Shown: in pieces, positions 1 through 46,804 of the stretch
How positions within the stretch are numbered: the stretch's first letter is position 1
How the letters are laid out: the number at the start of each line of letters is the position of its first letter
Virus record (IMG/VR): IMGVR_UViG_3300045284_000122
Location: 1 to 46,804 of that record
Origin: a virus
Reading direction: 5' to 3' (one strand)
DNA length: 46,804 nt
The notes under the pieces: model-generated
What the model was told of the DNA's origin: nothing
Databases searched by the model: none
What the model saw: only the letters and a program-made list of their open reading frames with translations
Position numbers and translations under genes: made by a program

Positions 1-127
1 CCAAGTACGTGCTCTGGGAGGTCGGAGACGTGAGGGCTTGGCGACTCGCCTGCGGGGCGTGGCATCAGCCCAGCTACACCGACCTGCTCGCTCAGGGCAA
101 GGCGCTGTCCTCCAATCCGAAGACGGA
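1..127. repeat. Left copy of the 127-bp terminal overlap (identical to 46678-46804)
   Basis: Direct base-by-base comparison of the window ends. Confidence 0.95.
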
Positions 128-197
128 CGCCGATCGCAAGGCGCATATCGAGCGGTACATCGACCTCGTGGCGGCACTGGCGCCGTCGCTGAACTAA
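1..197 (+). CDS. 3' part of the junction-spanning lysin gene (continues 46161..46804; the whole protein is about 237 aa)
   Basis: ORF 9..197 is in frame with the open frame that starts at ATG 46161 once position 46678 is equated with position 1. The stop codon is at 195-197. Confidence 0.7.
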   Translation, partial: KYVLWEVGDVRAWRLACGAWHQPSYTDLLAQGKALSSNPKTDADRKAHIERYIDLVAALAPSLN

Positions 198-206
198 GGA
201 GACGAG

Positions 207-392
207 ATGAAGTTCCTAGACGACCTGCCGATTGCGAGCATCGTGTTCATCGCGGGCCTCGCGCTCATCTTCATCGGCTACCTGAACGACACGATCAGCT
301 TCGACGACGCCTGGAAGAACCTGCTGTTCCTGGGCGGCGGCGCGGGCGGCATCGGCGTCGCACGCGCCCTGTCGAACAAGGGCACGCGCTGA
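207..392 (+). CDS. Small membrane protein with two TM segments (holin-like), last gene of the lysis cassette
   Basis: 61 aa with two hydrophobic segments (PIASIVFIAGLALIFIGYL and NLLFLGGGAGGIGVARAL). An AGGAGA sequence lies upstream of the ATG, and the gene directly follows the lysin. Confidence 0.6.
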   Translation: MKFLDDLPIASIVFIAGLALIFIGYLNDTISFDDAWKNLLFLGGGAGGIGVARALSNKGTR

Positions 393-486
393 GCTAATCG
401 GCGGGGCTCCAACACTCGTCCAGGCCCGCTCCTAGGCGGCGCTACCCCCTAGGGAACCTGTTAGGTTGCGCCGCTGCGTACAGGCG

Positions 487-732
487 ATGGGAGAGGATGT
501 GTACAGCCTGATGATGTGGTCGGCGATGCTGGCCGCGGGCGGTTCCCGACGGGTGCTAGGGGCCGTGGTCGCCCGATGCAACGAGGAGGCAAGGCTCTAC
601 CTGCGCCACGCCGGGATCGACGTGGAGGCGCTCAGTCCAGTTCCCGAAGCGCCTTCACGAGCCCGCGACGTCGCCAGTCGAGCGCCTCCCGCTTCGTCTC
701 CAGTCGGTACTCGGCGAACGTCTCCGGGCTGA
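487..732 (+). CDS. Hypothetical protein. The call is uncertain, and the 3' end would overlap the repressor gene convergently.
   Basis: Third-position GC is high from 487 to about 630 and drops once the frame runs antisense to the repressor. There is no clear RBS; an alternative TTG start lies at 466. Confidence 0.3.
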   Translation: MGEDVYSLMMWSAMLAAGGSRRVLGAVVARCNEEARLYLRHAGIDVEALSPVPEAPSRARDVASRAPPASSPVGTRRTSPG

Positions 733-922
733 TCCGCATCGCCTTCGAGATCAGCTCCATGGCCCGCTTCGAGGGCGGCATCTCGCCGCGCATCATCAGC
801 GACAACGTGACGTGGTGAAGGCCGTCCCCATCCTTCTCCATCCTGCGCGATAACTCCCTGAGCGACCAGCCTCGCTCCTCCATGAGTCCGGCGAAAGTCT
901 CCGTGAACGGATCGGTATTCAT
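632..922 (-). CDS. CI-like repressor, XRE-family helix-turn-helix
   Basis: HTH_3-type segment ERGWSLRELSRRM...HVTLSLMMRGEMPPSKRAMELISKAMRISPETFAEY. It is the only clearly supported minus-strand gene, is divergent from a Cro-like gene, and has an AGGGAGG sequence before the ATG. Confidence 0.8.
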   Translation of the reverse strand: MNTDPFTETFAGLMEERGWSLRELSRRMEKDGDGLHHVTLSLMMRGEMPPSKRAMELISKAMRISPETFAEYRLETKREALDWRRRGLVKALRELD

Positions 923-1037
923 GCCTCCCTGCCTGTAAGGTGCTGTCCTTCCATTTGCCGCAAAGAGCGGAGATTCTACCAGCGCCGTATAGACGATGTG
1001 TTGACTTCTGTCTGCCGAGTGTGATTGACTGCGGTGC
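923..1037. promoter_or_regulatory. Divergent switch region between the repressor and Cro-like genes
   Basis: On the minus strand there is an extended -10-like TGgTAGAAT (plus-strand attcta at 973-978). Two TGTG(A)TTGACT copies lie at 997-1006 and 1019-1029, with TTGACT cores 23 bp apart. Confidence 0.45.
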
Positions 1038-1271
1038 GTGGAAGGTAATCAGGCGCCACCGGCGAACAGTCTCCGCGACATGCTCGACGCACTCGGAGAT
1101 GGGGCTAGGGCCGAACTAGCCCGCGAACTCAAAGTCTCGCCGGTCACCGTGAACCGCTGGGTTAATCGCGGCGTTCAGCCCCAGCGCCATTTCCGCAAGG
1201 CGATCCTCCGGTGGCTGCGTAAGCAGGACGGGCTCGCCGATCTCAAAGAGGTGGATCTGTGGCCGAGGTGA
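1038..1271 (+). CDS. Cro-like or early-regulator HTH protein
   Basis: ELARELKVSPVTVNRWVNRG is an HTH motif, and the gene is divergent from the repressor. The start is uncertain: GTG 1038 (possibly leaderless) or ATG 1079. Confidence 0.6.
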   Translation: MEGNQAPPANSLRDMLDALGDGARAELARELKVSPVTVNRWVNRGVQPQRHFRKAILRWLRKQDGLADLKEVDLWPR

Positions 1272-2059
1272 CCCAGCTCCCGGTCGCCTCTCTTCGCGCG
1301 GCGCTGCCCTACCTGCGGCGCCCGTTCACCCCCGAGGCGATCAAGTTCAAGGTGCAGGCCCAATTCGGCAGCCAGGGCCTGATCGTCGCCTACATCGACG
1401 CCCGGCTCGTGATCGAGCGGCTGAACATGGTCGTCGCCGAGCTCTGGCACGACGAGTACGAGCCGTTCGGGGACCGGATCGACTCCGGCTTCATGTGGTG
1501 CCACCTCACCGTTGCCGAGACGACCCGCTCCGACGTCGGCGAGTCAAAGGGCAAGGGCCTCGTCTCGGATGCCCTGAAGCGCGCGGCCGTCCGGTTCGGC
1601 GTCGGCGCCTCGCTCTACGCGATCCCTCGGTTCGTCCTCGGCGCGACGAAGAACGGGTCTGTCGACTCCAACAACACGCCGACCCTGAAGATCGTCAACT
1701 CGAAGAACAAAGACTCCTACCGGCTCACCCCGGAGTGCGAGGCGTGGCTTCGGGCTAAGTACTCCGACTGGCTGACGCAGACCGGCGCCCCGAACTTCGG
1801 AGAGGCCCTCGACCACGGCGACGTCGTCGGATCCATCGGCGATCCGGACGAGGCCGTGCCGGAGGAATCGGCCCAGGAGGATCTCGAGCTGGCCGCAGAG
1901 CGCGAGGCCGTCGAGCAGCTCTACGCCGAGAAGATCGTGGCCGGTAACGGCACCAAGTCGAAGTTCCCCAAGGGCCGCTTCACCGCCCAGCTCAAGGCGG
2001 CCGACACCCCCGAGAAGCTCGCCGAGATCCGCGCGAAGATCGAAGAGGTTGCCGCGTGA
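1259..2059 (+). CDS. Rad52/Sak-like single-strand annealing protein
   Basis: The pattern AYIDARLVIERLNMVVAELW and the segment RFGVGASLYAIP resemble the Rad52/22 family N-terminal domain (recognised from memory). Confidence 0.55.
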   Translation: MAEVTQLPVASLRAALPYLRRPFTPEAIKFKVQAQFGSQGLIVAYIDARLVIERLNMVVAELWHDEYEPFGDRIDSGFMWCHLTVAETTRSDVGESKGKGLVSDALKRAAVRFGVGASLYAIPRFVLGATKNGSVDSNNTPTLKIVNSKNKDSYRLTPECEAWLRAKYSDWLTQTGAPNFGEALDHGDVVGSIGDPDEAVPEESAQEDLELAAEREAVEQLYAEKIVAGNGTKSKFPKGRFTAQLKAADTPEKLAEIRAKIEEVAA

Positions 2060-2235
2060 AGCGGGTCGATGGCGTGGGCGGCTGCGTGACGCTCAAGCGG
2101 GGCTTCGCATCGAAGTCGAAGGCCCGCAAGTACCTGCGCGTCAACGCCGGCTCCTCGCCTGCCCGGCGGGTGTACGCCTGTCCCCATTGTGGAAACTGGC
2201 ACCTAACCAAGCAACGGAAGAAGGTGGCGGCGTGA
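2056..2235 (+). CDS. Small basic protein (59 aa) with a CPHCGNWH zinc-ribbon-like motif
   Basis: GTGA overlap with the upstream stop and very high GC3. It falls just below the 60-aa cutoff of the ORF track. Confidence 0.6.
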   Translation: MKRVDGVGGCVTLKRGFASKSKARKYLRVNAGSSPARRVYACPHCGNWHLTKQRKKVAA

Positions 2236-2387
2236 CCTGGCGCGAGATCCTCGCGATCACCATCGCCGCCGGGCTCTGGTCGGGCCTGATCGGGTTCCTC
2301 GCCGCCCCCCATCTGCGCTGGCGCTATCAGCGGCGCCACCCGTGGCGCCGGCCCGCTCCGACCATGCTCCCTCGGAGGCTGCCATGA
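2232..2387 (+). CDS. Small single-pass membrane protein (51 aa)
   Basis: GTGA overlap start and a TM segment ILAITIAAGLWSGLIGFLAA. Confidence 0.45.
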   Translation: MTWREILAITIAAGLWSGLIGFLAAPHLRWRYQRRHPWRRPAPTMLPRRLP

Positions 2388-2701
2388 ACCGAGTCATAAA
2401 CGCCCTGGACCGGATGAACGCGATCGGCGGTGAGTTCCACTCCGATCCGGGCCCCGACACCGTGCTCGGAGCGGGCTCGGACGAGCTCTGCCGGCGACTC
2501 GGTATCGAGCCGGGCGATGCCAAGGCCGCAGCGGAGCGTGCTGTCCTTCCATACGCCATCCACATCGCCCAGAGCCCGGAGTTTGAGATCGACCCGACCA
2601 ATGCCGAGTCGTTCCGGCTCCTGATCGCACTGCTCGCGGCTTCGTTCCTGGACGGGTTGTACACCGCAGGGTTCATGGAGGCGGTGCCTGCCCATGACTG
2701 A
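2384..2701 (+). CDS. Hypothetical protein
   Basis: ATGA overlap start preceded by GGAGG; high GC3. Confidence 0.6.
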   Translation: MNRVINALDRMNAIGGEFHSDPGPDTVLGAGSDELCRRLGIEPGDAKAAAERAVLPYAIHIAQSPEFEIDPTNAESFRLLIALLAASFLDGLYTAGFMEAVPAHD

Positions 2702-3212
2702 ACGGCTCTGTGAGTGCGGTTGCGGCGAGCCGGTGAGGAACCGATTCGTCAAAGGCCACCAGCGCAAGCGGCACTGCCGCGATCTCGAAGAGTTCACCGA
2801 AGATCCGACGACTCATTGTTGGGTCTGGAAACTCCATCTGAACGACGGATACGGGGCGCTGGAGATCCGGGGGAAGGAGCACCGCGCACACCGGGTGTTC
2901 TACGAGGAGCTGGTCGGCCCGATCCCCGACGGGCTGACCCTCGACCACCTCTGCCGGAATCGCGCGTGCGTGAATCCCGGGCACGTCGAACCGGTGACTT
3001 GGCGGGAGAACATCCTGCGAGGCGAGGGTCAAGGCGCCCGCAACGCCCGCAAGACCCACTGCAAGCACGGGCATCCCTTCGATCAGGAAAACACCGAATG
3101 GACCCTCCTCGGGCGGCGACGGTGCCGAGCCTGTAAGCGGCAAGCAGACGAGAGATACCGAGCGCGGAAGAGCGCCGTTCCCCAACCCACAGGAGGCACG
3201 AATGGCACCTAA
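2694..3212 (+). CDS. HNH homing endonuclease (HNH_3 type), paralog of 13022..13411
   Basis: CWVW...GYG...HRAHRVFYE..GPIPDG..LDHLCRNRACVNPGHVEPVT..EN. Confidence 0.85.
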   Translation: MTERLCECGCGEPVRNRFVKGHQRKRHCRDLEEFTEDPTTHCWVWKLHLNDGYGALEIRGKEHRAHRVFYEELVGPIPDGLTLDHLCRNRACVNPGHVEPVTWRENILRGEGQGARNARKTHCKHGHPFDQENTEWTLLGRRRCRACKRQADERYRARKSAVPQPTGGTNGT

Positions 3213-3501
3213 GCCCCAATCCCAGACGGCGCTCGACGAGACGGTCCTTGACGACCGCGAGCTGGAGAAGATCCTGGAGGACCGCGAGCGCGCGAAGGGC
3301 GCCGCGAGCGAGGCCCGGGGCAAGTTCACCACGGTCGATGAGATCGCGCGGGCCAAGATCACCGATCTCGGGCTCACCGATGGCGATGCTGTCCGGGTCG
3401 GGCGGTTCCGGGTCACCCAGTCCCGGGTCGAAGCCCGCACCGTCAACTTCGAGACGCAGCCCACCTCGCGGCTGAAGATCAACGCGACGGACGACGAATG
3501 A
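3202..3501 (+). CDS. Hypothetical protein
   Basis: AGGAGG lies 5 nt upstream of the ATG; high GC3. Confidence 0.65.
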   Translation: MAPKPQSQTALDETVLDDRELEKILEDRERAKGAASEARGKFTTVDEIARAKITDLGLTDGDAVRVGRFRVTQSRVEARTVNFETQPTSRLKINATDDE

Positions 3502-4619
3502 CAACGGCGACCGAGAAGCGCGGGATGTTCCCGTACTCGGTCAAGCGACCGGATACCGCTTCCCAGTCCCTGCTCGCCCGGATCGACGTCTGTCCCTTCA
3601 GCGGGGCGCTCTACATCGACTACAAGGGCGGCCCGCAGACCGCTGCGCTCGCCCGCGGGGAGGTCTGCCACCACTTCTTCGAGCGGGCGACGAACATGCT
3701 CATGGAGCAGGAGGAACCCTCGATGCCGCCCGAGGTCGGCAAGGATCTGATGCAGGCGATCATCGAGGAGCGGACCGATCTGGCGCTCCCGGCCGGTGAG
3801 CAGGAGTCGTGCCGGATCATCGCCTGGAACTGGTCGGAGGCGACGGTGCTCGACCTGAACTCCATCGTCTGCGTGGAGTCGATGCTCTCGCTCCAGATCG
3901 GCGAGTGGACGGTCAGGGGCCGGGTCGACCGGGCGGAGATCGCCGATCGCCAGGCGTTCGTCCGCGACTACAAGACGAGCCTCGCGATCCCTGACCAGGA
4001 GAAGTTCGAGCGGAGCTTCCAGACCCCGTTCTACGCGCTCCTGGTCGCTGAGGGCGTCCCGGAGGGCGAGTCGACCCCGATCGGCGAGGGACTCGACGCC
4101 TGCCATCTGATCGAGGAGTACCCGCGCTACCGCAGAGGCGATGATGGCTCCCTCGCGTCCCGGATCACGGTTGTCGACCGGGCCCAGCTCTTCGACTTCA
4201 AGCGGACCGTCGAGTCGCATCTCGCGAAGCTCGACCACGGGCTCGCAAAGGGGGAATGGGCAGCCTCCCCCGGCGCTCACTGCCAGACATGTCCCGCTTC
4301 CAGCGAGTGCCCGATCCCGCCCCATCTGCGCGAGGTGAAGACGATCGGCACCCAAGGCGACGCCGAGGAGATCGCCCAGCGGATCCTCTTCGTCGACGCC
4401 CAGGCGAAGGAGCTGAAGACCTCGCTGCGCGGCTGGGTCGATGAGAACGGGCCGGTCTATGCCGGCGATCTCGTCTTCGATCTGACCTACGCCGAGTCGG
4501 AGCGCCTGACCGACAAGGACGCCGTGAAGCGGATCGTCGAGGAGGCCGGGTACGACCCGGAGACGTTCTGGCGCAAGAGCCCAAGCACCCGATTCGGGAA
4601 GTCGAAGGTGAAGGCGTGA
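3498..4619 (+). CDS. PD-(D/E)XK nuclease, Cas4/RecB-like exonuclease
   Basis: Core motif GRVDRAEI...VRDYKTS, an N-terminal Cys and a C-terminal Cys cluster (CQTCPASSECP) typical of Cas4-type iron-sulfur nucleases. It sits in the same module as the annealing protein. Confidence 0.7.
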   Translation: MTTATEKRGMFPYSVKRPDTASQSLLARIDVCPFSGALYIDYKGGPQTAALARGEVCHHFFERATNMLMEQEEPSMPPEVGKDLMQAIIEERTDLALPAGEQESCRIIAWNWSEATVLDLNSIVCVESMLSLQIGEWTVRGRVDRAEIADRQAFVRDYKTSLAIPDQEKFERSFQTPFYALLVAEGVPEGESTPIGEGLDACHLIEEYPRYRRGDDGSLASRITVVDRAQLFDFKRTVESHLAKLDHGLAKGEWAASPGAHCQTCPASSECPIPPHLREVKTIGTQGDAEEIAQRILFVDAQAKELKTSLRGWVDENGPVYAGDLVFDLTYAESERLTDKDAVKRIVEEAGYDPETFWRKSPSTRFGKSKVKA

Positions 4620-4819
4620 ACGCCGTCGGCGCCATCACCCGGATCGACAACTGCTTCATCGTCGAGGGCAAGGACGGGGAGCGGTTCCTCGCCTATGCCG
4701 AGTACGAGTCTGGCGACGCCTACTTGGTCCGGCTCGAGGACAACCGGACGGGCCCGTTCCGGGGCGGAGTCGCCCATGCGGTCGCCCACGCCGGCCTCGC
4801 GTTGGTGGAGGGCCAGTGA
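4616..4819 (+). CDS. Hypothetical protein
   Basis: GTGA overlap start; high GC3. Confidence 0.55.
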   Translation: MNAVGAITRIDNCFIVEGKDGERFLAYAEYESGDAYLVRLEDNRTGPFRGGVAHAVAHAGLALVEGQ

Positions 4820-5040
4820 CTGAGGCGCAGCGGGCAGAACTGGCGCTGGAGGTTGCCCGAGTGATTCTGCGCGAGTACGAGGTGATCTGTGACGCCCTAG
4901 AGCGCGAAGCGGGCTACCTGAACCGGATGCTGGAGCTCCACGGCATTGACCCGCCGGACTTCCATGACCGCGCCATGGTGTGCAACCGCTTCGGCCACGA
5001 CGCGCGAACGATGATTCAGAGAGTCGAAGCGGCGGCGTGA
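4816..5040 (+). CDS. Hypothetical protein
   Basis: GTGA overlap start; high GC3. Confidence 0.55.
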   Translation: MTEAQRAELALEVARVILREYEVICDALEREAGYLNRMLELHGIDPPDFHDRAMVCNRFGHDARTMIQRVEAAA

Positions 5041-5255
5041 AGATCCGCATCGTCGACAAGCACGGCCACGAGTTCATCCTCACCGACCCCGAGGTTGGCG
5101 AGTCCCGCCGCGGCCCGTTCTTCAGCGCCCGCTACCAGATGATCGACAAGATCGGGCCGTGGCCGGAGAACGAGGGCGACTTCTGGCTCAAGGATCTCGT
5201 GCTGATCGAGCCGGTCGACGAGCAGCTTGAAATGCAACTCCAGGAGGCAGCGTGA
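5037..5255 (+). CDS. Hypothetical protein
   Basis: GTGA overlap start at 5037 within ORF 4980..5255. Confidence 0.55.
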   Translation: MKIRIVDKHGHEFILTDPEVGESRRGPFFSARYQMIDKIGPWPENEGDFWLKDLVLIEPVDEQLEMQLQEAA

Positions 5256-5602
5256 TCATCAACGTTCATCTGCGGTACACGGTCTTCCAGTTCGTCTCAC
5301 GCCACGACTTGGTCAAGGTGCTGCCGCCGCGTCAGGAGGTCGCCGAGGGCGTGGACAAGGTCGGCGAACCCAAGGTGGTCGCTTGGGCCCGGGACAAGGG
5401 CGACCCTACGAACCCCGAATGGCGCCGGACCATCGTGCGCCGCATCCGGCGTCCCGCGATCGACTACATCGTCAACGCCGAGGACGAGGCGAAGAGCGAC
5501 GCTGATCTGCCTGCCAAGGAGGTCGCCGAGCATCGCCAGCGTCGGCATGCGGAACTCGATAAGGCGAACCAGCAGCCCGAGACGGCGAAGGCTGCGGCTT
5601 AG
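5252..5602 (+). CDS. Hypothetical protein
   Basis: GTGA overlap start; coding-type composition. Confidence 0.55.
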   Translation: MIINVHLRYTVFQFVSRHDLVKVLPPRQEVAEGVDKVGEPKVVAWARDKGDPTNPEWRRTIVRRIRRPAIDYIVNAEDEAKSDADLPAKEVAEHRQRRHAELDKANQQPETAKAAA

Positions 5603-5802
5603 TGGGGGATCTCCTCCACTTCCCGGTCAAGCCCCGGGCGACGCTCAGCAAGCGCCAGCTTGCCCGGTTCCTCGGCCGCTCCACTCGCTGGATCGAGCTC
5701 CGGACCGCTGAGGGTTGGCCGGCAAGCCGCGACCGAAACGGAGAGAGGCGATACGTTCTGGCCGAATGGCTTGAGCGGATGGACGAGGAGGGCGTTGCCT
5801 GA
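5602..5802 (+). CDS. xis: Excisionase-like HTH DNA-binding protein
   Basis: LSKRQLARFLGRSTRWIELRTAEGWPAS is a MerR/excisionase-type HTH. The gene is small and lies immediately upstream of the integrase with a 1-nt overlap. Confidence 0.65.
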   Translation: MGDLLHFPVKPRATLSKRQLARFLGRSTRWIELRTAEGWPASRDRNGERRYVLAEWLERMDEEGVA

Positions 5803-6920
5803 TGGGAGTCATACCCCGCGGGGGCAAGTTCGGGGCCCGGGTCTATCACCGGGGCGATTGGAACTGGGTCGGTACCTTCCATACCCGTGAGGAGGCCCAA
5901 GCCGCTCACGACTTCGCGAAGCAGGCCCGGAACAAGAGCCTCGCCACGATCACCCAGTTCGCCGACAGATGGATCCGCGAGTTCAACTACGCCACGAAGG
6001 GGGGGCGGGCGCGCTGGGGCGACTCCACGCTGGAGCAGTACCGGGGCCATCTCCGGGCGCTCACGAGGCCGTTCGGGAAGCGACGCATGATCGAGTTCAC
6101 GATCACCGACGCGCGCACCTGGGCGCTCGGCCAGCCCGAGGCTTATGTGCGGACGGCCGCCGCGATGTTCGCCGATGCCCGGCGCGACGAGTTGATCCCT
6201 CAGAACCCGTTCGAGAAGCTCAGGCTCCCGCGCTCTGAAGGCCGGCGCCACATCGTCGCGATCACGTTTCTGGAGCTCGAGAAGCTCTGCGAGATCGCCC
6301 GCTCCACCTGGGGGCTCACCTTCGAGGCGATGGTCGCGGTCGGCGGCTACTCGATGTTGCGTCCGGGCGAGATCTTCGCCCTGACCCCCGACGCGATCGA
6401 CTACGAGAAGGGCGAGATCCACGTCACGCACGCGTTCTCGAAGACCGGCGAGCACAAGGCGCCGAAGAACCGCAAGCCGCGCCGGGTCTTCATGCCGCCG
6501 GACGCGAGCCGGCGGGTGATGTCCGTTCCCCGCAACCTGAAGTCGCCCTGGCTGTTCGTCAACAAGCGGGGCGAGCGGTTCCGCGCCGGCTCCCTGCACT
6601 ACCGCTGGGACAAGGTCGTGAGCGCGTTCGAGGCCCAGTTGCCGGAGGAGCGGCGCCGAGAGCTCCAGATCGCCCGCGGGAACAAGGAGATGGACTTTTA
6701 TGAATTAAGGCACCATGGAGCGACCGAGAGACTCCGGCGGGGCGTTAGCCCGCAAGACGTCGCTCAGGAGATGGGCCATACGGACGCCACGCTGGTAACG
6801 CGGCTCTACGGGCACCCCGAGGACGAGCACCGGCTCGCCCGGGTCAAGGCCGTGTTTGAGCAGAACGTCACCGAGCTCCAGCCGGTCCGGGACGCAGAAT
6901 CAGACGCAGCGGAAGGCTGA
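5802..6920 (+). CDS. int: Tyrosine integrase with an N-terminal AP2-like DNA-binding domain
   Basis: N-terminus GKFGARVYHRGDWNWVGTFHTREEAQAAHDFA is AP2-like. The catalytic region has LRPGEIFAL and HELRHHGAT...GHTDATLVTRLYGH, giving the R..HxxR..Y signature. Confidence 0.9.
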   Translation: MGVIPRGGKFGARVYHRGDWNWVGTFHTREEAQAAHDFAKQARNKSLATITQFADRWIREFNYATKGGRARWGDSTLEQYRGHLRALTRPFGKRRMIEFTITDARTWALGQPEAYVRTAAAMFADARRDELIPQNPFEKLRLPRSEGRRHIVAITFLELEKLCEIARSTWGLTFEAMVAVGGYSMLRPGEIFALTPDAIDYEKGEIHVTHAFSKTGEHKAPKNRKPRRVFMPPDASRRVMSVPRNLKSPWLFVNKRGERFRAGSLHYRWDKVVSAFEAQLPEERRRELQIARGNKEMDFYELRHHGATERLRRGVSPQDVAQEMGHTDATLVTRLYGHPEDEHRLARVKAVFEQNVTELQPVRDAESDAAEG

Positions 6921-7207
6921 GCAGGCGTGCTTTCGTGGCTTCACAACCTGCTCGGGGCGCTGACCCGAAAGGTGCGAAGTCTCCACCTTCCGGACCCGCG
7001 AACCGCTCCACCATGGGCTAACTGGCCGCATCGGTTCCCGGCGCCCCCCGAAACCCTCGCACCAAGCGCCGGCATCCGACGCAGGGAGTCACGGCGCCAG
7101 GACGCAGATCGGGACGCGTCGAGCGTGGAAAGGCGAACGCCACCACACGGGCTCCGCTTCTCGACGGTCACGCCGCGCCGACGCCGCGGGCTGCCCCGCT
7201 ACACGGA
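6921..7207. other. Candidate attP-containing non-coding region downstream of int
   Basis: A 287-bp gap without a convincing ORF directly after the integrase. It contains an imperfect hairpin at 6965-6993. The core site could not be identified from sequence alone. Confidence 0.3.
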
Positions 7208-7234
7208 ATGGATCAACCAACGAAGGGAGAGCGC

Positions 7235-7990
7235 GTGAATCGGCTTGCGTTGAAGTTCGTAGACGAGGAGAACCGAGGCAGACATTCGGGGTTCCAGTGG
7301 CCCGTGCCGAACGGCAAGCCGGGCAAGTGGGTCGAGGCCGAGGGCAAGTTGGTCGTCTGCCGAAACGGTATTCACGCCTGCCTTCTGCCCCACGCCTCCG
7401 AGTGGCTGAATCGGAACGTCTATTTGATTGAACTCGATGGCGAGGTTTCCGACGAAGGCGACAAGCTCATGGCGCGGCGTGGGCGGTTGGTCCGATCCCT
7501 CGAATGGGACGACTCGCGGATGCGACTGTTCGCGGCCGACTGCGCGGAGCGGGTGCTGCCGAGCTTCGAGAAGGAGCGGCCGAAGGACGACCGACCTCGC
7601 AAGGCGATTGAAGCGGCGAGGGCTTATGCCCGAGGCGAGATTGATGACGCCGCACGGGCCGCCGCATGGGCCGCCGCACGGGACGCCGCACGGGCCGCCG
7701 CATGGGACGCCGCATGGGACGCCGCATGGGACGCCGTACGGGCCGCCGCACGGGCCGCCGCACGGGCCGCCGCATGGGACGCCGCATGGGACGCCGCACG
7801 GGACGCCGCATGGGACGCCGCATGGGCCGCCGCACGGGACGCCGCACGGGCCGCCGCACGGGCCGCCGCACGGGCCGCCGCATGGGACGCCGCATGGGAC
7901 GCCGCATGGGCCGCCGAGCGCAAGTGGCAGGGGGAACGGCTCGCCTACTACTTGAAGTTGACCCCCACCGAAATCAGAGCCGTCTCGTGA
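7235..7990 (+). CDS. Moron protein with three parts: an N-terminal CxxGxH beta-type domain, an Imm-5-like helical segment, and a 22-unit (D/A)AA(W/R) tetrapeptide repeat
   Basis: GTG 7235 is preceded by GAAGGGAGAG; the ORF is also open from ATG 7208. The segments VVCRNGIHAC and FAADCAERVLPSFEKERPKDDRPRKAIEAARAYARGE resemble the DUF7666/Imm-5-like architecture (from memory). A perfect 4-aa repeat array follows. Confidence 0.8.
   Translation: MNRLALKFVDEENRGRHSGFQWPVPNGKPGKWVEAEGKLVVCRNGIHACLLPHASEWLNRNVYLIELDGEVSDEGDKLMARRGRLVRSLEWDDSRMRLFAADCAERVLPSFEKERPKDDRPRKAIEAARAYARGEIDDAARAAAWAAARDAARAAAWDAAWDAAWDAVRAAARAAARAAAWDAAWDAARDAAWDAAWAAARDAARAAARAAARAAAWDAAWDAAWAAERKWQGERLAYYLKLTPTEIRAVS
7646..7909 (+). 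repeat. Intragenic tandem repeat: 22 units of 12 bp, g(a/c)cgccgca(c/t)gg
   Basis: Counted unit by unit. Units differ essentially only at base 2 (a/c, giving D/A) and base 10 (c/t, giving R/W). Unit 8 has one extra c>t change (A>V). A degenerate 23rd unit lies at 7910-7921. Confidence 0.95.
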
Positions 7991-8046
7991 CGGAATGGAT
8001 CAAGGAGCGGAGATGAAAGCAATAGCCAGGACGTGCCAGGACGACG

Positions 8047-8184
8047 ATGGGTAGCGTCGAGTTCTTCTGCGGCTGGCTCCACGGCCCGGTGTCGCGCTTT
8101 CCCTACGTCCAGTTCGTGCGCTGCGGCTGGGGGCTCATCTTCTACAACCGCCGAGGCGAGTTCATCAGAGAGTGGCCGAAGTGA
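8047..8184 (+). CDS. Small hypothetical protein (45 aa, Cys/Trp-rich)
   Basis: GC3 is about 90 percent in this frame. It is below the ORF-track cutoff and fills the gap before 8226. Confidence 0.55.
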   Translation: MGSVEFFCGWLHGPVSRFPYVQFVRCGWGLIFYNRRGEFIREWPK

Positions 8185-8225
8185 ACGGTCACGTCACCGC
8201 TACCGACCGACAAGGAGCTGAACGC

Positions 8226-8654
8226 ATGAGCAAGGCCAACACCCAGACGGCGCCATACCCCGACGAGCTCGCCGACCTGGTGAGCACGATGAGCTACCGC
8301 CCTGGCTGGCAGTTTGTCCTCGAGCATCTCGACCGCGGCCAGGGCTCGGAGGGCCTGACGTTCAAGGTGCTGACCAAGGGGTATGACACCTACAACCCCG
8401 AGCGCGGCGAGACCTACTGCGTGTGGCACTACTTCCCGGTTCCGCCGGCCGCCTATGACCGCCGGGCCTGGCAGCGCTGGCTGCTCGACCAGCTGCTCGA
8501 CGTCGAGATCCACGAGGCCTGCGAGTTCTTCCAGATTGGGGGCGAACGCCCGTTCGCCCCCAACCACGGTCCGGGCCGCGACCCGTACACGATCCTCGAG
8601 CTGGGCACCGACCTGGACGCGCGGACCTCGTTCCGGGGCGGGGTGGGTGCCTGA
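8226..8654 (+). CDS. Hypothetical protein
   Basis: ATG 8226 is preceded by AAGGAG at an 8-nt spacing, inside ORF 8172..8654. Confidence 0.7.
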   Translation: MSKANTQTAPYPDELADLVSTMSYRPGWQFVLEHLDRGQGSEGLTFKVLTKGYDTYNPERGETYCVWHYFPVPPAAYDRRAWQRWLLDQLLDVEIHEACEFFQIGGERPFAPNHGPGRDPYTILELGTDLDARTSFRGGVGA

Positions 8655-8890
8655 TGGAGCTGTCGGATGCAGAGCGCCAGGAGGTCTACAGCCTCTATTA
8701 CCGCTACCGACGGGAGCTGGAGGAGGCACAGGAGCGCTACGACCTGGCGCATGTCGCTCGGGGCCTCGATTCGGTTGACCAGGGGGCATGGAGTGCGAGC
8801 GACTCCCTCGGCGGCGGTGCTGCCGTGGTCAGGCAGGCGCTTCGTCGCCTCTACAAGGAGCTGACGCGGACGGCCGAGAGGCAGCCGTGA
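8654..8890 (+). CDS. Hypothetical protein
   Basis: TGATG overlap start; coding composition. Confidence 0.6.
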   Translation: MELSDAERQEVYSLYYRYRRELEEAQERYDLAHVARGLDSVDQGAWSASDSLGGGAAVVRQALRRLYKELTRTAERQP

Positions 8891-9108
8891 GCCGCCGCTG
8901 GAAGCCCCCCAAGAACCGTGACGCGGATGAAAACCGATTCCTCGGGGCGCTCGATGGAGTGGCGGGCGACGGTTGGCACCACCTCTCCGGTGTGCCTTAT
9001 TGCCGCTGCTGCGAGGTTGAGGCTGGCGAGCCGCATGCTGAGGGCTGCCCCGTCGATGCGGTCAACGCGGCCCTCCTGCCCTGGAGGAAGGCCCGAGCCG
9101 ATGCCTAA
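8887..9108 (+). CDS. Hypothetical Cys-rich protein
   Basis: GTGA overlap start inside ORF 8788..9108; motif CRCC...EGC. Confidence 0.5.
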   Translation: MSRRWKPPKNRDADENRFLGALDGVAGDGWHHLSGVPYCRCCEVEAGEPHAEGCPVDAVNAALLPWRKARADA

Positions 9109-9559
9109 AGCGATCGCCCTATCGAACGCGGAGATTCGCACCGTCCGAGAGGCGATGCGCGTTGCCCTTCCGCGTATCGCTCGTCAGCCCCTCCGAGGAG
9201 AAGGGGGAGGAGTGAGCGAAGGCCACCACGTGATCCCGAAGCAGCGGATCAAGATCCGTCGCTCAGCGGTCGCGATCAAGGACAAGCGCCACGAGCGGCT
9301 CTCACCCGGCGAGCGACGACTCCTCGTCACCCCGCTCACCCGAATCCTCGCCGACCGCCGCAACATCGTCCGGATCTCCCGCAAGCTTCACCACCGGGCT
9401 CATCAGGGCTTTGAGCGACTCACCGCGGCCCAGCTCCCCGCCGGCCTCCAGGACTTCGCGGCCGACTACGGGCTCGAGGCCGCTCTCGATCACGAACTCC
9501 GGCTCCTCGGCATCTCCGTGGAGGAACTGGAAAGTGGAAAGCGAACACTCACCGCATGA
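9101..9559 (+). CDS. Small HNH-motif nuclease
   Basis: EGHHVIPKQ ... NIVRISRKLHHRAH gives an HH..N..H..H pattern. ATG 9101 overlaps the upstream stop. Confidence 0.5.
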   Translation: MPKAIALSNAEIRTVREAMRVALPRIARQPLRGEGGGVSEGHHVIPKQRIKIRRSAVAIKDKRHERLSPGERRLLVTPLTRILADRRNIVRISRKLHHRAHQGFERLTAAQLPAGLQDFAADYGLEAALDHELRLLGISVEELESGKRTLTA

Positions 9560-10011
9560 GCCCGAGCGAACCAGAGCCGCGCGCTGTTGAGATCTCGATC
9601 CCGGGCGATCCGGTGCCCTGGGCTCCGAAGCAGGTAGCCAAGAAGACCGGCAACCGCTTCCTGCCTTCCCGCCAGGCCAAGCACGCCGACACGATCCTCG
9701 TCGCGGTCGAGCGGGCGATCGACGCCGGCGCCGAGCCCTTCGGCAAGGAGCCGCTCTGCCTCCAACTGGAGTTCGTCCTCACGCGGCCGAAAGCCCACTT
9801 TGGCACTGGCAAGAACGCCGACGTGCTGAAGGACAGCGCGCCCCCTGTGCCGATGGGCAAGCCTGACCTCTCGAACCTCGTGAAGCTCGTCGAGGACGGA
9901 CTCGTGCTCGGCGGCCTGATCCCGGACGACGATCAGGTGGTTTCCATCGTGGCCGACAAGTTCTACGGCCGGCGAGCCCGCTCCAACGTCTTGATCGGAC
10001 CGGCCGAGTGA
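9556..10011 (+). CDS. rusA: RusA-family Holliday junction resolvase
   Basis: KPDLSNLVKLVEDGLVLGGLIPDDDQVVSI matches the RusA signature (PDxDNL..K...D.L......DD..V). Confidence 0.8.
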   Translation: MSPSEPEPRAVEISIPGDPVPWAPKQVAKKTGNRFLPSRQAKHADTILVAVERAIDAGAEPFGKEPLCLQLEFVLTRPKAHFGTGKNADVLKDSAPPVPMGKPDLSNLVKLVEDGLVLGGLIPDDDQVVSIVADKFYGRRARSNVLIGPAE

Positions 10012-10244
10012 ACCCCGGCATCGGGATCGGCCTCGTGGCGCTCTTCGCGGTGCTGTGCATCGTCACGGACGGCGGCCGATGGGAAACCGAGCCGGGCGTG
10101 ATCTACGTCACCGAGGACGACTTGAACGGGGCCAGCTTCACGGTGGTCGACGGCTGCGGCTGGCTCTGGGACGAACGGGCGCTTGAGCACTTGGACTGGT
10201 TCCCGCTGGGTCGGCCTTACGACTGGGCGCTCGACGGCGCGTGA
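10008..10244 (+). CDS. Small membrane protein
   Basis: N-terminal TM segment GIGIGLVALFAVLCIV; GTGA overlap start. Confidence 0.55.
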   Translation: MNPGIGIGLVALFAVLCIVTDGGRWETEPGVIYVTEDDLNGASFTVVDGCGWLWDERALEHLDWFPLGRPYDWALDGA

Positions 10245-10555
10245 GGACGTGCGAGCGATGCGGTGCCCGATTCGAGGGCAAACGGGCTGACGCGCGGTTC
10301 TGCTCCGAAAAGTGCCGTCTCGACCACTGGCTCGCGGAACACCCCGAAGCCCCGCGTAGCCGTTCGGAACGGCTCTCACAGCATCCCCGGCGCCGGTCAC
10401 GCGACGGTAACGGCACGCGCCTTTACCTGAGCCCGCTGGAGGTCGCCTACCTGATCGACGTCCTAGTCGACTACCCCGACACCCGCGACGCCCCGCTTCA
10501 GGGCGTGCTCGCCAAGCTCGCTAAAGCCCACGACCGGATTGAGGAGAACGGATGA
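10241..10555 (+). CDS. Zinc-ribbon protein
   Basis: CERCGARFEGKRADARFCSEKCR forms a CxxC...CxxxC motif. Confidence 0.6.
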   Translation: MRTCERCGARFEGKRADARFCSEKCRLDHWLAEHPEAPRSRSERLSQHPRRRSRDGNGTRLYLSPLEVAYLIDVLVDYPDTRDAPLQGVLAKLAKAHDRIEENG

Positions 10556-10737
10556 ACGATCTGCATTACAACTGCCCGTTCTGTCTCTGGGGAGTCACCC
10601 AGAAGCAGTACGACGAGAAGGCGCTCGAACTCATCAGAGAGGCCCTGGAGCCGATCGGATTGACGCTTGAGCGACACGGAGTTAGCTGGTCACTGGAGAG
10701 TCCGCACGGCACTCACGGCACGCTCCGGTTGGGCTGA
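10552..10737 (+). CDS. Hypothetical small protein with a CPFC motif
   Basis: ATGA overlap start; coding composition. Confidence 0.5.
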   Translation: MNDLHYNCPFCLWGVTQKQYDEKALELIREALEPIGLTLERHGVSWSLESPHGTHGTLRLG

Positions 10738-11516
10738 TGAGCGGGTTCGTGATGGGCCGCGTCTGGACGCTGGAACTGAGCAAGGGCCAGCAGACGGTGC
10801 TCCTAGCGCTGGCCGATCATGCTCACGACGACGGAACGAGCGTCTTCCCGAGCATCGGCTACACGGCCTGGAAGACCGGCTACCAGCGACGCCACGTACA
10901 GCGCATGTTCCGGGAGCTCCAGGAGGCAGGCGTGCTAGTCGAAGTGGCGCCAGCGACTCGGCGCCTGCCGACCGAGTACCGGATCGTGATCGAAGCTGGG
11001 CGCGAGAAGGTTCCGTATGACGCTAGGGGCGACATCGACGACAAGGAGGGGCGTCCTAACGGTGCATCAGGGGCGGTCCCCAGGACGCCCAAACCGTCAA
11101 AGGAACCATCAAAAGAACCGGGCCGTTCTTCAGAGAGAGAGAACATCGACCACATCTGGACTCACTACGCCAACCTCATGCACGTGCGTCGTCCGAGAAA
11201 CGCCGACGACGTTCGGATCATCCGCGGCGCTCTGGCCGTCGCTACCCCCGCTGAGTGCCGGCTCGCGATCTACGGGTGCAGCCGCGCCGACTTCCACATG
11301 AAGCGCGGCGACTCTGAGGGCCGCTCCGGGCCCAAGTACAACAAGCTCTCCCAGATCCTGAAGGGCAAGCGGGGCGGCAAGACGACGCGCGAGCAGATCG
11401 AGATGTTCGTCGAGATCGCACGGGCGAACACCGACCCGCCGACCAAGGGCAAGCCGAGCACGGTCTTCGACGAGGAAACGGCCGCCGAAGGCAGGCGGGC
11501 GCTCGGCCGTGAGTGA
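10737..11516 (+). CDS. Replication initiator or helicase-loading protein (winged helix plus a phage-conserved C-terminal domain)
   Basis: N-terminal segment VLLALADHAHDDGTSVFPSIGYTAWKTGYQRRHVQRMFRELQEAGVL is winged-HTH like. The C-terminal block RIIRGALAV..ECRLAIYGC...KYNKLSQIL is Phg_2220_C-like. The gene lies directly upstream of DnaB. Confidence 0.6.
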   Translation: MSGFVMGRVWTLELSKGQQTVLLALADHAHDDGTSVFPSIGYTAWKTGYQRRHVQRMFRELQEAGVLVEVAPATRRLPTEYRIVIEAGREKVPYDARGDIDDKEGRPNGASGAVPRTPKPSKEPSKEPGRSSERENIDHIWTHYANLMHVRRPRNADDVRIIRGALAVATPAECRLAIYGCSRADFHMKRGDSEGRSGPKYNKLSQILKGKRGGKTTREQIEMFVEIARANTDPPTKGKPSTVFDEETAAEGRRALGRE

Positions 11517-12822
11517 GGCCCCGCCCCACGACCTGGACGCCGAGATGAGCGTGCTCGGCGCGATGCTGACGACCGATCAGGCGGTGCGGGTCGTGCCGGT
11601 GCAGACGGGGTTGCGTTCCGGGCACTTCTACCGCGAGACGCACGCCGCGATCTACATGGCCTGCATCCGGGTCGCCGCTCGAGGGGAGGGAGTCGACGCG
11701 ATCACCGTCTGGGACGAGCTCTGCCGCTCCGAGACGCCTCCGGGCATCACCCGCGAGAGGCTGAACGAGCTCGCCGGGTTCCCGCCCTCGCCCGGTAATG
11801 CCCCGCACTACGCCCGGATCGTGATTGAGACGGCCGAGCTCCGCGGCTACCTAGCGGGCGCGCGCCAGATCCAGCAGGGCGTGCACGACCACGATCGCGT
11901 CGCGATCCAGGAGGGAATCGAAGCGGTCGCGAAGCCGGTCCAGGAGACGGGCGAGCCTGCCGAGCCGAACGAGTTGAGCCATGCCGTGTGGGAGTACCTG
12001 AACGCCAAGGGCGAGCCGGAAGTGTTCGAGCTGCCGTGGCCGAGCATGAACGAGCACATCGGCGCCGGCGGCTTCCTGCGCGGCGAGTTCACGATCCTGA
12101 CCGGCTGGACGAACCTCGGCAAGTCGATCGCGCTCGACCAGATGCTGCGCCACTTCCACGAGCAGGGCAAGCGGTGCTGGCTCTTCTGCACCGAGATGGG
12201 CTGGCTCGAGCGCTCCCTTCGACACGTCACGGCCGAGACAGCGGTGCCCTACTCGAAGCTGATCCGCCGCCAACCGCTCACTGAGCAGGAGCGAACGGAC
12301 GTGAGAACCGCGCTTGACGCGATGCCGTTCGGCTTTCGCGACGCCTCGGGCTGGCCCGCTACCCAGATCTCGCAGGAGATCGTCGCGCGGAAGGTCGACA
12401 TCGCGGCGATCGACCCGCTCAACCTGATCCCGTTCAAGGACACCCGCGAGTACGACGAGGTGCTGCGCCAGCTGAAGGAAACCGCGGTGCGCGCCAACTG
12501 CCACATCGTCGCGATCTCGCAGCTCAACATGGCCCGCTTCCGCGACCAGAATCCCCCGTCGCCGGCCCTGCGCGACATTCGCGACTCAGGCAACGCGCAA
12601 TATATTGCCAGCCACATCGTTAGCGTCCATCGCACTTACAGGGATGGGGAACCGACCAAGACCGGGGAAATCCGCTTCCTCAAGGTCAGGAATGGCGTGA
12701 CCGGGCGGTGCAAGGTCGAATTCATCCCAGGCGCGTTTAGGTTCGTAGAGCCGAAGCCCGCGCCTCCGCCCGAACCTAGCGAGGTTGTCATGGACTTCAC
12801 GGGTACGGATGAAGCCGACTGA
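11509..12822 (+). CDS. dnaB: DnaB-family replicative helicase
   Basis: N-terminal PPHDLDAEMSVLGAMLT, a Walker A-like ILTGWTNLGKSIAL, and the later RDSGNAQYIAS block. Confidence 0.9.
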   Translation: MSEAPPHDLDAEMSVLGAMLTTDQAVRVVPVQTGLRSGHFYRETHAAIYMACIRVAARGEGVDAITVWDELCRSETPPGITRERLNELAGFPPSPGNAPHYARIVIETAELRGYLAGARQIQQGVHDHDRVAIQEGIEAVAKPVQETGEPAEPNELSHAVWEYLNAKGEPEVFELPWPSMNEHIGAGGFLRGEFTILTGWTNLGKSIALDQMLRHFHEQGKRCWLFCTEMGWLERSLRHVTAETAVPYSKLIRRQPLTEQERTDVRTALDAMPFGFRDASGWPATQISQEIVARKVDIAAIDPLNLIPFKDTREYDEVLRQLKETAVRANCHIVAISQLNMARFRDQNPPSPALRDIRDSGNAQYIASHIVSVHRTYRDGEPTKTGEIRFLKVRNGVTGRCKVEFIPGAFRFVEPKPAPPPEPSEVVMDFTGTDEAD

Positions 12823-13021
12823 CGGTGTAGGCTGTCGACCGCACTCCAAGTCCGGCCCTTCCCCGTCAACGATTCGGAAGGACCGACATGAAGCTGTGGA
12901 TCTACTGGCGTGTCGCCTCTCTTGCCCGCTTCCTCCTCACGCGACTTGTGCGTCGCACAACAGCACATGGCGAGCTCTACCTCGCTCACGCAGGGCTTGA
13001 CACTCGCGAGCTGGGTCGCTG

Positions 13022-13411
13022 ATGGCGCCGCGCTACATCGAAGAGGATCGCGGCTTCACGACGCCGTGCTGGGTCTGGCAACTTCAGATCGGCCGCGGCG
13101 GGTACGGGTACGTGAAGCGAGGCGGCAGGCCACGCAGGGCTCACCGCGTCTTCTATGAGGACCGTTATGGCCCGATCCCTGATGGCATGCAGCTCGACCA
13201 CCTCTGCAAGCAGCGAGCCTGTGTCAATCCCGACCACCTTGAGGCGGTCACGCACACGGAGAACGTGCGACGAAGCAGCCTGACGCACCTCACGACGGAG
13301 AGCGTGCAGGAGATACGCGAGGCGAGTGGCTCTCAGCGCCAGATCGCACGCCGGTTCGGGATCTCGCAGGGTCAGGTGTCACGGATCAGAGCGGGCCATA
13401 GCTGGGCCTAA
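13022..13411 (+). CDS. HNH homing endonuclease (HNH_3) with a C-terminal HTH, near the packaging genes
   Basis: CWVWQ..GGYGYV...RRAHRVFYEDRYGPIPDGMQLDHLCKQRACVNPDHLEAVTHTEN, followed by QRQIARRFGISQGQVSRI. Confidence 0.85.
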   Translation: MAPRYIEEDRGFTTPCWVWQLQIGRGGYGYVKRGGRPRRAHRVFYEDRYGPIPDGMQLDHLCKQRACVNPDHLEAVTHTENVRRSSLTHLTTESVQEIREASGSQRQIARRFGISQGQVSRIRAGHSWA

Positions 13412-13461
13412 CGGTTCGCGACAGACGCGCGCGCGCAATACAACGCGTGGCTCGCGAACCG
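13412..13461 (+). terminator. Two-tier hairpin after the HNH stop codon
   Basis: cggttcgcga (13412-13421) pairs perfectly with tcgcgaaccg (13452-13461). There is an inner acgcg/cgcgt pairing. No U-tract follows. Confidence 0.35.
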
Positions 13462-13494
13462 CTCCGAACACGGGCCTAGACTCCCGTCTCGCAC

Positions 13495-14136
13495 ATGGCG
13501 CGCAAGTATCCAAGCGAGCTTAACGAGGCGATCTGGGGGCTGATGAAGCTCGAGATGAGCGGTCCTCAGATCCGGCAGAAGCTCGCCAACGGTGACGCTG
13601 GATTGAAGAAGCCGCTCCGTGTCGGCCTCCGCACAGTGCAGATGCGAATGGCAAAGCTCAGCCGAGAACGCGGAGCACCTGAGATCCCCGACCAGGAGGT
13701 CGGCGAAGTAGCGACGGCAGTCGCTCACGAGATCCTGATCGCAGCCCGCCGCCAGATCGCGATGATCCCGAAGAACCGCTTGGCAAAGCCGCAGGAACTG
13801 GCATCGGCTGAGAAGCTGACCCGGATCGTCAACGAACTGAGACGAGGACCTCGACCCGAGTCGACTCCGTCTCGAAGAGGGGGCGAGCACAAGCACCGAA
13901 GCACGACGCCGCCCTCGCTCCTTGAGCGACTGGCAGAGCAGGCGCGTACCGCTGAGAGCCCGCTCCGTCCCCAACCACAAGGGGAGAGAGAAGGCAGGCA
14001 GGACGCAGCTCGGCGAAGCGCGAGTGCGCCGGAGAAACCAGAACCCGAACTGGATGTGGCGAAACCTTCAGTCGAACACGCGCGCAACCAGCAGCCCGCC
14101 TCGCCTCAGTCCAGCAAGGCCAGCACCACCAGCTAG
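13495..14136 (+). CDS. HTH DNA-binding protein with a disordered basic C-terminus. It may be the small terminase subunit or a late regulator.
   Basis: N-terminal helix-turn-helix-like segment (GPQIRQKLANGD...LRTVQMRMAKL). It lies two genes upstream of the large terminase. Confidence 0.4.
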   Translation: MARKYPSELNEAIWGLMKLEMSGPQIRQKLANGDAGLKKPLRVGLRTVQMRMAKLSRERGAPEIPDQEVGEVATAVAHEILIAARRQIAMIPKNRLAKPQELASAEKLTRIVNELRRGPRPESTPSRRGGEHKHRSTTPPSLLERLAEQARTAESPLRPQPQGEREGRQDAARRSASAPEKPEPELDVAKPSVEHARNQQPASPQSSKASTTS

Positions 14137-14430
14137 GCACGAGCTCACGCCTGGCATCCTTGGTATCAAGACGCGAGCCATGCATAGATACATGCCTACG
14201 CACGCACGAAATCCAATCCTGTTTGGTGGGCAGGCGCTGCCGCCCCTCCCCGTCCCCTATTTCGTGCGTATTGGGCACCCGTCAGATCCCTGATTCCCTC
14301 CCTGCCCCGTCCACTTTCGCCTCAGATCGCCAGTCGCCCGACCAGGCACCAACCGCTGGCACTGCCCCAGAGTGGTCACGACACCACCGAACGCCCAGAT
14401 ACGTCCTACCCCCGGCCTAACGTTTCTGGC

Positions 14431-14703
14431 ATGGCTATGCGGTCTGAGATGGTCAAGTTCCGGTGCACCCCGGCGGAGAAGATGCGCCTGGATGAGCTGG
14501 CGCGGCGGCGTGGGACCGACGTGTCGGACTACCTGAGGCGACGGGCCTTCGAGGGCACGGACTCCGAGGGGGGCGTTGCCGTGGCGGTGCCGGTCGGGGT
14601 CAGCCGTGAGCAGGAGGTGGAGCGGCGGGCGCGCGAGCTCGAGGAGTCCGGGTTGCCGGCGGCGGCGGCTCGGCGGTTGGCGGCCGAGGAGATCGACGTC
14701 TAG
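14431..14703 (+). CDS. Ribbon-helix-helix protein (CopG/MobC-like)
   Basis: VKFRCTPAEKMRLDELARRRGTDVSDYLRRRAF is an RHH-type N-terminus. The gene lies immediately upstream of the large terminase. Confidence 0.6.
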   Translation: MAMRSEMVKFRCTPAEKMRLDELARRRGTDVSDYLRRRAFEGTDSEGGVAVAVPVGVSREQEVERRARELEESGLPAAAARRLAAEEIDV

Positions 14704-14724
14704 CTTCCGCACTACGCTTGCGCG

Positions 14725-16578
14725 GTGAGCGCCACCGCCGAGGACATCCGGGAGCGGCTCGGATGGGACACGCCGTACTACGCCGAGCACTGCCTCCAGA
14801 TCGTCGACAAGCACGAGAAGCGGGTGCCGCTCACCCCGAAGCCCGCTCAGATCGCCCTCGACGCCAAGCTCGAGGCCCAGCGCCAGGCCGGGCACCCCCA
14901 GCGGGCGATCGTGCTCAAGGCCCGCCAGGTCGGGATCTCGACCTGGGTGCAGGCCAAGCTCCTCCAGAAGACGACCCAGCGGGCTAACCGAAACGCCCTG
15001 GTCGTCGCTCACGACCGCGACACGGGCGCCAAGCTCTACCTGATCGGCGAGCGCATGTACCAGACGCTGCCGGAGGAGGTGAAGCCCGAGATCCGGGCTC
15101 ACGGGCGGGCCCGCTTCCTTCACTTCGGCGAGCGCGGGGCCGATGCGTGGATGGCCGGATCCCTGTGGCCGGACTCGACCTACTTCGTCGACACCGCGGG
15201 GGAGTTCCAGGCCGGCCGCGGCGCCACCTACCACGACGTCCACGCTTCGGAGTTCGCGTTCTGGGGGCAAGCCCTGACCAAGCACACCGGGCTCATGCAG
15301 ACCGTCCCGGACACTCCCGAGTCGCTGGTCGTGATCGAGTCGACGGCCAACGGGCACAACCTCTTCCACGACCTGTGGCTCGACGCCGAGCAGGGCCGAT
15401 CGGAGTACGTGCCGTTCTTTTGGCCGTGGTGGAGGGAGGACGCCTATGAGCGCCGCTTTCTCTCCGACGGGGAGTACGAGGACTTCCGGGTCGGGGAGCA
15501 CGAGCTGTTCGGCGAGGACGAGCCGGGACTGATGGAGCTCCTCGGGCGCGAGCTGCCGGACCTGACCCAACGCGAGTGCCTCGCGAAGCTCAACTGGCGC
15601 CGCTGGGCGATCCCCAACAAGTGCGCCGGGAAGCTGGAGGTCTTCCACCAGGAGTACCCGGGGACGCCGGAGGAGGCGTTCCTGTCGACGGGCGCCCGGG
15701 TCTTCGACGGCAACACCGTTCGCAAGGTGCTCCTCGATGTCGAGTCCCTGTGGGATCCACGAGTCCCGTCCGATCAGCACCCCGGGCCCGAGCTGGGCCT
15801 GATCCGCGCTACCGACTCGGTCACCCGGGCCGCGCGCGTCGGGCGCGTCGACGTCCCGACCGAGCCGGAGTTCGTGCCCCGCTCCAAGCTCAACATGCTC
15901 GAGCAAGCCGACTGGCGCTTCTGGCTCAGTGTGCAGAACGGCAAGTTGATAATCCCCCCCGACCGCCCCTACGTGGTCGGCGCCGATGTCTCCGGCGGGC
16001 TGCCGGAGTCCGGGGAGGGCGATCCGGCCTACCACACGATCGAGGTGATCGACCATCTGACCAAGGTCCAGGTCGCCGAGTACCGCTCCCGGGTCGACCC
16101 CGATCTGTTCGCCGAGCACCTCTACCTGACGGCGCTTCACTTCAACTCGGCCTGGCTCGCGATCGAAATCACCGGCGGCTGGGGCCTGCCGATCGCGCGG
16201 AAGCTGTGGCACGACTACCGCTACCCGTTCCTGTTCATGCGGAAGAAGGTCGAGCAGCGCACCGACCGCGAGGTGGATCGACTCGGCTGGGACACCAACC
16301 GCCAGACGAAGCCGATCCTGCTCGCCGGCGGCCAGGAGCTCCTCCGCGAAGACACCCATGGCCTTCGCTCCCGGCGAGTCCTCCAGGAGATGCTCACCTA
16401 CGTCAAGACCGAGAACGGCCAAACGCAGCCCGAGCCGGGGAAGTTCTCTGACCTGCTCATGGCTTGGCTGATCGTCCAGCAGGTCGCCCTCATGCTGCCG
16501 ATCCGTCAGCGAAAGAAGAAGGCGTCGAAGCGACCGAGGCTCGTCCACCGCGCCCGTGATCCGGTGACGGGGTACTAG
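14725..16578 (+). CDS. terL: Terminase large subunit
   Basis: ATPase-type block VLKARQVGISTWVQAKLL, coupling motif VIESTANG, and a C-terminal nuclease-type VVGADVSGG ... AIEITGGWG. It is 617 aa and lies upstream of the portal. Confidence 0.85.
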   Translation: MSATAEDIRERLGWDTPYYAEHCLQIVDKHEKRVPLTPKPAQIALDAKLEAQRQAGHPQRAIVLKARQVGISTWVQAKLLQKTTQRANRNALVVAHDRDTGAKLYLIGERMYQTLPEEVKPEIRAHGRARFLHFGERGADAWMAGSLWPDSTYFVDTAGEFQAGRGATYHDVHASEFAFWGQALTKHTGLMQTVPDTPESLVVIESTANGHNLFHDLWLDAEQGRSEYVPFFWPWWREDAYERRFLSDGEYEDFRVGEHELFGEDEPGLMELLGRELPDLTQRECLAKLNWRRWAIPNKCAGKLEVFHQEYPGTPEEAFLSTGARVFDGNTVRKVLLDVESLWDPRVPSDQHPGPELGLIRATDSVTRAARVGRVDVPTEPEFVPRSKLNMLEQADWRFWLSVQNGKLIIPPDRPYVVGADVSGGLPESGEGDPAYHTIEVIDHLTKVQVAEYRSRVDPDLFAEHLYLTALHFNSAWLAIEITGGWGLPIARKLWHDYRYPFLFMRKKVEQRTDREVDRLGWDTNRQTKPILLAGGQELLREDTHGLRSRRVLQEMLTYVKTENGQTQPEPGKFSDLLMAWLIVQQVALMLPIRQRKKKASKRPRLVHRARDPVTGY

Positions 16579-16606
16579 CGGATAGGGTCCAACTCGCCGG
16601 GTCAGT

Positions 16607-16693
16607 GGGTAGCGGACAGTTCCTCGCTGGCCCGGCTTCGTACATCCGTCCAGAGCGCATAATCCGTGGTAGGGTCGGCGGTGTCCGCTACCC
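16607..16693 (+). promoter_or_regulatory. 12-bp perfect inverted repeat bracketing a -10-like CATAAT, upstream of the moron
   Basis: gggtagcggaca (16607-16618) pairs with tgtccgctaccc (16682-16693). CATAAT is at 16658-16663, and a strong RBS GTAAGGAGGAG follows. Confidence 0.35.
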
Positions 16694-16707
16694 CGTAAGG
16701 AGGAGCT

Positions 16708-17223
16708 ATGCGCTCCATAGCCTTCGCTGTAATCGCCTCATTGGCGCTGGCCGCCTCGGCCCAAGCGAGCACGACTTCGGTCCCGTCTACCTCCGACGAC
16801 CCGGCTTGGCTCGAGGCTCACGGCCTGACCCCGGTTTCCACCCTCGAGGTCCAAGACGACCCGGCCAAGCTGCCTCAACGTTGCTGGCACGCGCGGGTCT
16901 TCGCCGGCCTGCGGGCGTACAACAACGGGAAGCACAAGTTCGCGGTTTGGGCCTGGAACGAGGGCATCGTCTGCTCGCTGAACGGGCAGATCGACGAGTT
17001 CCACCAGCGCCACGGCAAGGGCTCGAACGATCCCTGGTCGGACGGTCCGTATCCGAGCATCGCCACGCATCAGCTGAGCGGCGACCGCCGGATGGCCTAC
17101 AGCCACTACCAGACCGACTGGAAGATGGGCTACGCCAACTGGGGCGCGTTCCTGAACCTGCGTCAGTACTTCTCAAAGCGAGTGGACCGGACGGTCCGCT
17201 GGCACCACTACGGCTCGTCGTGA
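16708..17223 (+). CDS. Secreted protein of unknown function (moron gene 1)
   Basis: Sec-type signal peptide MRSIAFAVIASLALAASAQA|S and a strong RBS. The gene is inserted between terminase and portal. Confidence 0.75.
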   Translation: MRSIAFAVIASLALAASAQASTTSVPSTSDDPAWLEAHGLTPVSTLEVQDDPAKLPQRCWHARVFAGLRAYNNGKHKFAVWAWNEGIVCSLNGQIDEFHQRHGKGSNDPWSDGPYPSIATHQLSGDRRMAYSHYQTDWKMGYANWGAFLNLRQYFSKRVDRTVRWHHYGSS

Positions 17224-17234
17224 AGGGAGAACTG

Positions 17235-17504
17235 ATGAGCAAGAGAGCAATGATCTGGATCGCGGCGGCAATCGCCGCCCTGGCGCTGGCGGCCTCCGCC
17301 TTCGCGCTCGCAATCACGAACGACGACGCCAACTGCCACGAGCAGACCGTCGCGGTCGCAAAGGCCAGCCACGGCCGAGACAGCCTGACGGTGGTCAACC
17401 CACCCGAGGGCTCGGTCGCAGCCGGTGGAGGTCAGCGGATCGAGGTCACCGGGCACCAGGCGAAGTTGAAGGGGCCCGGGACGCTCGAGGTCGTCTGCCG
17501 CTAG
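17235..17504 (+). CDS. Small secreted or membrane-anchored protein (moron gene 2)
   Basis: ATG 17235 is preceded by GAAGGGAGA. There is an N-terminal hydrophobic segment IWIAAAIAALALAASAFALA and two Cys residues. Confidence 0.65.
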   Translation: MSKRAMIWIAAAIAALALAASAFALAITNDDANCHEQTVAVAKASHGRDSLTVVNPPEGSVAAGGGQRIEVTGHQAKLKGPGTLEVVCR

Positions 17505-17551
17505 ACGGCGTGGCGCGGCAGGCGATCCGCTGGTCGCCTTCTGCCGTCGGT

Positions 17552-17576
17552 GGTGCGCGGTAGCCTTCCGCGCACC
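17552..17576 (+). terminator. Intrinsic-terminator-like hairpin closing the moron
   Basis: ggtgcgcgg (17552-17560), loop tagcctt, then ccgcgcacc (17568-17576): a perfect 9-bp GC stem with a 7-nt loop. Confidence 0.55.
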
Positions 17577-17577
17577 A

Positions 17578-17745
17578 TTGCCCGGCGCGGCGTACAGATC
17601 GCTTCACTTCCCGTCGCTCTACGAGGATCTCAAGGCGAAGGGATATTCCAAGTCGTCCGCAGCCGCGATCTCCAACGCCCGCTTCAACCAGCTTCACGGC
17701 GGGCACCCGCACCGAAAGCGACGGCGGAGGCGGCGTGGCGCTTGA
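17578..17745 (+). CDS. Possible small protein with a YEDLKAKGYSKSSAAAISNA motif (DUF7218-like)
   Basis: The frame contains FPSLYEDLKAKGYSKSSAAAISNARFNQ, resembling the conserved actinobacterial ...YE.L...G.SKEKAARI.NA motif (from memory). The only start candidate is TTG 17578, and there is no RBS. Confidence 0.35.
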   Translation: MPGAAYRSLHFPSLYEDLKAKGYSKSSAAAISNARFNQLHGGHPHRKRRRRRRGA

Positions 17746-18028
17746 GATCTGGATCCCGCCGACGGCCCGGGAGCCGAAGCGCCGGGTGCTCCGATGCGAG
17801 GTCTGCCTGCGCCGCGGGATCCTCAAGGAATTCCCGTTCGATCAGCGCCAGCAATGGCGCCGGCATGTGATCGCCTGCGCGAAGAAGCATGAGGACGTCG
17901 TCGACGGCGAGGTCGCTGAGGCGACCAAGTCGGCGTTTCGCTCCCAGGCCGACCCAGAGCTGTTCGCCCACATGCGCCGAAAAGCGGCACGGGGCGAGAA
18001 ACCGAGTAAGCCGCTCCACGCGGCATAG
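17735..18028 (+). CDS. Hypothetical protein with Cys motifs (CEVC...HVIAC)
   Basis: High GC3 throughout; the start is uncertain. Confidence 0.55.
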   Translation: MALEIWIPPTAREPKRRVLRCEVCLRRGILKEFPFDQRQQWRRHVIACAKKHEDVVDGEVAEATKSAFRSQADPELFAHMRRKAARGEKPSKPLHAA

Positions 18029-18037
18029 GAGGAACGG

Positions 18038-18466
18038 ATGAAACGCTCATGGTTCACGGAGCGCGATCAGGCAAGCGACTTCGGCGAAGGCTCTGAGGCA
18101 GCCCGCGCGAAGGCGATCGTGCTCGCGGAACGCTGCGACGCCGAACTGCTCGACTCGTTGCTTCAGATCGTCGTCTCCCTCCAGACGTTCGGAGGCACGG
18201 CGTTCATCGGCGTGGAGCGAAAGCGGTTCAACCGTTCAGGCCAGGAGGTGTCGCACAACGCCCCCGGCCAATACGTCACGACGGCGTACGTCCACAACTA
18301 CGACCACCAGCCGATGAAGGGCGTCCCGGAGGAACCGGACCTGAACCTCCAGGAAGCCGTCGCCCTGTACAGGTCCGAGATCCTGCAACCCGTCACCGAT
18401 CCCGAGGCGAACGGTGCTCCCGAACCCGTAGGGGCCGCTGAGGGACCGGATGCCGATCGGGACTGA
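18038..18466 (+). CDS. Hypothetical protein
   Basis: ATG preceded by TAGGAGGAAC; coding composition. Confidence 0.65.
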   Translation: MKRSWFTERDQASDFGEGSEAARAKAIVLAERCDAELLDSLLQIVVSLQTFGGTAFIGVERKRFNRSGQEVSHNAPGQYVTTAYVHNYDHQPMKGVPEEPDLNLQEAVALYRSEILQPVTDPEANGAPEPVGAAEGPDADRD

Positions 18467-20345
18467 GGAAGATCTCTCTCAGGAGGACCGCGACGTACTG
18501 AAGCGGGTCCGCGACGACAAAAAGCTCGCGGACGACTCCCGCAAGCCGCACGTCGACCAGTGGAACCGCTTCTACGGCCTTCACCGCAACTACCGCCAGT
18601 TGCGCCAGGCCCACTCCACGGCCAACGCCGAGGCTGATCGGGACGAGGTAATCGAGCAGGGAAAGCGCGAGTGGGGCGCCGAGTTGTTCATCCCCTTCGT
18701 CTACGCGACGGTCGAGACGGTCGTTCCCCGGGCGCTCCTCAACGACCCGGTGATGCAGATCAAGCCGCGGAACCCCAACTTCACGACCGACCAGGCGGAG
18801 GCGATCAAGGCCCTGTACGCGGAGCGCCAGGCCGAGATCGGCTACGAGATGATCCTCCAGCCGACAGCCCGCCGCGGCTTCAAGTACGGGCTCGGCGCCC
18901 AGAAGACCTTCTGGAATCGGAAGACCCGCGAGATCATGCGCCTGGAGCCTGGGATCTTCGGGCTCGGCACGGTGCAGCGAAAGCGGACCGAGGTGATCGA
19001 CGAGGGGCCGAGCGCCGAGGACATCGACATCTTCGACCTGTTCTGGGATCCGGTCGCCAAGAACGTCGATACCTGCGGCTTCATCATCCACCGCACCTGG
19101 CGCAACATGCGCTACGTCCGCCAGATGATCGAGTCGGGCGCCTGGACCCGCACCTACGACCAGTTCGACCTCAGCGCGATCGAGTCCTCAGCGCCGGCTC
19201 AGAACCGCGACTCGGTCTGGGCGGAGCGGATGAAGGCCGCTGGCGTCGCGACCGGGAACACCAACTCCCAGCAGGGAAAGCTCCACGAGGTCTGGGAGTA
19301 CCACGACGGCGAGATGGTTCACACGGTGCTCGACGGCAAGATCGTCGTCCGCTCGATCGAGAACCCCTTCTACCACCGCCAACTCCCGTTCCAGATCTTC
19401 CGCCCCACGCTCCAGGAGGGCGAGTTCGTCGGCATCGGTGAGATCGAGCCGATCGCCCACCTCCAGGCCGAGCTCAACACGCTTCGCTCCCAGCGCCGCG
19501 ACAACGCGACGCTCGTGCTCCAGAAGGCGTTCATCTACTCCGAGGGCCTCGTCGACCCCGACGATCTGGTCGTCGGCCCGGGGATGGGCATCCCGACGAT
19601 GGGCGCTCCCTCCGACGTGCTCCAGCCGCTGATCTTCGGCGAGATCCCCGCCTCCGGCTACCAAGAGGAGCAGGCGCTCAAGGCCGACTTCGAGTTGGCG
19701 AGCGGGATCTCCGAGGCGACGGCGGGCGCTGGCGGCGGCGACACCTCCCAGGACACGGCGACCGGCGTCCAGCTCGTGCAGGCGGCCGCCAACGTCCGCA
19801 TCCGCCTGAAGACGAAGAACCTCGAGCGAGAGATGCTCCGGCCCGCAGCCGCTCAGTGGAAGGAGCTCTACCGCCAGTTCCTGACCAACCCGAAGGACGT
19901 CCGCTACGACGACCCCACCTCCCCGACGGGCGTCAACTTCCTCCAGGTCAAGCCGAAGGACGTTCGCGCCGACTTCGACGTCATCCCGGCCGCCGGCTCC
20001 ACGGAGCCCGACAACGTCCCGCAAAAGCGAAACGACGCGCTCACCCTCTTCAATCAGGTGAACGGCAACCAGGATGTCGACGGGCGCCGGGCCCTCCTTT
20101 GGCTGCTCCAGCAGTTCGACATCCCCGACGCCGAGCTGTGGCTTGCGCCCGAGGCGCCGCAACTCGACGCCCAGGTCGTGCAGGAACTGCTCCTCTCGAC
20201 TGGCACGAAGCCCGAGCAGGTCACCCAGTTCCTTCAGGCCGCCATCCAGGGCACTCAGCAGATGCAGCTTCCGCCCGGTGAGCAGGCCGCGCCAGCGGCC
20301 CCGACGAACGGCGGGCAACCCGCCGCGCAAGGAGCCGCGAAATGA
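18450..20345 (+). CDS. Portal protein
   Basis: 631 aa, downstream of the terminase. The N-terminal region (...HVDQWNRFYGLHRNY...WGAELFIPFVYATVETVVPR) is typical of podovirus-type portals, and the C-terminus is acidic and flexible. Confidence 0.7.
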   Translation: MPIGTEEDLSQEDRDVLKRVRDDKKLADDSRKPHVDQWNRFYGLHRNYRQLRQAHSTANAEADRDEVIEQGKREWGAELFIPFVYATVETVVPRALLNDPVMQIKPRNPNFTTDQAEAIKALYAERQAEIGYEMILQPTARRGFKYGLGAQKTFWNRKTREIMRLEPGIFGLGTVQRKRTEVIDEGPSAEDIDIFDLFWDPVAKNVDTCGFIIHRTWRNMRYVRQMIESGAWTRTYDQFDLSAIESSAPAQNRDSVWAERMKAAGVATGNTNSQQGKLHEVWEYHDGEMVHTVLDGKIVVRSIENPFYHRQLPFQIFRPTLQEGEFVGIGEIEPIAHLQAELNTLRSQRRDNATLVLQKAFIYSEGLVDPDDLVVGPGMGIPTMGAPSDVLQPLIFGEIPASGYQEEQALKADFELASGISEATAGAGGGDTSQDTATGVQLVQAAANVRIRLKTKNLEREMLRPAAAQWKELYRQFLTNPKDVRYDDPTSPTGVNFLQVKPKDVRADFDVIPAAGSTEPDNVPQKRNDALTLFNQVNGNQDVDGRRALLWLLQQFDIPDAELWLAPEAPQLDAQVVQELLLSTGTKPEQVTQFLQAAIQGTQQMQLPPGEQAAPAAPTNGGQPAAQGAAK

Positions 20346-21316
20346 ACTTCACGCTTCGCAACAACACGACCTTCCCGGACGGCACCACGGTCGGCGTCTA
20401 CAACGCCTACGCCTTCCCGTTCGAGGGCTCCGGTCCGCCGCAGGCGACCCAGATCACCTCGGACGTGATGACGGACGGCGAAGCGGTCTTCTCGGGCCTC
20501 GACCCGGACACCACCTACACCGCGGCCGCCCAGATCGGCGGGGTCTGGAGGCGGACCAGCTTCCGCACCGACCCGGTCGGGCCATCACAGGGGAGCTTCG
20601 ACGCCTCCGACAACATCACCTTCGCCGGCGACGTCGGCTTCACGGGCGGGCTCGACCTGACGGGTGCCGACCTGCTCGTGCCGTTGGCGAGCCAGGCCGA
20701 CTTCGACGCCCATAAGAACGCGACGGCATCGGTACACGGCATACCGAATACGGCGGCCCTGCTCGACACGAGCAAGATCGGCGTCTCCATCGCCGCGCAG
20801 GGCGACTCCCGCTTCCCCTCGGCCGCCCAGCTCGCGGCGCTCGCCGGAACCGCCGGCACGCCGGGCGGCTCCAACCGGGTCGTCACCGACCAGGATCCTC
20901 GTCTCCCGATTGTCGCGATCGTCCAGGCACTCGCTGCCGCCATCGGAACCCCGGGCTCCGGGAACCCGTTCGTGCTCGACGACGACCCCCGCTTCACCTC
21001 GGCCACCGTTCGCTCAGTCGCCGACAACTACACGCTGGCCGACGGCGACGAGGGATGCTCGCTCGGCACCAACAACAACAACAACCCGAAGATCTGGACA
21101 GTGCCCCACTCGACCGTCTGGAACCCGATCATCGGGACAGTCGTCAAGGGACGCAACATGGGCTCTCAGCCGCTCTCGATCGTCGCTGGCACGACCGGCG
21201 GCACGCCGATCATCCGCTCCGATGGTGGGGTGCTCACCGTCTCGGACCAGTTCGCCGCGTTCTTCCTCGAGAAGATCGCCGCGAATACGTGGTTCCTGGG
21301 GGGGAACATCGGATGA
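20342..21316 (+). CDS. Fibre-like virion protein carrying the shared N-terminal FPxGTxVG module
   Basis: The N-terminus is homologous to those of 22438 and 26827. Repeated G..GS.N..V.D.DPR(L/F) motifs are typical of tail fibre proteins. Confidence 0.5.
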   Translation: MNFTLRNNTTFPDGTTVGVYNAYAFPFEGSGPPQATQITSDVMTDGEAVFSGLDPDTTYTAAAQIGGVWRRTSFRTDPVGPSQGSFDASDNITFAGDVGFTGGLDLTGADLLVPLASQADFDAHKNATASVHGIPNTAALLDTSKIGVSIAAQGDSRFPSAAQLAALAGTAGTPGGSNRVVTDQDPRLPIVAIVQALAAAIGTPGSGNPFVLDDDPRFTSATVRSVADNYTLADGDEGCSLGTNNNNNPKIWTVPHSTVWNPIIGTVVKGRNMGSQPLSIVAGTTGGTPIIRSDGGVLTVSDQFAAFFLEKIAANTWFLGGNIG

Positions 21317-22398
21317 GTCCCGTTCCGGCCGTCACCGTCGACGCAGCTCCGAAGGATGTCCCGCTTCGGTTCACCTACACCGGCGTCATGGAAATCGCCG
21401 GGTCGGCCCAGATCGACATAGCGACCCTGAAGCCGGGGATGATTCGCCTGCGCCGTGAGGAGTCGAACCCGATCGGCAACCCGGGAGCTCGCAACCCGGC
21501 TTCGACCATAGGAAGGACGAATCAGCTCATCGACGCAGGGATCGCCGTCTGCCCCTGCATCGAGACGGACAACTTCTCGAGCGTCGCCGCGTTCACCGCG
21601 TACCTCGAGGACTGGATCGCCGGCGTCGACGAGCCCCCCGAATTCTGGGAGTGCGGCAACGAGCCCGACTCCTATTGGCCGCCGGACGCCAGCGACCCGG
21701 ATTTCCCCGCTGACCTCAATCACCCCGACAACTGGAGCCCGACGGAGGTGGCGTTCTACCAGCAGAGCGTCCGCACCAAGTACCTCAAGTACATGACGGC
21801 GGCGAGCGACGTGCTCGACCCGCTCGGCCTCAAGCTCGTGCTCGCCGCCCAGATCAGCGGGAACAAATCAGCGGGCGGCCAGGAGAACGTGCTCGACGAC
21901 ATAGACGACGGGCTCCAGGGCTCCGACACCGATCAAGTGGATGCCCTCGCTATTCACCCCTACGCCCAGGAAGCTGACGACGTATACGACAGCGTCCAGG
22001 GCTATCGCAACAACATCGACTCGCACCCCGGTTTCAACGGGAAAGACGTCTGGGTTACAGAAGTGGGCTGGCCGGCGACCTACCGTCAGGACGGGTCCGG
22101 GTATCAGGATGGGACGCCCAACAACCCCGACGACTGGAACAACCAGCCGTCGAATCACCTCCACGTCAACCGGATAATCACGACCGCGCAGCAGTCGGGG
22201 AAGCTCAAGGCGTGCTTCGACTTGCTCACCATTCACCGCTTCTCCCTCAAGCTGGCCGCAGTGATTTGGTTCGCCTATCACGACTACGGGATCCCGAACG
22301 GCACTTGGGATCGCCATTGTGGGGTCCTCGACTTCGGCGAAGGCAAGCGGACCTCCTACAACACGCTCAAGAATTACCAGCGGACGTTCAGCCGATGA
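21313..22398 (+). CDS. Clan GH-A (GH5-like) glycoside hydrolase, candidate polysaccharide depolymerase
   Basis: FWECGNEPD gives the NEP acid/base motif (21658-21666). VWVTEVGWP gives the TE nucleophile motif (E at 22060-22062). There is no signal peptide. Confidence 0.65.
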   Translation: MSPVPAVTVDAAPKDVPLRFTYTGVMEIAGSAQIDIATLKPGMIRLRREESNPIGNPGARNPASTIGRTNQLIDAGIAVCPCIETDNFSSVAAFTAYLEDWIAGVDEPPEFWECGNEPDSYWPPDASDPDFPADLNHPDNWSPTEVAFYQQSVRTKYLKYMTAASDVLDPLGLKLVLAAQISGNKSAGGQENVLDDIDDGLQGSDTDQVDALAIHPYAQEADDVYDSVQGYRNNIDSHPGFNGKDVWVTEVGWPATYRQDGSGYQDGTPNNPDDWNNQPSNHLHVNRIITTAQQSGKLKACFDLLTIHRFSLKLAAVIWFAYHDYGIPNGTWDRHCGVLDFGEGKRTSYNTLKNYQRTFSR

Positions 22399-22437
22399 TG
22401 ACCGCGAGCGCCAACACAATGCCGGGAGGCTGACCCC

Positions 22438-25400
22438 ATGAGCGCGTTCAACCTCAAGCGCGTCGACGTCTTCCCGAACGGGACCTCCGTCGGCGCCTAT
22501 AAGAAGAGCAACTGGCCGGGCCCGGGGCAGCCCACCGGCGCCCCGCTCGGCTCGCCAGATGAGTCGCAGACGATGACCGCTGGCACTGCCGCCTTCGTCG
22601 CGCTCGGCTTCGACGTCTCCTACTGGGCAGTCGCCCAGGTGAACGGCGTCTACCGCTATATCGAGTTCATCGCCGGAGAGGACGGCGGCGGGGGAGGCGG
22701 GGGAGCGACGCTCGACACCGACCCGGATATGACGGCCAACAGCGACGCGGTCGCGCCGTCCCAGGCGGCCGTCGTTGCCTACGTCGCCTCTCACGGTGGC
22801 GATCCGCCGGCAGACGCCGCAACGGCCGTCAAGGGCGTTACCAAGCTCTCCACGGCGCCGGCGAGCGCGGCCAACCCGATCGCCGTCGGGACCAACGATC
22901 CGCGGCTGACGACGAACCCGGAGACGACCGACAACAAGGCGAACGGAGCTCTCGCCGACGACACGACGAAGTACCCGACGTCGCACGCTGTCAAGGGCTA
23001 TGTCGATACCGCGGTCGCCGGCAAGCAGGACTCAAGCTCGATCCTGACGACGCTCGCCGGCGCGAGCTCGGCCAACGCGACGGCCGTCGTCAACTTCACG
23101 GCCTTCGTGCGAACCCTGCTCGACGACGCCGATGCGACGACGGCCCGCTCCACCCTGCTCGCCGAGTACACCGGCAACAAGGACAACGGCGCCTTGGCCG
23201 ACGACACGACCAAGTACCCGACCTCTCACGCGGTCAAGACCTACGCCGACGCGGCCGTCGCGGTTCGCGATAACACCTTCAACAGTGGGCTCGCCCCGGT
23301 AATCACGGCTTACGGGCACTCGATCATGTACACGGGGAGCTCAGACAACACGCGAGGCATCGGGCACCGCGTCGCCTCCGTGCTCCACTCCGACGTGCAG
23401 AACATGGCGCACGGGTCGGGCATCCTGACGATCAACTCAGGCGGCGTCGGAATCTCGGGCGCCGGCGGCTGGGATCAGTGCTACAGGCGTACCAAGGGCA
23501 TCCCCGGGGCGAGTACGACCTGGAACGTCGGCCCGCCACGCCGGGGCCCGACGCTGATCTTCTTCGGCGTCAACGACATAGGGCTGATGCCCGGCTCGAC
23601 CGGCTCGAAGACGGTCGTCGACTTCCTCCAGTACCAACACGCGCTCAGAGCGGTCATCTCCCGCTTCCGCGCCTCCAACGTCTACGAGGACACCGACGCC
23701 GCAATCACCTTCCCCGACGGCGGCTACACGGCGGTCGACGACGGCGTCACGACGCAGCCGCTCCGAGCTTCCAACGGCACGCATTCCTACTGCACGGCGA
23801 CTGCCAAGAAGGCTCGCTTCACGACTCCCTCCAACTTCCAGGGTGGCACCGTGGCGATGGCTTTCCTATGCGACTCGCTTGGGGCCGGCGCGAGTTGGGA
23901 CATAAAGATCGATGGCGGGGCGACGGTCGCATCGGTCGACGCTCGAGCCGTGAACATCGTCACCGCGTCGAATCTGACCCCGACCGGCGAGCGGACGTCT
24001 GGCTCGGCGCTGCTCCAGCACGTTTCGTCTCTTACGGGTGTCCTCGTCGGCCAACTGCTCTCGGGCACTGGCATTCCGCTCGGCGCGCGAGTCGCGTCGA
24101 TCGACAGCTCGAACGGCGCCAACCTGAAAATCACCATGACGCTCAACGCGACGTCGGGCACGGCGACCTCGACGAACCTCACGATCAGCCCCAACTTTGA
24201 CCTTCCCGTGATCGCGCGAGTCACGGTCGCCTCCGGGTCGCACACGGTCGACGCGAACCCGACCGCGCTCGCCGGCGGCCGCGGCATCTTCGACTGCGCC
24301 TGGATCGAATCCGAGAACCCGCCCTACGTCGGCGTCTTCGAGCAGTACGACCCAATGGCCTCCTACAACCTGCACGACGTCGGGATTCTGAACACGGCGA
24401 GCGCCAACGTGGTCGCGGAGTTCAGCTCGGCCGTCGAGGTGATCGCGACGCAGGACGTGATCGCCGGCGACGCGAACCTGACCTCCGACGGCGTCATTCA
24501 CCTCAACGACCGGGGCGCTGCCGTGGTCGCCAAGCGCGCGATCGACCGCATCCTCACCTTCGGCTTCAGCCGCGACCAGCAAGCACGGATGGCGCACAAC
24601 TTCCCCTACCTCACCCGGCACCCCTCCGACTCAGCGCGCAACTACCTCCAGCCGGACCTTCCGAACGTCACGCCGCTGACCATTCAGCACTCCGCCTATC
24701 CGGACGCCCAGACGGCGAACCTGCTCACGTTCAGGGATATCGCCGGCACGCAAATCTCGGCGATCCTGGCCGACGGCTCGATCGTGCTCGGCACCGATAC
24801 GACCCTCTATCGCTCGGCCGCCAACGCGCTCAAGACCGACGGCTCATTCAGTGCGCTAGGCGGGATTACGGCTGCTTCGACCGACATCGGGACGGGCGCC
24901 GGCGCAGGGATCATTTCCGGCCAGGGGCTCACCAACTACGTCGCGATCGGCTACAAGGCCGCGTTCACTGCGGCGCCGGGGTTCTTCGTCGGCGATGCGA
25001 GCACCAACGCCGTTGATACCAACCTCTACCGCTCGGCAGTGAGCGAGTGGACGACGGACGACGCGCTCAAGGTGGCGCTCGACCTCACCGTGCGCTCAGG
25101 CTCCGCGTCGACGGCGCAGGCGCTCATCGGGACGATTGGGCCCAGCGCGGAGGCAGGAGTCAAGCTCGGGGGCGATACGCGCTGGTATCGCTCCGCCGCC
25201 GACACGATGGCGACGGACGATTACGTTGCGATTGCCGCGCCGGGCGTCGGAGCCCCCGCGCTCACGGTGACGACCGCCGGGATCAACAACGAAATCGGCC
25301 TCGCCGTGGTCGGCAACGGCACCGGCCACACGACCCAGTTCCTCCAGACGACGAACGTCGAGGCGCTCGACGCCGCCCTGGCCGTCTACAGCGACACGGC

Positions 25401-26025
25401 CGCGGCCAACCTGATCTTCAAGATTCTCGGCACCGGCGGGCGCCATCAGTGGGCGGACGGCGCTGGCGGAGCGGTCGATACCTACCTGGATCGGGCCGGG
25501 GCGAACATCCTCGGCGTCAACGCCGGCGGCGCTGCCTCTAAGAAGGCGACTCTGGGCGGCGCGATCTTCGATCACTTCGCCGACGTCGGCAACGTCGGCA
25601 CCGGAGAGGACGACCTCTATTCGGACTCGATCCCGGCGAGCACGCTCGGGACCAACGGCGCCAAGCTCACCTTTGTCTACCAGGGAAACACGGCCGCCCA
25701 CGCGACCAATACCCGGACCTTCAAGATGTACTTCGCCGGGACCCAAATCTTCACCACGACGGCGTTCGCGACCAGCGCCATCAACGCCTGGCGCATCTTC
25801 GGCGAGATTACGCGGGTGTCCGCCACGGTCGTTAGATACTCAGTGGGCTTCATGCGCGCGTCCGCGTCTGCCGCGTCCGCCGGCCAGCTACAGCAGGGCG
25901 AGCTCACCGGGCTAACGCTCTCCGGCGCCAACACCATGAAAATCACCGGCGAGATAAGCGCCGGCTCCAACAACGACATACTCGCCCAATCGGGGACGGT
26001 CTGGTACTCGCCGGCCGCCGTATAG
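22438..26025 (+). CDS. Large fibre or spike protein (1195 aa): shared N-terminal module, poly-Gly hinge, duplicated fibre repeat, SGNH/GDSL-type esterase domain and a C-terminal repeat region
   Basis: FPNGTSVGAY N-terminus; EDGGGGGG hinge; two copies of NK.NGALADDTTKYPTSHAVK.Y.D.AVA. SGNH blocks are ITAYGHSIMYTG (I), IFFGVNDIG (III) and DGVIHLNDRGAAVVA (V). The C-terminus has recurring LYRSAA..L.TD motifs. Confidence 0.7.
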   Translation: MSAFNLKRVDVFPNGTSVGAYKKSNWPGPGQPTGAPLGSPDESQTMTAGTAAFVALGFDVSYWAVAQVNGVYRYIEFIAGEDGGGGGGGATLDTDPDMTANSDAVAPSQAAVVAYVASHGGDPPADAATAVKGVTKLSTAPASAANPIAVGTNDPRLTTNPETTDNKANGALADDTTKYPTSHAVKGYVDTAVAGKQDSSSILTTLAGASSANATAVVNFTAFVRTLLDDADATTARSTLLAEYTGNKDNGALADDTTKYPTSHAVKTYADAAVAVRDNTFNSGLAPVITAYGHSIMYTGSSDNTRGIGHRVASVLHSDVQNMAHGSGILTINSGGVGISGAGGWDQCYRRTKGIPGASTTWNVGPPRRGPTLIFFGVNDIGLMPGSTGSKTVVDFLQYQHALRAVISRFRASNVYEDTDAAITFPDGGYTAVDDGVTTQPLRASNGTHSYCTATAKKARFTTPSNFQGGTVAMAFLCDSLGAGASWDIKIDGGATVASVDARAVNIVTASNLTPTGERTSGSALLQHVSSLTGVLVGQLLSGTGIPLGARVASIDSSNGANLKITMTLNATSGTATSTNLTISPNFDLPVIARVTVASGSHTVDANPTALAGGRGIFDCAWIESENPPYVGVFEQYDPMASYNLHDVGILNTASANVVAEFSSAVEVIATQDVIAGDANLTSDGVIHLNDRGAAVVAKRAIDRILTFGFSRDQQARMAHNFPYLTRHPSDSARNYLQPDLPNVTPLTIQHSAYPDAQTANLLTFRDIAGTQISAILADGSIVLGTDTTLYRSAANALKTDGSFSALGGITAASTDIGTGAGAGIISGQGLTNYVAIGYKAAFTAAPGFFVGDASTNAVDTNLYRSAVSEWTTDDALKVALDLTVRSGSASTAQALIGTIGPSAEAGVKLGGDTRWYRSAADTMATDDYVAIAAPGVGAPALTVTTAGINNEIGLAVVGNGTGHTTQFLQTTNVEALDAALAVYSDTAAANLIFKILGTGGRHQWADGAGGAVDTYLDRAGANILGVNAGGAASKKATLGGAIFDHFADVGNVGTGEDDLYSDSIPASTLGTNGAKLTFVYQGNTAAHATNTRTFKMYFAGTQIFTTTAFATSAINAWRIFGEITRVSATVVRYSVGFMRASASAASAGQLQQGELTGLTLSGANTMKITGEISAGSNNDILAQSGTVWYSPAAV
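22933..23268 (+). repeat. Intragenic duplication of a ~90-nt fibre repeat (copies begin at 22933 and 23176, 243 nt apart)
   Basis: NKANGALADDTTKYPTSHAVKGYVDTAVA compared with NKDNGALADDTTKYPTSHAVKTYADAAVA. Confidence 0.85.
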
Positions 26026-26035
26026 AAAGGACGCC

Positions 26036-26206
26036 ATGCCCAAAACAGTGAGAGTCACGTTCGACGTCGAGCTTCCCGACGACGACACCGCGGACGAGCG
26101 GCGCCAGGGGCTCGAGGACTTCATCAACAACGGGCTCCATGTCGCCGCCGCCGCGTTCGGCGGTAGCGTCGCTAAGAAGGCGGCGGCCAAAGAGGTGAAG
26201 AAGTGA
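26036..26206 (+). CDS. Small hypothetical protein (56 aa)
   Basis: GAAAGGA RBS and high GC3; below the ORF-track cutoff. Confidence 0.55.
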   Translation: MPKTVRVTFDVELPDDDTADERRQGLEDFINNGLHVAAAAFGGSVAKKAAAKEVKK

Positions 26207-26658
26207 AGGACACGGAACTCAGCGAGAAGACGATCGACGAGGGCGTGCTCGTCGCGGAACTCGCCGCCTGCCGCGAGAGCCACGAGACGGTGCTCCGGCT
26301 CGAGGCGAACCAGCGCCAGATCGAAGACGGGATCAAGCAGGCAAAGCTCGTCCACGAGAACCAGCTCGGCAGGGCGGGGATGGCCGCGCAGTTACTCGGC
26401 TACGAGTCGCTCGAGGCGGCCGCACAGGCGTTCGACGTGGCGGCGCAGGCCGCACAGGCAACAGAAGGAGGAGGCCCAAATGTTCAAAACGAAAAGTCGC
26501 CGAACCGCGCGCAAAGACGCAAAGCCGGCAAGGCGAAGCCCAAAACGCGCCCCCGTCGTGCTCGAGGCGCATCCGTTCGCGCCCGGCCAAACGGTGCAGG
26601 TCCATCCGGAGTGGGCGGTCGGGATCGAAAAGAACGAGCAGAGAGCGCCGGCTCCTAA
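26203..26658 (+). CDS. Hypothetical protein. The helical N-terminal two-thirds look coding; the Arg/Lys-rich tail overlaps the next gene.
   Basis: GTGA overlap start. The stop lies 179 nt inside 26480..26818. Confidence 0.45.
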   Translation: MKDTELSEKTIDEGVLVAELAACRESHETVLRLEANQRQIEDGIKQAKLVHENQLGRAGMAAQLLGYESLEAAAQAFDVAAQAAQATEGGGPNVQNEKSPNRAQRRKAGKAKPKTRPRRARGASVRARPNGAGPSGVGGRDRKERAESAGS

Positions 26659-26818
26659 GCCGATCGCGACGGTGAAGGTGGACAAGAACGGCACGCTCAG
26701 CTTCAAGAACCTCGACAGCGGCCGCTACGTCGTCTGCGCCGAGCTGGAAGAAGTCCAACACGCCCCGCACTCCCAGCCGTACCCGATCTGGAAGTACGTG
26801 GCGCTGAGCGTCAAGTAG
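26480..26818 (+). CDS. Hypothetical protein
   Basis: Very strong RBS GAAGGAGGAGG before ATG 26480. Confidence 0.65.
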   Translation: MFKTKSRRTARKDAKPARRSPKRAPVVLEAHPFAPGQTVQVHPEWAVGIEKNEQRAPAPKPIATVKVDKNGTLSFKNLDSGRYVVCAELEEVQHAPHSQPYPIWKYVALSVK

Positions 26819-26826
26819 GAGGAGCG

Positions 26827-27396
26827 ATGCCGACGAAAACAGTTCACGCGCCCAACTTCCCGGTCGGGACGTCTGTGAAGGCGTTCGGCTTTGAGGCGAC
26901 TCGGGTCGAGCGCGAGGAAGGCCGGGTGCCATTCGCGCCGATGGCCGCCGACGATGGCGTGATCGACGCCGATCACAACGTCGACATCACGGCGGCGGCG
27001 GGCGCCTACGCCCTGCTCGGCGTGGTCGACGAGGTGCAGAGCGTCAAGATCGACGCGACCGCCGGTCAGTTCAAGCTCACGTTCAGCGGCCAGCAGACCG
27101 CCAACATCGCCTTCAACGCGGCGGCGTCGGCGGTCCAGACCGCGCTCGAGGCGCTCTCGAACATCGACCCGGGTGACGTCTCGGTGAGCGGCGGGCCGGG
27201 CGACTCCGGCGGCACGACGCCCTACCTCGTCACCTTCTCGGGCCAGTACGCCGGGACCAACGTCGCGGCGCTCACGGGCGCCAACGGCACCACCCCGCTC
27301 TCCGGTGGCGGGGCGGCGATCACGATCACCACGTCAACCCAAGGGGCCGAGGGCACCTCGGGCGAGCTCCTATGGCTCGCGTTCACGATCGATTGA
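26827..27396 (+). CDS. Small virion protein with the shared N-terminal module plus a beta-rich domain. It may be a decoration or adaptor protein.
   Basis: FPVGTSVKAF N-terminus and a C-terminal GQFKLTFSGQQTANIAFNAAASAVQTALEALSNI...YLVTFSGQYAGTNV motif. It lies immediately before the scaffold and capsid genes. Confidence 0.5.
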   Translation: MPTKTVHAPNFPVGTSVKAFGFEATRVEREEGRVPFAPMAADDGVIDADHNVDITAAAGAYALLGVVDEVQSVKIDATAGQFKLTFSGQQTANIAFNAAASAVQTALEALSNIDPGDVSVSGGPGDSGGTTPYLVTFSGQYAGTNVAALTGANGTTPLSGGGAAITITTSTQGAEGTSGELLWLAFTID

Positions 27397-27633
27397 TTCC
27401 CACCTCCCGCACTCAGCCCTATCGGGCATCGGCCAGGCGCCGGCACACGCTGGCGGCGCAGGCGATGACGCGCGGGCGACCGGCCCTGATGCAGAACCCC
27501 GCGCACGCCCGCGCACGGGCGAACCGGCGGCGGCGTCGCTCCCGCGGCAATCGCGGGCGCCAACCCACCCCACTTCATCGCGTGCTCGGGGTTCGGGCTG
27601 CCGTCGGTGGAGGGCGGTAGGCTTCCACGCAAC

Positions 27634-27942
27634 ATGGCTGAGGAGAAACGCGAGATCCCGGAGGCGATGCACCTGGTCGGAGTCTGGACAGGCTCTGAGG
27701 CGATCGAAGCCGGTGACCAAGTGCGAGCCATGATGGAAACCCCGGGATGGAAGCGGTTCCTTGAGTCGATCGAGATTCGGCTCCGCTCAGAGCAGCGCAC
27801 GATGATGGTGTCGCCGCCGCGGACTCCCGAGGACAACGAGCGCACGATCGGCCGTTGGAACGGCCTCGCCTCGGTCCCCAAGCTGGCCGAGGGCATCGTG
27901 CGAAACGCAGAGAAGGCCGCGGCTGAGGCCCGCGCCGCATAG
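27634..27942 (+). CDS. Hypothetical head-module protein
   Basis: ATG 27634 inside ORF 27607..27942; the start is uncertain because no well-placed RBS is present. Confidence 0.55.
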   Translation: MAEEKREIPEAMHLVGVWTGSEAIEAGDQVRAMMETPGWKRFLESIEIRLRSEQRTMMVSPPRTPEDNERTIGRWNGLASVPKLAEGIVRNAEKAAAEARAA

Positions 27943-27951
27943 GAGGAATCC

Positions 27952-28722
27952 GTGGAAGCAAGCCCCGCTCAAGCCCCCGCCCAGCCCGAGCAGCCGGTAG
28001 AGCCCGCAGCGCCGGAGGCCGCGCCCCCGACGCCCCCCACGGGCCAGCCCGATCCAGCCCAGCCCCCCGAGGGCGCCGAGCAGCAGCCGGATGTCGGCCG
28101 GGAGCTCGCCGCGCTTCGCGAGACGACGCAACGGATCGAGCAGGAGATGGGACTCGGCCAGGAGCAGGCGCCGGGCGACCTCTACGAGAGCCTGACCGCG
28201 CCGCTCGAGAACCCCGAGATGCAGGGCCAGCCCGGACAGCCGGGGATGGAACAGGGCCAGCAGTTCGTCGACGAGCAGGGCAACCCGGTCGACCAGTACG
28301 GGAACCCGCTCCCGCCCGAGCAGCAGTTCGCCAACGAGGAGCACCAGCTCCGCCAACTCTTCCGCGAGGAGGCCGCGAACCTCCTCGTCCCCCAACTTCG
28401 CCGCCAGGAGCTGAACTCCTACGCGGAGAAGCACCCTGACATCCGCGACCCCGAGGTGTTCGAGGCTGTCACGGACAAGCTCGCCCCGATTGCAGAGGCT
28501 TATGGGCGCGAGGAATACACCAATCCACTCTTGGTGGATCTCGCATACAAAGCTGTGAAGGCGGAGGCTGCGGCCGCCGCCGAAACCCCGGCCGAGGCCC
28601 CGGGTCAGGGACCGACTCTCGAAACGGGCGCTGGACCAAGCGCGCCGCAAGGAGAGCCCGATCCCGCTGACCGTTACAAGCAGGCGGTCTTCGACCCGAA
28701 CAAGCCACAGAGCGTGTTCTGA
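27952..28722 (+). CDS. Scaffolding protein
   Basis: Acidic, low-complexity, helical protein rich in Q, E and P, directly upstream of the major capsid gene. RBS TAGGAGGAA. Confidence 0.65.
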   Translation: MEASPAQAPAQPEQPVEPAAPEAAPPTPPTGQPDPAQPPEGAEQQPDVGRELAALRETTQRIEQEMGLGQEQAPGDLYESLTAPLENPEMQGQPGQPGMEQGQQFVDEQGNPVDQYGNPLPPEQQFANEEHQLRQLFREEAANLLVPQLRRQELNSYAEKHPDIRDPEVFEAVTDKLAPIAEAYGREEYTNPLLVDLAYKAVKAEAAAAAETPAEAPGQGPTLETGAGPSAPQGEPDPADRYKQAVFDPNKPQSVF

Positions 28723-28751
28723 GGACTGCCCTGACCCGAAGGAGTTAGTCC

Positions 28752-29918
28752 ATGGCTGTCGTTACAGGACAACGACGCACGGACAACATTGCCTCGGTCC
28801 AGCGGTACATCGACGTCTCGCGGGAGATCATGCTCCTGGAGCCCGATGCCGCACCGCTGACGGTGATCCTGAGCCAGCTCAACAAGAGCAACGCGAAGGA
28901 CTCGCTGTTCAGCTGGACGAACGACGAACTGGAATCGCGCTTCGACGCCGTCAACAACGGCGCCGGCTACTCATCGGGCGCGACCTCAGTCGTCGTCGAT
29001 ACGGGCGAGTTGTTCGCCGCGGAGGACGTCGTCAAGGTCCCCCGCACCGGCGAGGTGATCTCGGTCACCTCGATCGCAGCCAACACGCTCACCGTGGAGC
29101 GGGGAGTCGGCGGCACGACCGCCGCGGCCCTGGTCGACAACGACCCGCTCTACATCATCGGAACGGCCGCAGAAGAGGGCGACACCTCCCAGGAGGCCCG
29201 CTCTCAGAACCCGGTCAAGGTCGACAACTACACGCAGATCTTCAAGCACTCGATCAAGGCATCGGGTACTGCGCTGTCGTCGTCGAACCAGACCAGCCCG
29301 CACGACTGGGTGCATCAGCACCGCAAGTCGATGATCGAGCACCTCAAGGACATCGAGCTCGCGTTGATCCTTGGTGCGCCCGGCACGCGGACTGGCGCCG
29401 ATGGAGGGCCTCGCCGGACGACCGGCGGCGTCCTCAATTTCGCCACGTCCAACAACCAGGACGCCGGCGGAACGCTCACCGAGGCCGAGTTCGAGCAGTT
29501 CATGCGGACGCTCTTCCGCTACGGCGCGAAGACCAAGACGCTGTTCGCATCTCGCCTCGTCGCGTCGGTGCTCAACCAGTACTCCGCGGGCAAGCTCAAC
29601 ACCTTCGTCGGTGCTGAGACGTACGGAGTGACGGTGAGCAAGTTCATGTCGATCCACGGAACCCTGAACCTGATCGTCCACGACCTTCTCGAAGGTGCCG
29701 TGTACGGCGGGTACGCGATTGCTCTCGACCTCCGCTCCGGAGGGAAGGAGTACAAGTACCTGAACGGTGACGGGCCCGGCGGGTCGCGCGACACGCACGT
29801 CGACCAGAACGTGCAGGTCCCGGACCGCGACGGTCAGCAGGATCAGATCCTGACCGAGTGTGGCCTGAAGCACGGCCTGCCGAAGACGGATGGCGTGCTG
29901 ACCGGCGTTACCGGATAA
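28752..29918 (+). CDS. Major capsid protein (HK97 fold, SU10/DUF5309-like)
   Basis: 388 aa with a GAAGGAG RBS. The N-terminal pattern ...LLEPDAAPLTVILSQL.K..AKDSLFSWTNDEL is typical of that capsid family (from memory). The position after the scaffold gene fits. Confidence 0.8.
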   Translation: MAVVTGQRRTDNIASVQRYIDVSREIMLLEPDAAPLTVILSQLNKSNAKDSLFSWTNDELESRFDAVNNGAGYSSGATSVVVDTGELFAAEDVVKVPRTGEVISVTSIAANTLTVERGVGGTTAAALVDNDPLYIIGTAAEEGDTSQEARSQNPVKVDNYTQIFKHSIKASGTALSSSNQTSPHDWVHQHRKSMIEHLKDIELALILGAPGTRTGADGGPRRTTGGVLNFATSNNQDAGGTLTEAEFEQFMRTLFRYGAKTKTLFASRLVASVLNQYSAGKLNTFVGAETYGVTVSKFMSIHGTLNLIVHDLLEGAVYGGYAIALDLRSGGKEYKYLNGDGPGGSRDTHVDQNVQVPDRDGQQDQILTECGLKHGLPKTDGVLTGVTG

Positions 29919-29923
29919 CCACC

Positions 29924-30442
29924 GTGTGTTCGGGGGTAGCAACGTCTGAGATCCCGCCTCGGCCCATTGGGTCGGGGCGGGTCTGGACGTTTCTCCGCCT
30001 CCGTGGGGAGAAGCATGGGCAATTCGCGCTCATCGACGCGGCCGATCACCCATGGGTCTCCCAGTACAAGTGGTATGCGACTAAGCGGGGCGATATCTCG
30101 CGGAACGGCTACGGCAGGGGCGGCCAGAGAATCGCGCTTCATCGAGAGTTGCTCGGGGATCCGATGGGCGAGATCGACCACGTCAATAGACGTCGCTGGG
30201 ACAACCGGCGATGCAACCTGCGTGTCGTGACACGGCATCAGCAGATGCAGAACCTTCCGTCGCACCGTGACGCCGGATCGCCTCACCGGGGCGTATCCCG
30301 CTGCGCCCAGACCGGCCGCTGGGCAGCGCGAGTCACGATCAATCGCAAGTCGCATTGGCTGGGCCGCTTCGATACCGAAGAGGCAGCAGCCGCAGCCGCG
30401 CAAGACTTCCGCGCTAAACACATGCCCTTTGCCGTCGATTAG
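29924..30442 (+). CDS. HNH endonuclease fused to an AP2 DNA-binding domain (homing-endonuclease-like), inside the structural operon
   Basis: GEIDHVNRRRWDNRRCNLRVVT..QQMQN is the HNH_3 part. GVSRCAQTGRWAARVTINRKSHWLGRFDTEEAAAAAA is the AP2 part. The first usable in-frame start is GTG 29924. Confidence 0.8.
   Translation: MCSGVATSEIPPRPIGSGRVWTFLRLRGEKHGQFALIDAADHPWVSQYKWYATKRGDISRNGYGRGGQRIALHRELLGDPMGEIDHVNRRRWDNRRCNLRVVTRHQQMQNLPSHRDAGSPHRGVSRCAQTGRWAARVTINRKSHWLGRFDTEEAAAAAAQDFRAKHMPFAVD
29953..29981 (+). terminator. Strong hairpin 35 nt after the capsid stop, lying inside the 5' end of the HNH-AP2 ORF
   Basis: cccgcctcggccc (29953-29965), loop att, gggtcggggcggg (29969-29981): a 13-bp stem with two G-U pairs, followed by tctggacgtttct. 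Confidence 0.5.
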
Positions 30443-30449
30443 GAGATCC

Positions 30450-31070
30450 ATGCCTACTGCAACTGCCCAACAGACCACCGTGTTCGTGTCGCCGTGTGGG
30501 AATCTTCGACTCACCTGGAAGCAGCCCGACTTCGAGAAGCGGGACATCAACGACCGGGTGATCCGCGAGGGAAAGAGGGGCGTGGCGGTCGAGTTCGAGG
30601 GCGGCCGGGCCGAGATCCGCGGCGAGACGGTCACCGAAGAGCGCACCGACCGCAGACCGCTCCTCGACCAAGCCAACCGCGTCGTGCTGGACCCCGAAAC
30701 CGGGGCGCCCGTCTACAACGAGGAGCCGGTCGAGGTAGAGGTGAGCCGCACCTACGTCAACGAGCACATGCTGGAGGACGTCGACTCCGAGGAGCTGCTC
30801 GCCTGGCTGCGTAAGCACTGGCTCTTCAACCGCCCCGGCAACAACGGCTTCTGGGAGGAGGGCGCTTCGCCCGACGAACCCAAGCCCACGACTTCAGATC
30901 AGATGACGGCGATCTCGCGGGCAGCGGCCATGCGAGACGTCGGCGCGGTCCGAAAGGTGCTTCTCACCGAGGAGGAGACGCACAATCGGCTGCCCATCCT
31001 GAACTCAGCTCGCGACACGATCGCGATGCTCGAGGAGATGGAGGACAAGCCGGATGCCCCTCCGGACTGA
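30450..31070 (+). CDS. Hypothetical virion protein
   Basis: TAGGAGATCC RBS before ATG 30450. Confidence 0.6.
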   Translation: MPTATAQQTTVFVSPCGNLRLTWKQPDFEKRDINDRVIREGKRGVAVEFEGGRAEIRGETVTEERTDRRPLLDQANRVVLDPETGAPVYNEEPVEVEVSRTYVNEHMLEDVDSEELLAWLRKHWLFNRPGNNGFWEEGASPDEPKPTTSDQMTAISRAAAMRDVGAVRKVLLTEEETHNRLPILNSARDTIAMLEEMEDKPDAPPD

Positions 31071-32319
31071 TTTCACCAACGACACCCCGGCGCGCGACAC
31101 TCATCCCGCCGCTCACAACGACGCCAATGAGAAGGTCAACGAACTCGACGACCGGGTAACCGCCGTCGAGGACGGAGGGGGAGGAGGCGGAGGCGGCGAC
31201 CCGACCGGCGCTGCCGGCGGAGTCCTGGCGGGGACCTACCCCAACCCGGACTTCGCTCAGGCGATGGCGACGCTGGCCGACCTTCTCGCCGCCGATGGGC
31301 TGCCGGTGCTCGGCGGAGTCACGCCGCCGTCGAACTCGGACGGGCTCAACGGCTCGTGGTGGTTCGACACCTCGACGGGCAAGCTCTACGGACCGAAGGC
31401 CGGCGGTATCTGGGACCTCGATAACCCGATCCTGCTCGGCGGCGTCGCGGTCCTCTCCGGCGGGCTTACCCCGACTGACGACGTCGGCGGGGACGGCGAT
31501 CTCTTCCTGAAGACCTCAACGGCCGACCTGTTCGTGAAGGAGACGGGCTCGTGGGGGCCGCCGATGTCGCTCAAGGGCGACCAGGGCGACCCCGGCGTGG
31601 GGCTCAACAACCTGGGCGCGTGGTCGAGCGTCACGGCCTACGCGGTCGACGACCTCGTGATCCGCGGTGGCTCGAGCTGGTACGCGGTCGCGACGTCGAC
31701 CAACATCGACCCGATCACCGACGACGGCTCGCACTGGAAGGTGTTCGCCGCGAAGGGCAACGTCGGCGCCGCCGGCTCGGGCTTCCTAGAGGGCCTCGTT
31801 GTCCCGGTCGCCAACAACAGCCCATCCCCGACGGCGACCGTCACCAACAGCGCCAACACGGCCCGCTTCGTCGCCATGAACCCGGTCCCCTTCGACGGAC
31901 TCTTGGACGCGATTGCCCTCTACATCGGCATTTCGTCGGGCAACATCAAGCTCCTGGTCTTCGACACGGGCCAGGCGACGCCCGGCTCCTACACGCAGCT
32001 CTATTGCTCGGCTGGGACTGCGGCCGGAGCCGCCGGTGACTGGCAGACCTTCTCGGGGATCGGGCTCGACGTCGAGAGCGGCCAGCGGCTCGTCTTCGGA
32101 GTCGTGCCGGATAACGCGACGGTCACCTTCGGCCGGCTCGACGGCGTCGTGTCGAACAACGCTTCGATCCTGCCGGCCGCGTTCGCGCCGACCGGGACCC
32201 GGGTGAAGCTCGGGGCGCAGAAGGGCGGCTTCACCTATGCCTCGCCGGCGTCGATCATGAGCGAAGCCGATATGGGGGCGACGACGAGCATCCTGGCGAT
32301 CATCGGCCAGGTGAGTTAG
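31054..32319 (+). CDS. Tail fibre or receptor-binding protein
   Basis: N-terminal HPAAHNDANEKVNELD fibre motif, a G8 hinge, a short collagen-like KGDQGDPG, and a CBM5/12-like W..VTAYAVDDLVIRGGSSWYAV......DGSHW. Confidence 0.65.
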   Translation: MPLRTDFTNDTPARDTHPAAHNDANEKVNELDDRVTAVEDGGGGGGGGDPTGAAGGVLAGTYPNPDFAQAMATLADLLAADGLPVLGGVTPPSNSDGLNGSWWFDTSTGKLYGPKAGGIWDLDNPILLGGVAVLSGGLTPTDDVGGDGDLFLKTSTADLFVKETGSWGPPMSLKGDQGDPGVGLNNLGAWSSVTAYAVDDLVIRGGSSWYAVATSTNIDPITDDGSHWKVFAAKGNVGAAGSGFLEGLVVPVANNSPSPTATVTNSANTARFVAMNPVPFDGLLDAIALYIGISSGNIKLLVFDTGQATPGSYTQLYCSAGTAAGAAGDWQTFSGIGLDVESGQRLVFGVVPDNATVTFGRLDGVVSNNASILPAAFAPTGTRVKLGAQKGGFTYASPASIMSEADMGATTSILAIIGQVS

Positions 32320-33482
32320 TGGCCGACCATCTGACAGGGCCCTACACCGGGCGCTGGTTCAGTCCGCATGCGTGGTGCAACAAAAGGCTCCCCGACGATG
32401 CCTCGCTCGATCCCGACAGCGACGCCTACTGCGACGCTCTCGCGGATCGGGCTCTGGCGGCGCGCATTGCCGATCCCGACCATCCTGCCACCCACGGCAT
32501 TTCGTCCTTCAACTGGAACAACTACGCCCGCTCCGTCTTCATCGCCGACGACCCCGACCACTACACGCTCGAGACGTTCACCTTCGATCGGCCGGACGGG
32601 CAAATCTCGGCGACGATGATGGAGGCGTTCACCGACGTCCCGGTGCCGGTCGACGCCCGGCCCGCCGGCCCGTGGCCGGGGGATAACCACCTCGTCATCT
32701 ACCAGCCGAACGATCCGGCGCTGCCCTACCCCGACACCTACTGGGAGGCGTGGAAGGCGAGCCAGTTCGAAGTCGACGGCCCCCACTCGGGTGGCCAGGC
32801 GACCGGGACCGACCCGGCGGTACTCAACACCCCGGGCTGGCATATGGAGTACGGCGGGCGAATCGACCATATGAGCGGCAACATCGGCATCTTCGACAAC
32901 ACGGCCTACAAGGGGCAGGGGCAGGGATGGGGAGCGGCCGCGACCAAGATCCCGCTGATGGCCGGGTGCATCACCGAAGAGGAAGCTCTCGCCGCGGTGG
33001 CCGGGACGGTCGGGGCGATCCCCCACGGGCTCAACTTCTCCCTCCTGTTCGGCGCCCAGTGGCCGAAGTTTCGCTGGCCGGCGCAGGCGGTCGACGGGAG
33101 CTCGCACAACCCCTTCGCCCCGCAGGAGGGCATGTGGTTCCGGCTCCCGCCCGACTACGACCCGAGCGGCGAGACGGACCTCTTCATGCGCGAGGTGGTA
33201 CGGGCGATCCGCGACTACGGGATGGTCGTCACCGATACCGCCGGCGCGGTGACGATCAACATGGAGGGACGGGCGACCGTGCCGGGTGCGCAGCTCACGA
33301 ACGCGATCGACATTTGGCTCGGGACGGACAACGTCACGGGCCCCGGGCACGACGGCATCCTCAAGGACTTCCCGACGACCCTGGCCGGGACCAAGATTCC
33401 GTGGACTGAGATGCAACTGCTCGACGAGTCCTACCGGCCGACCCAGCCGATCAAACAGCGACTCATCATCGGGACGCCCTGA
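32319..33482 (+). CDS. Hypothetical virion-module protein, possibly an enzyme
   Basis: 387 aa with coding composition; no motif I can name. Confidence 0.6.
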   Translation: MADHLTGPYTGRWFSPHAWCNKRLPDDASLDPDSDAYCDALADRALAARIADPDHPATHGISSFNWNNYARSVFIADDPDHYTLETFTFDRPDGQISATMMEAFTDVPVPVDARPAGPWPGDNHLVIYQPNDPALPYPDTYWEAWKASQFEVDGPHSGGQATGTDPAVLNTPGWHMEYGGRIDHMSGNIGIFDNTAYKGQGQGWGAAATKIPLMAGCITEEEALAAVAGTVGAIPHGLNFSLLFGAQWPKFRWPAQAVDGSSHNPFAPQEGMWFRLPPDYDPSGETDLFMREVVRAIRDYGMVVTDTAGAVTINMEGRATVPGAQLTNAIDIWLGTDNVTGPGHDGILKDFPTTLAGTKIPWTEMQLLDESYRPTQPIKQRLIIGTP

Positions 33483-34165
33483 TGGCGGGCGGCTCTTTCG
33501 GAGGCGGCACCTTTGGCGGCCCCGTGGCGGCGCCGGAGTGCGCGAATCTCGGCGACCTTCGCTCCGACCTCAACAGTCTCGCGGGGCTCGACCTTGCACC
33601 CGACACGGCCGATCGGCTCCTAAACGAAGGCACCCGGGCGCTCGTCTGCCGCGCCGAATGGCTCCGGGCGGGCCTTGAACTCGGCCCGACCGCCGCCGAC
33701 CAGGAGGCGTACAGCCTCTCCGGCGCGATCCACCGGGTGCGCAAGCTGAAGGTGGACGGCACCCCGTACCTCGCCTCCAGCGAGGAGCAGGTCGACGAGT
33801 TGAAGCAGAACTGGAAGAGCTTGCGGTGCGCAGGCGTCTACTGGATCAGCTTCGACGGGGACGCCGCCGAGAGTGTCTCGCTCTATCCGCTGCCTACCCA
33901 GGCCGGACTCTCGATCAAGGCGCTGTGCTCCGTGTATCCGGCGATCCTCGTCAACGACGACGACGAGCCGCAGGTGCCGTGCGAATACCGGCGAGCGATC
34001 GTCGACTACGCAGCCGCACTCGCCTACGGCTACCAGGAGGACAACCCCGAGCTCCGGGGTTTCCACGAGGACGAGTTCAACAACGCGGTCGCCGGACTGC
34101 GCCGTCTGCGGACAGCGAAGCAGGCGGCCGGCCCCGTTCAGGTGCGAGTGGCGGGGATGACATGA
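33482..34165 (+). CDS. Candidate head-tail adaptor (T7 gp11 position)
   Basis: 227 aa, placed before the large nozzle-like protein. The assignment rests on gene order only. Confidence 0.4.
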   Translation: MAGGSFGGGTFGGPVAAPECANLGDLRSDLNSLAGLDLAPDTADRLLNEGTRALVCRAEWLRAGLELGPTAADQEAYSLSGAIHRVRKLKVDGTPYLASSEEQVDELKQNWKSLRCAGVYWISFDGDAAESVSLYPLPTQAGLSIKALCSVYPAILVNDDDEPQVPCEYRRAIVDYAAALAYGYQEDNPELRGFHEDEFNNAVAGLRRLRTAKQAAGPVQVRVAGMT

Positions 34166-36030
34166 CCACCTCGCAGATCGAAACCGTCCAGGACGACTTC
34201 GCCGCTGGCGAGGTAACGGGCGTCGCACCGCACCTCCTGCCCCCGAACGGCCTCCTGCGCGTCCGCAACGGCCTGCTCAACGAAGACGGCTCCACGTTCA
34301 AGCGGGGCGGCTCGGTCTACAAGTCGACCTCGGCCTTCGGCACCGCAGGCATCACCGGGCTCTGGGACGTCTACCTGAACCCCGGGCATCGCACCGTCTT
34401 CGCGAGCCCCAACGACTTCGCGGTGCTCGATCCCGCTGATGACGAGAGCCGGATCAATCTCGGCTCCGACGGACTCCCGAAGCCCAAGCCCGCTGCGGTC
34501 CTCGCCGACATCCTGTTCATCGGGGGCGGCTACCTCTACGGCGGCTCGCTGAAGAGCGCGAACTTCTCCACGGCGGGCTCGAATACCCACGTCACGAACG
34601 GGTCCAAGATCGTCACCGACGCCGACGGCGGCTTCACCGCCAACGTCGACGCCGGGATGCTCTTCCAGCGCGGCACCGAGCGCGTGTACGTCGTCGCCTC
34701 GGTCGACTCCGATACCCAGGTCACCCTCCGCGATGCCTATGAGGGCGCGACCGCCACCACCATCAACCCGGTCTTCTACAAGCTGTACAAGATCGCGGCG
34801 GGCGATCCCTACCCCGACGGCGAGTTCTACTGCGTGGCGGCGAACCGGCTGATTACCGCCCAGGAGGCGGTGCTCAAGTTCTCTGAGATCGACAACCCGC
34901 ACAAGTGGACGCTGAGCACGGTCAACCCGGATCACTCCGTCACCGAGACGCCGAACGAGCACACCCTCCCCGAAGGCGGCCGGATCCTCGGCGCCGCGTT
35001 CACCGACACGCTGCTCCTGATCTTCACTACGCACGGGGCGTTTGTACTCGAGGGGATTGCGCTGGACATCGTCGACGCCGTCGGGTCGAACCAGCACCGG
35101 CTCGCCGTCCATGCCCGCGACCTGATCCTCTGGGAGCCGCAGGGGATCGCCAACTGGGAGCGGCTCCTCATCGTCCCGGCGATCAACGGCATCTTCCTCG
35201 TCGATGGCGTCTCGGCCCCGGTCCGCCTCTCGCGGAACATCGACTCAAGCCTGCGGGTGCTCGTCGAGAGCTCCTACCACCCCGGCCAGGCGGCCGTCCA
35301 CAACTCCCACTACTTCCTGCCGATCGCCAAGGACGTCAACGGAGCGGTCGTCGAGACTGCGGTCTGCCGGTTGGATCGGGCCGCCCTCGACCGCCGGCGC
35401 AAGACGACCTTTCCTTGGTGCATCCTCGACGGCCACGGCGGAAGCCAGGCGGTCTTCGCCACTCGGGTCGGCGACGCGACCCGCGACCCGCTCCTGCTCT
35501 CCGGTGACTCGGGAGCAGCCTCGCGGATCAACGACTGCACGGACTTCTTCACCCCGTCGTCGATCACGAAGCTCGACGCCGACGACTCCGTCGCGCTGTT
35601 CGAGATCGTCACCCGGGACTTCGAGACGGGCGGCGGGACGCTCAACCGGGTCCGCTCGGTGCTTCCCCGCTACGAGATGCAGGACGCCTCCGCCGACGAC
35701 CCGATCCTCCACATCGGGTACGCCCTCGGGTCGCCAGCTCCCGAGGGACCGCTCCTCGGCGATCCCGCCGGGCTGTTGGGGACGGGCTTCGGCCCCCCCA
35801 AGTCGATCGACGGGTCGCTGTGGCCGTTCACGAGCTCCGGGGAGATCGAGTTCTTCGAGACGACCTGCCAGTTCCACGCCGACCCCCGCGGCACCGGCCG
35901 CCATCGCTGCCGGATCAACAAGCAGGCGCGCTACATCCGCTACCGGATTTGGTGCCAAGACCCGGTCGCGAAGCTCGTGATCCGCTCCCTCACGACCGTC
36001 GTTGCCCCCTCCCTCGCTGCTAGGAGATGA
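34162..36030 (+). CDS. Candidate tail tubular or nozzle protein (T7 gp12 position)
   Basis: 622 aa and beta-rich, with ATG 34162 overlapping the upstream stop. The assignment rests on gene order only. Confidence 0.4.
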   Translation: MTTSQIETVQDDFAAGEVTGVAPHLLPPNGLLRVRNGLLNEDGSTFKRGGSVYKSTSAFGTAGITGLWDVYLNPGHRTVFASPNDFAVLDPADDESRINLGSDGLPKPKPAAVLADILFIGGGYLYGGSLKSANFSTAGSNTHVTNGSKIVTDADGGFTANVDAGMLFQRGTERVYVVASVDSDTQVTLRDAYEGATATTINPVFYKLYKIAAGDPYPDGEFYCVAANRLITAQEAVLKFSEIDNPHKWTLSTVNPDHSVTETPNEHTLPEGGRILGAAFTDTLLLIFTTHGAFVLEGIALDIVDAVGSNQHRLAVHARDLILWEPQGIANWERLLIVPAINGIFLVDGVSAPVRLSRNIDSSLRVLVESSYHPGQAAVHNSHYFLPIAKDVNGAVVETAVCRLDRAALDRRRKTTFPWCILDGHGGSQAVFATRVGDATRDPLLLSGDSGAASRINDCTDFFTPSSITKLDADDSVALFEIVTRDFETGGGTLNRVRSVLPRYEMQDASADDPILHIGYALGSPAPEGPLLGDPAGLLGTGFGPPKSIDGSLWPFTSSGEIEFFETTCQFHADPRGTGRHRCRINKQARYIRYRIWCQDPVAKLVIRSLTTVVAPSLAARR

Positions 36031-36034
36031 CCAG

Positions 36035-36739
36035 ATGGCCGATCTGATCCCCGAGTTCCCCTTCGTCCTTGAGAACGGCGACACGCCTGACGCGGATCAG
36101 TTCATGGCGAACTGGCAGCACATCCGGGACTGGCTCAACGACCGCTTCGGGAACGCCACCGACAAGCAGCTATGGGTCGCCGACTCCTCGGGCCGCGCCA
36201 CCCCGCGCACGATCTCCGGGGACGTCACGCTCTCAAACGACACGGGCACCGTCGCGATCGGCAACAACAAGATCTCGAACGCGATGATGCAGGACGACTC
36301 CGTCGACACCCCGGAGATCAGGGATGACGCCGTTGGGCCAGCGCAACTCAACCTGACAGGGGTCGAGAGCTCGCTCGGATCGCCGGCCAACATCTCGACC
36401 GTCTTTACCTCCGTGCTCTCGGCGGGCAATCCCACGGCTGGCGACTACCTCATCATCGCGACACTGTGCGGCTTCACCACGATCAACGACAACGGCGTAG
36501 CGATCAAGTTCAACTTCGACTCCGACACGCGGGCATCGGCAGTGTGGACGACTCTTCCGATCCCCTTCGTCGACCCGATCCCACCCCTGACGATCGCCGC
36601 GTTCCATACCTTCGACGGCTCAAGCCAGCTCACCCTCCAGGCCAAAAAGCTCGCCTCGTCCGCCAATCCCGACGACGTCCAGGCGGACGACGGCAACTTT
36701 GGCTCGACCAAGATCCTCCGGATCAAGTTGGCGGTCTGA
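36035..36739 (+). CDS. Fibre-like or tail accessory protein
   Basis: AGGAG RBS. The N-terminus FPFVLENGDTPDADQFMANWQHI resembles fibre N-termini. Confidence 0.5.
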   Translation: MADLIPEFPFVLENGDTPDADQFMANWQHIRDWLNDRFGNATDKQLWVADSSGRATPRTISGDVTLSNDTGTVAIGNNKISNAMMQDDSVDTPEIRDDAVGPAQLNLTGVESSLGSPANISTVFTSVLSAGNPTAGDYLIIATLCGFTTINDNGVAIKFNFDSDTRASAVWTTLPIPFVDPIPPLTIAAFHTFDGSSQLTLQAKKLASSANPDDVQADDGNFGSTKILRIKLAV

Positions 36740-37056
36740 TGGAAGCCGGCACTCGCACCATCGACCGTCTCCAGTCCGCCGGCGAGCTACGCCGGATCAT
36801 CCGCCAGATCGTCGGCGAGCCGGGAATCCTGCCCGCGCGCCCGGTCGAGCGATACGGCCCGGCCACGGTTGCCGATGGCGACACGATCGCGCACGGCCTG
36901 CGGGTGGCGCCCCGCTTCATCCAGGTCTTCCCCACCGCCCCGAACCGGATGGTCGGCGGGACGGTCGACCAGGACGAGATCACCGTGTCGCTCCGTGATG
37001 AGACGGGCGCTGCGGTGACGACTCCCGAAGACGTCTTCTTCCGGGTGATCGCCTAA
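36739..37056 (+). CDS. Hypothetical virion protein
   Basis: ATGA overlap start inside ORF 36466..37056. Confidence 0.55.
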   Translation: MEAGTRTIDRLQSAGELRRIIRQIVGEPGILPARPVERYGPATVADGDTIAHGLRVAPRFIQVFPTAPNRMVGGTVDQDEITVSLRDETGAAVTTPEDVFFRVIA

Positions 37057-37886
37057 TGGCTCACGGCGGCACCTCCCCCCCGGGCGGCACGCACCACGGC
37101 GGAAAGCACGGCGGCAAAAAGAAGCCGTGGAACATCGGCCCCTCGCCGTACCCGGATCTGAGCTACGACCCGTCGATCGAGGCCGAGCGACAGGCGGCCG
37201 CGCGCGGACTCCAGGACACGACGCTCGACGTCAAGCGGGCCCGCCATCAGGCACGCCAGGACTTCCGCACCTCGCGCAAGGACTCGCGCATCACCAAGCG
37301 GCGGGGGATGCAGGACTTCACGACCCAGCTTCAACGCGGGCTCCAGGCGATCCGCTTCAAGCGCCAGGACGTCAAGCGCGACTACAGACGCGGCACGCAG
37401 GACATCGGCCTGAAGCTGGAGTCGCTCGGCCGCCAGTACGCGACTCTCGGCGACACGCAGCTTCAGGCATCGAACGCGGCCGGTCTGGGCACCGATCAAG
37501 GAACCGCTCAGGCTGCGGCCGCTCGGCGGATCGCCAACCAAGGCTTTGAGCAACAGCCGCTCGACATCGCCCTCCAGCGTCTGGGGCAGGATCAGACGAT
37601 CAACCTCGGGCGCCTCGGGATCGAGGCAGGGCAGCTCCGCCAGGACACCCGGCGCGGGCGCACCCGGCTCAAGCAGGACACGCGCCACGACATCCATCTC
37701 GCCCATCGCGACTTCCGCCGCACCCGCGGGGATCTGCACATCCAGCTCCAGCGCGCGCGACGGGAGGCGACGATCGGCAACGCCGACTTGCTTGAGCAGG
37801 AGCTCTTCTCCGCCCGGCAACTGCACCCGGGCGCGTTCTCGACCACTGGCAAGCGAACCGGGCAGAGTCTCGGACAAGGCTTTTAG
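37056..37886 (+). CDS. Internal virion or ejection protein candidate (helical, rich in Q and R)
   Basis: Composition and position upstream of the giant internal protein. Confidence 0.45.
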   Translation: MAHGGTSPPGGTHHGGKHGGKKKPWNIGPSPYPDLSYDPSIEAERQAAARGLQDTTLDVKRARHQARQDFRTSRKDSRITKRRGMQDFTTQLQRGLQAIRFKRQDVKRDYRRGTQDIGLKLESLGRQYATLGDTQLQASNAAGLGTDQGTAQAAAARRIANQGFEQQPLDIALQRLGQDQTINLGRLGIEAGQLRQDTRRGRTRLKQDTRHDIHLAHRDFRRTRGDLHIQLQRARREATIGNADLLEQELFSARQLHPGAFSTTGKRTGQSLGQGF

Positions 37887-37894
37887 GAGGAGAG

Positions 37895-38737
37895 ATGGCG
37901 TTCGGATCAGAGGTACTTCTGAAGTACAGCCCGAGCAGGCGCCGGCACCACGGCGGGGGCGTCCCGGTCGTCGGCGTTCACGCGACGAATCAGGTCCGGC
38001 TCTCACCCCGCCTGGAGGCGCTCCTCCATCACCGCGCCCAGCGCGCGGCCAACCGCTACTACGCTCCTCAGATCGCCGCGCTCAAGGCCCAGCGCCGGGG
38101 CGTCGTCCGCACCTACCGCCAGAGCGTCAGCTCCACGAAGAACGCGGTCGGTGCGGCCCAGGCCCAGCTCAGCCAGATCCAGAAGGGCCTCAAACACTCC
38201 GGGCTCAAGGGCTCGTTCCTGCAACAGACCCGGAGCGATCTCGCGTCCCGCCAGCAATCGCTCGGTCAGGCGATCCCGTTCCTGACCCAAGACGCCCGCG
38301 CCCAGAAGCAGTCGGGCCTCGCCGGGATCCAGCAGGACATCATCGGCGCGCGCGTCGACCGGGCCCAGGACGCTTCGAGCAAGCTCTACTCGCTCGAGCA
38401 GAAGGCGTACACGTCGGGGGCGAGTGCCGCGAGTGATCGGCAGGACAACCAGCGGCTCCACGCACTGCATCGTCGCCAGCACCGCCGCAATGTTTCCCAG
38501 GCCGTCCATACCGGCATGAACCTCCTCGCGACCGCTCCCACCAGCGGCGAGGGCTCGGTGCCATGGTCGGCCGACTCGGTGAAGCACTTCGGCTCGGAGG
38601 GCGATGCGTGGCGGAACTTCGAGGGCATCCTCGCCGGGCAGAGCGATGTGAATCACAGCCAGGCGCAGGCGGCGATTGAGGTCATTCGTCGGCGGCTGGC
38701 GAAGCACTGGGGCCAGCCGTGGGCGGGAGTGCCGTAA
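37895..38737 (+). CDS. Internal virion or ejection protein candidate
   Basis: TAGGAGGAGAG RBS; helical and Q-rich. Confidence 0.45.
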   Translation: MAFGSEVLLKYSPSRRRHHGGGVPVVGVHATNQVRLSPRLEALLHHRAQRAANRYYAPQIAALKAQRRGVVRTYRQSVSSTKNAVGAAQAQLSQIQKGLKHSGLKGSFLQQTRSDLASRQQSLGQAIPFLTQDARAQKQSGLAGIQQDIIGARVDRAQDASSKLYSLEQKAYTSGASAASDRQDNQRLHALHRRQHRRNVSQAVHTGMNLLATAPTSGEGSVPWSADSVKHFGSEGDAWRNFEGILAGQSDVNHSQAQAAIEVIRRRLAKHWGQPWAGVP

Positions 38738-41700
38738 TTGCCCGGACCGACAGTTAGCCATTCCGGGCGCCCCCTCTACGGGAGTCCCGCAGGACGCCGG
38801 CGTCGCCAACGTCACCAGCAGGCGGTATCGCACGCAGCTCGCCAAGCGCGACGGACGCCTCAATACCGGCAGGCGCGAGCGGCGAATCACCAGGCCGCGT
38901 CCAACTACATTCATCGGCTCGCGACCAGCCGATACAACGTCACGGCGCGCCCCGCCAACGTCGCGAGCGCGTTCAACCTGCTCTCCGACCAGGAGAAGGC
39001 GCACTATGCGCCGCACCTACTTCGCAAGTACCAGGGGCGCCCGCCAGCAGTGCTCGCTCCCTACGACCGCAAGAGGTACGCCACGAAGGTTGGCGTCGCG
39101 AAGGAAGGGAAGACCGAATACAACTTCAAGCAGCCCTCCGATCTCTCCCGCGCGGTTGAGGTCGCTGCGACGGTCGTCCCGGTCGGCCGCCTCGGACTGA
39201 TCGGCAAGGCGGCGCTCGACATCGCCCGCGCGAAGAAGGGTGAGGAGGCGATCCAGGCGGGCGCCACTCTCGCTCGTGCCGGCCACGCAGCCGAGGAGGC
39301 TAGGACTGCGGAACGTGCCACCCAAGTCGGGCGGGCGACGGAGGAGGCGCGACCGCTCGCCCGTGGCGCCCAAAAGCTCTGGAGCCATGCGCGCACGGGC
39401 GCCAGAACTGCGGGCAAGGGCGCTCGGTTCGGGAAGCGACATCCGTTCGTCTCAGCGACAGGTCTTGATCTTGCGGCCCAGGCGCCGGTGGTGGCGAAGA
39501 GTGGCGACCCGAGTCAGTTCAAGGGAGCACTGGAGGGCACCGGCACGGCCGCGGGACTCCTGGGGAGTGCCGGTTCTGCGGTGAAGAGCGTGGTGCCGGG
39601 GGTCGCGGGCAACGCCCTGAGCGATCTCATCAGCCTCCCGGCGCAGGTGCCCCCCTCCGTCTACCTCGTCGGCAAGGCGGGAGTGGAGGCCGCGCAGGGC
39701 AGACCGCAGACCTGGGAGCGGCTCAAGACGAGCTTCCTCAAGCACGATGCGCTGGCCCTGCTCGCACAGGGCAAAGGCAGCGAGGCGCTCAAGGCGGCGG
39801 GCGAGCACCCGGTCTACACCGGCCTCGAAGCCCTCGGCGTGAAGGCCGCCGTAGGACGAGGGGTCAGTGCTCCGGGACGGCTCCTCGAGAGCGGCAAGCC
39901 CGTCGAGCAGCGCCCGCCACTCCACGTGTACGGCGAGCGGTCGATCAGGCGCGGTCCCTATTCGCGCGACGCGATCACCGCCGCCCGTCAGCGGTTGGCT
40001 GATCGTCGGGCGATGGAGCGGCGACCCGGGCCGATGATGGAGGACATCCATGGTCGCCCCCAGCAATCCATTCGCGCGAAGCCGCGGCAGGCGCGGAAAT
40101 ACCTCGCGGACTTCACGGATCGAACCACCTATGCGAACGAGCAGGTGCGGCGCGGGGAGCACCGCAGGACTGAGCACGAGCTCGCTCAGGTCAAGCCCCG
40201 GGGCGCCCAAGCGGACGTTGTGAGCCAACTCGTGCAAGGCATCGCTCGAGATCCCGAACGCGCGATCGCGGACCTGCGGAATTACCGGGACAACCTCGTG
40301 GCTGCCCAGCGCGATCTCTCGCCTGCTCAGGTCGTTGCGAACCGCGCCACGATCAAGCAGATCGACGCGGCGCTGAAGAGTCCTGATCCGGAGCGGGTCG
40401 CGGCGGCGGCAACAGCCTATGTGCGCCAGCAAGCGCCGGTCGTGCAGGAACTCGTCGACCGCGGACTCCTCTCCGCACGGCAGGCGGAGAAGTCGGTCGC
40501 GATCCCCTACGCCCGCACGCACATGGGGGCAAGCCACGGACTCTCACAGGCGGACAGGGGCGCGTTGGAGCAGGTGCACCAGGAGATGCGCCAGTCGGGA
40601 CTCAGCAACGAGGAGCGCGGCCGCCTGCTCGGGCGCTGGAACCGGCTCAACTCCCGGCGACAGACGCTCGATCAGCACGGGAACCCGCTCTCGCTCGAGG
40701 CGATCCACGAGCACATGCGAGCTAGCGGCGTCCATCCAGAGGAACGAGGGTTCGTCACGCAGAGGCTCGGCGGCCAGAAGGGGCCGATCTCCCACTACCG
40801 CACCTACACAGAGCGCAACAGACTGCCCAGCGCGCGGCGAACCGGCGAGGCGACCGCGAAGGGGACCGCCGACTTCTCGTGGGATGCACTGGTCAACCAG
40901 GCCGTGCACAGCCGCTCCCTGCTCGACTCGGTGAAGAGCTTCGACAGGCTCACGAAGGAAGGCGTCATGCGCGGGCCCGGCGGGAAGTGGTTCAAGAATC
41001 CGCAGGAGGCGCGGCTCGCGATCGAGCACCCGGCCGAGTTCGGGATGCAGCTCCCCGAGGTGCCGGGCGGATGGGTGCCGTGGCGGATCGCTCCATTTCT
41101 CGCGAAGCGCGGCGAGCTCGAAGCCGCCCGGCAGTACGGAGAGGGCGCCTCCGTCGACGCGCTCCACGCCGACATTCCGGAACTGGCGGATACGGTCATG
41201 CGCGACGCCATCGAGCAGGCGCGGGCACCCGGGGAAGGCGACACTGGGCTGATCCCCAAGGTCGTCGCCGACCGGCTCGCTCAGCACTTCCAGCCGGCGT
41301 TGCCCGTCGAGAAGACCGCGCAGGCCATCACCGGCGGCTTCAAGGGCGCCGTGCTCCCCACCTCGCCGGGATGGGCAGCCGGCAACATCATCGACAACTA
41401 CCTCGTGCGCGCGCTCTCCATCGGCGGCGGCCCGGTGTCGATCACGGGCGGACGGGCCTTCGGTCGCTCACTGACCGCCGAACTCGGCCCAGCAGAGGCG
41501 ACGAGGGCGCTTGAGTCCATCGTCCCGGGTGGGCTCTACGGGAGCTACAAGCGCGTCCAGCCCTACCGAGCCGCCGAGCAGTTTGTCGGAACCCGGCTTG
41601 AGCCGGTCTGGAGGGCTGCCCACGCCCTCCGCGTGACGCCGGGTCCGAAGCAGCTCATGGATCTCTACGGCAAGTACCGCGACGCGGTCTTCGAGGCCGA

Positions 41701-42613
41701 CTCCAAGTTCGTCGAGCAGACGCCTCAGTACGGGGCGCTCTCCCGGGCCGCACGTCGCGACCTCAACATGACCCGGCTCCAGTTCCTGCACGCGGTCCGC
41801 ACCGGCGACGCCGCGGTGAGGGGCCTCGCCCGCGGACTCCGCAACACCGACGAGCAGATCCGCTACGCCAGGGAAGTCGAGAAGACCTTCGGCAACTGGG
41901 GGAAGAACTCCCCGCAGGCGCGCCGCTTCCTCACCACCTGGGCGCCGTTCTGGATGTGGGCGAGAGCGTCAGCCCGCTTCGTGTTGATGACCTTGCCGCG
42001 CGATCATCCGATCACCACGGCGCTCCTCTCCGCCTCAGAGCAGATGACCCGCGAGGAACGCCAGAAGCTCGGGTACGACTTCAACGCCAAGCTCCCGCTT
42101 CCGGGCTTTCTCCAGAGCGGCATCCCGGGACCGGGCGGGTCGGCGTACAAGCTGTCCAACCTGACGTCGTTCGGCACCTTCGCCGACTACCCGCAGTTCC
42201 TCGCCTCCATCCCGGCGCCGCAGTTCTCCGCCCTCGTGCTCGGCGGCCTGGGCCTCGACTGGAAGGGCGACAAGCTGGTCGATTCCAAGGGGCGCGAGGC
42301 TGGGGCGCTGGAACGGGTGAAGGCTGCCCTCGCCGGCACGCTCGACGGCTATGTGCCGTTCCTGAACCCAGCGCGCCAGTACGCCAAGTACGGCGTCGGG
42401 GGGCTGAGTCCGGTGCGCAAATACCCGAAGTCGACCGTGGACTACCTGCGGTGGCTCCAAGGCCAGTCGCAGGAGATCACGGTCCCGATCAAGGGAGCGC
42501 CACCCGCTCCGGGCAGCAAGCCATCGGGCGGCTCGAGCAGCCAGGGCGGACTCTGGTCGGCAGGCGGCAGCAGCGGATCCAGCGCACCGGGGGCACTGTG
42601 GTCAACGAAATGA
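38738..42613 (+). CDS. Giant internal virion or ejection protein (1291 aa)
   Basis: It is the largest ORF and sits just before the SLT-domain protein, as in T7 gp15/gp16. The TTG start is uncertain. Confidence 0.5.
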   Translation: MPGPTVSHSGRPLYGSPAGRRRRQRHQQAVSHAARQARRTPQYRQARAANHQAASNYIHRLATSRYNVTARPANVASAFNLLSDQEKAHYAPHLLRKYQGRPPAVLAPYDRKRYATKVGVAKEGKTEYNFKQPSDLSRAVEVAATVVPVGRLGLIGKAALDIARAKKGEEAIQAGATLARAGHAAEEARTAERATQVGRATEEARPLARGAQKLWSHARTGARTAGKGARFGKRHPFVSATGLDLAAQAPVVAKSGDPSQFKGALEGTGTAAGLLGSAGSAVKSVVPGVAGNALSDLISLPAQVPPSVYLVGKAGVEAAQGRPQTWERLKTSFLKHDALALLAQGKGSEALKAAGEHPVYTGLEALGVKAAVGRGVSAPGRLLESGKPVEQRPPLHVYGERSIRRGPYSRDAITAARQRLADRRAMERRPGPMMEDIHGRPQQSIRAKPRQARKYLADFTDRTTYANEQVRRGEHRRTEHELAQVKPRGAQADVVSQLVQGIARDPERAIADLRNYRDNLVAAQRDLSPAQVVANRATIKQIDAALKSPDPERVAAAATAYVRQQAPVVQELVDRGLLSARQAEKSVAIPYARTHMGASHGLSQADRGALEQVHQEMRQSGLSNEERGRLLGRWNRLNSRRQTLDQHGNPLSLEAIHEHMRASGVHPEERGFVTQRLGGQKGPISHYRTYTERNRLPSARRTGEATAKGTADFSWDALVNQAVHSRSLLDSVKSFDRLTKEGVMRGPGGKWFKNPQEARLAIEHPAEFGMQLPEVPGGWVPWRIAPFLAKRGELEAARQYGEGASVDALHADIPELADTVMRDAIEQARAPGEGDTGLIPKVVADRLAQHFQPALPVEKTAQAITGGFKGAVLPTSPGWAAGNIIDNYLVRALSIGGGPVSITGGRAFGRSLTAELGPAEATRALESIVPGGLYGSYKRVQPYRAAEQFVGTRLEPVWRAAHALRVTPGPKQLMDLYGKYRDAVFEADSKFVEQTPQYGALSRAARRDLNMTRLQFLHAVRTGDAAVRGLARGLRNTDEQIRYAREVEKTFGNWGKNSPQARRFLTTWAPFWMWARASARFVLMTLPRDHPITTALLSASEQMTREERQKLGYDFNAKLPLPGFLQSGIPGPGGSAYKLSNLTSFGTFADYPQFLASIPAPQFSALVLGGLGLDWKGDKLVDSKGREAGALERVKAALAGTLDGYVPFLNPARQYAKYGVGGLSPVRKYPKSTVDYLRWLQGQSQEITVPIKGAPPAPGSKPSGGSSSQGGLWSAGGSSGSSAPGALWSTK

Positions 42614-42615
42614 GG

Positions 42616-42771
42616 TCAGCGACAGACGTGCGAACTCGCCGGCCAATACGGCTGCTCCGACGCCTTCACGCCTCCAGCGCAGAGGCTGGAGCTGGTCTGG
42701 GAAAGCAGGATCAGTAGGACGATGCCAGCGATGACGACCAGCCCGATTCCCCACTCGATTAGCCGTGTCAT
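42616..42771 (-). CDS. Possible antisense small membrane protein (51 aa)
   Basis: MTRLIEWGIGLVVIAGIVLLILL... is one strong TM segment. GC3 is about 78 percent. The ORF fills an otherwise empty 228-bp gap. A TTGACG -35-like box lies upstream on the minus strand, and the transcript could be near-leaderless. Confidence 0.4.
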   Translation of the reverse strand: MTRLIEWGIGLVVIAGIVLLILLSQTSSSLCAGGVKASEQPYWPASSHVCR

Positions 42772-42840
42772 GGCCCGACAGTCTCACAGCTTCGCCGCTC
42801 CGTCAAGGACAATGGACGAAATGCTGAGTGGAAGGTAACC

Positions 42841-44268
42841 ATGCCCCGCAGCACCGGCACCTACTTCCCCCGGCGGCGAAACGCCGCCCCGCCCAGCGGG
42901 CACGGAGGGGGCGGCCCCGCTCCGAGTCCTGCGGCCAGCGCCGCGATCCCGGTCGCTGTGGCGGGCGGGAGCGCCGCCCAGATCAATGCGTCGCCGACAG
43001 TGCGGACTCCGCAGCGACTCGCGGCATATCCCGGCCGCTCAGGAACGGGCCCGACCATCGCCGGGCAGAACCGCGGACCAGGAGCCGTCCTGCAACGGGT
43101 CTTGCAGGGGCTGACACCGAATCAGCGCGCCCTTGCACCCTTCGCGATCACGGCCTCTAAGAAGTACGGGATTCCCGCCTCGGTACTGATGTCGCTGATG
43201 GGGCAAGAGTCCGACTACGGGGCTAACACGGGCCCGAGCTCGGCTGGGGCCTTTGGCGTCACCCAGTTCATCCCGTCTACGGCGCAGACCTACGGCGTGG
43301 TGCCGGGCAGTTCCAAGAAGGCGCTCACGTCACAGGTAGAGGGCGCGGCGCATCTCCTGAGTGACCTGGGATTCAAGAAGGATCCGCAGAGCGCCTTGTC
43401 GGGCTACTCGGGCGGCTACGCAGCCGCTGACTACAACAACCCGATCCTCGCCAACGCTAGGAGCTTCCGAGCACTGGACAAGGTAAGTGGTGCTGGCGGC
43501 GGCGGTTCCCCCTATGCCTACCCCTTCAGCAAGGGCATCTCGATCGGGCGCACGGATATGGGCATCGACCCGTCCGGCCCCGGCGTGATCCGCGCCATCG
43601 GCAAGGCCCGCTACGTTGGGCAGGGCGGCTCCGGCTGGCCGAGCGAGGGCGGCACTGGGGTCGGGCCCGTCTACAAGCTCCTCAAGGGGCCCTTACAGGG
43701 CAAGCGCGTCTACACCTACGAGGGCATCACCCCCGCCAATCTCCAACCCGGCCAGATACTGCGCAAAGGCCAGGTGATCGCCAAGTCCACGGGCTCATCG
43801 TTCGAGACGGGCTTCGCCAAGGGCAGGGCGGCAGGGTTCCAGCCGCTCGCCTCCGATACCTACAGCGAGGGTGACGTAACAAAGCAGGGCACCCGCTTCC
43901 GGAACCTCGTCGACAGTCTGAAGAGCGGCGGCGGCATCGGCGGCCTCGGTGGAGCGAGCTTCGGGGGCACCCTCGCCGGCGGGACTGGCGGTGGCGGCTT
44001 CGGCGGCACGGCAGCGACCGCGATGGCGGCTGGCACCCCTCCGGCGCCTCCGACGAGTCGGCGTCCTGGAGCGGGCATCGGTAGCAGCGGGGACGTCACC
44101 GGCCTGCTCGCGGCGCTGATGCCGCAGTCGCCGAGTCCAGGAGGACTGCTCGGCTCAACGGTAGGAGGCGCAGGGCAGAGTCCGCACGACTTCACCCCCG
44201 ATGAGCTCGCGGCTGCGCTTGGCGTCACGCCGTCCTCGAAGCCGAAGCGACGTCTTGCCACCCGATGA
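42841..44268 (+). CDS. Virion-associated lytic transglycosylase (SLT/GH23) with a degenerate LytM-like domain and a Gly-rich tail
   Basis: IPASVLMSLMGQESDYG...GAFGVTQF is the SLT catalytic-Glu context. An M23-like fold pattern DMGIDP...YTYEGI...GQILRKGQVIAKSTGSSFETGF follows, with the His ligands replaced. Confidence 0.75.
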   Translation: MPRSTGTYFPRRRNAAPPSGHGGGGPAPSPAASAAIPVAVAGGSAAQINASPTVRTPQRLAAYPGRSGTGPTIAGQNRGPGAVLQRVLQGLTPNQRALAPFAITASKKYGIPASVLMSLMGQESDYGANTGPSSAGAFGVTQFIPSTAQTYGVVPGSSKKALTSQVEGAAHLLSDLGFKKDPQSALSGYSGGYAAADYNNPILANARSFRALDKVSGAGGGGSPYAYPFSKGISIGRTDMGIDPSGPGVIRAIGKARYVGQGGSGWPSEGGTGVGPVYKLLKGPLQGKRVYTYEGITPANLQPGQILRKGQVIAKSTGSSFETGFAKGRAAGFQPLASDTYSEGDVTKQGTRFRNLVDSLKSGGGIGGLGGASFGGTLAGGTGGGGFGGTAATAMAAGTPPAPPTSRRPGAGIGSSGDVTGLLAALMPQSPSPGGLLGSTVGGAGQSPHDFTPDELAAALGVTPSSKPKRRLATR

Positions 44269-44301
44269 ACCCGAAAGGGATCGGCGAGCGATGGCTGATG
44301 C

Positions 44302-44487
44302 GTGAACCGCTGGCCCCTGATACGCGACGTGGGCTTGTTCGCGGTCGGGATGATCGCGTTCGTCAACGAGGCGATCCTCCAGTCGCACCCCGAGCCGTCG
44401 CTTCTCCTGATCTACGCAGGGCTGATGGGAGCACCAGCCGTCCTGCGCTCGGACGAGAGGAAGGGGAACGGTGATGGCGGTCGGTGA
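44302..44487 (+). CDS. Holin-like protein with two TM segments
   Basis: TM segments VGLFAVGMIAFVNEAIL and LLLIYAGLMGAPAVL plus a charged C-terminus; high GC3. Confidence 0.55.
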   Translation: MNRWPLIRDVGLFAVGMIAFVNEAILQSHPEPSLLLIYAGLMGAPAVLRSDERKGNGDGGR

Positions 44488-44644
44488 GCGCGGTCCGCGC
44501 GGATACCAGGGCCCGAAGGGGCCGAAGGGCGATACCGGCGACAGCCTTAGCCGGTGGATCAACGACCACCCCGGAACGGTCCTCTACATCGCGATCATGG
44601 TGACGGCCAGCGTCTTCCTCCAACTCTTGCAGGCGTGGTCATGA
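44474..44644 (+). CDS. Micro-protein (56 aa) with a collagen-like G-X-Y run and a C-terminal TM segment
   Basis: GERGPRGYQGPKGPKGDTGD followed by VLYIAIMVTASVFLQLL. GGAAGGGG RBS and an ATGA overlap with the next gene. Confidence 0.5.
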   Translation: MAVGERGPRGYQGPKGPKGDTGDSLSRWINDHPGTVLYIAIMVTASVFLQLLQAWS

Positions 44645-44964
44645 AGCTGCGGATGCCAACTGGAGTGGTCTTACTCCGCTACCTCGTGGTGGCAGTCACC
44701 GCGCTATTGGTCGTCGGGTATTTCAACAACAAAGCTCAGGGAGACAAGACCTGCGACGCGATCAAGGTCATGGGTGAGGGGATCGTCTCGAACCATCAGC
44801 ACGCGATTGACCAGTCGAATGCTTTCCTCAAGAGCGGCGCCTACGAGAAGTTCTTCCCCGACGTCCCGACGAAACAGCTCATTGAGCTGACGAAGGCACA
44901 GAACGCGCGGGACCAGGCCGAGATAAACGGTGTCAATGAAGCAGTTGGCTCGGCGTGCGGCTGA
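44641..44964 (+). CDS. N-terminally anchored membrane protein
   Basis: TM segment VVLLRYLVVAVTALLVVGYF; ATGA overlap start. Confidence 0.55.
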   Translation: MKLRMPTGVVLLRYLVVAVTALLVVGYFNNKAQGDKTCDAIKVMGEGIVSNHQHAIDQSNAFLKSGAYEKFFPDVPTKQLIELTKAQNARDQAEINGVNEAVGSACG

Positions 44965-45437
44965 TGCGGGAACGGTCCTTCGCAGCCCTCATGGCGGGGG
45001 CGGTCCTCGCTGGGGTCGGCGCGCTGACGCTGGTTCAGCAGATCGACGTACCGGGCGTGTCGAAGTTCGTGCGGCCCTCCGAAAACGGCGTCGGGACGCG
45101 ATGCGCCGAGGGCGACGAGAGCGCCTGTAAGCAGCTCTGCTTGGCGCTCTCGGACGTCTCGACCATCAAGTGCGTGGATCATCTTTCCCGGGTGTTCCCG
45201 CGAGTCAAGGACGGCGCGCGTATCCGTCGGGGAGGTGATATCGGCACCGGCAACCCTCATCCCCCAGGTGGTCCGCCGGGGGGCGGGCCTCCACCGGCAC
45301 CGCCTGGCCCCCCAAACAAGCCGCCACCGCCGCCGACAAGGCCGCCACCGGCGCCGCCTCGGCCGATTCATAGCGTCGAGCACACCGTCTGCCACCTGAA
45401 CGTCCTTGGCATCCGAGTCTGTGTGAAGACGCCCTGA
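44955..45437 (+). CDS. N-terminally anchored protein with a long proline-rich segment and a Cys-containing C-terminus
   Basis: FAALMAGAVLAGVGALTLV is the TM segment, followed by PHPPGGPPGGGPPPAPPGPPNKPPPPPTRPPPAPPRP. Confidence 0.55.
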   Translation: MRLMRERSFAALMAGAVLAGVGALTLVQQIDVPGVSKFVRPSENGVGTRCAEGDESACKQLCLALSDVSTIKCVDHLSRVFPRVKDGARIRRGGDIGTGNPHPPGGPPGGGPPPAPPGPPNKPPPPPTRPPPAPPRPIHSVEHTVCHLNVLGIRVCVKTP

Positions 45438-45471
45438 CCGTCCGATGGAGCGTGAAAGCTAAGCAGGCACC

Positions 45472-46161
45472 ATGAAATTCAAGGTCATCGATTGCTGCCC
45501 TGCACCGGCGAAGCTCTACCCGGAGCTGCTCGCGATCAAGCAGGCAACTGGTTGCACCTACGCCTCCATCTACCGCGGCACGAGTTCAGGCGCGGCCAAG
45601 TACCTGACGGGCGGGCCTCCCTGCTACAAGCACACGCAGGCGTGGATCTACGCCAACTACCCGCCCGGAGTCGCGAATCCCCCGGGCCGCTCGACGCATG
45701 AGTGCCGCAACGACGGGGTGGCCTATCCGGGTCCTGCCTACATGCCCCTTCCGTGGTGGTGCTGCGGGATCGACGTCGACGACGCCCACGTCCAAGCGGT
45801 CTGCAACGCCGCCCGCGCGCGAGGCTGGATCGTCACCGTCACCTACCCCGGCTCTGCGGTCGAGTACCACCACGTCAACTTCCGCAAGGAGCCGCACATC
45901 AAGAGCCCCTTCAAGCCGCTGAAGCACGGCAGCCATGGGCCGCGGGTGAAGCGGCTGACGAAGAAGCTGCGGCACATCACCCGCCCCGGCAAGCGCGACG
46001 CCCACTACATGCACCACGTCACCAACCAGTTCGGAGACGGCGTGCGGGATGCGATCAAGCAGTTCCAACGGGACTACCACCTGACACCTGACGGAGTCGT
46101 GGGTATCCATACGAAGAAGCAGCTAGCCGTGTGCTGGCGCCACTGGAAGAAGCACCACTGA
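45472..46161 (+). CDS. Endolysin: tentative M15/hedgehog-fold zinc peptidase domain plus a C-terminal PG_binding_1 domain
   Basis: Candidate metal motifs RSTHECRNDGVA...GIDVDD...EYHHVNF. The C-terminal GPRVKRLTKKL...FGDGVRDAIKQFQRDYHLTPDGVVGIHTKKQL is a clear peptidoglycan-binding repeat. Confidence 0.65.
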   Translation: MKFKVIDCCPAPAKLYPELLAIKQATGCTYASIYRGTSSGAAKYLTGGPPCYKHTQAWIYANYPPGVANPPGRSTHECRNDGVAYPGPAYMPLPWWCCGIDVDDAHVQAVCNAARARGWIVTVTYPGSAVEYHHVNFRKEPHIKSPFKPLKHGSHGPRVKRLTKKLRHITRPGKRDAHYMHHVTNQFGDGVRDAIKQFQRDYHLTPDGVVGIHTKKQLAVCWRHWKKHH

Positions 46162-46804
46162 TGCCCGACCTGAGCCTCTGGGCGCCGGATGCCTGGGTCG
46201 CTTCTGCGCGAGCCGGGGCGTTCCGGCCGCTGAAGATCGCGGTCCCGCTACAACGGGGCGCCGATGTCTACGCCTTGCAGTCGGCGCTCAAGGTCGTCTT
46301 CTCGCCCGAACTGGAGATGGATGGCGTCTTTGGCCCGCTCACCAGGGACGCGGTGCGCAAGTACCAGGAGCACTCGGACGCCACCCTGAAGGTGGACGGG
46401 ATCGCGGGCGGCGTCACCCAGCTCGACATCGCCATGCGGCTCGCCAAGGCGGCCGGTGCAGCGGCGGCGCTGCCGAAGGGCGTCCCGGACGGCCACGTCC
46501 AGCAGGAGAGCTCGGGGATCCTCGGCCAGTACACGATCCTCTACACGACCGGGGCAGCGGCGGGCACCCGCGATCAGGGCGTGGTGCAGGAAAACAGCGG
46601 CCTGTACATACCGGCAGAGGCGTTCAGCGTCCCTCGGGCGCTCGAGACGCTGTGCAAGAAGGTCAAGGACTTCCACGCCAAGTACGTGCTCTGGGAGGTC
46701 GGAGACGTGAGGGCTTGGCGACTCGCCTGCGGGGCGTGGCATCAGCCCAGCTACACCGACCTGCTCGCTCAGGGCAAGGCGCTGTCCTCCAATCCGAAGA
46801 CGGA
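46161..46804 (+). CDS. Second lysin (5' part, continues into 1..197): N-terminal PG_binding_1 domain plus a transglycosylase-like domain
   Basis: ATGA overlap start. GADVYALQSALK...MDGVFGPLTRDAVRKYQ...VDGIAGGVT is the PG-binding part. HVQQESSG ... DQGVVQEN is reminiscent of GH23 E-S and GxxQ motifs. The frame runs off the window end. Confidence 0.65.
   Translation, partial: MPDLSLWAPDAWVASARAGAFRPLKIAVPLQRGADVYALQSALKVVFSPELEMDGVFGPLTRDAVRKYQEHSDATLKVDGIAGGVTQLDIAMRLAKAAGAAAALPKGVPDGHVQQESSGILGQYTILYTTGAAAGTRDQGVVQENSGLYIPAEAFSVPRALETLCKKVKDFHAKYVLWEVGDVRAWRLACGAWHQPSYTDLLAQGKALSSNPKT
46678..46804. repeat. Right copy of the 127-bp terminal overlap (identical to 1-127)
   Basis: Direct base-by-base comparison of the window ends. 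Confidence 0.95.

What the first reader, a model, noticed from the sequence alone, without database searches (positions are those of the whole stretch)
7235..7990. Moron next to attP encodes a protein ending in 22 perfect (D/A)AA(W/R) tetrapeptide repeats written in a two-position binary code
Bases 7646-7909 are 22 head-to-tail 12-bp units g(a/c)cgccgca(c/t)gg. Apart from one c>t change, the units vary only at base 2 (Asp or Ala) and base 10 (Arg or Trp), giving four unit types: DAAR, DAAW, AAAR and AAAW. They appear in a non-random order, for example AAAR-AAAR-AAAW-DAAW recurring at units 9-12 and 18-21. If helical, a 4-residue period would place the Trp/Arg positions on one slowly precessing stripe and the Asp/Ala positions on another along a helix of roughly 90 residues. 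That geometry suggests a Trp/Arg cation-pi ladder, which I have not seen described. The upstream part (VVCRNGIHAC, then FAADCAERVLPSFEKERPKDDRPRKAIEAARAYARGE) resembles, from memory, the DUF7666 plus Imm-5-like putative immunity architecture. The gene has its own RBS and sits just downstream of attP, a classic place for lysogen-expressed immunity or exclusion genes. In-frame 12-bp units also make the array prone to length variation by slippage or recombination without loss of frame.
Basis: partly seen in the sequence, partly recalled or inferred. Interest (0 to 1): 0.75.

Follow-up and report, generated by a model that had tools for sequence, protein, structure and literature searches.

The report
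Phage protein with shuffling tetrapeptide-repeat hairpin
The repeat is real, but it is the normal feature of a very large, unstudied family of phage early proteins, in which an alanine-rich 4-residue repeat, predicted to form a helical hairpin, is rapidly lengthened, shortened and reshuffled while only two residues per unit vary; its function is unknown.

Summary
Confirmed: window 7646-7909 is 22 in-frame 12-bp units G(A/C)CGCCGCA(C/T)GG with one extra C>T. They lie in a 251/260-aa gene (7235 or 7208 to 7990, + strand). Pfam confirms the recalled architecture, DUF7666 plus Imm5_like. The array is not unusual for its family. About 4,000 cluster representatives exist, mostly on 30-60 kb phage contigs from many bacterial phyla, and nearly all carry (D/A)AA(W/R/G) arrays of 4-30 units. 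Across 36 independent arrays, synonymous bases are almost invariant within an array (2.4% minority) but differ between arrays (60%), while bases 2 and 10 vary at 36% and 48%. Proteins with identical N-termini differ in length by multiples of 4 residues. This indicates concerted evolution by unit gain, loss and shuffling, with selection keeping a Trp/Arg/Gly and Asp/Ala mix. It is not a DGR or a mutational hotspot. AlphaFold predicts a two-helix hairpin inserted between the Imm5-like core helices and a conserved C-terminal cap, not one 90-residue helix. The gene sits co-oriented in the early recombination/replication module of a complete circular SU10-like phage genome. I found no moron features, and attP is unverified. 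Function is unknown; an immunity-like or counter-defence binder is my inference.

The parts
5802..6920 (+). Tyrosine integrase, upstream neighbour, co-oriented
   Evidence: PF00589 Phage_integrase, E 8.8e-13
6921..7234 (.). Intergenic gap; possible attP, unverified
   Evidence: No ORF with coding-like composition. Imperfect inverted repeat 7021-7044/7066-7089. No tRNA or Rfam match. No host sequence available to define a core.
7223..7229 (+). Shine-Dalgarno AAGGGAG, 5 nt before GTG 7235
   Evidence: Read directly from the sequence
7235..7990 (+). Coding sequence of the DUF7666/Imm5-like repeat protein (251 aa from GTG 7235; in-frame ATG 7208 would give 260 aa)
   Evidence: ORF list; Pfam hits; homologue N-termini start at the MNRLALKF equivalent
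7247..7513 (+). DUF7666 beta-rich N-terminal domain (aa 14-102 in 260-aa numbering)
   Evidence: PF24703, E 8.3e-9, above cutoff. AlphaFold strands with pLDDT 95-98. Foldseek matches to BFVD DUF7666 proteins, E 2.7e-5, probability 1.0.
7511..7630 (+). Two conserved core helices of the Imm5-like domain (RLFAADCAERVLPSFE... and RPRKAIEAARAYA)
   Evidence: PF21805 match covers aa 105-185. AlphaFold helices H102-123 and H129-141. Near-invariant R106 L107 F108 D111 C112 R129 P130 R131.
7646..7909 (+). 22 x 12-bp array encoding (D/A)AA(W/R); predicted helical hairpin (helix aa 147-193, turn 194-197, helix from aa 198)
   Evidence: array; structure; pLDDT 73-76 in the first arm, about 55 at the turn, 79-97 in the second arm
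7738..7798 (+). First copy of the 61-bp exact internal duplication (second copy 7846-7906)
7846..7906 (+). Second copy of the 61-bp exact internal duplication
7910..7987 (+). Conserved C-terminal cap (AAERKWQGERLAYYL...)
   Evidence: An E/D-x-x-W-Q/H motif is present in the last 60 residues of 87 of 120 homologues. pLDDT 91-97. The cap is kept, with pLDDT about 91, in the model of a one-unit variant.

Best explanation
The gene encodes an ordinary member of a very large, uncharacterised family of phage early proteins. The protein has three parts: an N-terminal DUF7666 beta domain; the two core helices of an Imm5-like helical domain; and a conserved C-terminal cap helix. Between the core helices and the cap lies a variable-length alanine-rich helical hairpin built from 4-residue units, (D/A)AA(W/R/G). 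The array evolves by concerted evolution. Whole units and blocks of units are gained, lost and reshuffled by slippage or unequal recombination much faster than point mutations accumulate, so all units of one array share the same synonymous bases. Selection at the protein level keeps Ala-Ala at the two middle positions. It also keeps a mixture of Asp/Ala at the first position and Trp/Arg/Gly at the fourth. These are the only residues that differ, each by one base (GAC/GCC; TGG/CGG or AGG/GGG). These steps are shown or follow directly from the data. The function is inferred. The helical domain is related to Imm5 immunity proteins. The gene stands alone in the early recombination, replication and methylase region. 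The hairpin changes fast between near-identical phages. On these grounds I think it most likely acts early in infection as a stoichiometric binder or neutraliser of a host- or competitor-encoded effector, with the hairpin as a quickly changeable interaction arm or spacer.
For: Family and architecture: Pfam DUF7666 + Imm5_like, both above cutoff. There are 4,624 hits at E<=1e-3 among the candidates scored. The N-terminal 137 aa alone finds 3,987 representatives of 50%-identity clusters (1,163 at E<=1e-10). Repeats are the family norm: all 120 top hits have 4-30 in-register units (median 14). Position 1 is A 50% / D 39%, positions 2-3 are A 95-97%, and position 4 is W 36% / R 36% / G 17%. Concerted evolution: in 36 arrays (592 units) the minority-base fraction is 2.4% at synonymous bases 3/6/9 and 2.7% at the other constrained bases, against 36% at base 2 and 48% at base 10. 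22 of 36 arrays show no synonymous variation at all. Arrays carry 16 different synonymous signatures and differ at 60% of those bases. In this window the third codon is GCA in 21 of 22 units, although GCA makes up only 5% of Ala codons in this phage. Unit turnover: 90%-identity clusters with identical N-termini have lengths 164/192/220/228/244/252 and 234/282/286/290/294/310/338 aa, nearly all steps being multiples of 4. L054 and L062 are 92% identical in the core. Their core differs at codon positions 1/2/3 by 7/5/19. Their arrays differ by 12/10/2, almost only at bases 2 (8 of 18 units) and 10 (11 of 18 units). Against hypermutation: each array uses either AGG or CGG for Arg, with both in only 2 of 36 arrays. 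The A at base 9 never varies in this window. There is no second copy of the array in the window. No reverse transcriptase was found among the 30 neighbouring ORFs scanned. Structure: AlphaFold mean pLDDT 87.6, pTM 0.76, helices 147-193 and 198-248. A natural one-unit variant keeps the beta domain, the core helices and the cap. Context: Rad52-like annealase, PD-(D/E)XK nuclease, integrase, RusA, HTH_36 protein and DnaB surround the gene here. Gam, ERF, RecT, WhiB, primase and methylases surround homologues. Immunity link: Imm5 is a predicted immunity domain for DYW-deaminase and CdiA-CT toxins and occurs in polyimmunity proteins (PMC3482391). Relatives with 3-12 tandem Imm5-like modules exist. 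A Rhodopirellula relative lies two genes from a SUKH-1 immunity gene.
Against: No experiment bears on function. No toxin gene or any other conserved partner lies next to the gene: the largest neighbour family is present in only 7 of 97 loci. PADLOC and NCBIfam give nothing. The classical Imm5 model scores below its cutoff (22.8 vs 25). Neither model has a significant fold match in the PDB. Length differences inside clusters come from short-read metagenome assemblies and could partly be assembly collapse. The hairpin prediction rests on an alignment that cannot be in register across a repeat, and its first arm has only pLDDT 73-76. Array lengths from 1 to 30 units among close relatives could equally mean that length hardly matters.
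Confidence: 0.6

Rival explanations
1. This is a lysogen-expressed moron next to attP, whose ~90-residue single helix carries a Trp/Arg cation-pi ladder and acts as an immunity or exclusion factor in the prophage state.
For: The integrase lies immediately upstream, followed by a 314-bp non-coding gap. The gene has its own Shine-Dalgarno. Imm5-like similarity is real. W-R and R-W neighbours at i,i+4 are enriched about 1.2-fold family-wide, and W-W and R-R are depleted.
Against: The gene is co-oriented with its neighbours in a genome that is almost entirely + strand. It has no promoter or terminator signal above chance and no marked compositional departure (non-repeat part 63% GC vs 67% for the window). 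Of the five homologue contigs examined gene by gene, only one phage (L004/L005) has an integrase near the gene. Phage_integrase is not among the 25 commonest neighbour families. AlphaFold predicts a hairpin, not one helix. In this window like neighbours at i,i+4 (12) outnumber W/R pairs (9) (unit list). Asp at position 1 and Arg at position 4 are statistically independent.
Confidence: 0.1
2. The array is functionally neutral filler. It is a slippage-prone low-complexity insertion tolerated in a solvent-exposed hairpin, and all function resides in the DUF7666/Imm5-like core.
For: Near-identical proteins carry from 1 to about 26 units. The one-unit variant is still predicted to fold. Unit order in the window is statistically random. 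Positions 1 and 4 are independent. Multi-module bacterial relatives have non-repetitive Ala-rich segments in the same place.
Against: All 120 top hits keep an array, and 76 of the 85 loci first examined encode an array of at least 4 units; the hosts span many phyla. The amino-acid pattern is conserved although codons differ between arrays. Position 1 is almost only D or A, although Val and Gly are equally one mutation away (1.6% and 1.4%). Position 4 is 36% Trp, normally a rare residue encoded by a single codon. There is a mild but significant avoidance of W-W and R-R neighbours.
Confidence: 0.2
3. Assembly artefact: the array, or its length and unit order, was produced by a short-read assembler.
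For: The contig ends overlap by exactly 127 bp, the signature of a k=127 de Bruijn assembly of short reads. The 264-bp array is longer than typical reads. Length variants inside 90%-identity clusters often sit on short contigs.
Against: The longest exact internal repeat is 61 bp, well below k=127, so every 127-mer across the array is unique and the path is determined. The same kind of array is found in many independent assemblies and in long contigs.
Confidence: 0.05
4. Targeted diversification: a diversity-generating retroelement or another site-specific mutator acts on bases 2 and 10.
For: Variation is confined to two bases per unit. All four bases occur at base 10 across the family. Variation is 15-20 times higher there than at synonymous sites.
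Against: The adenine at base 9 in this window (22 of 22) and at base 6 in L003 (21 of 21) never varies. There is no template copy elsewhere in the window. No reverse transcriptase was found among the 30 neighbouring ORFs scanned. AGG and CGG Arg codons coexist in only 2 of 36 arrays, whereas a mutator at base 10 would mix them.
Confidence: 0.02
5. The repeat acts at the nucleic-acid level (structured RNA, recombination or regulatory element), and its coding content is incidental.
For: The units are GC-rich and GCC-like, and such sequences can form slipped structures (my own knowledge).
Against: The array RNA folds less stably than every one of 200 shuffles (z = +7.4). There is no Rfam match. 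The peptide pattern is conserved across arrays that use different codons. The frame is continuous with two Pfam domains and a conserved cap.
Confidence: 0.02

Closest known systems
Imm5 / Imm5_like predicted immunity proteins of polymorphic toxin systems (PF14423, PF21805; Zhang et al. 2012, PMC3482391)
   Same: The sequence matches PF21805 above cutoff. Both are mostly alpha-helical with conserved Asp and Arg residues. Relatives occur as multi-module 'polyimmunity-like' proteins and near a SUKH-1 immunity gene.
   Different: The gene is phage-encoded and fused to DUF7666. No toxin gene is adjacent here or in 97 related loci. The Ala-rich middle of the domain has become a perfect 4-residue tandem repeat. 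The classical Imm5 model is just below cutoff.
DUF7666 (PF24703) proteins of phages and giant viruses
   Same: The N-terminal beta domain matches by sequence and by fold (BFVD, E 2.7e-5 to 1e-3, probability 1.0). In those viral proteins too the domain is joined to helical repeat regions (ankyrin, DUF4116).
   Different: Here the partner is an Imm5-like helical domain with a tetrapeptide array. The function of DUF7666 is unknown everywhere.
TAL effector repeat arrays (repeat-variable di-residues); comparison from my own knowledge
   Same: Tandem units are nearly identical at the DNA level, with variation confined to two residues per unit. The arrays are prone to recombination and change in unit number.
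   Different: TAL units are 34 residues, form a superhelix around DNA, and their two variable residues are adjacent and specify a base. Here units are 4 residues, the variable residues are at i and i+3 and statistically independent, and there is no evidence of any nucleic-acid or polymer target.
Plasmodium circumsporozoite protein NANP/NVDP tetrapeptide repeats; comparison from my own knowledge
   Same: Both are 4-residue units of a few types, with DNA-level homogenisation, length polymorphism between close strains, and a host-parasite conflict setting.
   Different: The CSP repeat is a disordered surface antigen of a eukaryotic parasite. Here the repeat is predicted helical and cytoplasmic (my inference, not tested with a signal-peptide or membrane-segment predictor) and lies in a phage early protein.
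Alanine-rich helical antifreeze proteins (type I AFP and the long hairpin form 'Maxi'); comparison from my own knowledge
   Same: Both are alanine-rich periodic sequences forming long helices, and in Maxi a helical hairpin.
   Different: AFPs have an 11-residue period with Thr, and bind ice. Here the period is 4 residues with Trp/Arg/Gly. No sequence or fold match was found.

Membership tests
Imm5_like (PF21805) | Sequence match to the family model above Pfam's gathering score | tested here: met
   37.1 bits vs cutoff 25, E 3.5e-9, aa 105-185 on profile positions 11-87 of 129
Imm5 (PF14423), immunity protein of polymorphic toxin systems | Sequence match above the gathering score | tested here: not met
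   22.8 bits vs cutoff 25; some homologues carry the precomputed PF14423 label
Imm5 (PF14423), immunity protein of polymorphic toxin systems | Gene lies immediately next to a polymorphic toxin gene (DYW deaminase, CdiA-CT) or in a polyimmunity locus (PMC3482391) | tested here: not met
   Neighbours in the window are the integrase, small unassigned ORFs and RusA. There is no conserved neighbour in 97 loci, and no toxin domain among the 25 commonest neighbour families. Only a distant bacterial relative (L122) lies near a SUKH-1 gene.
Imm5 (PF14423), immunity protein of polymorphic toxin systems | Binds and neutralises a cognate toxin | not testable with these tools
   Needs co-expression or binding experiments
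DUF7666 (PF24703) | Sequence match above the gathering score and the same fold | tested here: met
   36.3 bits vs cutoff 27; Foldseek hits to BFVD DUF7666 proteins, E 2.7e-5, probability 1.0
Phage moron | Autonomous transcription unit (own promoter and terminator) inserted between genes of a module, usually with deviant composition | tested here: not met
   0 promoter-like sites (0.3 expected) and 3 terminator-like sites (2.9 expected) in 5000-10500. The gene is co-oriented with its neighbours. GC of the non-repeat part is 63% vs 67% for the window. The sigma-70 scan may not suit this unknown high-GC host.
Phage moron | Expressed from the prophage | not testable with these tools
   No expression data
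attP-adjacent gene | A core sequence shared with a bacterial attB in the gap next to the integrase | tested here: inconclusive
   The 314-bp gap has imperfect inverted repeats but no tRNA or Rfam match. The host is unknown, so no core could be sought.
Diversity-generating retroelement target | Reverse transcriptase and a template repeat nearby, with variation at positions that are adenine in the template | tested here: not met
   No second copy of the array. No reverse transcriptase among the 30 neighbouring ORFs scanned. The adenine at base 9 is invariant in 22 of 22 units.
Concertedly evolving coding tandem repeat | Units within an array are more alike at neutral sites than units of different arrays, and unit number varies between close relatives | tested here: met
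   2.4% vs 60% at synonymous bases. Cluster members differ by multiples of 4 aa. L054 vs L062.

The most novel reading that the evidence does not exclude
The array is a fast-evolving recognition surface: a phage 'contingency locus'. Unit number, and the Asp/Ala and Trp/Arg/Gly choices along a helical hairpin, would be continually reshuffled by recombination, possibly helped by the single-strand annealing proteins encoded nearby. This would let the protein keep binding, or keep escaping, variable host defence or toxin proteins. It would be a repeat code comparable in logic to TAL-effector variable residues, but built from 4-residue units and spread across phages of many bacterial phyla.
Probability: 0.15. 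Interest if true: 0.8.

Novelty: new member of a known kind. Interest (0 to 1): 0.45.

Why it matters
For this window the result is deflating. The gene is one more member of a database family (DUF7666 + Imm5_like), its repeat is typical of that family, and the 'moron at attP' framing does not hold. The family itself, however, looks under-appreciated. It has thousands of members in phages of many phyla, no literature and no solved structure. Its repeat also evolves in an unusually clean way, with synonymous sites frozen within each array and two codons per unit turning over to saturation between phages that are 92% identical elsewhere. That pattern is typical of proteins engaged in host-parasite conflict. 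It makes the family a reasonable candidate for a new class of phage counter-defence or immunity-like proteins, and a tractable model for how coding tandem repeats evolve in viruses.

Tried and rejected
(1) Cultured-phage relatives. blastn of 5000-12000, and tblastn of both the whole protein and the N-terminal 146 aa against 50,697 GenBank phage records, gave no match.
(2) Close relatives of this gene for an array comparison. The exact protein is not on record. A 23-mer just upstream of the array is absent from viral and metagenome contigs. The comparison was therefore made on other family members.
(3) Solved relatives. A profile search of PDB sequences found only designed helical repeats at E>0.01. 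Foldseek against the PDB, for both the full model and the repeat-less model, found nothing below E 0.39.
(4) Helical periodicity. I looked for a 9-unit (36-residue) periodicity in the W pattern, as expected if the stripe had to face a partner helix once per turn. None was found (lag 9, z = 1.6). Only a lag-1 avoidance (z = -6.1) and a weak even-lag preference appeared.
(5) Salt bridges. Asp at position 1 and Arg at position 4 (i,i+3) are independent (observed/expected 1.0).
(6) Conserved partner gene. Clustering of 629 neighbouring ORFs from 97 loci found none.
(7) Defence-system and NCBIfam models gave no hit.
(8) RNA-level function. There is no Rfam hit, and the array folds worse than shuffles.
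(9) DGR or mutational hotspot: rejected (see rival explanations).
(10) Literature on DUF7666, Imm5_like, PF numbers, and tetrapeptide or alanine-rich phage repeats: nothing found.
Full report
THE OBSERVATION. Window 7646-7909 is exactly 22 head-to-tail 12-bp units, G(A/C)CGCCGCA(C/T)GG. Base 2 is A in 12 and C in 10 units, and base 10 is C in 11 and T in 11. Base 8 is T once (unit 8, Ala>Val). The other nine bases never vary. TRF finds the array (period 12, 22.6 copies, score 381). A two-unit degenerate pattern matches 22 times against 0.02 expected in shuffles, and nowhere else in the window. The units translate to DAAW x7, AAAR x6, DAAR x4, AAAW x4 and DAVR x1.

The array lies in an ORF running from 7208 (ATG) or 7235 (GTG) to 7990 on the + strand. 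GTG 7235 is the likelier start. It is preceded by AAGGGAG at 7223-7229, and homologues begin at the equivalent MNRLALKF. The protein does not end in the repeats: a 26-residue tail, AAERKWQGERLAYYLKLTPTEIRAVS, follows.

The claimed non-random order is weak. Run counts of D/A and of W/R equal the shuffle expectation. The recurrence of units 9-12 at 18-21 is part of one 61-bp exact duplication at an offset of 108 bp, and a recurrence that long appears in 202 of 5000 shuffles.

WHAT THE PROTEIN IS. Pfam gives DUF7666 (aa 14-102, 36.3 bits, cutoff 27) and Imm5_like (aa 105-185, 37.1 bits, cutoff 25). Classical Imm5 is just below cutoff (22.8 vs 25). PHROGs gives only families of unknown function. 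NCBIfam and PADLOC give nothing.

The family is very large. There are 4,624 hits at E<=1e-3 among the candidates scored. With the non-repetitive N-terminal 137 aa alone, 3,987 representatives of 50%-identity clusters match, 1,163 of them at E<=1e-10. Almost all are unnamed metagenome proteins, many on contigs of 30-60 kb.

A scan of species-representative genomes finds relatives in bins assigned to many groups. These include Bacteroidetes, Chloroflexi, Nitrospirota, Deltaproteobacteria, Actinomycetes, Armatimonadia, Betaproteobacteria, Acidobacteriota and Saccharibacteria, as well as Deinococcus and Rhodopirellula. No GenBank phage record matches. No paper in the library mentions DUF7666, Imm5_like or their accession numbers.

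THE REPEAT IS A FAMILY TRAIT. All 120 best hits have 4-30 in-register tetrapeptide units (median 14; the window's 22 is in the upper part of the range). Position 1 is Ala 50% / Asp 39%, positions 2-3 are Ala 95-97%, and position 4 is Trp 36% / Arg 36% / Gly 17%. A motif of the form E/D-x-x-W-Q/H lies in the last 60 residues of 87 of the 120. The 'binary code' is therefore real, but it is the rule for the family. Family-wide it is a two-by-three code.

HOW THE ARRAY EVOLVES. I extracted the DNA of arrays from 85 loci, of which 76 held an array of at least 4 units. In the 36 arrays with at least 9 units in clean register (592 units), the fraction of units departing from the array's own consensus is as follows:
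- synonymous bases 3, 6 and 9: 2.4%
- the seven other constrained bases: 2.7%
- base 2: 36%
- base 10: 48%

22 of the 36 arrays show no synonymous variation at all. Between arrays, however, there are 16 different synonymous signatures, and the consensus units differ at 60% of those bases. In this window the third codon is GCA in 21 of 22 units, although GCA is the rarest Ala codon of this phage (5%). The uniformity therefore reflects common descent of the units, not codon preference.

Each array encodes Arg with either AGG or CGG. Only 2 of 36 arrays contain both. This argues against a mutator that saturates base 10. It argues for a few founding point changes followed by amplification and shuffling of unit types.

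Direct comparisons agree with this.
- Members of 90%-identity clusters with identical N-terminal domains have lengths 164, 192, 220, 228, 244 and 252 aa, or 234, 282, 286, 290, 294, 310 and 338 aa. Nearly all steps are multiples of 4 residues and include multi-unit blocks.
- Two phages from one sample (L054, L062) are 92% identical in the core. Their core differs at codon positions 1/2/3 by 7/5/19, as purifying selection predicts. Their arrays differ by 12/10/2, almost only at base 2 (8 of 18 units) and base 10 (11 of 18 units). This is essentially saturation.

The conclusion is concerted evolution by unit gain, loss and reshuffling. On top of this, protein-level selection fixes Ala-Ala and keeps a D/A and W/R/G mixture. 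Val and Gly at position 1 are equally one mutation away, yet reach only 1.6% and 1.4%.

A DGR is excluded. The adenine at base 9 is invariant. No template copy exists in the window. No reverse transcriptase was found among the 30 neighbouring ORFs scanned. A role as structured RNA is also excluded: the array folds worse than all 200 shuffles (z = +7.4), and there is no Rfam hit.

STRUCTURE. AlphaFold2 with 62 sequences gives mean pLDDT 87.6 and pTM 0.76. The model has a beta-rich domain (aa 12-98, pLDDT 95-98) and core helices at 102-123 and 129-141. Two long helices follow, 147-193 and 198-248, with a turn at 194-197, and then a short terminal helix. The array is thus predicted to be a helical hairpin of roughly 70 A whose end, the conserved cap, returns to the core. 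It is not predicted as one ~90-residue helix. Confidence is moderate in the first arm (pLDDT 73-76) and low at the turn (about 55).

A natural variant with a single unit (P0139, 164 aa) is predicted with the same beta domain and core helices, a low-confidence linker, and a confident cap helix. This fits an insertion of variable length between core and cap.

Neither model has a significant match in the PDB. In BFVD the N-terminal domain matches DUF7666 proteins of giant viruses and phages. Several of these join the domain to other helical repeats (ankyrin, DUF4116), and a few are rIIB-like proteins.

However, I found no 9-unit periodicity in the family and no Asp-Arg coupling within a unit. There is a modest avoidance of like neighbours (W-W 0.82, R-R 0.87; W-R 1.20, R-W 1.16 observed/expected). 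This is compatible with W/R i,i+4 contacts but does not demonstrate them. These sequences are related to one another, so the p-values are optimistic.

GENOMIC SETTING. The two ends of the window overlap by exactly 127 bp. It is therefore a closed circular contig of about 46.7 kb from a k=127 assembly, meaning a complete phage genome rather than an integrated prophage. The longest exact repeat inside the array is 61 bp, so the array is resolvable at that k.

Nearly all genes are on the + strand. The identified genes, in order, are:
- a Rad52-like annealase (1259-2056)
- a PD-(D/E)XK nuclease (3498-4616)
- the integrase (5802-6917)
- the repeat gene
- RusA (9556-10008)
- an HTH_36 protein (10737-11513)
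- DnaB (11509-12819)
- an HNH endonuclease (13022-13408)
- an SU10-type portal (18450-20342) and major capsid protein (28752-29915)
- a lytic transglycosylase (42841-44265)

The gene is thus part of the early recombination/replication module. I found no promoter or terminator signal above chance and no strong compositional departure.

In other phages the gene sits beside Gam and ERF, RecT, WhiB, a primase, or methylases. Of the five homologue contigs examined gene by gene, only one phage (L004/L005) has an integrase near the gene. Clustering of 629 neighbouring ORFs from 97 loci finds no conserved partner; the largest group occurs in 7 loci. A Pfam scan of 150 neighbours is led by DNA methylases, RecT and PD-(D/E)XK/YqaJ nucleases, with no toxin domain. 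The 'moron next to attP' label is therefore not supported. The 314-bp gap after the integrase may well hold attP, but nothing here shows it.

FUNCTION (INFERRED). Imm5 was defined as a mostly helical predicted immunity domain associated with DYW-family deaminase and CdiA-CT toxins, and it is frequent in polyimmunity proteins (PMC3482391). Relatives of the helical core occur as proteins with 3-12 tandem Imm5-like modules that carry non-repetitive Ala-rich segments where the phage proteins carry the array. In Rhodopirellula, one relative lies two genes from a SUKH-1 immunity gene.

These links, the early-gene position and the conflict-like evolution of the hairpin lead to my best guess. The protein is a stand-alone immunity-like or counter-defence binder, and the hairpin is a quickly changeable arm. 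I put this functional part at roughly 0.3. The family assignment, the evolutionary mechanism and the hairpin topology I hold at 0.8-0.9, 0.8 and 0.6 respectively.

The main rival is that the array is tolerated filler. That rival is weakened because the array persists across the family and the residue set is tightly restricted.

VERDICT. For this window the finding is a typical member of a known but uncharacterised family. The family-wide behaviour of the repeat appears undescribed and is the part worth following up.

Noticed in passing
window 1-127 and 46678-46804: The two ends of the window are identical over exactly 127 bp. The window is therefore a circularly closed contig (about 46,677 bp unique) from a k=127 short-read assembly, meaning a complete phage genome rather than an integrated prophage.
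   Followed up: partly
window 7208-7645 (aa K16, W41, C51, G54, H56, K86, R93, D111, C112 in 260-aa numbering): Across 62 homologues, His56 and Cys112 are invariant, and Cys51 and Asp111 nearly so. One set lies in the beta domain and the other in the first core helix. This could be a metal site or a catalytic dyad bridging the two domains. I had no model coordinates to check whether the residues are close in space.
   Followed up: no
P0165 (2410 aa), P0187 (1789 aa), P0198, P0229, P0242: These are large proteins with 3-12 tandem Imm5-like modules, each ending in a WQW(R/H)RL cap. They carry non-repetitive Ala-rich segments where the phage proteins have the tetrapeptide array. They resemble the 'polyimmunity proteins' of Zhang et al. 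2012.
   Followed up: partly
L054 and L062 (IMG/VR contigs from sample 3300032770): Two co-occurring phages have genes 92% identical in the core and arrays of the same length. The two variable positions are scrambled to saturation, while synonymous sites in the array hardly differ.
   Followed up: yes
window 1259-4616 and 9556-12819: The repeat gene is flanked by a full recombination set (Rad52-like annealase, PD-(D/E)XK nuclease, RusA resolvase) and by DnaB. Homologues also tend to sit beside RecT/ERF/Gam and DNA methylases. Whether the phage's own annealase drives the array rearrangements is untested.
   Followed up: no
window 18450-20342 and 28752-29915: The portal and major capsid protein match the SU10 (Kuravirus-type podovirus) families (E 5e-22 and 7e-48). 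Yet the genome has no nucleotide or protein match to the repeat gene region among 50,697 GenBank phage records. It appears to be a high-GC (67%) uncultured lineage.
   Followed up: partly
window 7428-7955 (+2 frame), 7666-8016 (+3 frame), 7467-7907 and 7624-7923 (- strand): The array creates long spurious ORFs in other frames and on the opposite strand (PHGPPHGT..., MGRRTGRR..., MRRPMRRPV..., HAASHAAARA...). Gene callers could mis-annotate these.
   Followed up: yes
neighbours of homologues, alignment A2: Two of the 150 neighbouring proteins sampled are pentapeptide-repeat proteins (E 2.7e-70), a class that includes DNA mimics. This could be coincidence.
   Followed up: no
BFVD hits E3PZ83 and A0A678ZRE9: The DUF7666-like fold is also detected, weakly (E about 0.05, probability 0.98), in N4-type rIIB-like proteins. 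The rII proteins counter abortive-infection exclusion, so this is a faint hint of a conflict role for the domain.
   Followed up: no

What the first reader, a model, noticed from the sequence alone, without database searches (positions are those of the whole stretch)
20342..27396. Three proteins between portal and scaffold share an N-terminal FP-x-GT-x-V module fused to different C-terminal parts, alongside a free glycosidase
The first ~75-80 residues of the proteins from 20342, 22438 and 26827 align. The motifs are FPDGTTVGVY / FPNGTSVGAY / FPVGTSVKAF, followed by GEAVFSGLDPDTTYTAAAQIGGVWRRTSF / GTAAFVALGFDVSYWAVAQVNGVYRYIEF / DITAAAGAYALLGVV. The regions after this module are unrelated. They are a fibre-like 324-aa protein, a 1195-aa fibre with an SGNH esterase, and a 189-aa beta-rich protein placed like a decoration protein. 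Between the first two lies a clan-A glycoside hydrolase (NEP and TE motifs). A shared N-terminal module on proteins with different C-termini is how branched multi-spike podoviruses dock several depolymerases on one adaptor. Here, however, the block sits in the head-assembly region, between portal and scaffold. A second, conventional fibre (31054) sits in the tail module. That raises the possibility of capsid- or portal-vertex-attached enzymatic fibres. The proteins from 22438 and 31054 also share an ED-poly-Gly hinge (G6 and G8).
Basis: partly seen in the sequence, partly recalled or inferred. Interest (0 to 1): 0.7.

Follow-up and report, generated by a model that had tools for sequence, protein, structure and literature searches.

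The report
Shared anchor module on phage fibres
An uncultured temperate short-tailed phage carries four surface proteins built on one small, previously undescribed beta-sandwich domain that probably fastens them to the virus particle, showing how this phage group swaps its host-recognition parts; whether they sit on the tail or the head is still open.

Summary
gp324 (20342) and gp1195 (22438) share an ~80-aa N-terminal domain (39% identity, E=5e-14). gp189 (26827) also has it, but this shows only with profiles (hhalign E about 1e-12). In gp189 the domain is interrupted by a ~110-aa display domain.

The domain is a confident FN3/Ig-like beta-sandwich. It has no Pfam, PHROG or NCBIfam model and no specific structural relative. 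It has no match in 50,697 cultured phage genomes, yet 738 protein clusters in metagenomes carry it. It almost always starts at residue 1 and is fused to fibres, beta-helix lyases, sialidase-like or small domains.

Eight related SU10-like phage genomes have a fixed cassette of four module paralogues after the portal. In other relatives, module genes sit next to the adaptor or elsewhere, so gene position says little about virion position.

Best reading: a shared virion-anchor domain for a hypervariable host-recognition cassette. The fibres most likely dock on the tail, because they are the only fibre candidates in the relatives. Capsid docking is not excluded (about 0.25). This is a new variant of a known design principle.

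The parts
18450..20345 (+). Portal protein (SU10 type). It forms the upstream border of the cassette. Its stop overlaps the gp324 start (ATGA).
   Evidence: PF23899 E=5e-22; phrog_1216; sequence.
20342..20575 (+). Anchor module of gp324 (residues 1-78). It is a divergent fibre-class copy.
   Evidence: BLASTP E=5e-14 to gp1195; 150-sequence HMM E=1e-26; at most 44% identity to any relative's module.
20576..21316 (+). gp324 payload. It is fibre-like, has two DPR[LF] repeat motifs, and is an orphan.
   Evidence: No homologue other than itself in 5.8 billion proteins; motifs; no Pfam or PHROG match.
21313..22398 (+). Free glycoside hydrolase (clan A-like) without the module. It occupies the variable 'x' slot of the cassette.
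   Evidence: PF11790 21.1 bits vs cut-off 21; NEP and TE motifs; PDB 8akp_A E=0.0085; no module hit; no phage homologue.
22438..22680 (+). Anchor module of gp1195 (residues 1-81), class A.
   Evidence: HMM E=3e-34; clusters with the third-position genes of relatives; AF2 pLDDT 88.1 six-strand sandwich.
22681..26025 (+). gp1195 payload. In order: G7 hinge, tail-fibre repeat (KGVTKLS..NDPRL), SGNH-like esterase (about residues 291-690, with an insertion), LYRSAxxxLKTD repeats, and a C-terminal beta-rich tip.
   Evidence: repeat shared with other long fibre-like proteins; PF13472 E=2.9e-5, below cut-off; motifs; repeats shared with L008 gp385.
26480..26818 (+). gp112. It has a Lys/Arg-rich tail (residues 1-30, 11 K/R) followed by the module (residues about 31-112). 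This is class 2.
   Evidence: HMM E=2.7e-6; clusters with 8 relatives' second-position genes, all with basic tails; weak prealbumin-like Pfam hits.
26827..27396 (+). gp189, class 1. Module strands are at residues 1-66 and 183-188. A Bxb1-type display domain is inserted at about residues 67-177 (nt 27025-27357).
   Evidence: hhalign E=5e-12 to 7e-14; AF2 pLDDT 90.7; insert matches Bxb1 gp23 (E=1.5e-35), Bxb1 MCP, Patience gp22 and Bxb1 tail tube; 176 homologues.
27607..28722 (+). Conserved 111-aa protein plus scaffold. Together they form the downstream border of the cassette.
   Evidence: Homologues directly follow the portal region in L001 and follow the cassette in all relatives.
28752..29918 (+). 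Major capsid protein (SU10 type). It is a candidate docking partner under the capsid hypothesis.
   Evidence: PF17236 E=7e-48.
31054..33482 (+). Conventional fibre gp421 (with a G8 hinge) plus p387. Neither carries the module. This pair is an extra, window-specific insertion between the post-MCP gene and the adaptor.
   Evidence: phrog_5073 E=3e-10; no homologue of gp421 in any related locus; p387 is the payload of an L011 class-B module protein, E=8e-25.
33482..36030 (+). Adaptor (SU10 type) and nozzle/tail hub. They are candidate docking partners under the tail hypothesis.
   Evidence: PF24175 E=4e-17; nozzle homologues at 1e-33 to 1e-131 in relatives; a 3-Trp loop is present in 4 relatives' nozzles but not in the window's.

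Best explanation
The block 20342-27396 is the phage's variable host-recognition cassette. Four of its five proteins are attached to the virion through paralogous copies of one ~75-80-residue FN3/Ig-like beta-sandwich. I call this the anchor module.

Proposed mechanism:
- The module's first strand starts at residue 2. The module docks on a conserved virion component and hands over, through a GE[DN]/poly-Gly hinge, to an exchangeable payload.
- gp324 carries a fibre.
- gp1195 carries a long fibre with an SGNH-type esterase and a distal binding tip.
- gp189 carries a Bxb1-type surface display domain, inserted in the module's last hairpin.
- gp112 carries a polycationic tail.
- The glycosidase has no anchor. 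It is either a partner of the neighbouring fibre or a soluble enzyme.
- New payloads are acquired by recombination at the module/hinge junction.

Shown: the homology, the fold class, the N-terminal position, the payload diversity, and the conserved four-paralogue cassette in relatives.

Inferred:
- The module is an anchor (about 0.7).
- The fibre-class copies dock on the SU10-like tail at the adaptor or nozzle, as the counterparts of SU10's two fibre sets (about 0.5-0.6, given that the module is an anchor).
- Classes 1 and 2 share only about 23-25% identity with the fibre classes and may use a different site.
For: 1. Homology.
2. The family is large and N-terminal. There are 738 clusters at E<=1e-3 and 160 at E<=1e-10. 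Proteins are 84-1195 aa. The domain starts at residue <=5 in 143 of 148.
3. Payloads are typical of receptor-binding proteins. They include Pect-lyase and Pel9A beta-helices, BNR, collagen, fibre repeats and esterase.
4. Eight distinct contigs (L009-L012, L014-L017) show portal, class 1, class 2, class A, (x), class B, p111, scaffold, MCP. Clustering goes by class, not by genome.
5. L007 and L008 have fibre-class modules but no class 1 or 2. So the fibres dock on a core virion protein, not on gp189 or gp112.
6. In the relatives, adaptor and nozzle genes are adjacent. No other fibre-like gene is seen from MCP to 3-4 genes past the nozzle. SU10 itself carries two fibre sets, on adaptor and nozzle (PMC9509320).
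7. Four relatives' nozzles have a W-x4-W-x4-W loop. It resembles the 3-Trp fibre-dock loops of SU10 and Pa223. In L007 the only fibre candidate for that loop is the module protein.
8. The p387 payload lies next to a conventional tail fibre in the window. In L011 it is fused to the module.
9. Module genes also occur beside the adaptor gene (L008).
Against: - No direct evidence of virion incorporation or of any docking partner.
- Foldseek and PDB profile searches give only generic FN3/CBM matches (best E 0.14, 0.10 and 0.034). There is no resemblance to the SU10 or Pa223 fibre N-termini, the P22 head-binding domain, or T7 gp17.
- Four or more species sharing one fold would compete for the few tail sites unless the classes have distinct sites. 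A capsid lattice would offer many sites.
- The window's nozzle, and those of L008 and L014, lack the 3-Trp loop although they have module proteins.
- gp189's insert occurs on capsid proteins (Bxb1 MCP, Patience gp22) as well as on tail proteins.
- Ig/FN3-like domains on phages are often accessory adhesion domains rather than anchors (my own knowledge).
Confidence: 0.5

Rival explanations
1. Capsid-lattice docking. The module binds the SU10-type major capsid protein at capsomer centres or 3-fold sites. The head would then display enzymatic fibres, a decoration protein (gp189) and a polycationic protein (gp112). The tail would use the nozzle, needle or gp421 for final recognition.
For: - The cassette lies inside the head-morphogenesis operon and is translationally coupled to the portal.
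- Four paralogous carriers per genome fit a many-site lattice better than 6-12 tail sites.
- gp189's architecture (a beta domain plus the same display domain) parallels the Patience gp22 minor capsid protein and the Bxb1 MCP C-terminal domain.
- Pa223 has an SU10-like adaptor and hub and carries an RBP-like trimeric spike on capsid 3-folds.
- SU10 gp10 is predicted to be Ig-like, similar to the phi29 head-fibre base.
- The window has a separate conventional fibre, gp421.
Against: - Canonical relatives have no other fibre genes, so the phage would lack tail fibres.
- Module genes also lie next to the adaptor (L008) or outside the structural modules (L094, L095).
- The Patience gp22 N-terminal domain is not homologous to the module.
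- No fold match to known decoration proteins or head-fibre bases.
- I know of no described case of a depolymerase-type enzyme on a capsid.
Confidence: 0.25
2. Neck or collar docking. The module binds the exposed portal/adaptor ring (12 sites) and forms a collar with whisker-like fibres. This would resemble T4 fibritin or the lactococcal neck passage structure.
For: - The class-1 gene follows the portal in all canonical relatives, abutting or overlapping its stop codon in L010-L012.
- In the window, gp324 overlaps the portal stop.
- Twelve-fold rings could hold several species.
Against: - Gene adjacency is weak evidence.
- In the window the class-1 gene is 6.5 kb from the portal, because the cassette order is reversed.
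- Trimeric fibres on a 12-fold ring need a symmetry solution that has not been shown.
Confidence: 0.1
3. The module is not an anchor. It is an accessory carbohydrate-binding or adhesion Ig/FN3-like domain that happens to sit at the N-terminus. Attachment would use another element.
For: - The best fold matches are FN3 and AMPK-type CBM domains.
- There are weak prealbumin-like Pfam hits for gp112.
- Ig-like domains are common accessory modules on phage proteins (my own knowledge).
Against: - All matches are non-significant (E>=0.034).
- The domain begins at Met1 in 143 of 148 members and precedes the hinge, where phage fibres are virion-proximal.
- Short members (84-120 aa) consist of little else.
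- No alternative N-terminal anchor exists in gp324 or gp1195.
Confidence: 0.1
4. The resemblance is chance or compositional: Gly/Ala/Thr-rich high-GC proteins that align by accident.
For: gp189 is not significant in pairwise BLASTP.
Against: - Pairwise E=5e-14.
- Profile E=1e-26 to 1e-34.
- hhalign E about 1e-12.
- 738 database members.
- Confident, congruent AF2 strand patterns in both models.
Confidence: 0.01

Closest known systems
P22-type tailspike N-terminal head-binding domain (Pfam PF09008), shared by P22, HK620, Det7 and other phages
   Same: It is a small N-terminal beta-sandwich docking domain. A linker follows it, and interchangeable C-terminal receptor-binding or receptor-destroying domains follow the linker. 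Exchange occurs by recombination at the junction.
   Different: There is no sequence or fold match. Here there are four paralogous classes per genome, including non-fibre payloads (a display domain and a polycationic tail). The genes sit between portal and scaffold.
T7 gp17 N-terminal domain and the SP6/K1-5/KP32-type anchor-branching systems of multi-spike podoviruses
   Same: Several depolymerases or fibres are mounted on one short tail through conserved N-terminal elements.
   Different: Those systems use one anchor plus branching domains or short docking peptides. Here every carrier has its own full copy of the domain. No PF03906 hit.
SU10 (Kuravirus) tail: long fibres on the adaptor, short fibres on the nozzle's 3-Trp dock loop (PMC9509320)
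   Same: The portal, MCP and adaptor families are the same. There are two fibre classes per genome. A Trp-triplet loop is present in several relatives' nozzles.
   Different: SU10 fibres dock by extended N-terminal strands and coiled coils, and are encoded between adaptor and nozzle. Here the fibres begin with a globular sandwich and are encoded after the portal. The window's nozzle lacks the Trp triplet.
Pa223 (Bruynoghevirus) capsid spike gp52; phi29 gp8.5 and P68 head fibres
   Same: These are trimeric, RBP-like fibres anchored on capsids of short-tailed phages by an N-terminal element. Pa223 has an SU10-like adaptor and hub.
   Different: The Pa223 anchor is a 40-residue extended arm, not a sandwich. 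None of these fibres carries enzymes. No fold match was found.
Bxb1-type display domain (Bxb1 gp23 tail-tip cage, MCP C-terminus, tail tube gp19; Patience gp22 minor capsid protein; Nocardia phage NTR1 major tail protein)
   Same: The gp189 insert is a true homologue (E=1.5e-35, 7e-10, 2e-4 and 4e-4; Foldseek 1e-6; 59% identity to NTR1). It is carried as an add-on to a virion-bound domain.
   Different: Here it is inserted into the last hairpin of the anchor module of a podovirus protein. It is not appended to an MCP, a tail tube or a decoration-protein core.
Phage G7C gp63.1-type SGNH esterase tailspikes (my own knowledge)
   Same: A virion-borne SGNH esterase sits on a podovirus receptor-binding protein.
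   Different: No detectable sequence relation was tested or found. In gp1195 the esterase is embedded in a 1195-aa fibre and is supported only below the Pfam cut-off.

Membership tests
Anchor-module family defined here (150-sequence HMM) | Significant match to the module profile | tested here: met
   gp1195 E=3e-34. gp324 E=1e-26. gp112 E=2.7e-6. gp189 scores E=0.1 by itself, but its family matches at hhalign E=5e-12 to 7e-14, and family members reach up to 54 bits.
Anchor-module family defined here | Module at the extreme N-terminus, followed by a hinge and payload | tested here: met
   Met for gp324 and gp1195. There are two variants. gp112 has a basic tail before the module. gp189 has its payload inserted before the last strand.
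Anchor-module family defined here | Six-strand beta-sandwich fold | tested here: met
   AF2 pLDDT 88.1 for gp1195 residues 1-92. The same strand order appears in gp189, pLDDT 90.7. No coordinate superposition was possible.
P22-type tailspike head-binding domain (PF09008) / T7 tail-fibre N-terminal domain (PF03906) | Pfam match or fold match to the solved domains | tested here: not met
   No Pfam hit at E<=0.1. Not among the 50 matches listed by Foldseek against PDB, and no PDB match at E<=0.001. The PDB profile search returns only FN3 at E>=0.034.
SU10-like (Kuravirus-type) podovirus virion | SU10-type portal, major capsid protein and adaptor | tested here: met
   PF23899 E=5e-22 and PF17236 E=7e-48. 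PF24175 E=4e-17.
SU10-like (Kuravirus-type) podovirus virion | Fibre genes between adaptor and nozzle; fibres dock by extended N-termini | tested here: not met
   Adaptor and nozzle are adjacent in the window and in the relatives. The fibres begin with a globular sandwich.
SGNH/GDSL hydrolase (gp1195 residues about 291-690) | Pfam PF13472 above the gathering score; catalytic blocks I, III and V | tested here: inconclusive
   25.1 bits against a cut-off of 32.9, E=2.9e-5, covering only the first 117 of 178 profile positions. GHS, GxND and DxxH are present. Block V lies about 300 residues downstream, which implies an insertion.
Clan GH-A glycoside hydrolase (21313-22398) | Pfam match; NEP acid/base and TE nucleophile motifs | tested here: inconclusive
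   PF11790 gives 21.1 bits against a cut-off of 21, and only profile positions 134-175 match. The NEP and TE motifs are present. The single PDB hit has E=0.0085.
Bxb1-type display domain (gp189 insert) | Sequence and fold homology to the Bxb1 gp23, MCP and gp19 domains | tested here: met
   hmmsearch E=1.5e-35, 7e-10 and 4e-4. Foldseek E=1.4e-6.
Capsid decoration protein / head fibre | Bound to the capsid lattice in the virion | not testable with these tools
   This needs cryo-EM or mass spectrometry.
Tail fibre / tailspike | Bound to adaptor or nozzle in the virion; required for adsorption | not testable with these tools
   The support is indirect only: payload types, the absence of other fibre genes in relatives, and the Trp loop in some nozzles.

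The most novel reading that the evidence does not exclude
The anchor module binds the capsid lattice. This phage clade would then coat its head with a programmable set of surface proteins: enzymatic fibres (esterase, lyase, sialidase-like), a glycan-display domain and a polycationic tail. Each of the four paralogous module classes would recognise a different quasi-equivalent capsid site. As far as I know, that would be the first case of depolymerase-type enzymes mounted on a phage head, and a natural capsid-display system.
Probability: 0.25. Interest if true: 0.8.

Novelty: new variant of a known kind. Interest (0 to 1): 0.55.

Why it matters
The finding defines a large domain family that no library describes. 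It has 738 clusters at 50% identity, no Pfam, PHROG or NCBIfam model, no solved relative, and no cultured phage.

The family appears to be the common attachment device for receptor-binding and surface proteins in a clade of uncultured temperate SU10-like podoviruses, probably of Actinobacteria.

Practical value:
- It gives a marker for finding host-range cassettes in metagenomic phages.
- It gives a defined junction (GE[DN]/Gly hinge) for swapping receptor-binding payloads.
- It gives a clear structural question: which virion protein reads four paralogous anchors.

If the anchors sit on the capsid, this would be a new type of enzymatically armed head.

Tried and rejected
- Pairwise BLASTP and a 2-sequence HMM did not link gp189 or gp112 to the module. 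Only the 150-sequence profile and profile-profile comparison did.
- Full-length searches with gp324 and gp1195 found only themselves plus a generic fibre repeat.
- Megablast of 12 kb against cultured phages gave nothing. tblastn of the module consensus, GH, p387 and the PG-binding protein against 50,697 phage records also gave nothing.
- Foldseek of the module against PDB and BFVD gave only generic FN3/CBM-type matches. I therefore rejected membership in the P22 head-binding, T7 gp17, SU10 fibre, phi29 gp8.5 and epsilon15 gp10 types.
- The Patience gp22 N-terminal domain, tested as a possible capsid-binding relative of the module, is not related.
- Host identification failed. Two genome-contig scans with the MCP gave nothing useful, only one 2.9-kb MAG fragment. 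The module alignments were too variable for pattern scans.
- I tried to assign gp324 to class B. It is equidistant from classes A and B, so I left it unassigned.
- The 'x' proteins of the cassettes are not homologous to each other or to the GH. I therefore rejected the idea of a conserved chaperone or enzyme slot.
- The Trp-loop correlation with module presence is not strict.

Full report
**What the window is.** The 46.8-kb window is a complete JGI metagenome contig. It has about 66% G+C and almost all likely genes lie on the + strand. It encodes a tyrosine integrase (5802-6920), a DnaB helicase and a PD-(D/E)XK nuclease, so it is a temperate phage. The structural genes are of the SU10 (Kuravirus) type:
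- portal 18450-20345 (PF23899, E=5e-22)
- major capsid protein 28752-29918 (PF17236, E=7e-48)
- adaptor 33482-34165 (PF24175, E=4e-17)
- a 622-aa nozzle homologue next to the adaptor

No cultured phage is close. Megablast finds nothing, and the best MCP match is 31% identical (Roseobacter phage CRP-810).

**Check of the observation.**
- The ORFs exist as described.
- The N-termini of gp324 and gp1195 are clearly homologous: 29/74 identical, E=5e-14.
- gp189 is not detectably similar pairwise or with a two-sequence HMM.
- I searched the two-sequence profile against 1.84 billion representative proteins. It found 738 proteins at E<=1e-3 and 160 at E<=1e-10.
- A 150-sequence HMM built from the best hits scores as follows among 677 six-frame fragments of the window: gp1195 at 3e-34, gp324 at 1e-26, the frame of 26480-26818 (gp112) at 2.7e-6, and gp189 fourth at E=0.1.
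- gp189 has 176 database homologues. The ~190-aa full-length ones are 46-64% identical.
Individual family members reach 54 bits against the module HMM.
- So the three-protein observation is confirmed, and a fourth carrier (gp112) is added.

**Minor corrections and enzyme claims.**
- The glycine runs are G7 and G8.
- The SGNH assignment rests on a sub-threshold Pfam hit (PF13472, 25.1 bits vs 32.9, E=2.9e-5) plus the GHS, GxND and DxxH blocks.
- The glycosidase sits exactly at the Pfam threshold (PF11790, 21.1 vs 21) and has the NEP and TE motifs.

**What the module is.**
- AlphaFold2 with a 55-sequence alignment gives a confident six-strand beta-sandwich for gp1195 residues 1-92 (pLDDT 88.1, pTM 0.76).
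- Foldseek finds only generic FN3, Ig and AMPK-CBM matches in PDB (best E=0.14, none <=0.001) and in BFVD (best E=0.10).
- A profile search of PDB sequences gives only fibronectin at E>=0.034.
- Pfam, PHROGs and NCBIfam have no model for it.
- A tblastn of the consensus against 50,697 cultured phage genomes finds nothing.
- In the database family the domain begins at residue <=5 in 143 of 148 top members. Protein lengths range from 84 to 1195 aa.
- The C-terminal parts include pectate-lyase-type beta-helices, BNR/sialidase-like regions, collagen and fibre repeats, and many small beta domains.
- The module ends in a conserved [AP]GE[DN] motif, often followed by Gly/Ser-rich linkers.

**gp189 and gp112.**
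- The AF2 model of gp189 (pLDDT 90.7) has the module's first five strands at residues 3-65, then a separate domain (67-173), then a final strand at 183-188.
- Deleting the insert from all 28 family members extends the module-HMM alignment from profile position 70 to 78 and raises the median score from 33 to 38.6 bits. The payload is therefore inserted in the module's last hairpin.
- The insert is homologous to four known proteins: the repeated domain of the mycobacteriophage Bxb1 gp23 tail-tip cage (E=1.5e-35), the C-terminal domain of the Bxb1 major capsid protein (7e-10), the Patience gp22 minor capsid protein (2e-4), and the Bxb1 tail tube gp19 (4e-4) (Foldseek).
- It is also 59% identical to part of the Nocardia phage NTR1 major tail protein.
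- It is thus a surface display domain used on both heads and tails of actinobacteriophages. This also points to an actinobacterial host.
- The Patience gp22 N-terminal domain is not related to the module.
- gp112 and its relatives (99-138 aa) have a Lys/Ala/Pro-rich basic tail followed by the module.

**Comparative genomics.**
- In the 36%-identical relative L001, the portal is followed by a small acidic protein, then the homologue of 27607-27942, then scaffold and MCP. Caulobacter phage Kuura is similarly compact. The 7-kb block is therefore an insertion in a hot-spot.
- CRP-810 has an unrelated 1252-aa fibre at the same place.
- Contigs carrying family members were fetched and scanned with the module HMM and with the window's structural proteins.
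- Eight distinct contigs (L009-L012, L014-L017) share this order: TerL, portal, class 1 (gp189 type), class 2 (gp112 type), class A module-X, an optional unrelated protein x, class B module-X, p111, scaffold, MCP, post-MCP protein, adaptor, nozzle.
- Average-linkage clustering groups the modules by class, not by genome. Mean within-class identity is 57% for class 1 and 49% for class 2, against 23-25% between these classes.
- In the window, gp1195 is class A, gp112 is class 2 and gp189 is class 1. gp324 is a divergent fibre-class copy (<=44% to any).
- The window's gene order is the exact reverse of the canonical order, with all genes still on the + strand.
- More distant relatives have fewer module proteins. 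L007 has one (a 1074-aa putative beta-helix protein). L008 has two, one after the portal and one between MCP and adaptor, next to a Pel9A-like beta-helix protein. L004 has three.
- In L094 and L095, module proteins lie away from recognisable structural genes.
- The x proteins are unrelated to each other and to the glycosidase.
- p387 of the window sits next to the conventional fibre gp421. It is homologous (E=8e-25) to the payload of the class-B module protein of L011.
- gp421 has no homologue in any related locus.

**Mechanism.**
- The strict N-terminal position, the conserved junction, the exchangeable RBP-type payloads and the hypervariability of the cassette match the design of modular tailspikes and fibres, where a conserved N-terminal domain docks on the virion.
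- I therefore read the module as a virion anchor (about 0.7).
- L007 and L008 have fibre-class modules without classes 1 and 2. The fibres must therefore bind a core virion protein rather than gp189 or gp112.

**Where the module docks is not shown.** Evidence for the tail:
- SU10-type tails carry two fibre sets, on adaptor and nozzle (PMC9509320). In this clade, adaptor and nozzle genes are adjacent, and no other fibre-like genes are found from MCP to several genes beyond the nozzle.
- The two variable classes A and B match the two fibre sets in number.
- Four relatives' nozzles carry a W-x4-W-x4-W loop. It recalls the three-tryptophan fibre-dock loops of SU10 and Pa223.
- Module genes can lie beside the adaptor gene.
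- One payload alternates between module fusion and a tail-fibre neighbourhood.

Evidence for the capsid:
- Four paralogous carriers fit a many-site lattice.
- The cassette lies in the head operon.
- gp189 parallels the Patience minor capsid protein in architecture.
- Pa223, a phage with an SU10-like adaptor and hub, carries an RBP-like spike on capsid 3-folds.
- The window's nozzle, and those of L008 and L014, lack the Trp triplet.

My estimates are: tail docking of the fibre classes about 0.5, capsid about 0.25, neck or collar about 0.1, and a non-anchor adhesion domain about 0.1.

**Comparison and novelty.** The principle of a shared N-terminal anchor with swappable payloads is known from the P22-type head-binding domain, T7 gp17 and multi-spike podoviruses. 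Membership in those families was tested and not met. The new elements are:
- an undescribed domain family restricted so far to uncultured phages
- its expansion into four conserved paralogous classes per genome
- payloads that include an inserted display domain and a polycationic tail
- its location as a cassette between portal and scaffold

I rate this a new variant of a known kind, with interest 0.55. The capsid reading, if true, would deserve about 0.8.

**Limits.**
- The host is unknown.
- Only the top 150 of the 738 family members were listed, and contexts were fetched for 8 of them.
- The Trp-loop argument rests on analogy.

Noticed in passing
window 20342-27396 versus L009-L017: The window's cassette order is fibre-class, x, class A, class 2, class 1. 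This is the exact reverse of the canonical order in eight relatives (class 1, class 2, class A, x, class B). All genes are still on the + strand, so it is a gene-order reversal without inversion.
   Followed up: partly
window 26203-26658 (+), overlapping gp112 start at 26480: A GTG-started ORF lies in another frame. It has very high GC3 (0.9 or more) from about 26220 to 26400 and a coiled-coil-like product. Its reading frame then runs 178 nt into gp112. It may be a separate small gene, or a frameshift or assembly issue. Some relatives have small proteins after the portal, for example the 90-aa coiled-coil protein in CRP-810.
   Followed up: partly
L004 about 20800-20900, L007, L011, L015 nozzle C-terminal regions; window 34162-36030: The nozzle proteins of four relatives carry a W-x4-W-x4-W loop (for example L007 W523, W528, W533). 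It resembles the 3-Trp fibre-dock loops of SU10 and Pa223. In the window the loop is replaced by a Gly/Pro-rich stretch. It is missing in L008 and L014.
   Followed up: partly
window 29858-30442 (+): An HNH plus AP2-domain homing-endonuclease-like ORF lies directly after, and slightly overlaps, the major capsid gene. HNH_3 genes occupy the same position in relatives L004 and L093. Another sits between adaptor and nozzle in L004.
   Followed up: no
window 32319-33482 (+) and L011 12581-13996: p387 has no family annotation. Its GTG start overlaps the stop of fibre gp421. It is homologous (26% identity, E=8e-25) to the payload of a class-B module protein in L011. This is a direct example of one payload used with two different attachment contexts.
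   Followed up: yes
L003 (Roseobacter phage CRP-810) 1724-5482: A cultured SU10-like relative also has a large (1252-aa) annotated tail fibre, together with OmpA-family and lysozyme genes, between portal and scaffold. Its N-terminus is unrelated. The portal-scaffold gap is therefore a general insertion hot-spot in this capsid lineage.
   Followed up: partly
window 5802-6920 and 45472-46161: There is a tyrosine integrase with a weak N-terminal AP2-like hit. There is also a 229-aa protein with a C-terminal PG_binding_1 domain, likely the endolysin, which has no match in cultured phages. Relatives L007 and L093 also encode integrases, and L011 encodes an Rpf-type transglycosylase (PF06737). This is consistent with temperate phages of Actinobacteria.
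   Followed up: partly
window 26480-26569; L009 9644-9790, L010, L011, L012: Class-2 proteins all begin with a 30-70-residue Lys/Ala/Pro-rich, histone-H1-like tail. It is unexplained whether this tail binds packaged DNA, anionic cell-wall polymers or another virion protein.
   Followed up: no
L004 9276-10004: The non-module 'x' protein of L004 (242 aa) looks by eye like an alpha/beta-hydrolase (LSGGT motif). No Pfam match was found. The cassettes often include one enzyme without an anchor, as with the glycosidase in the window.
   Followed up: partly
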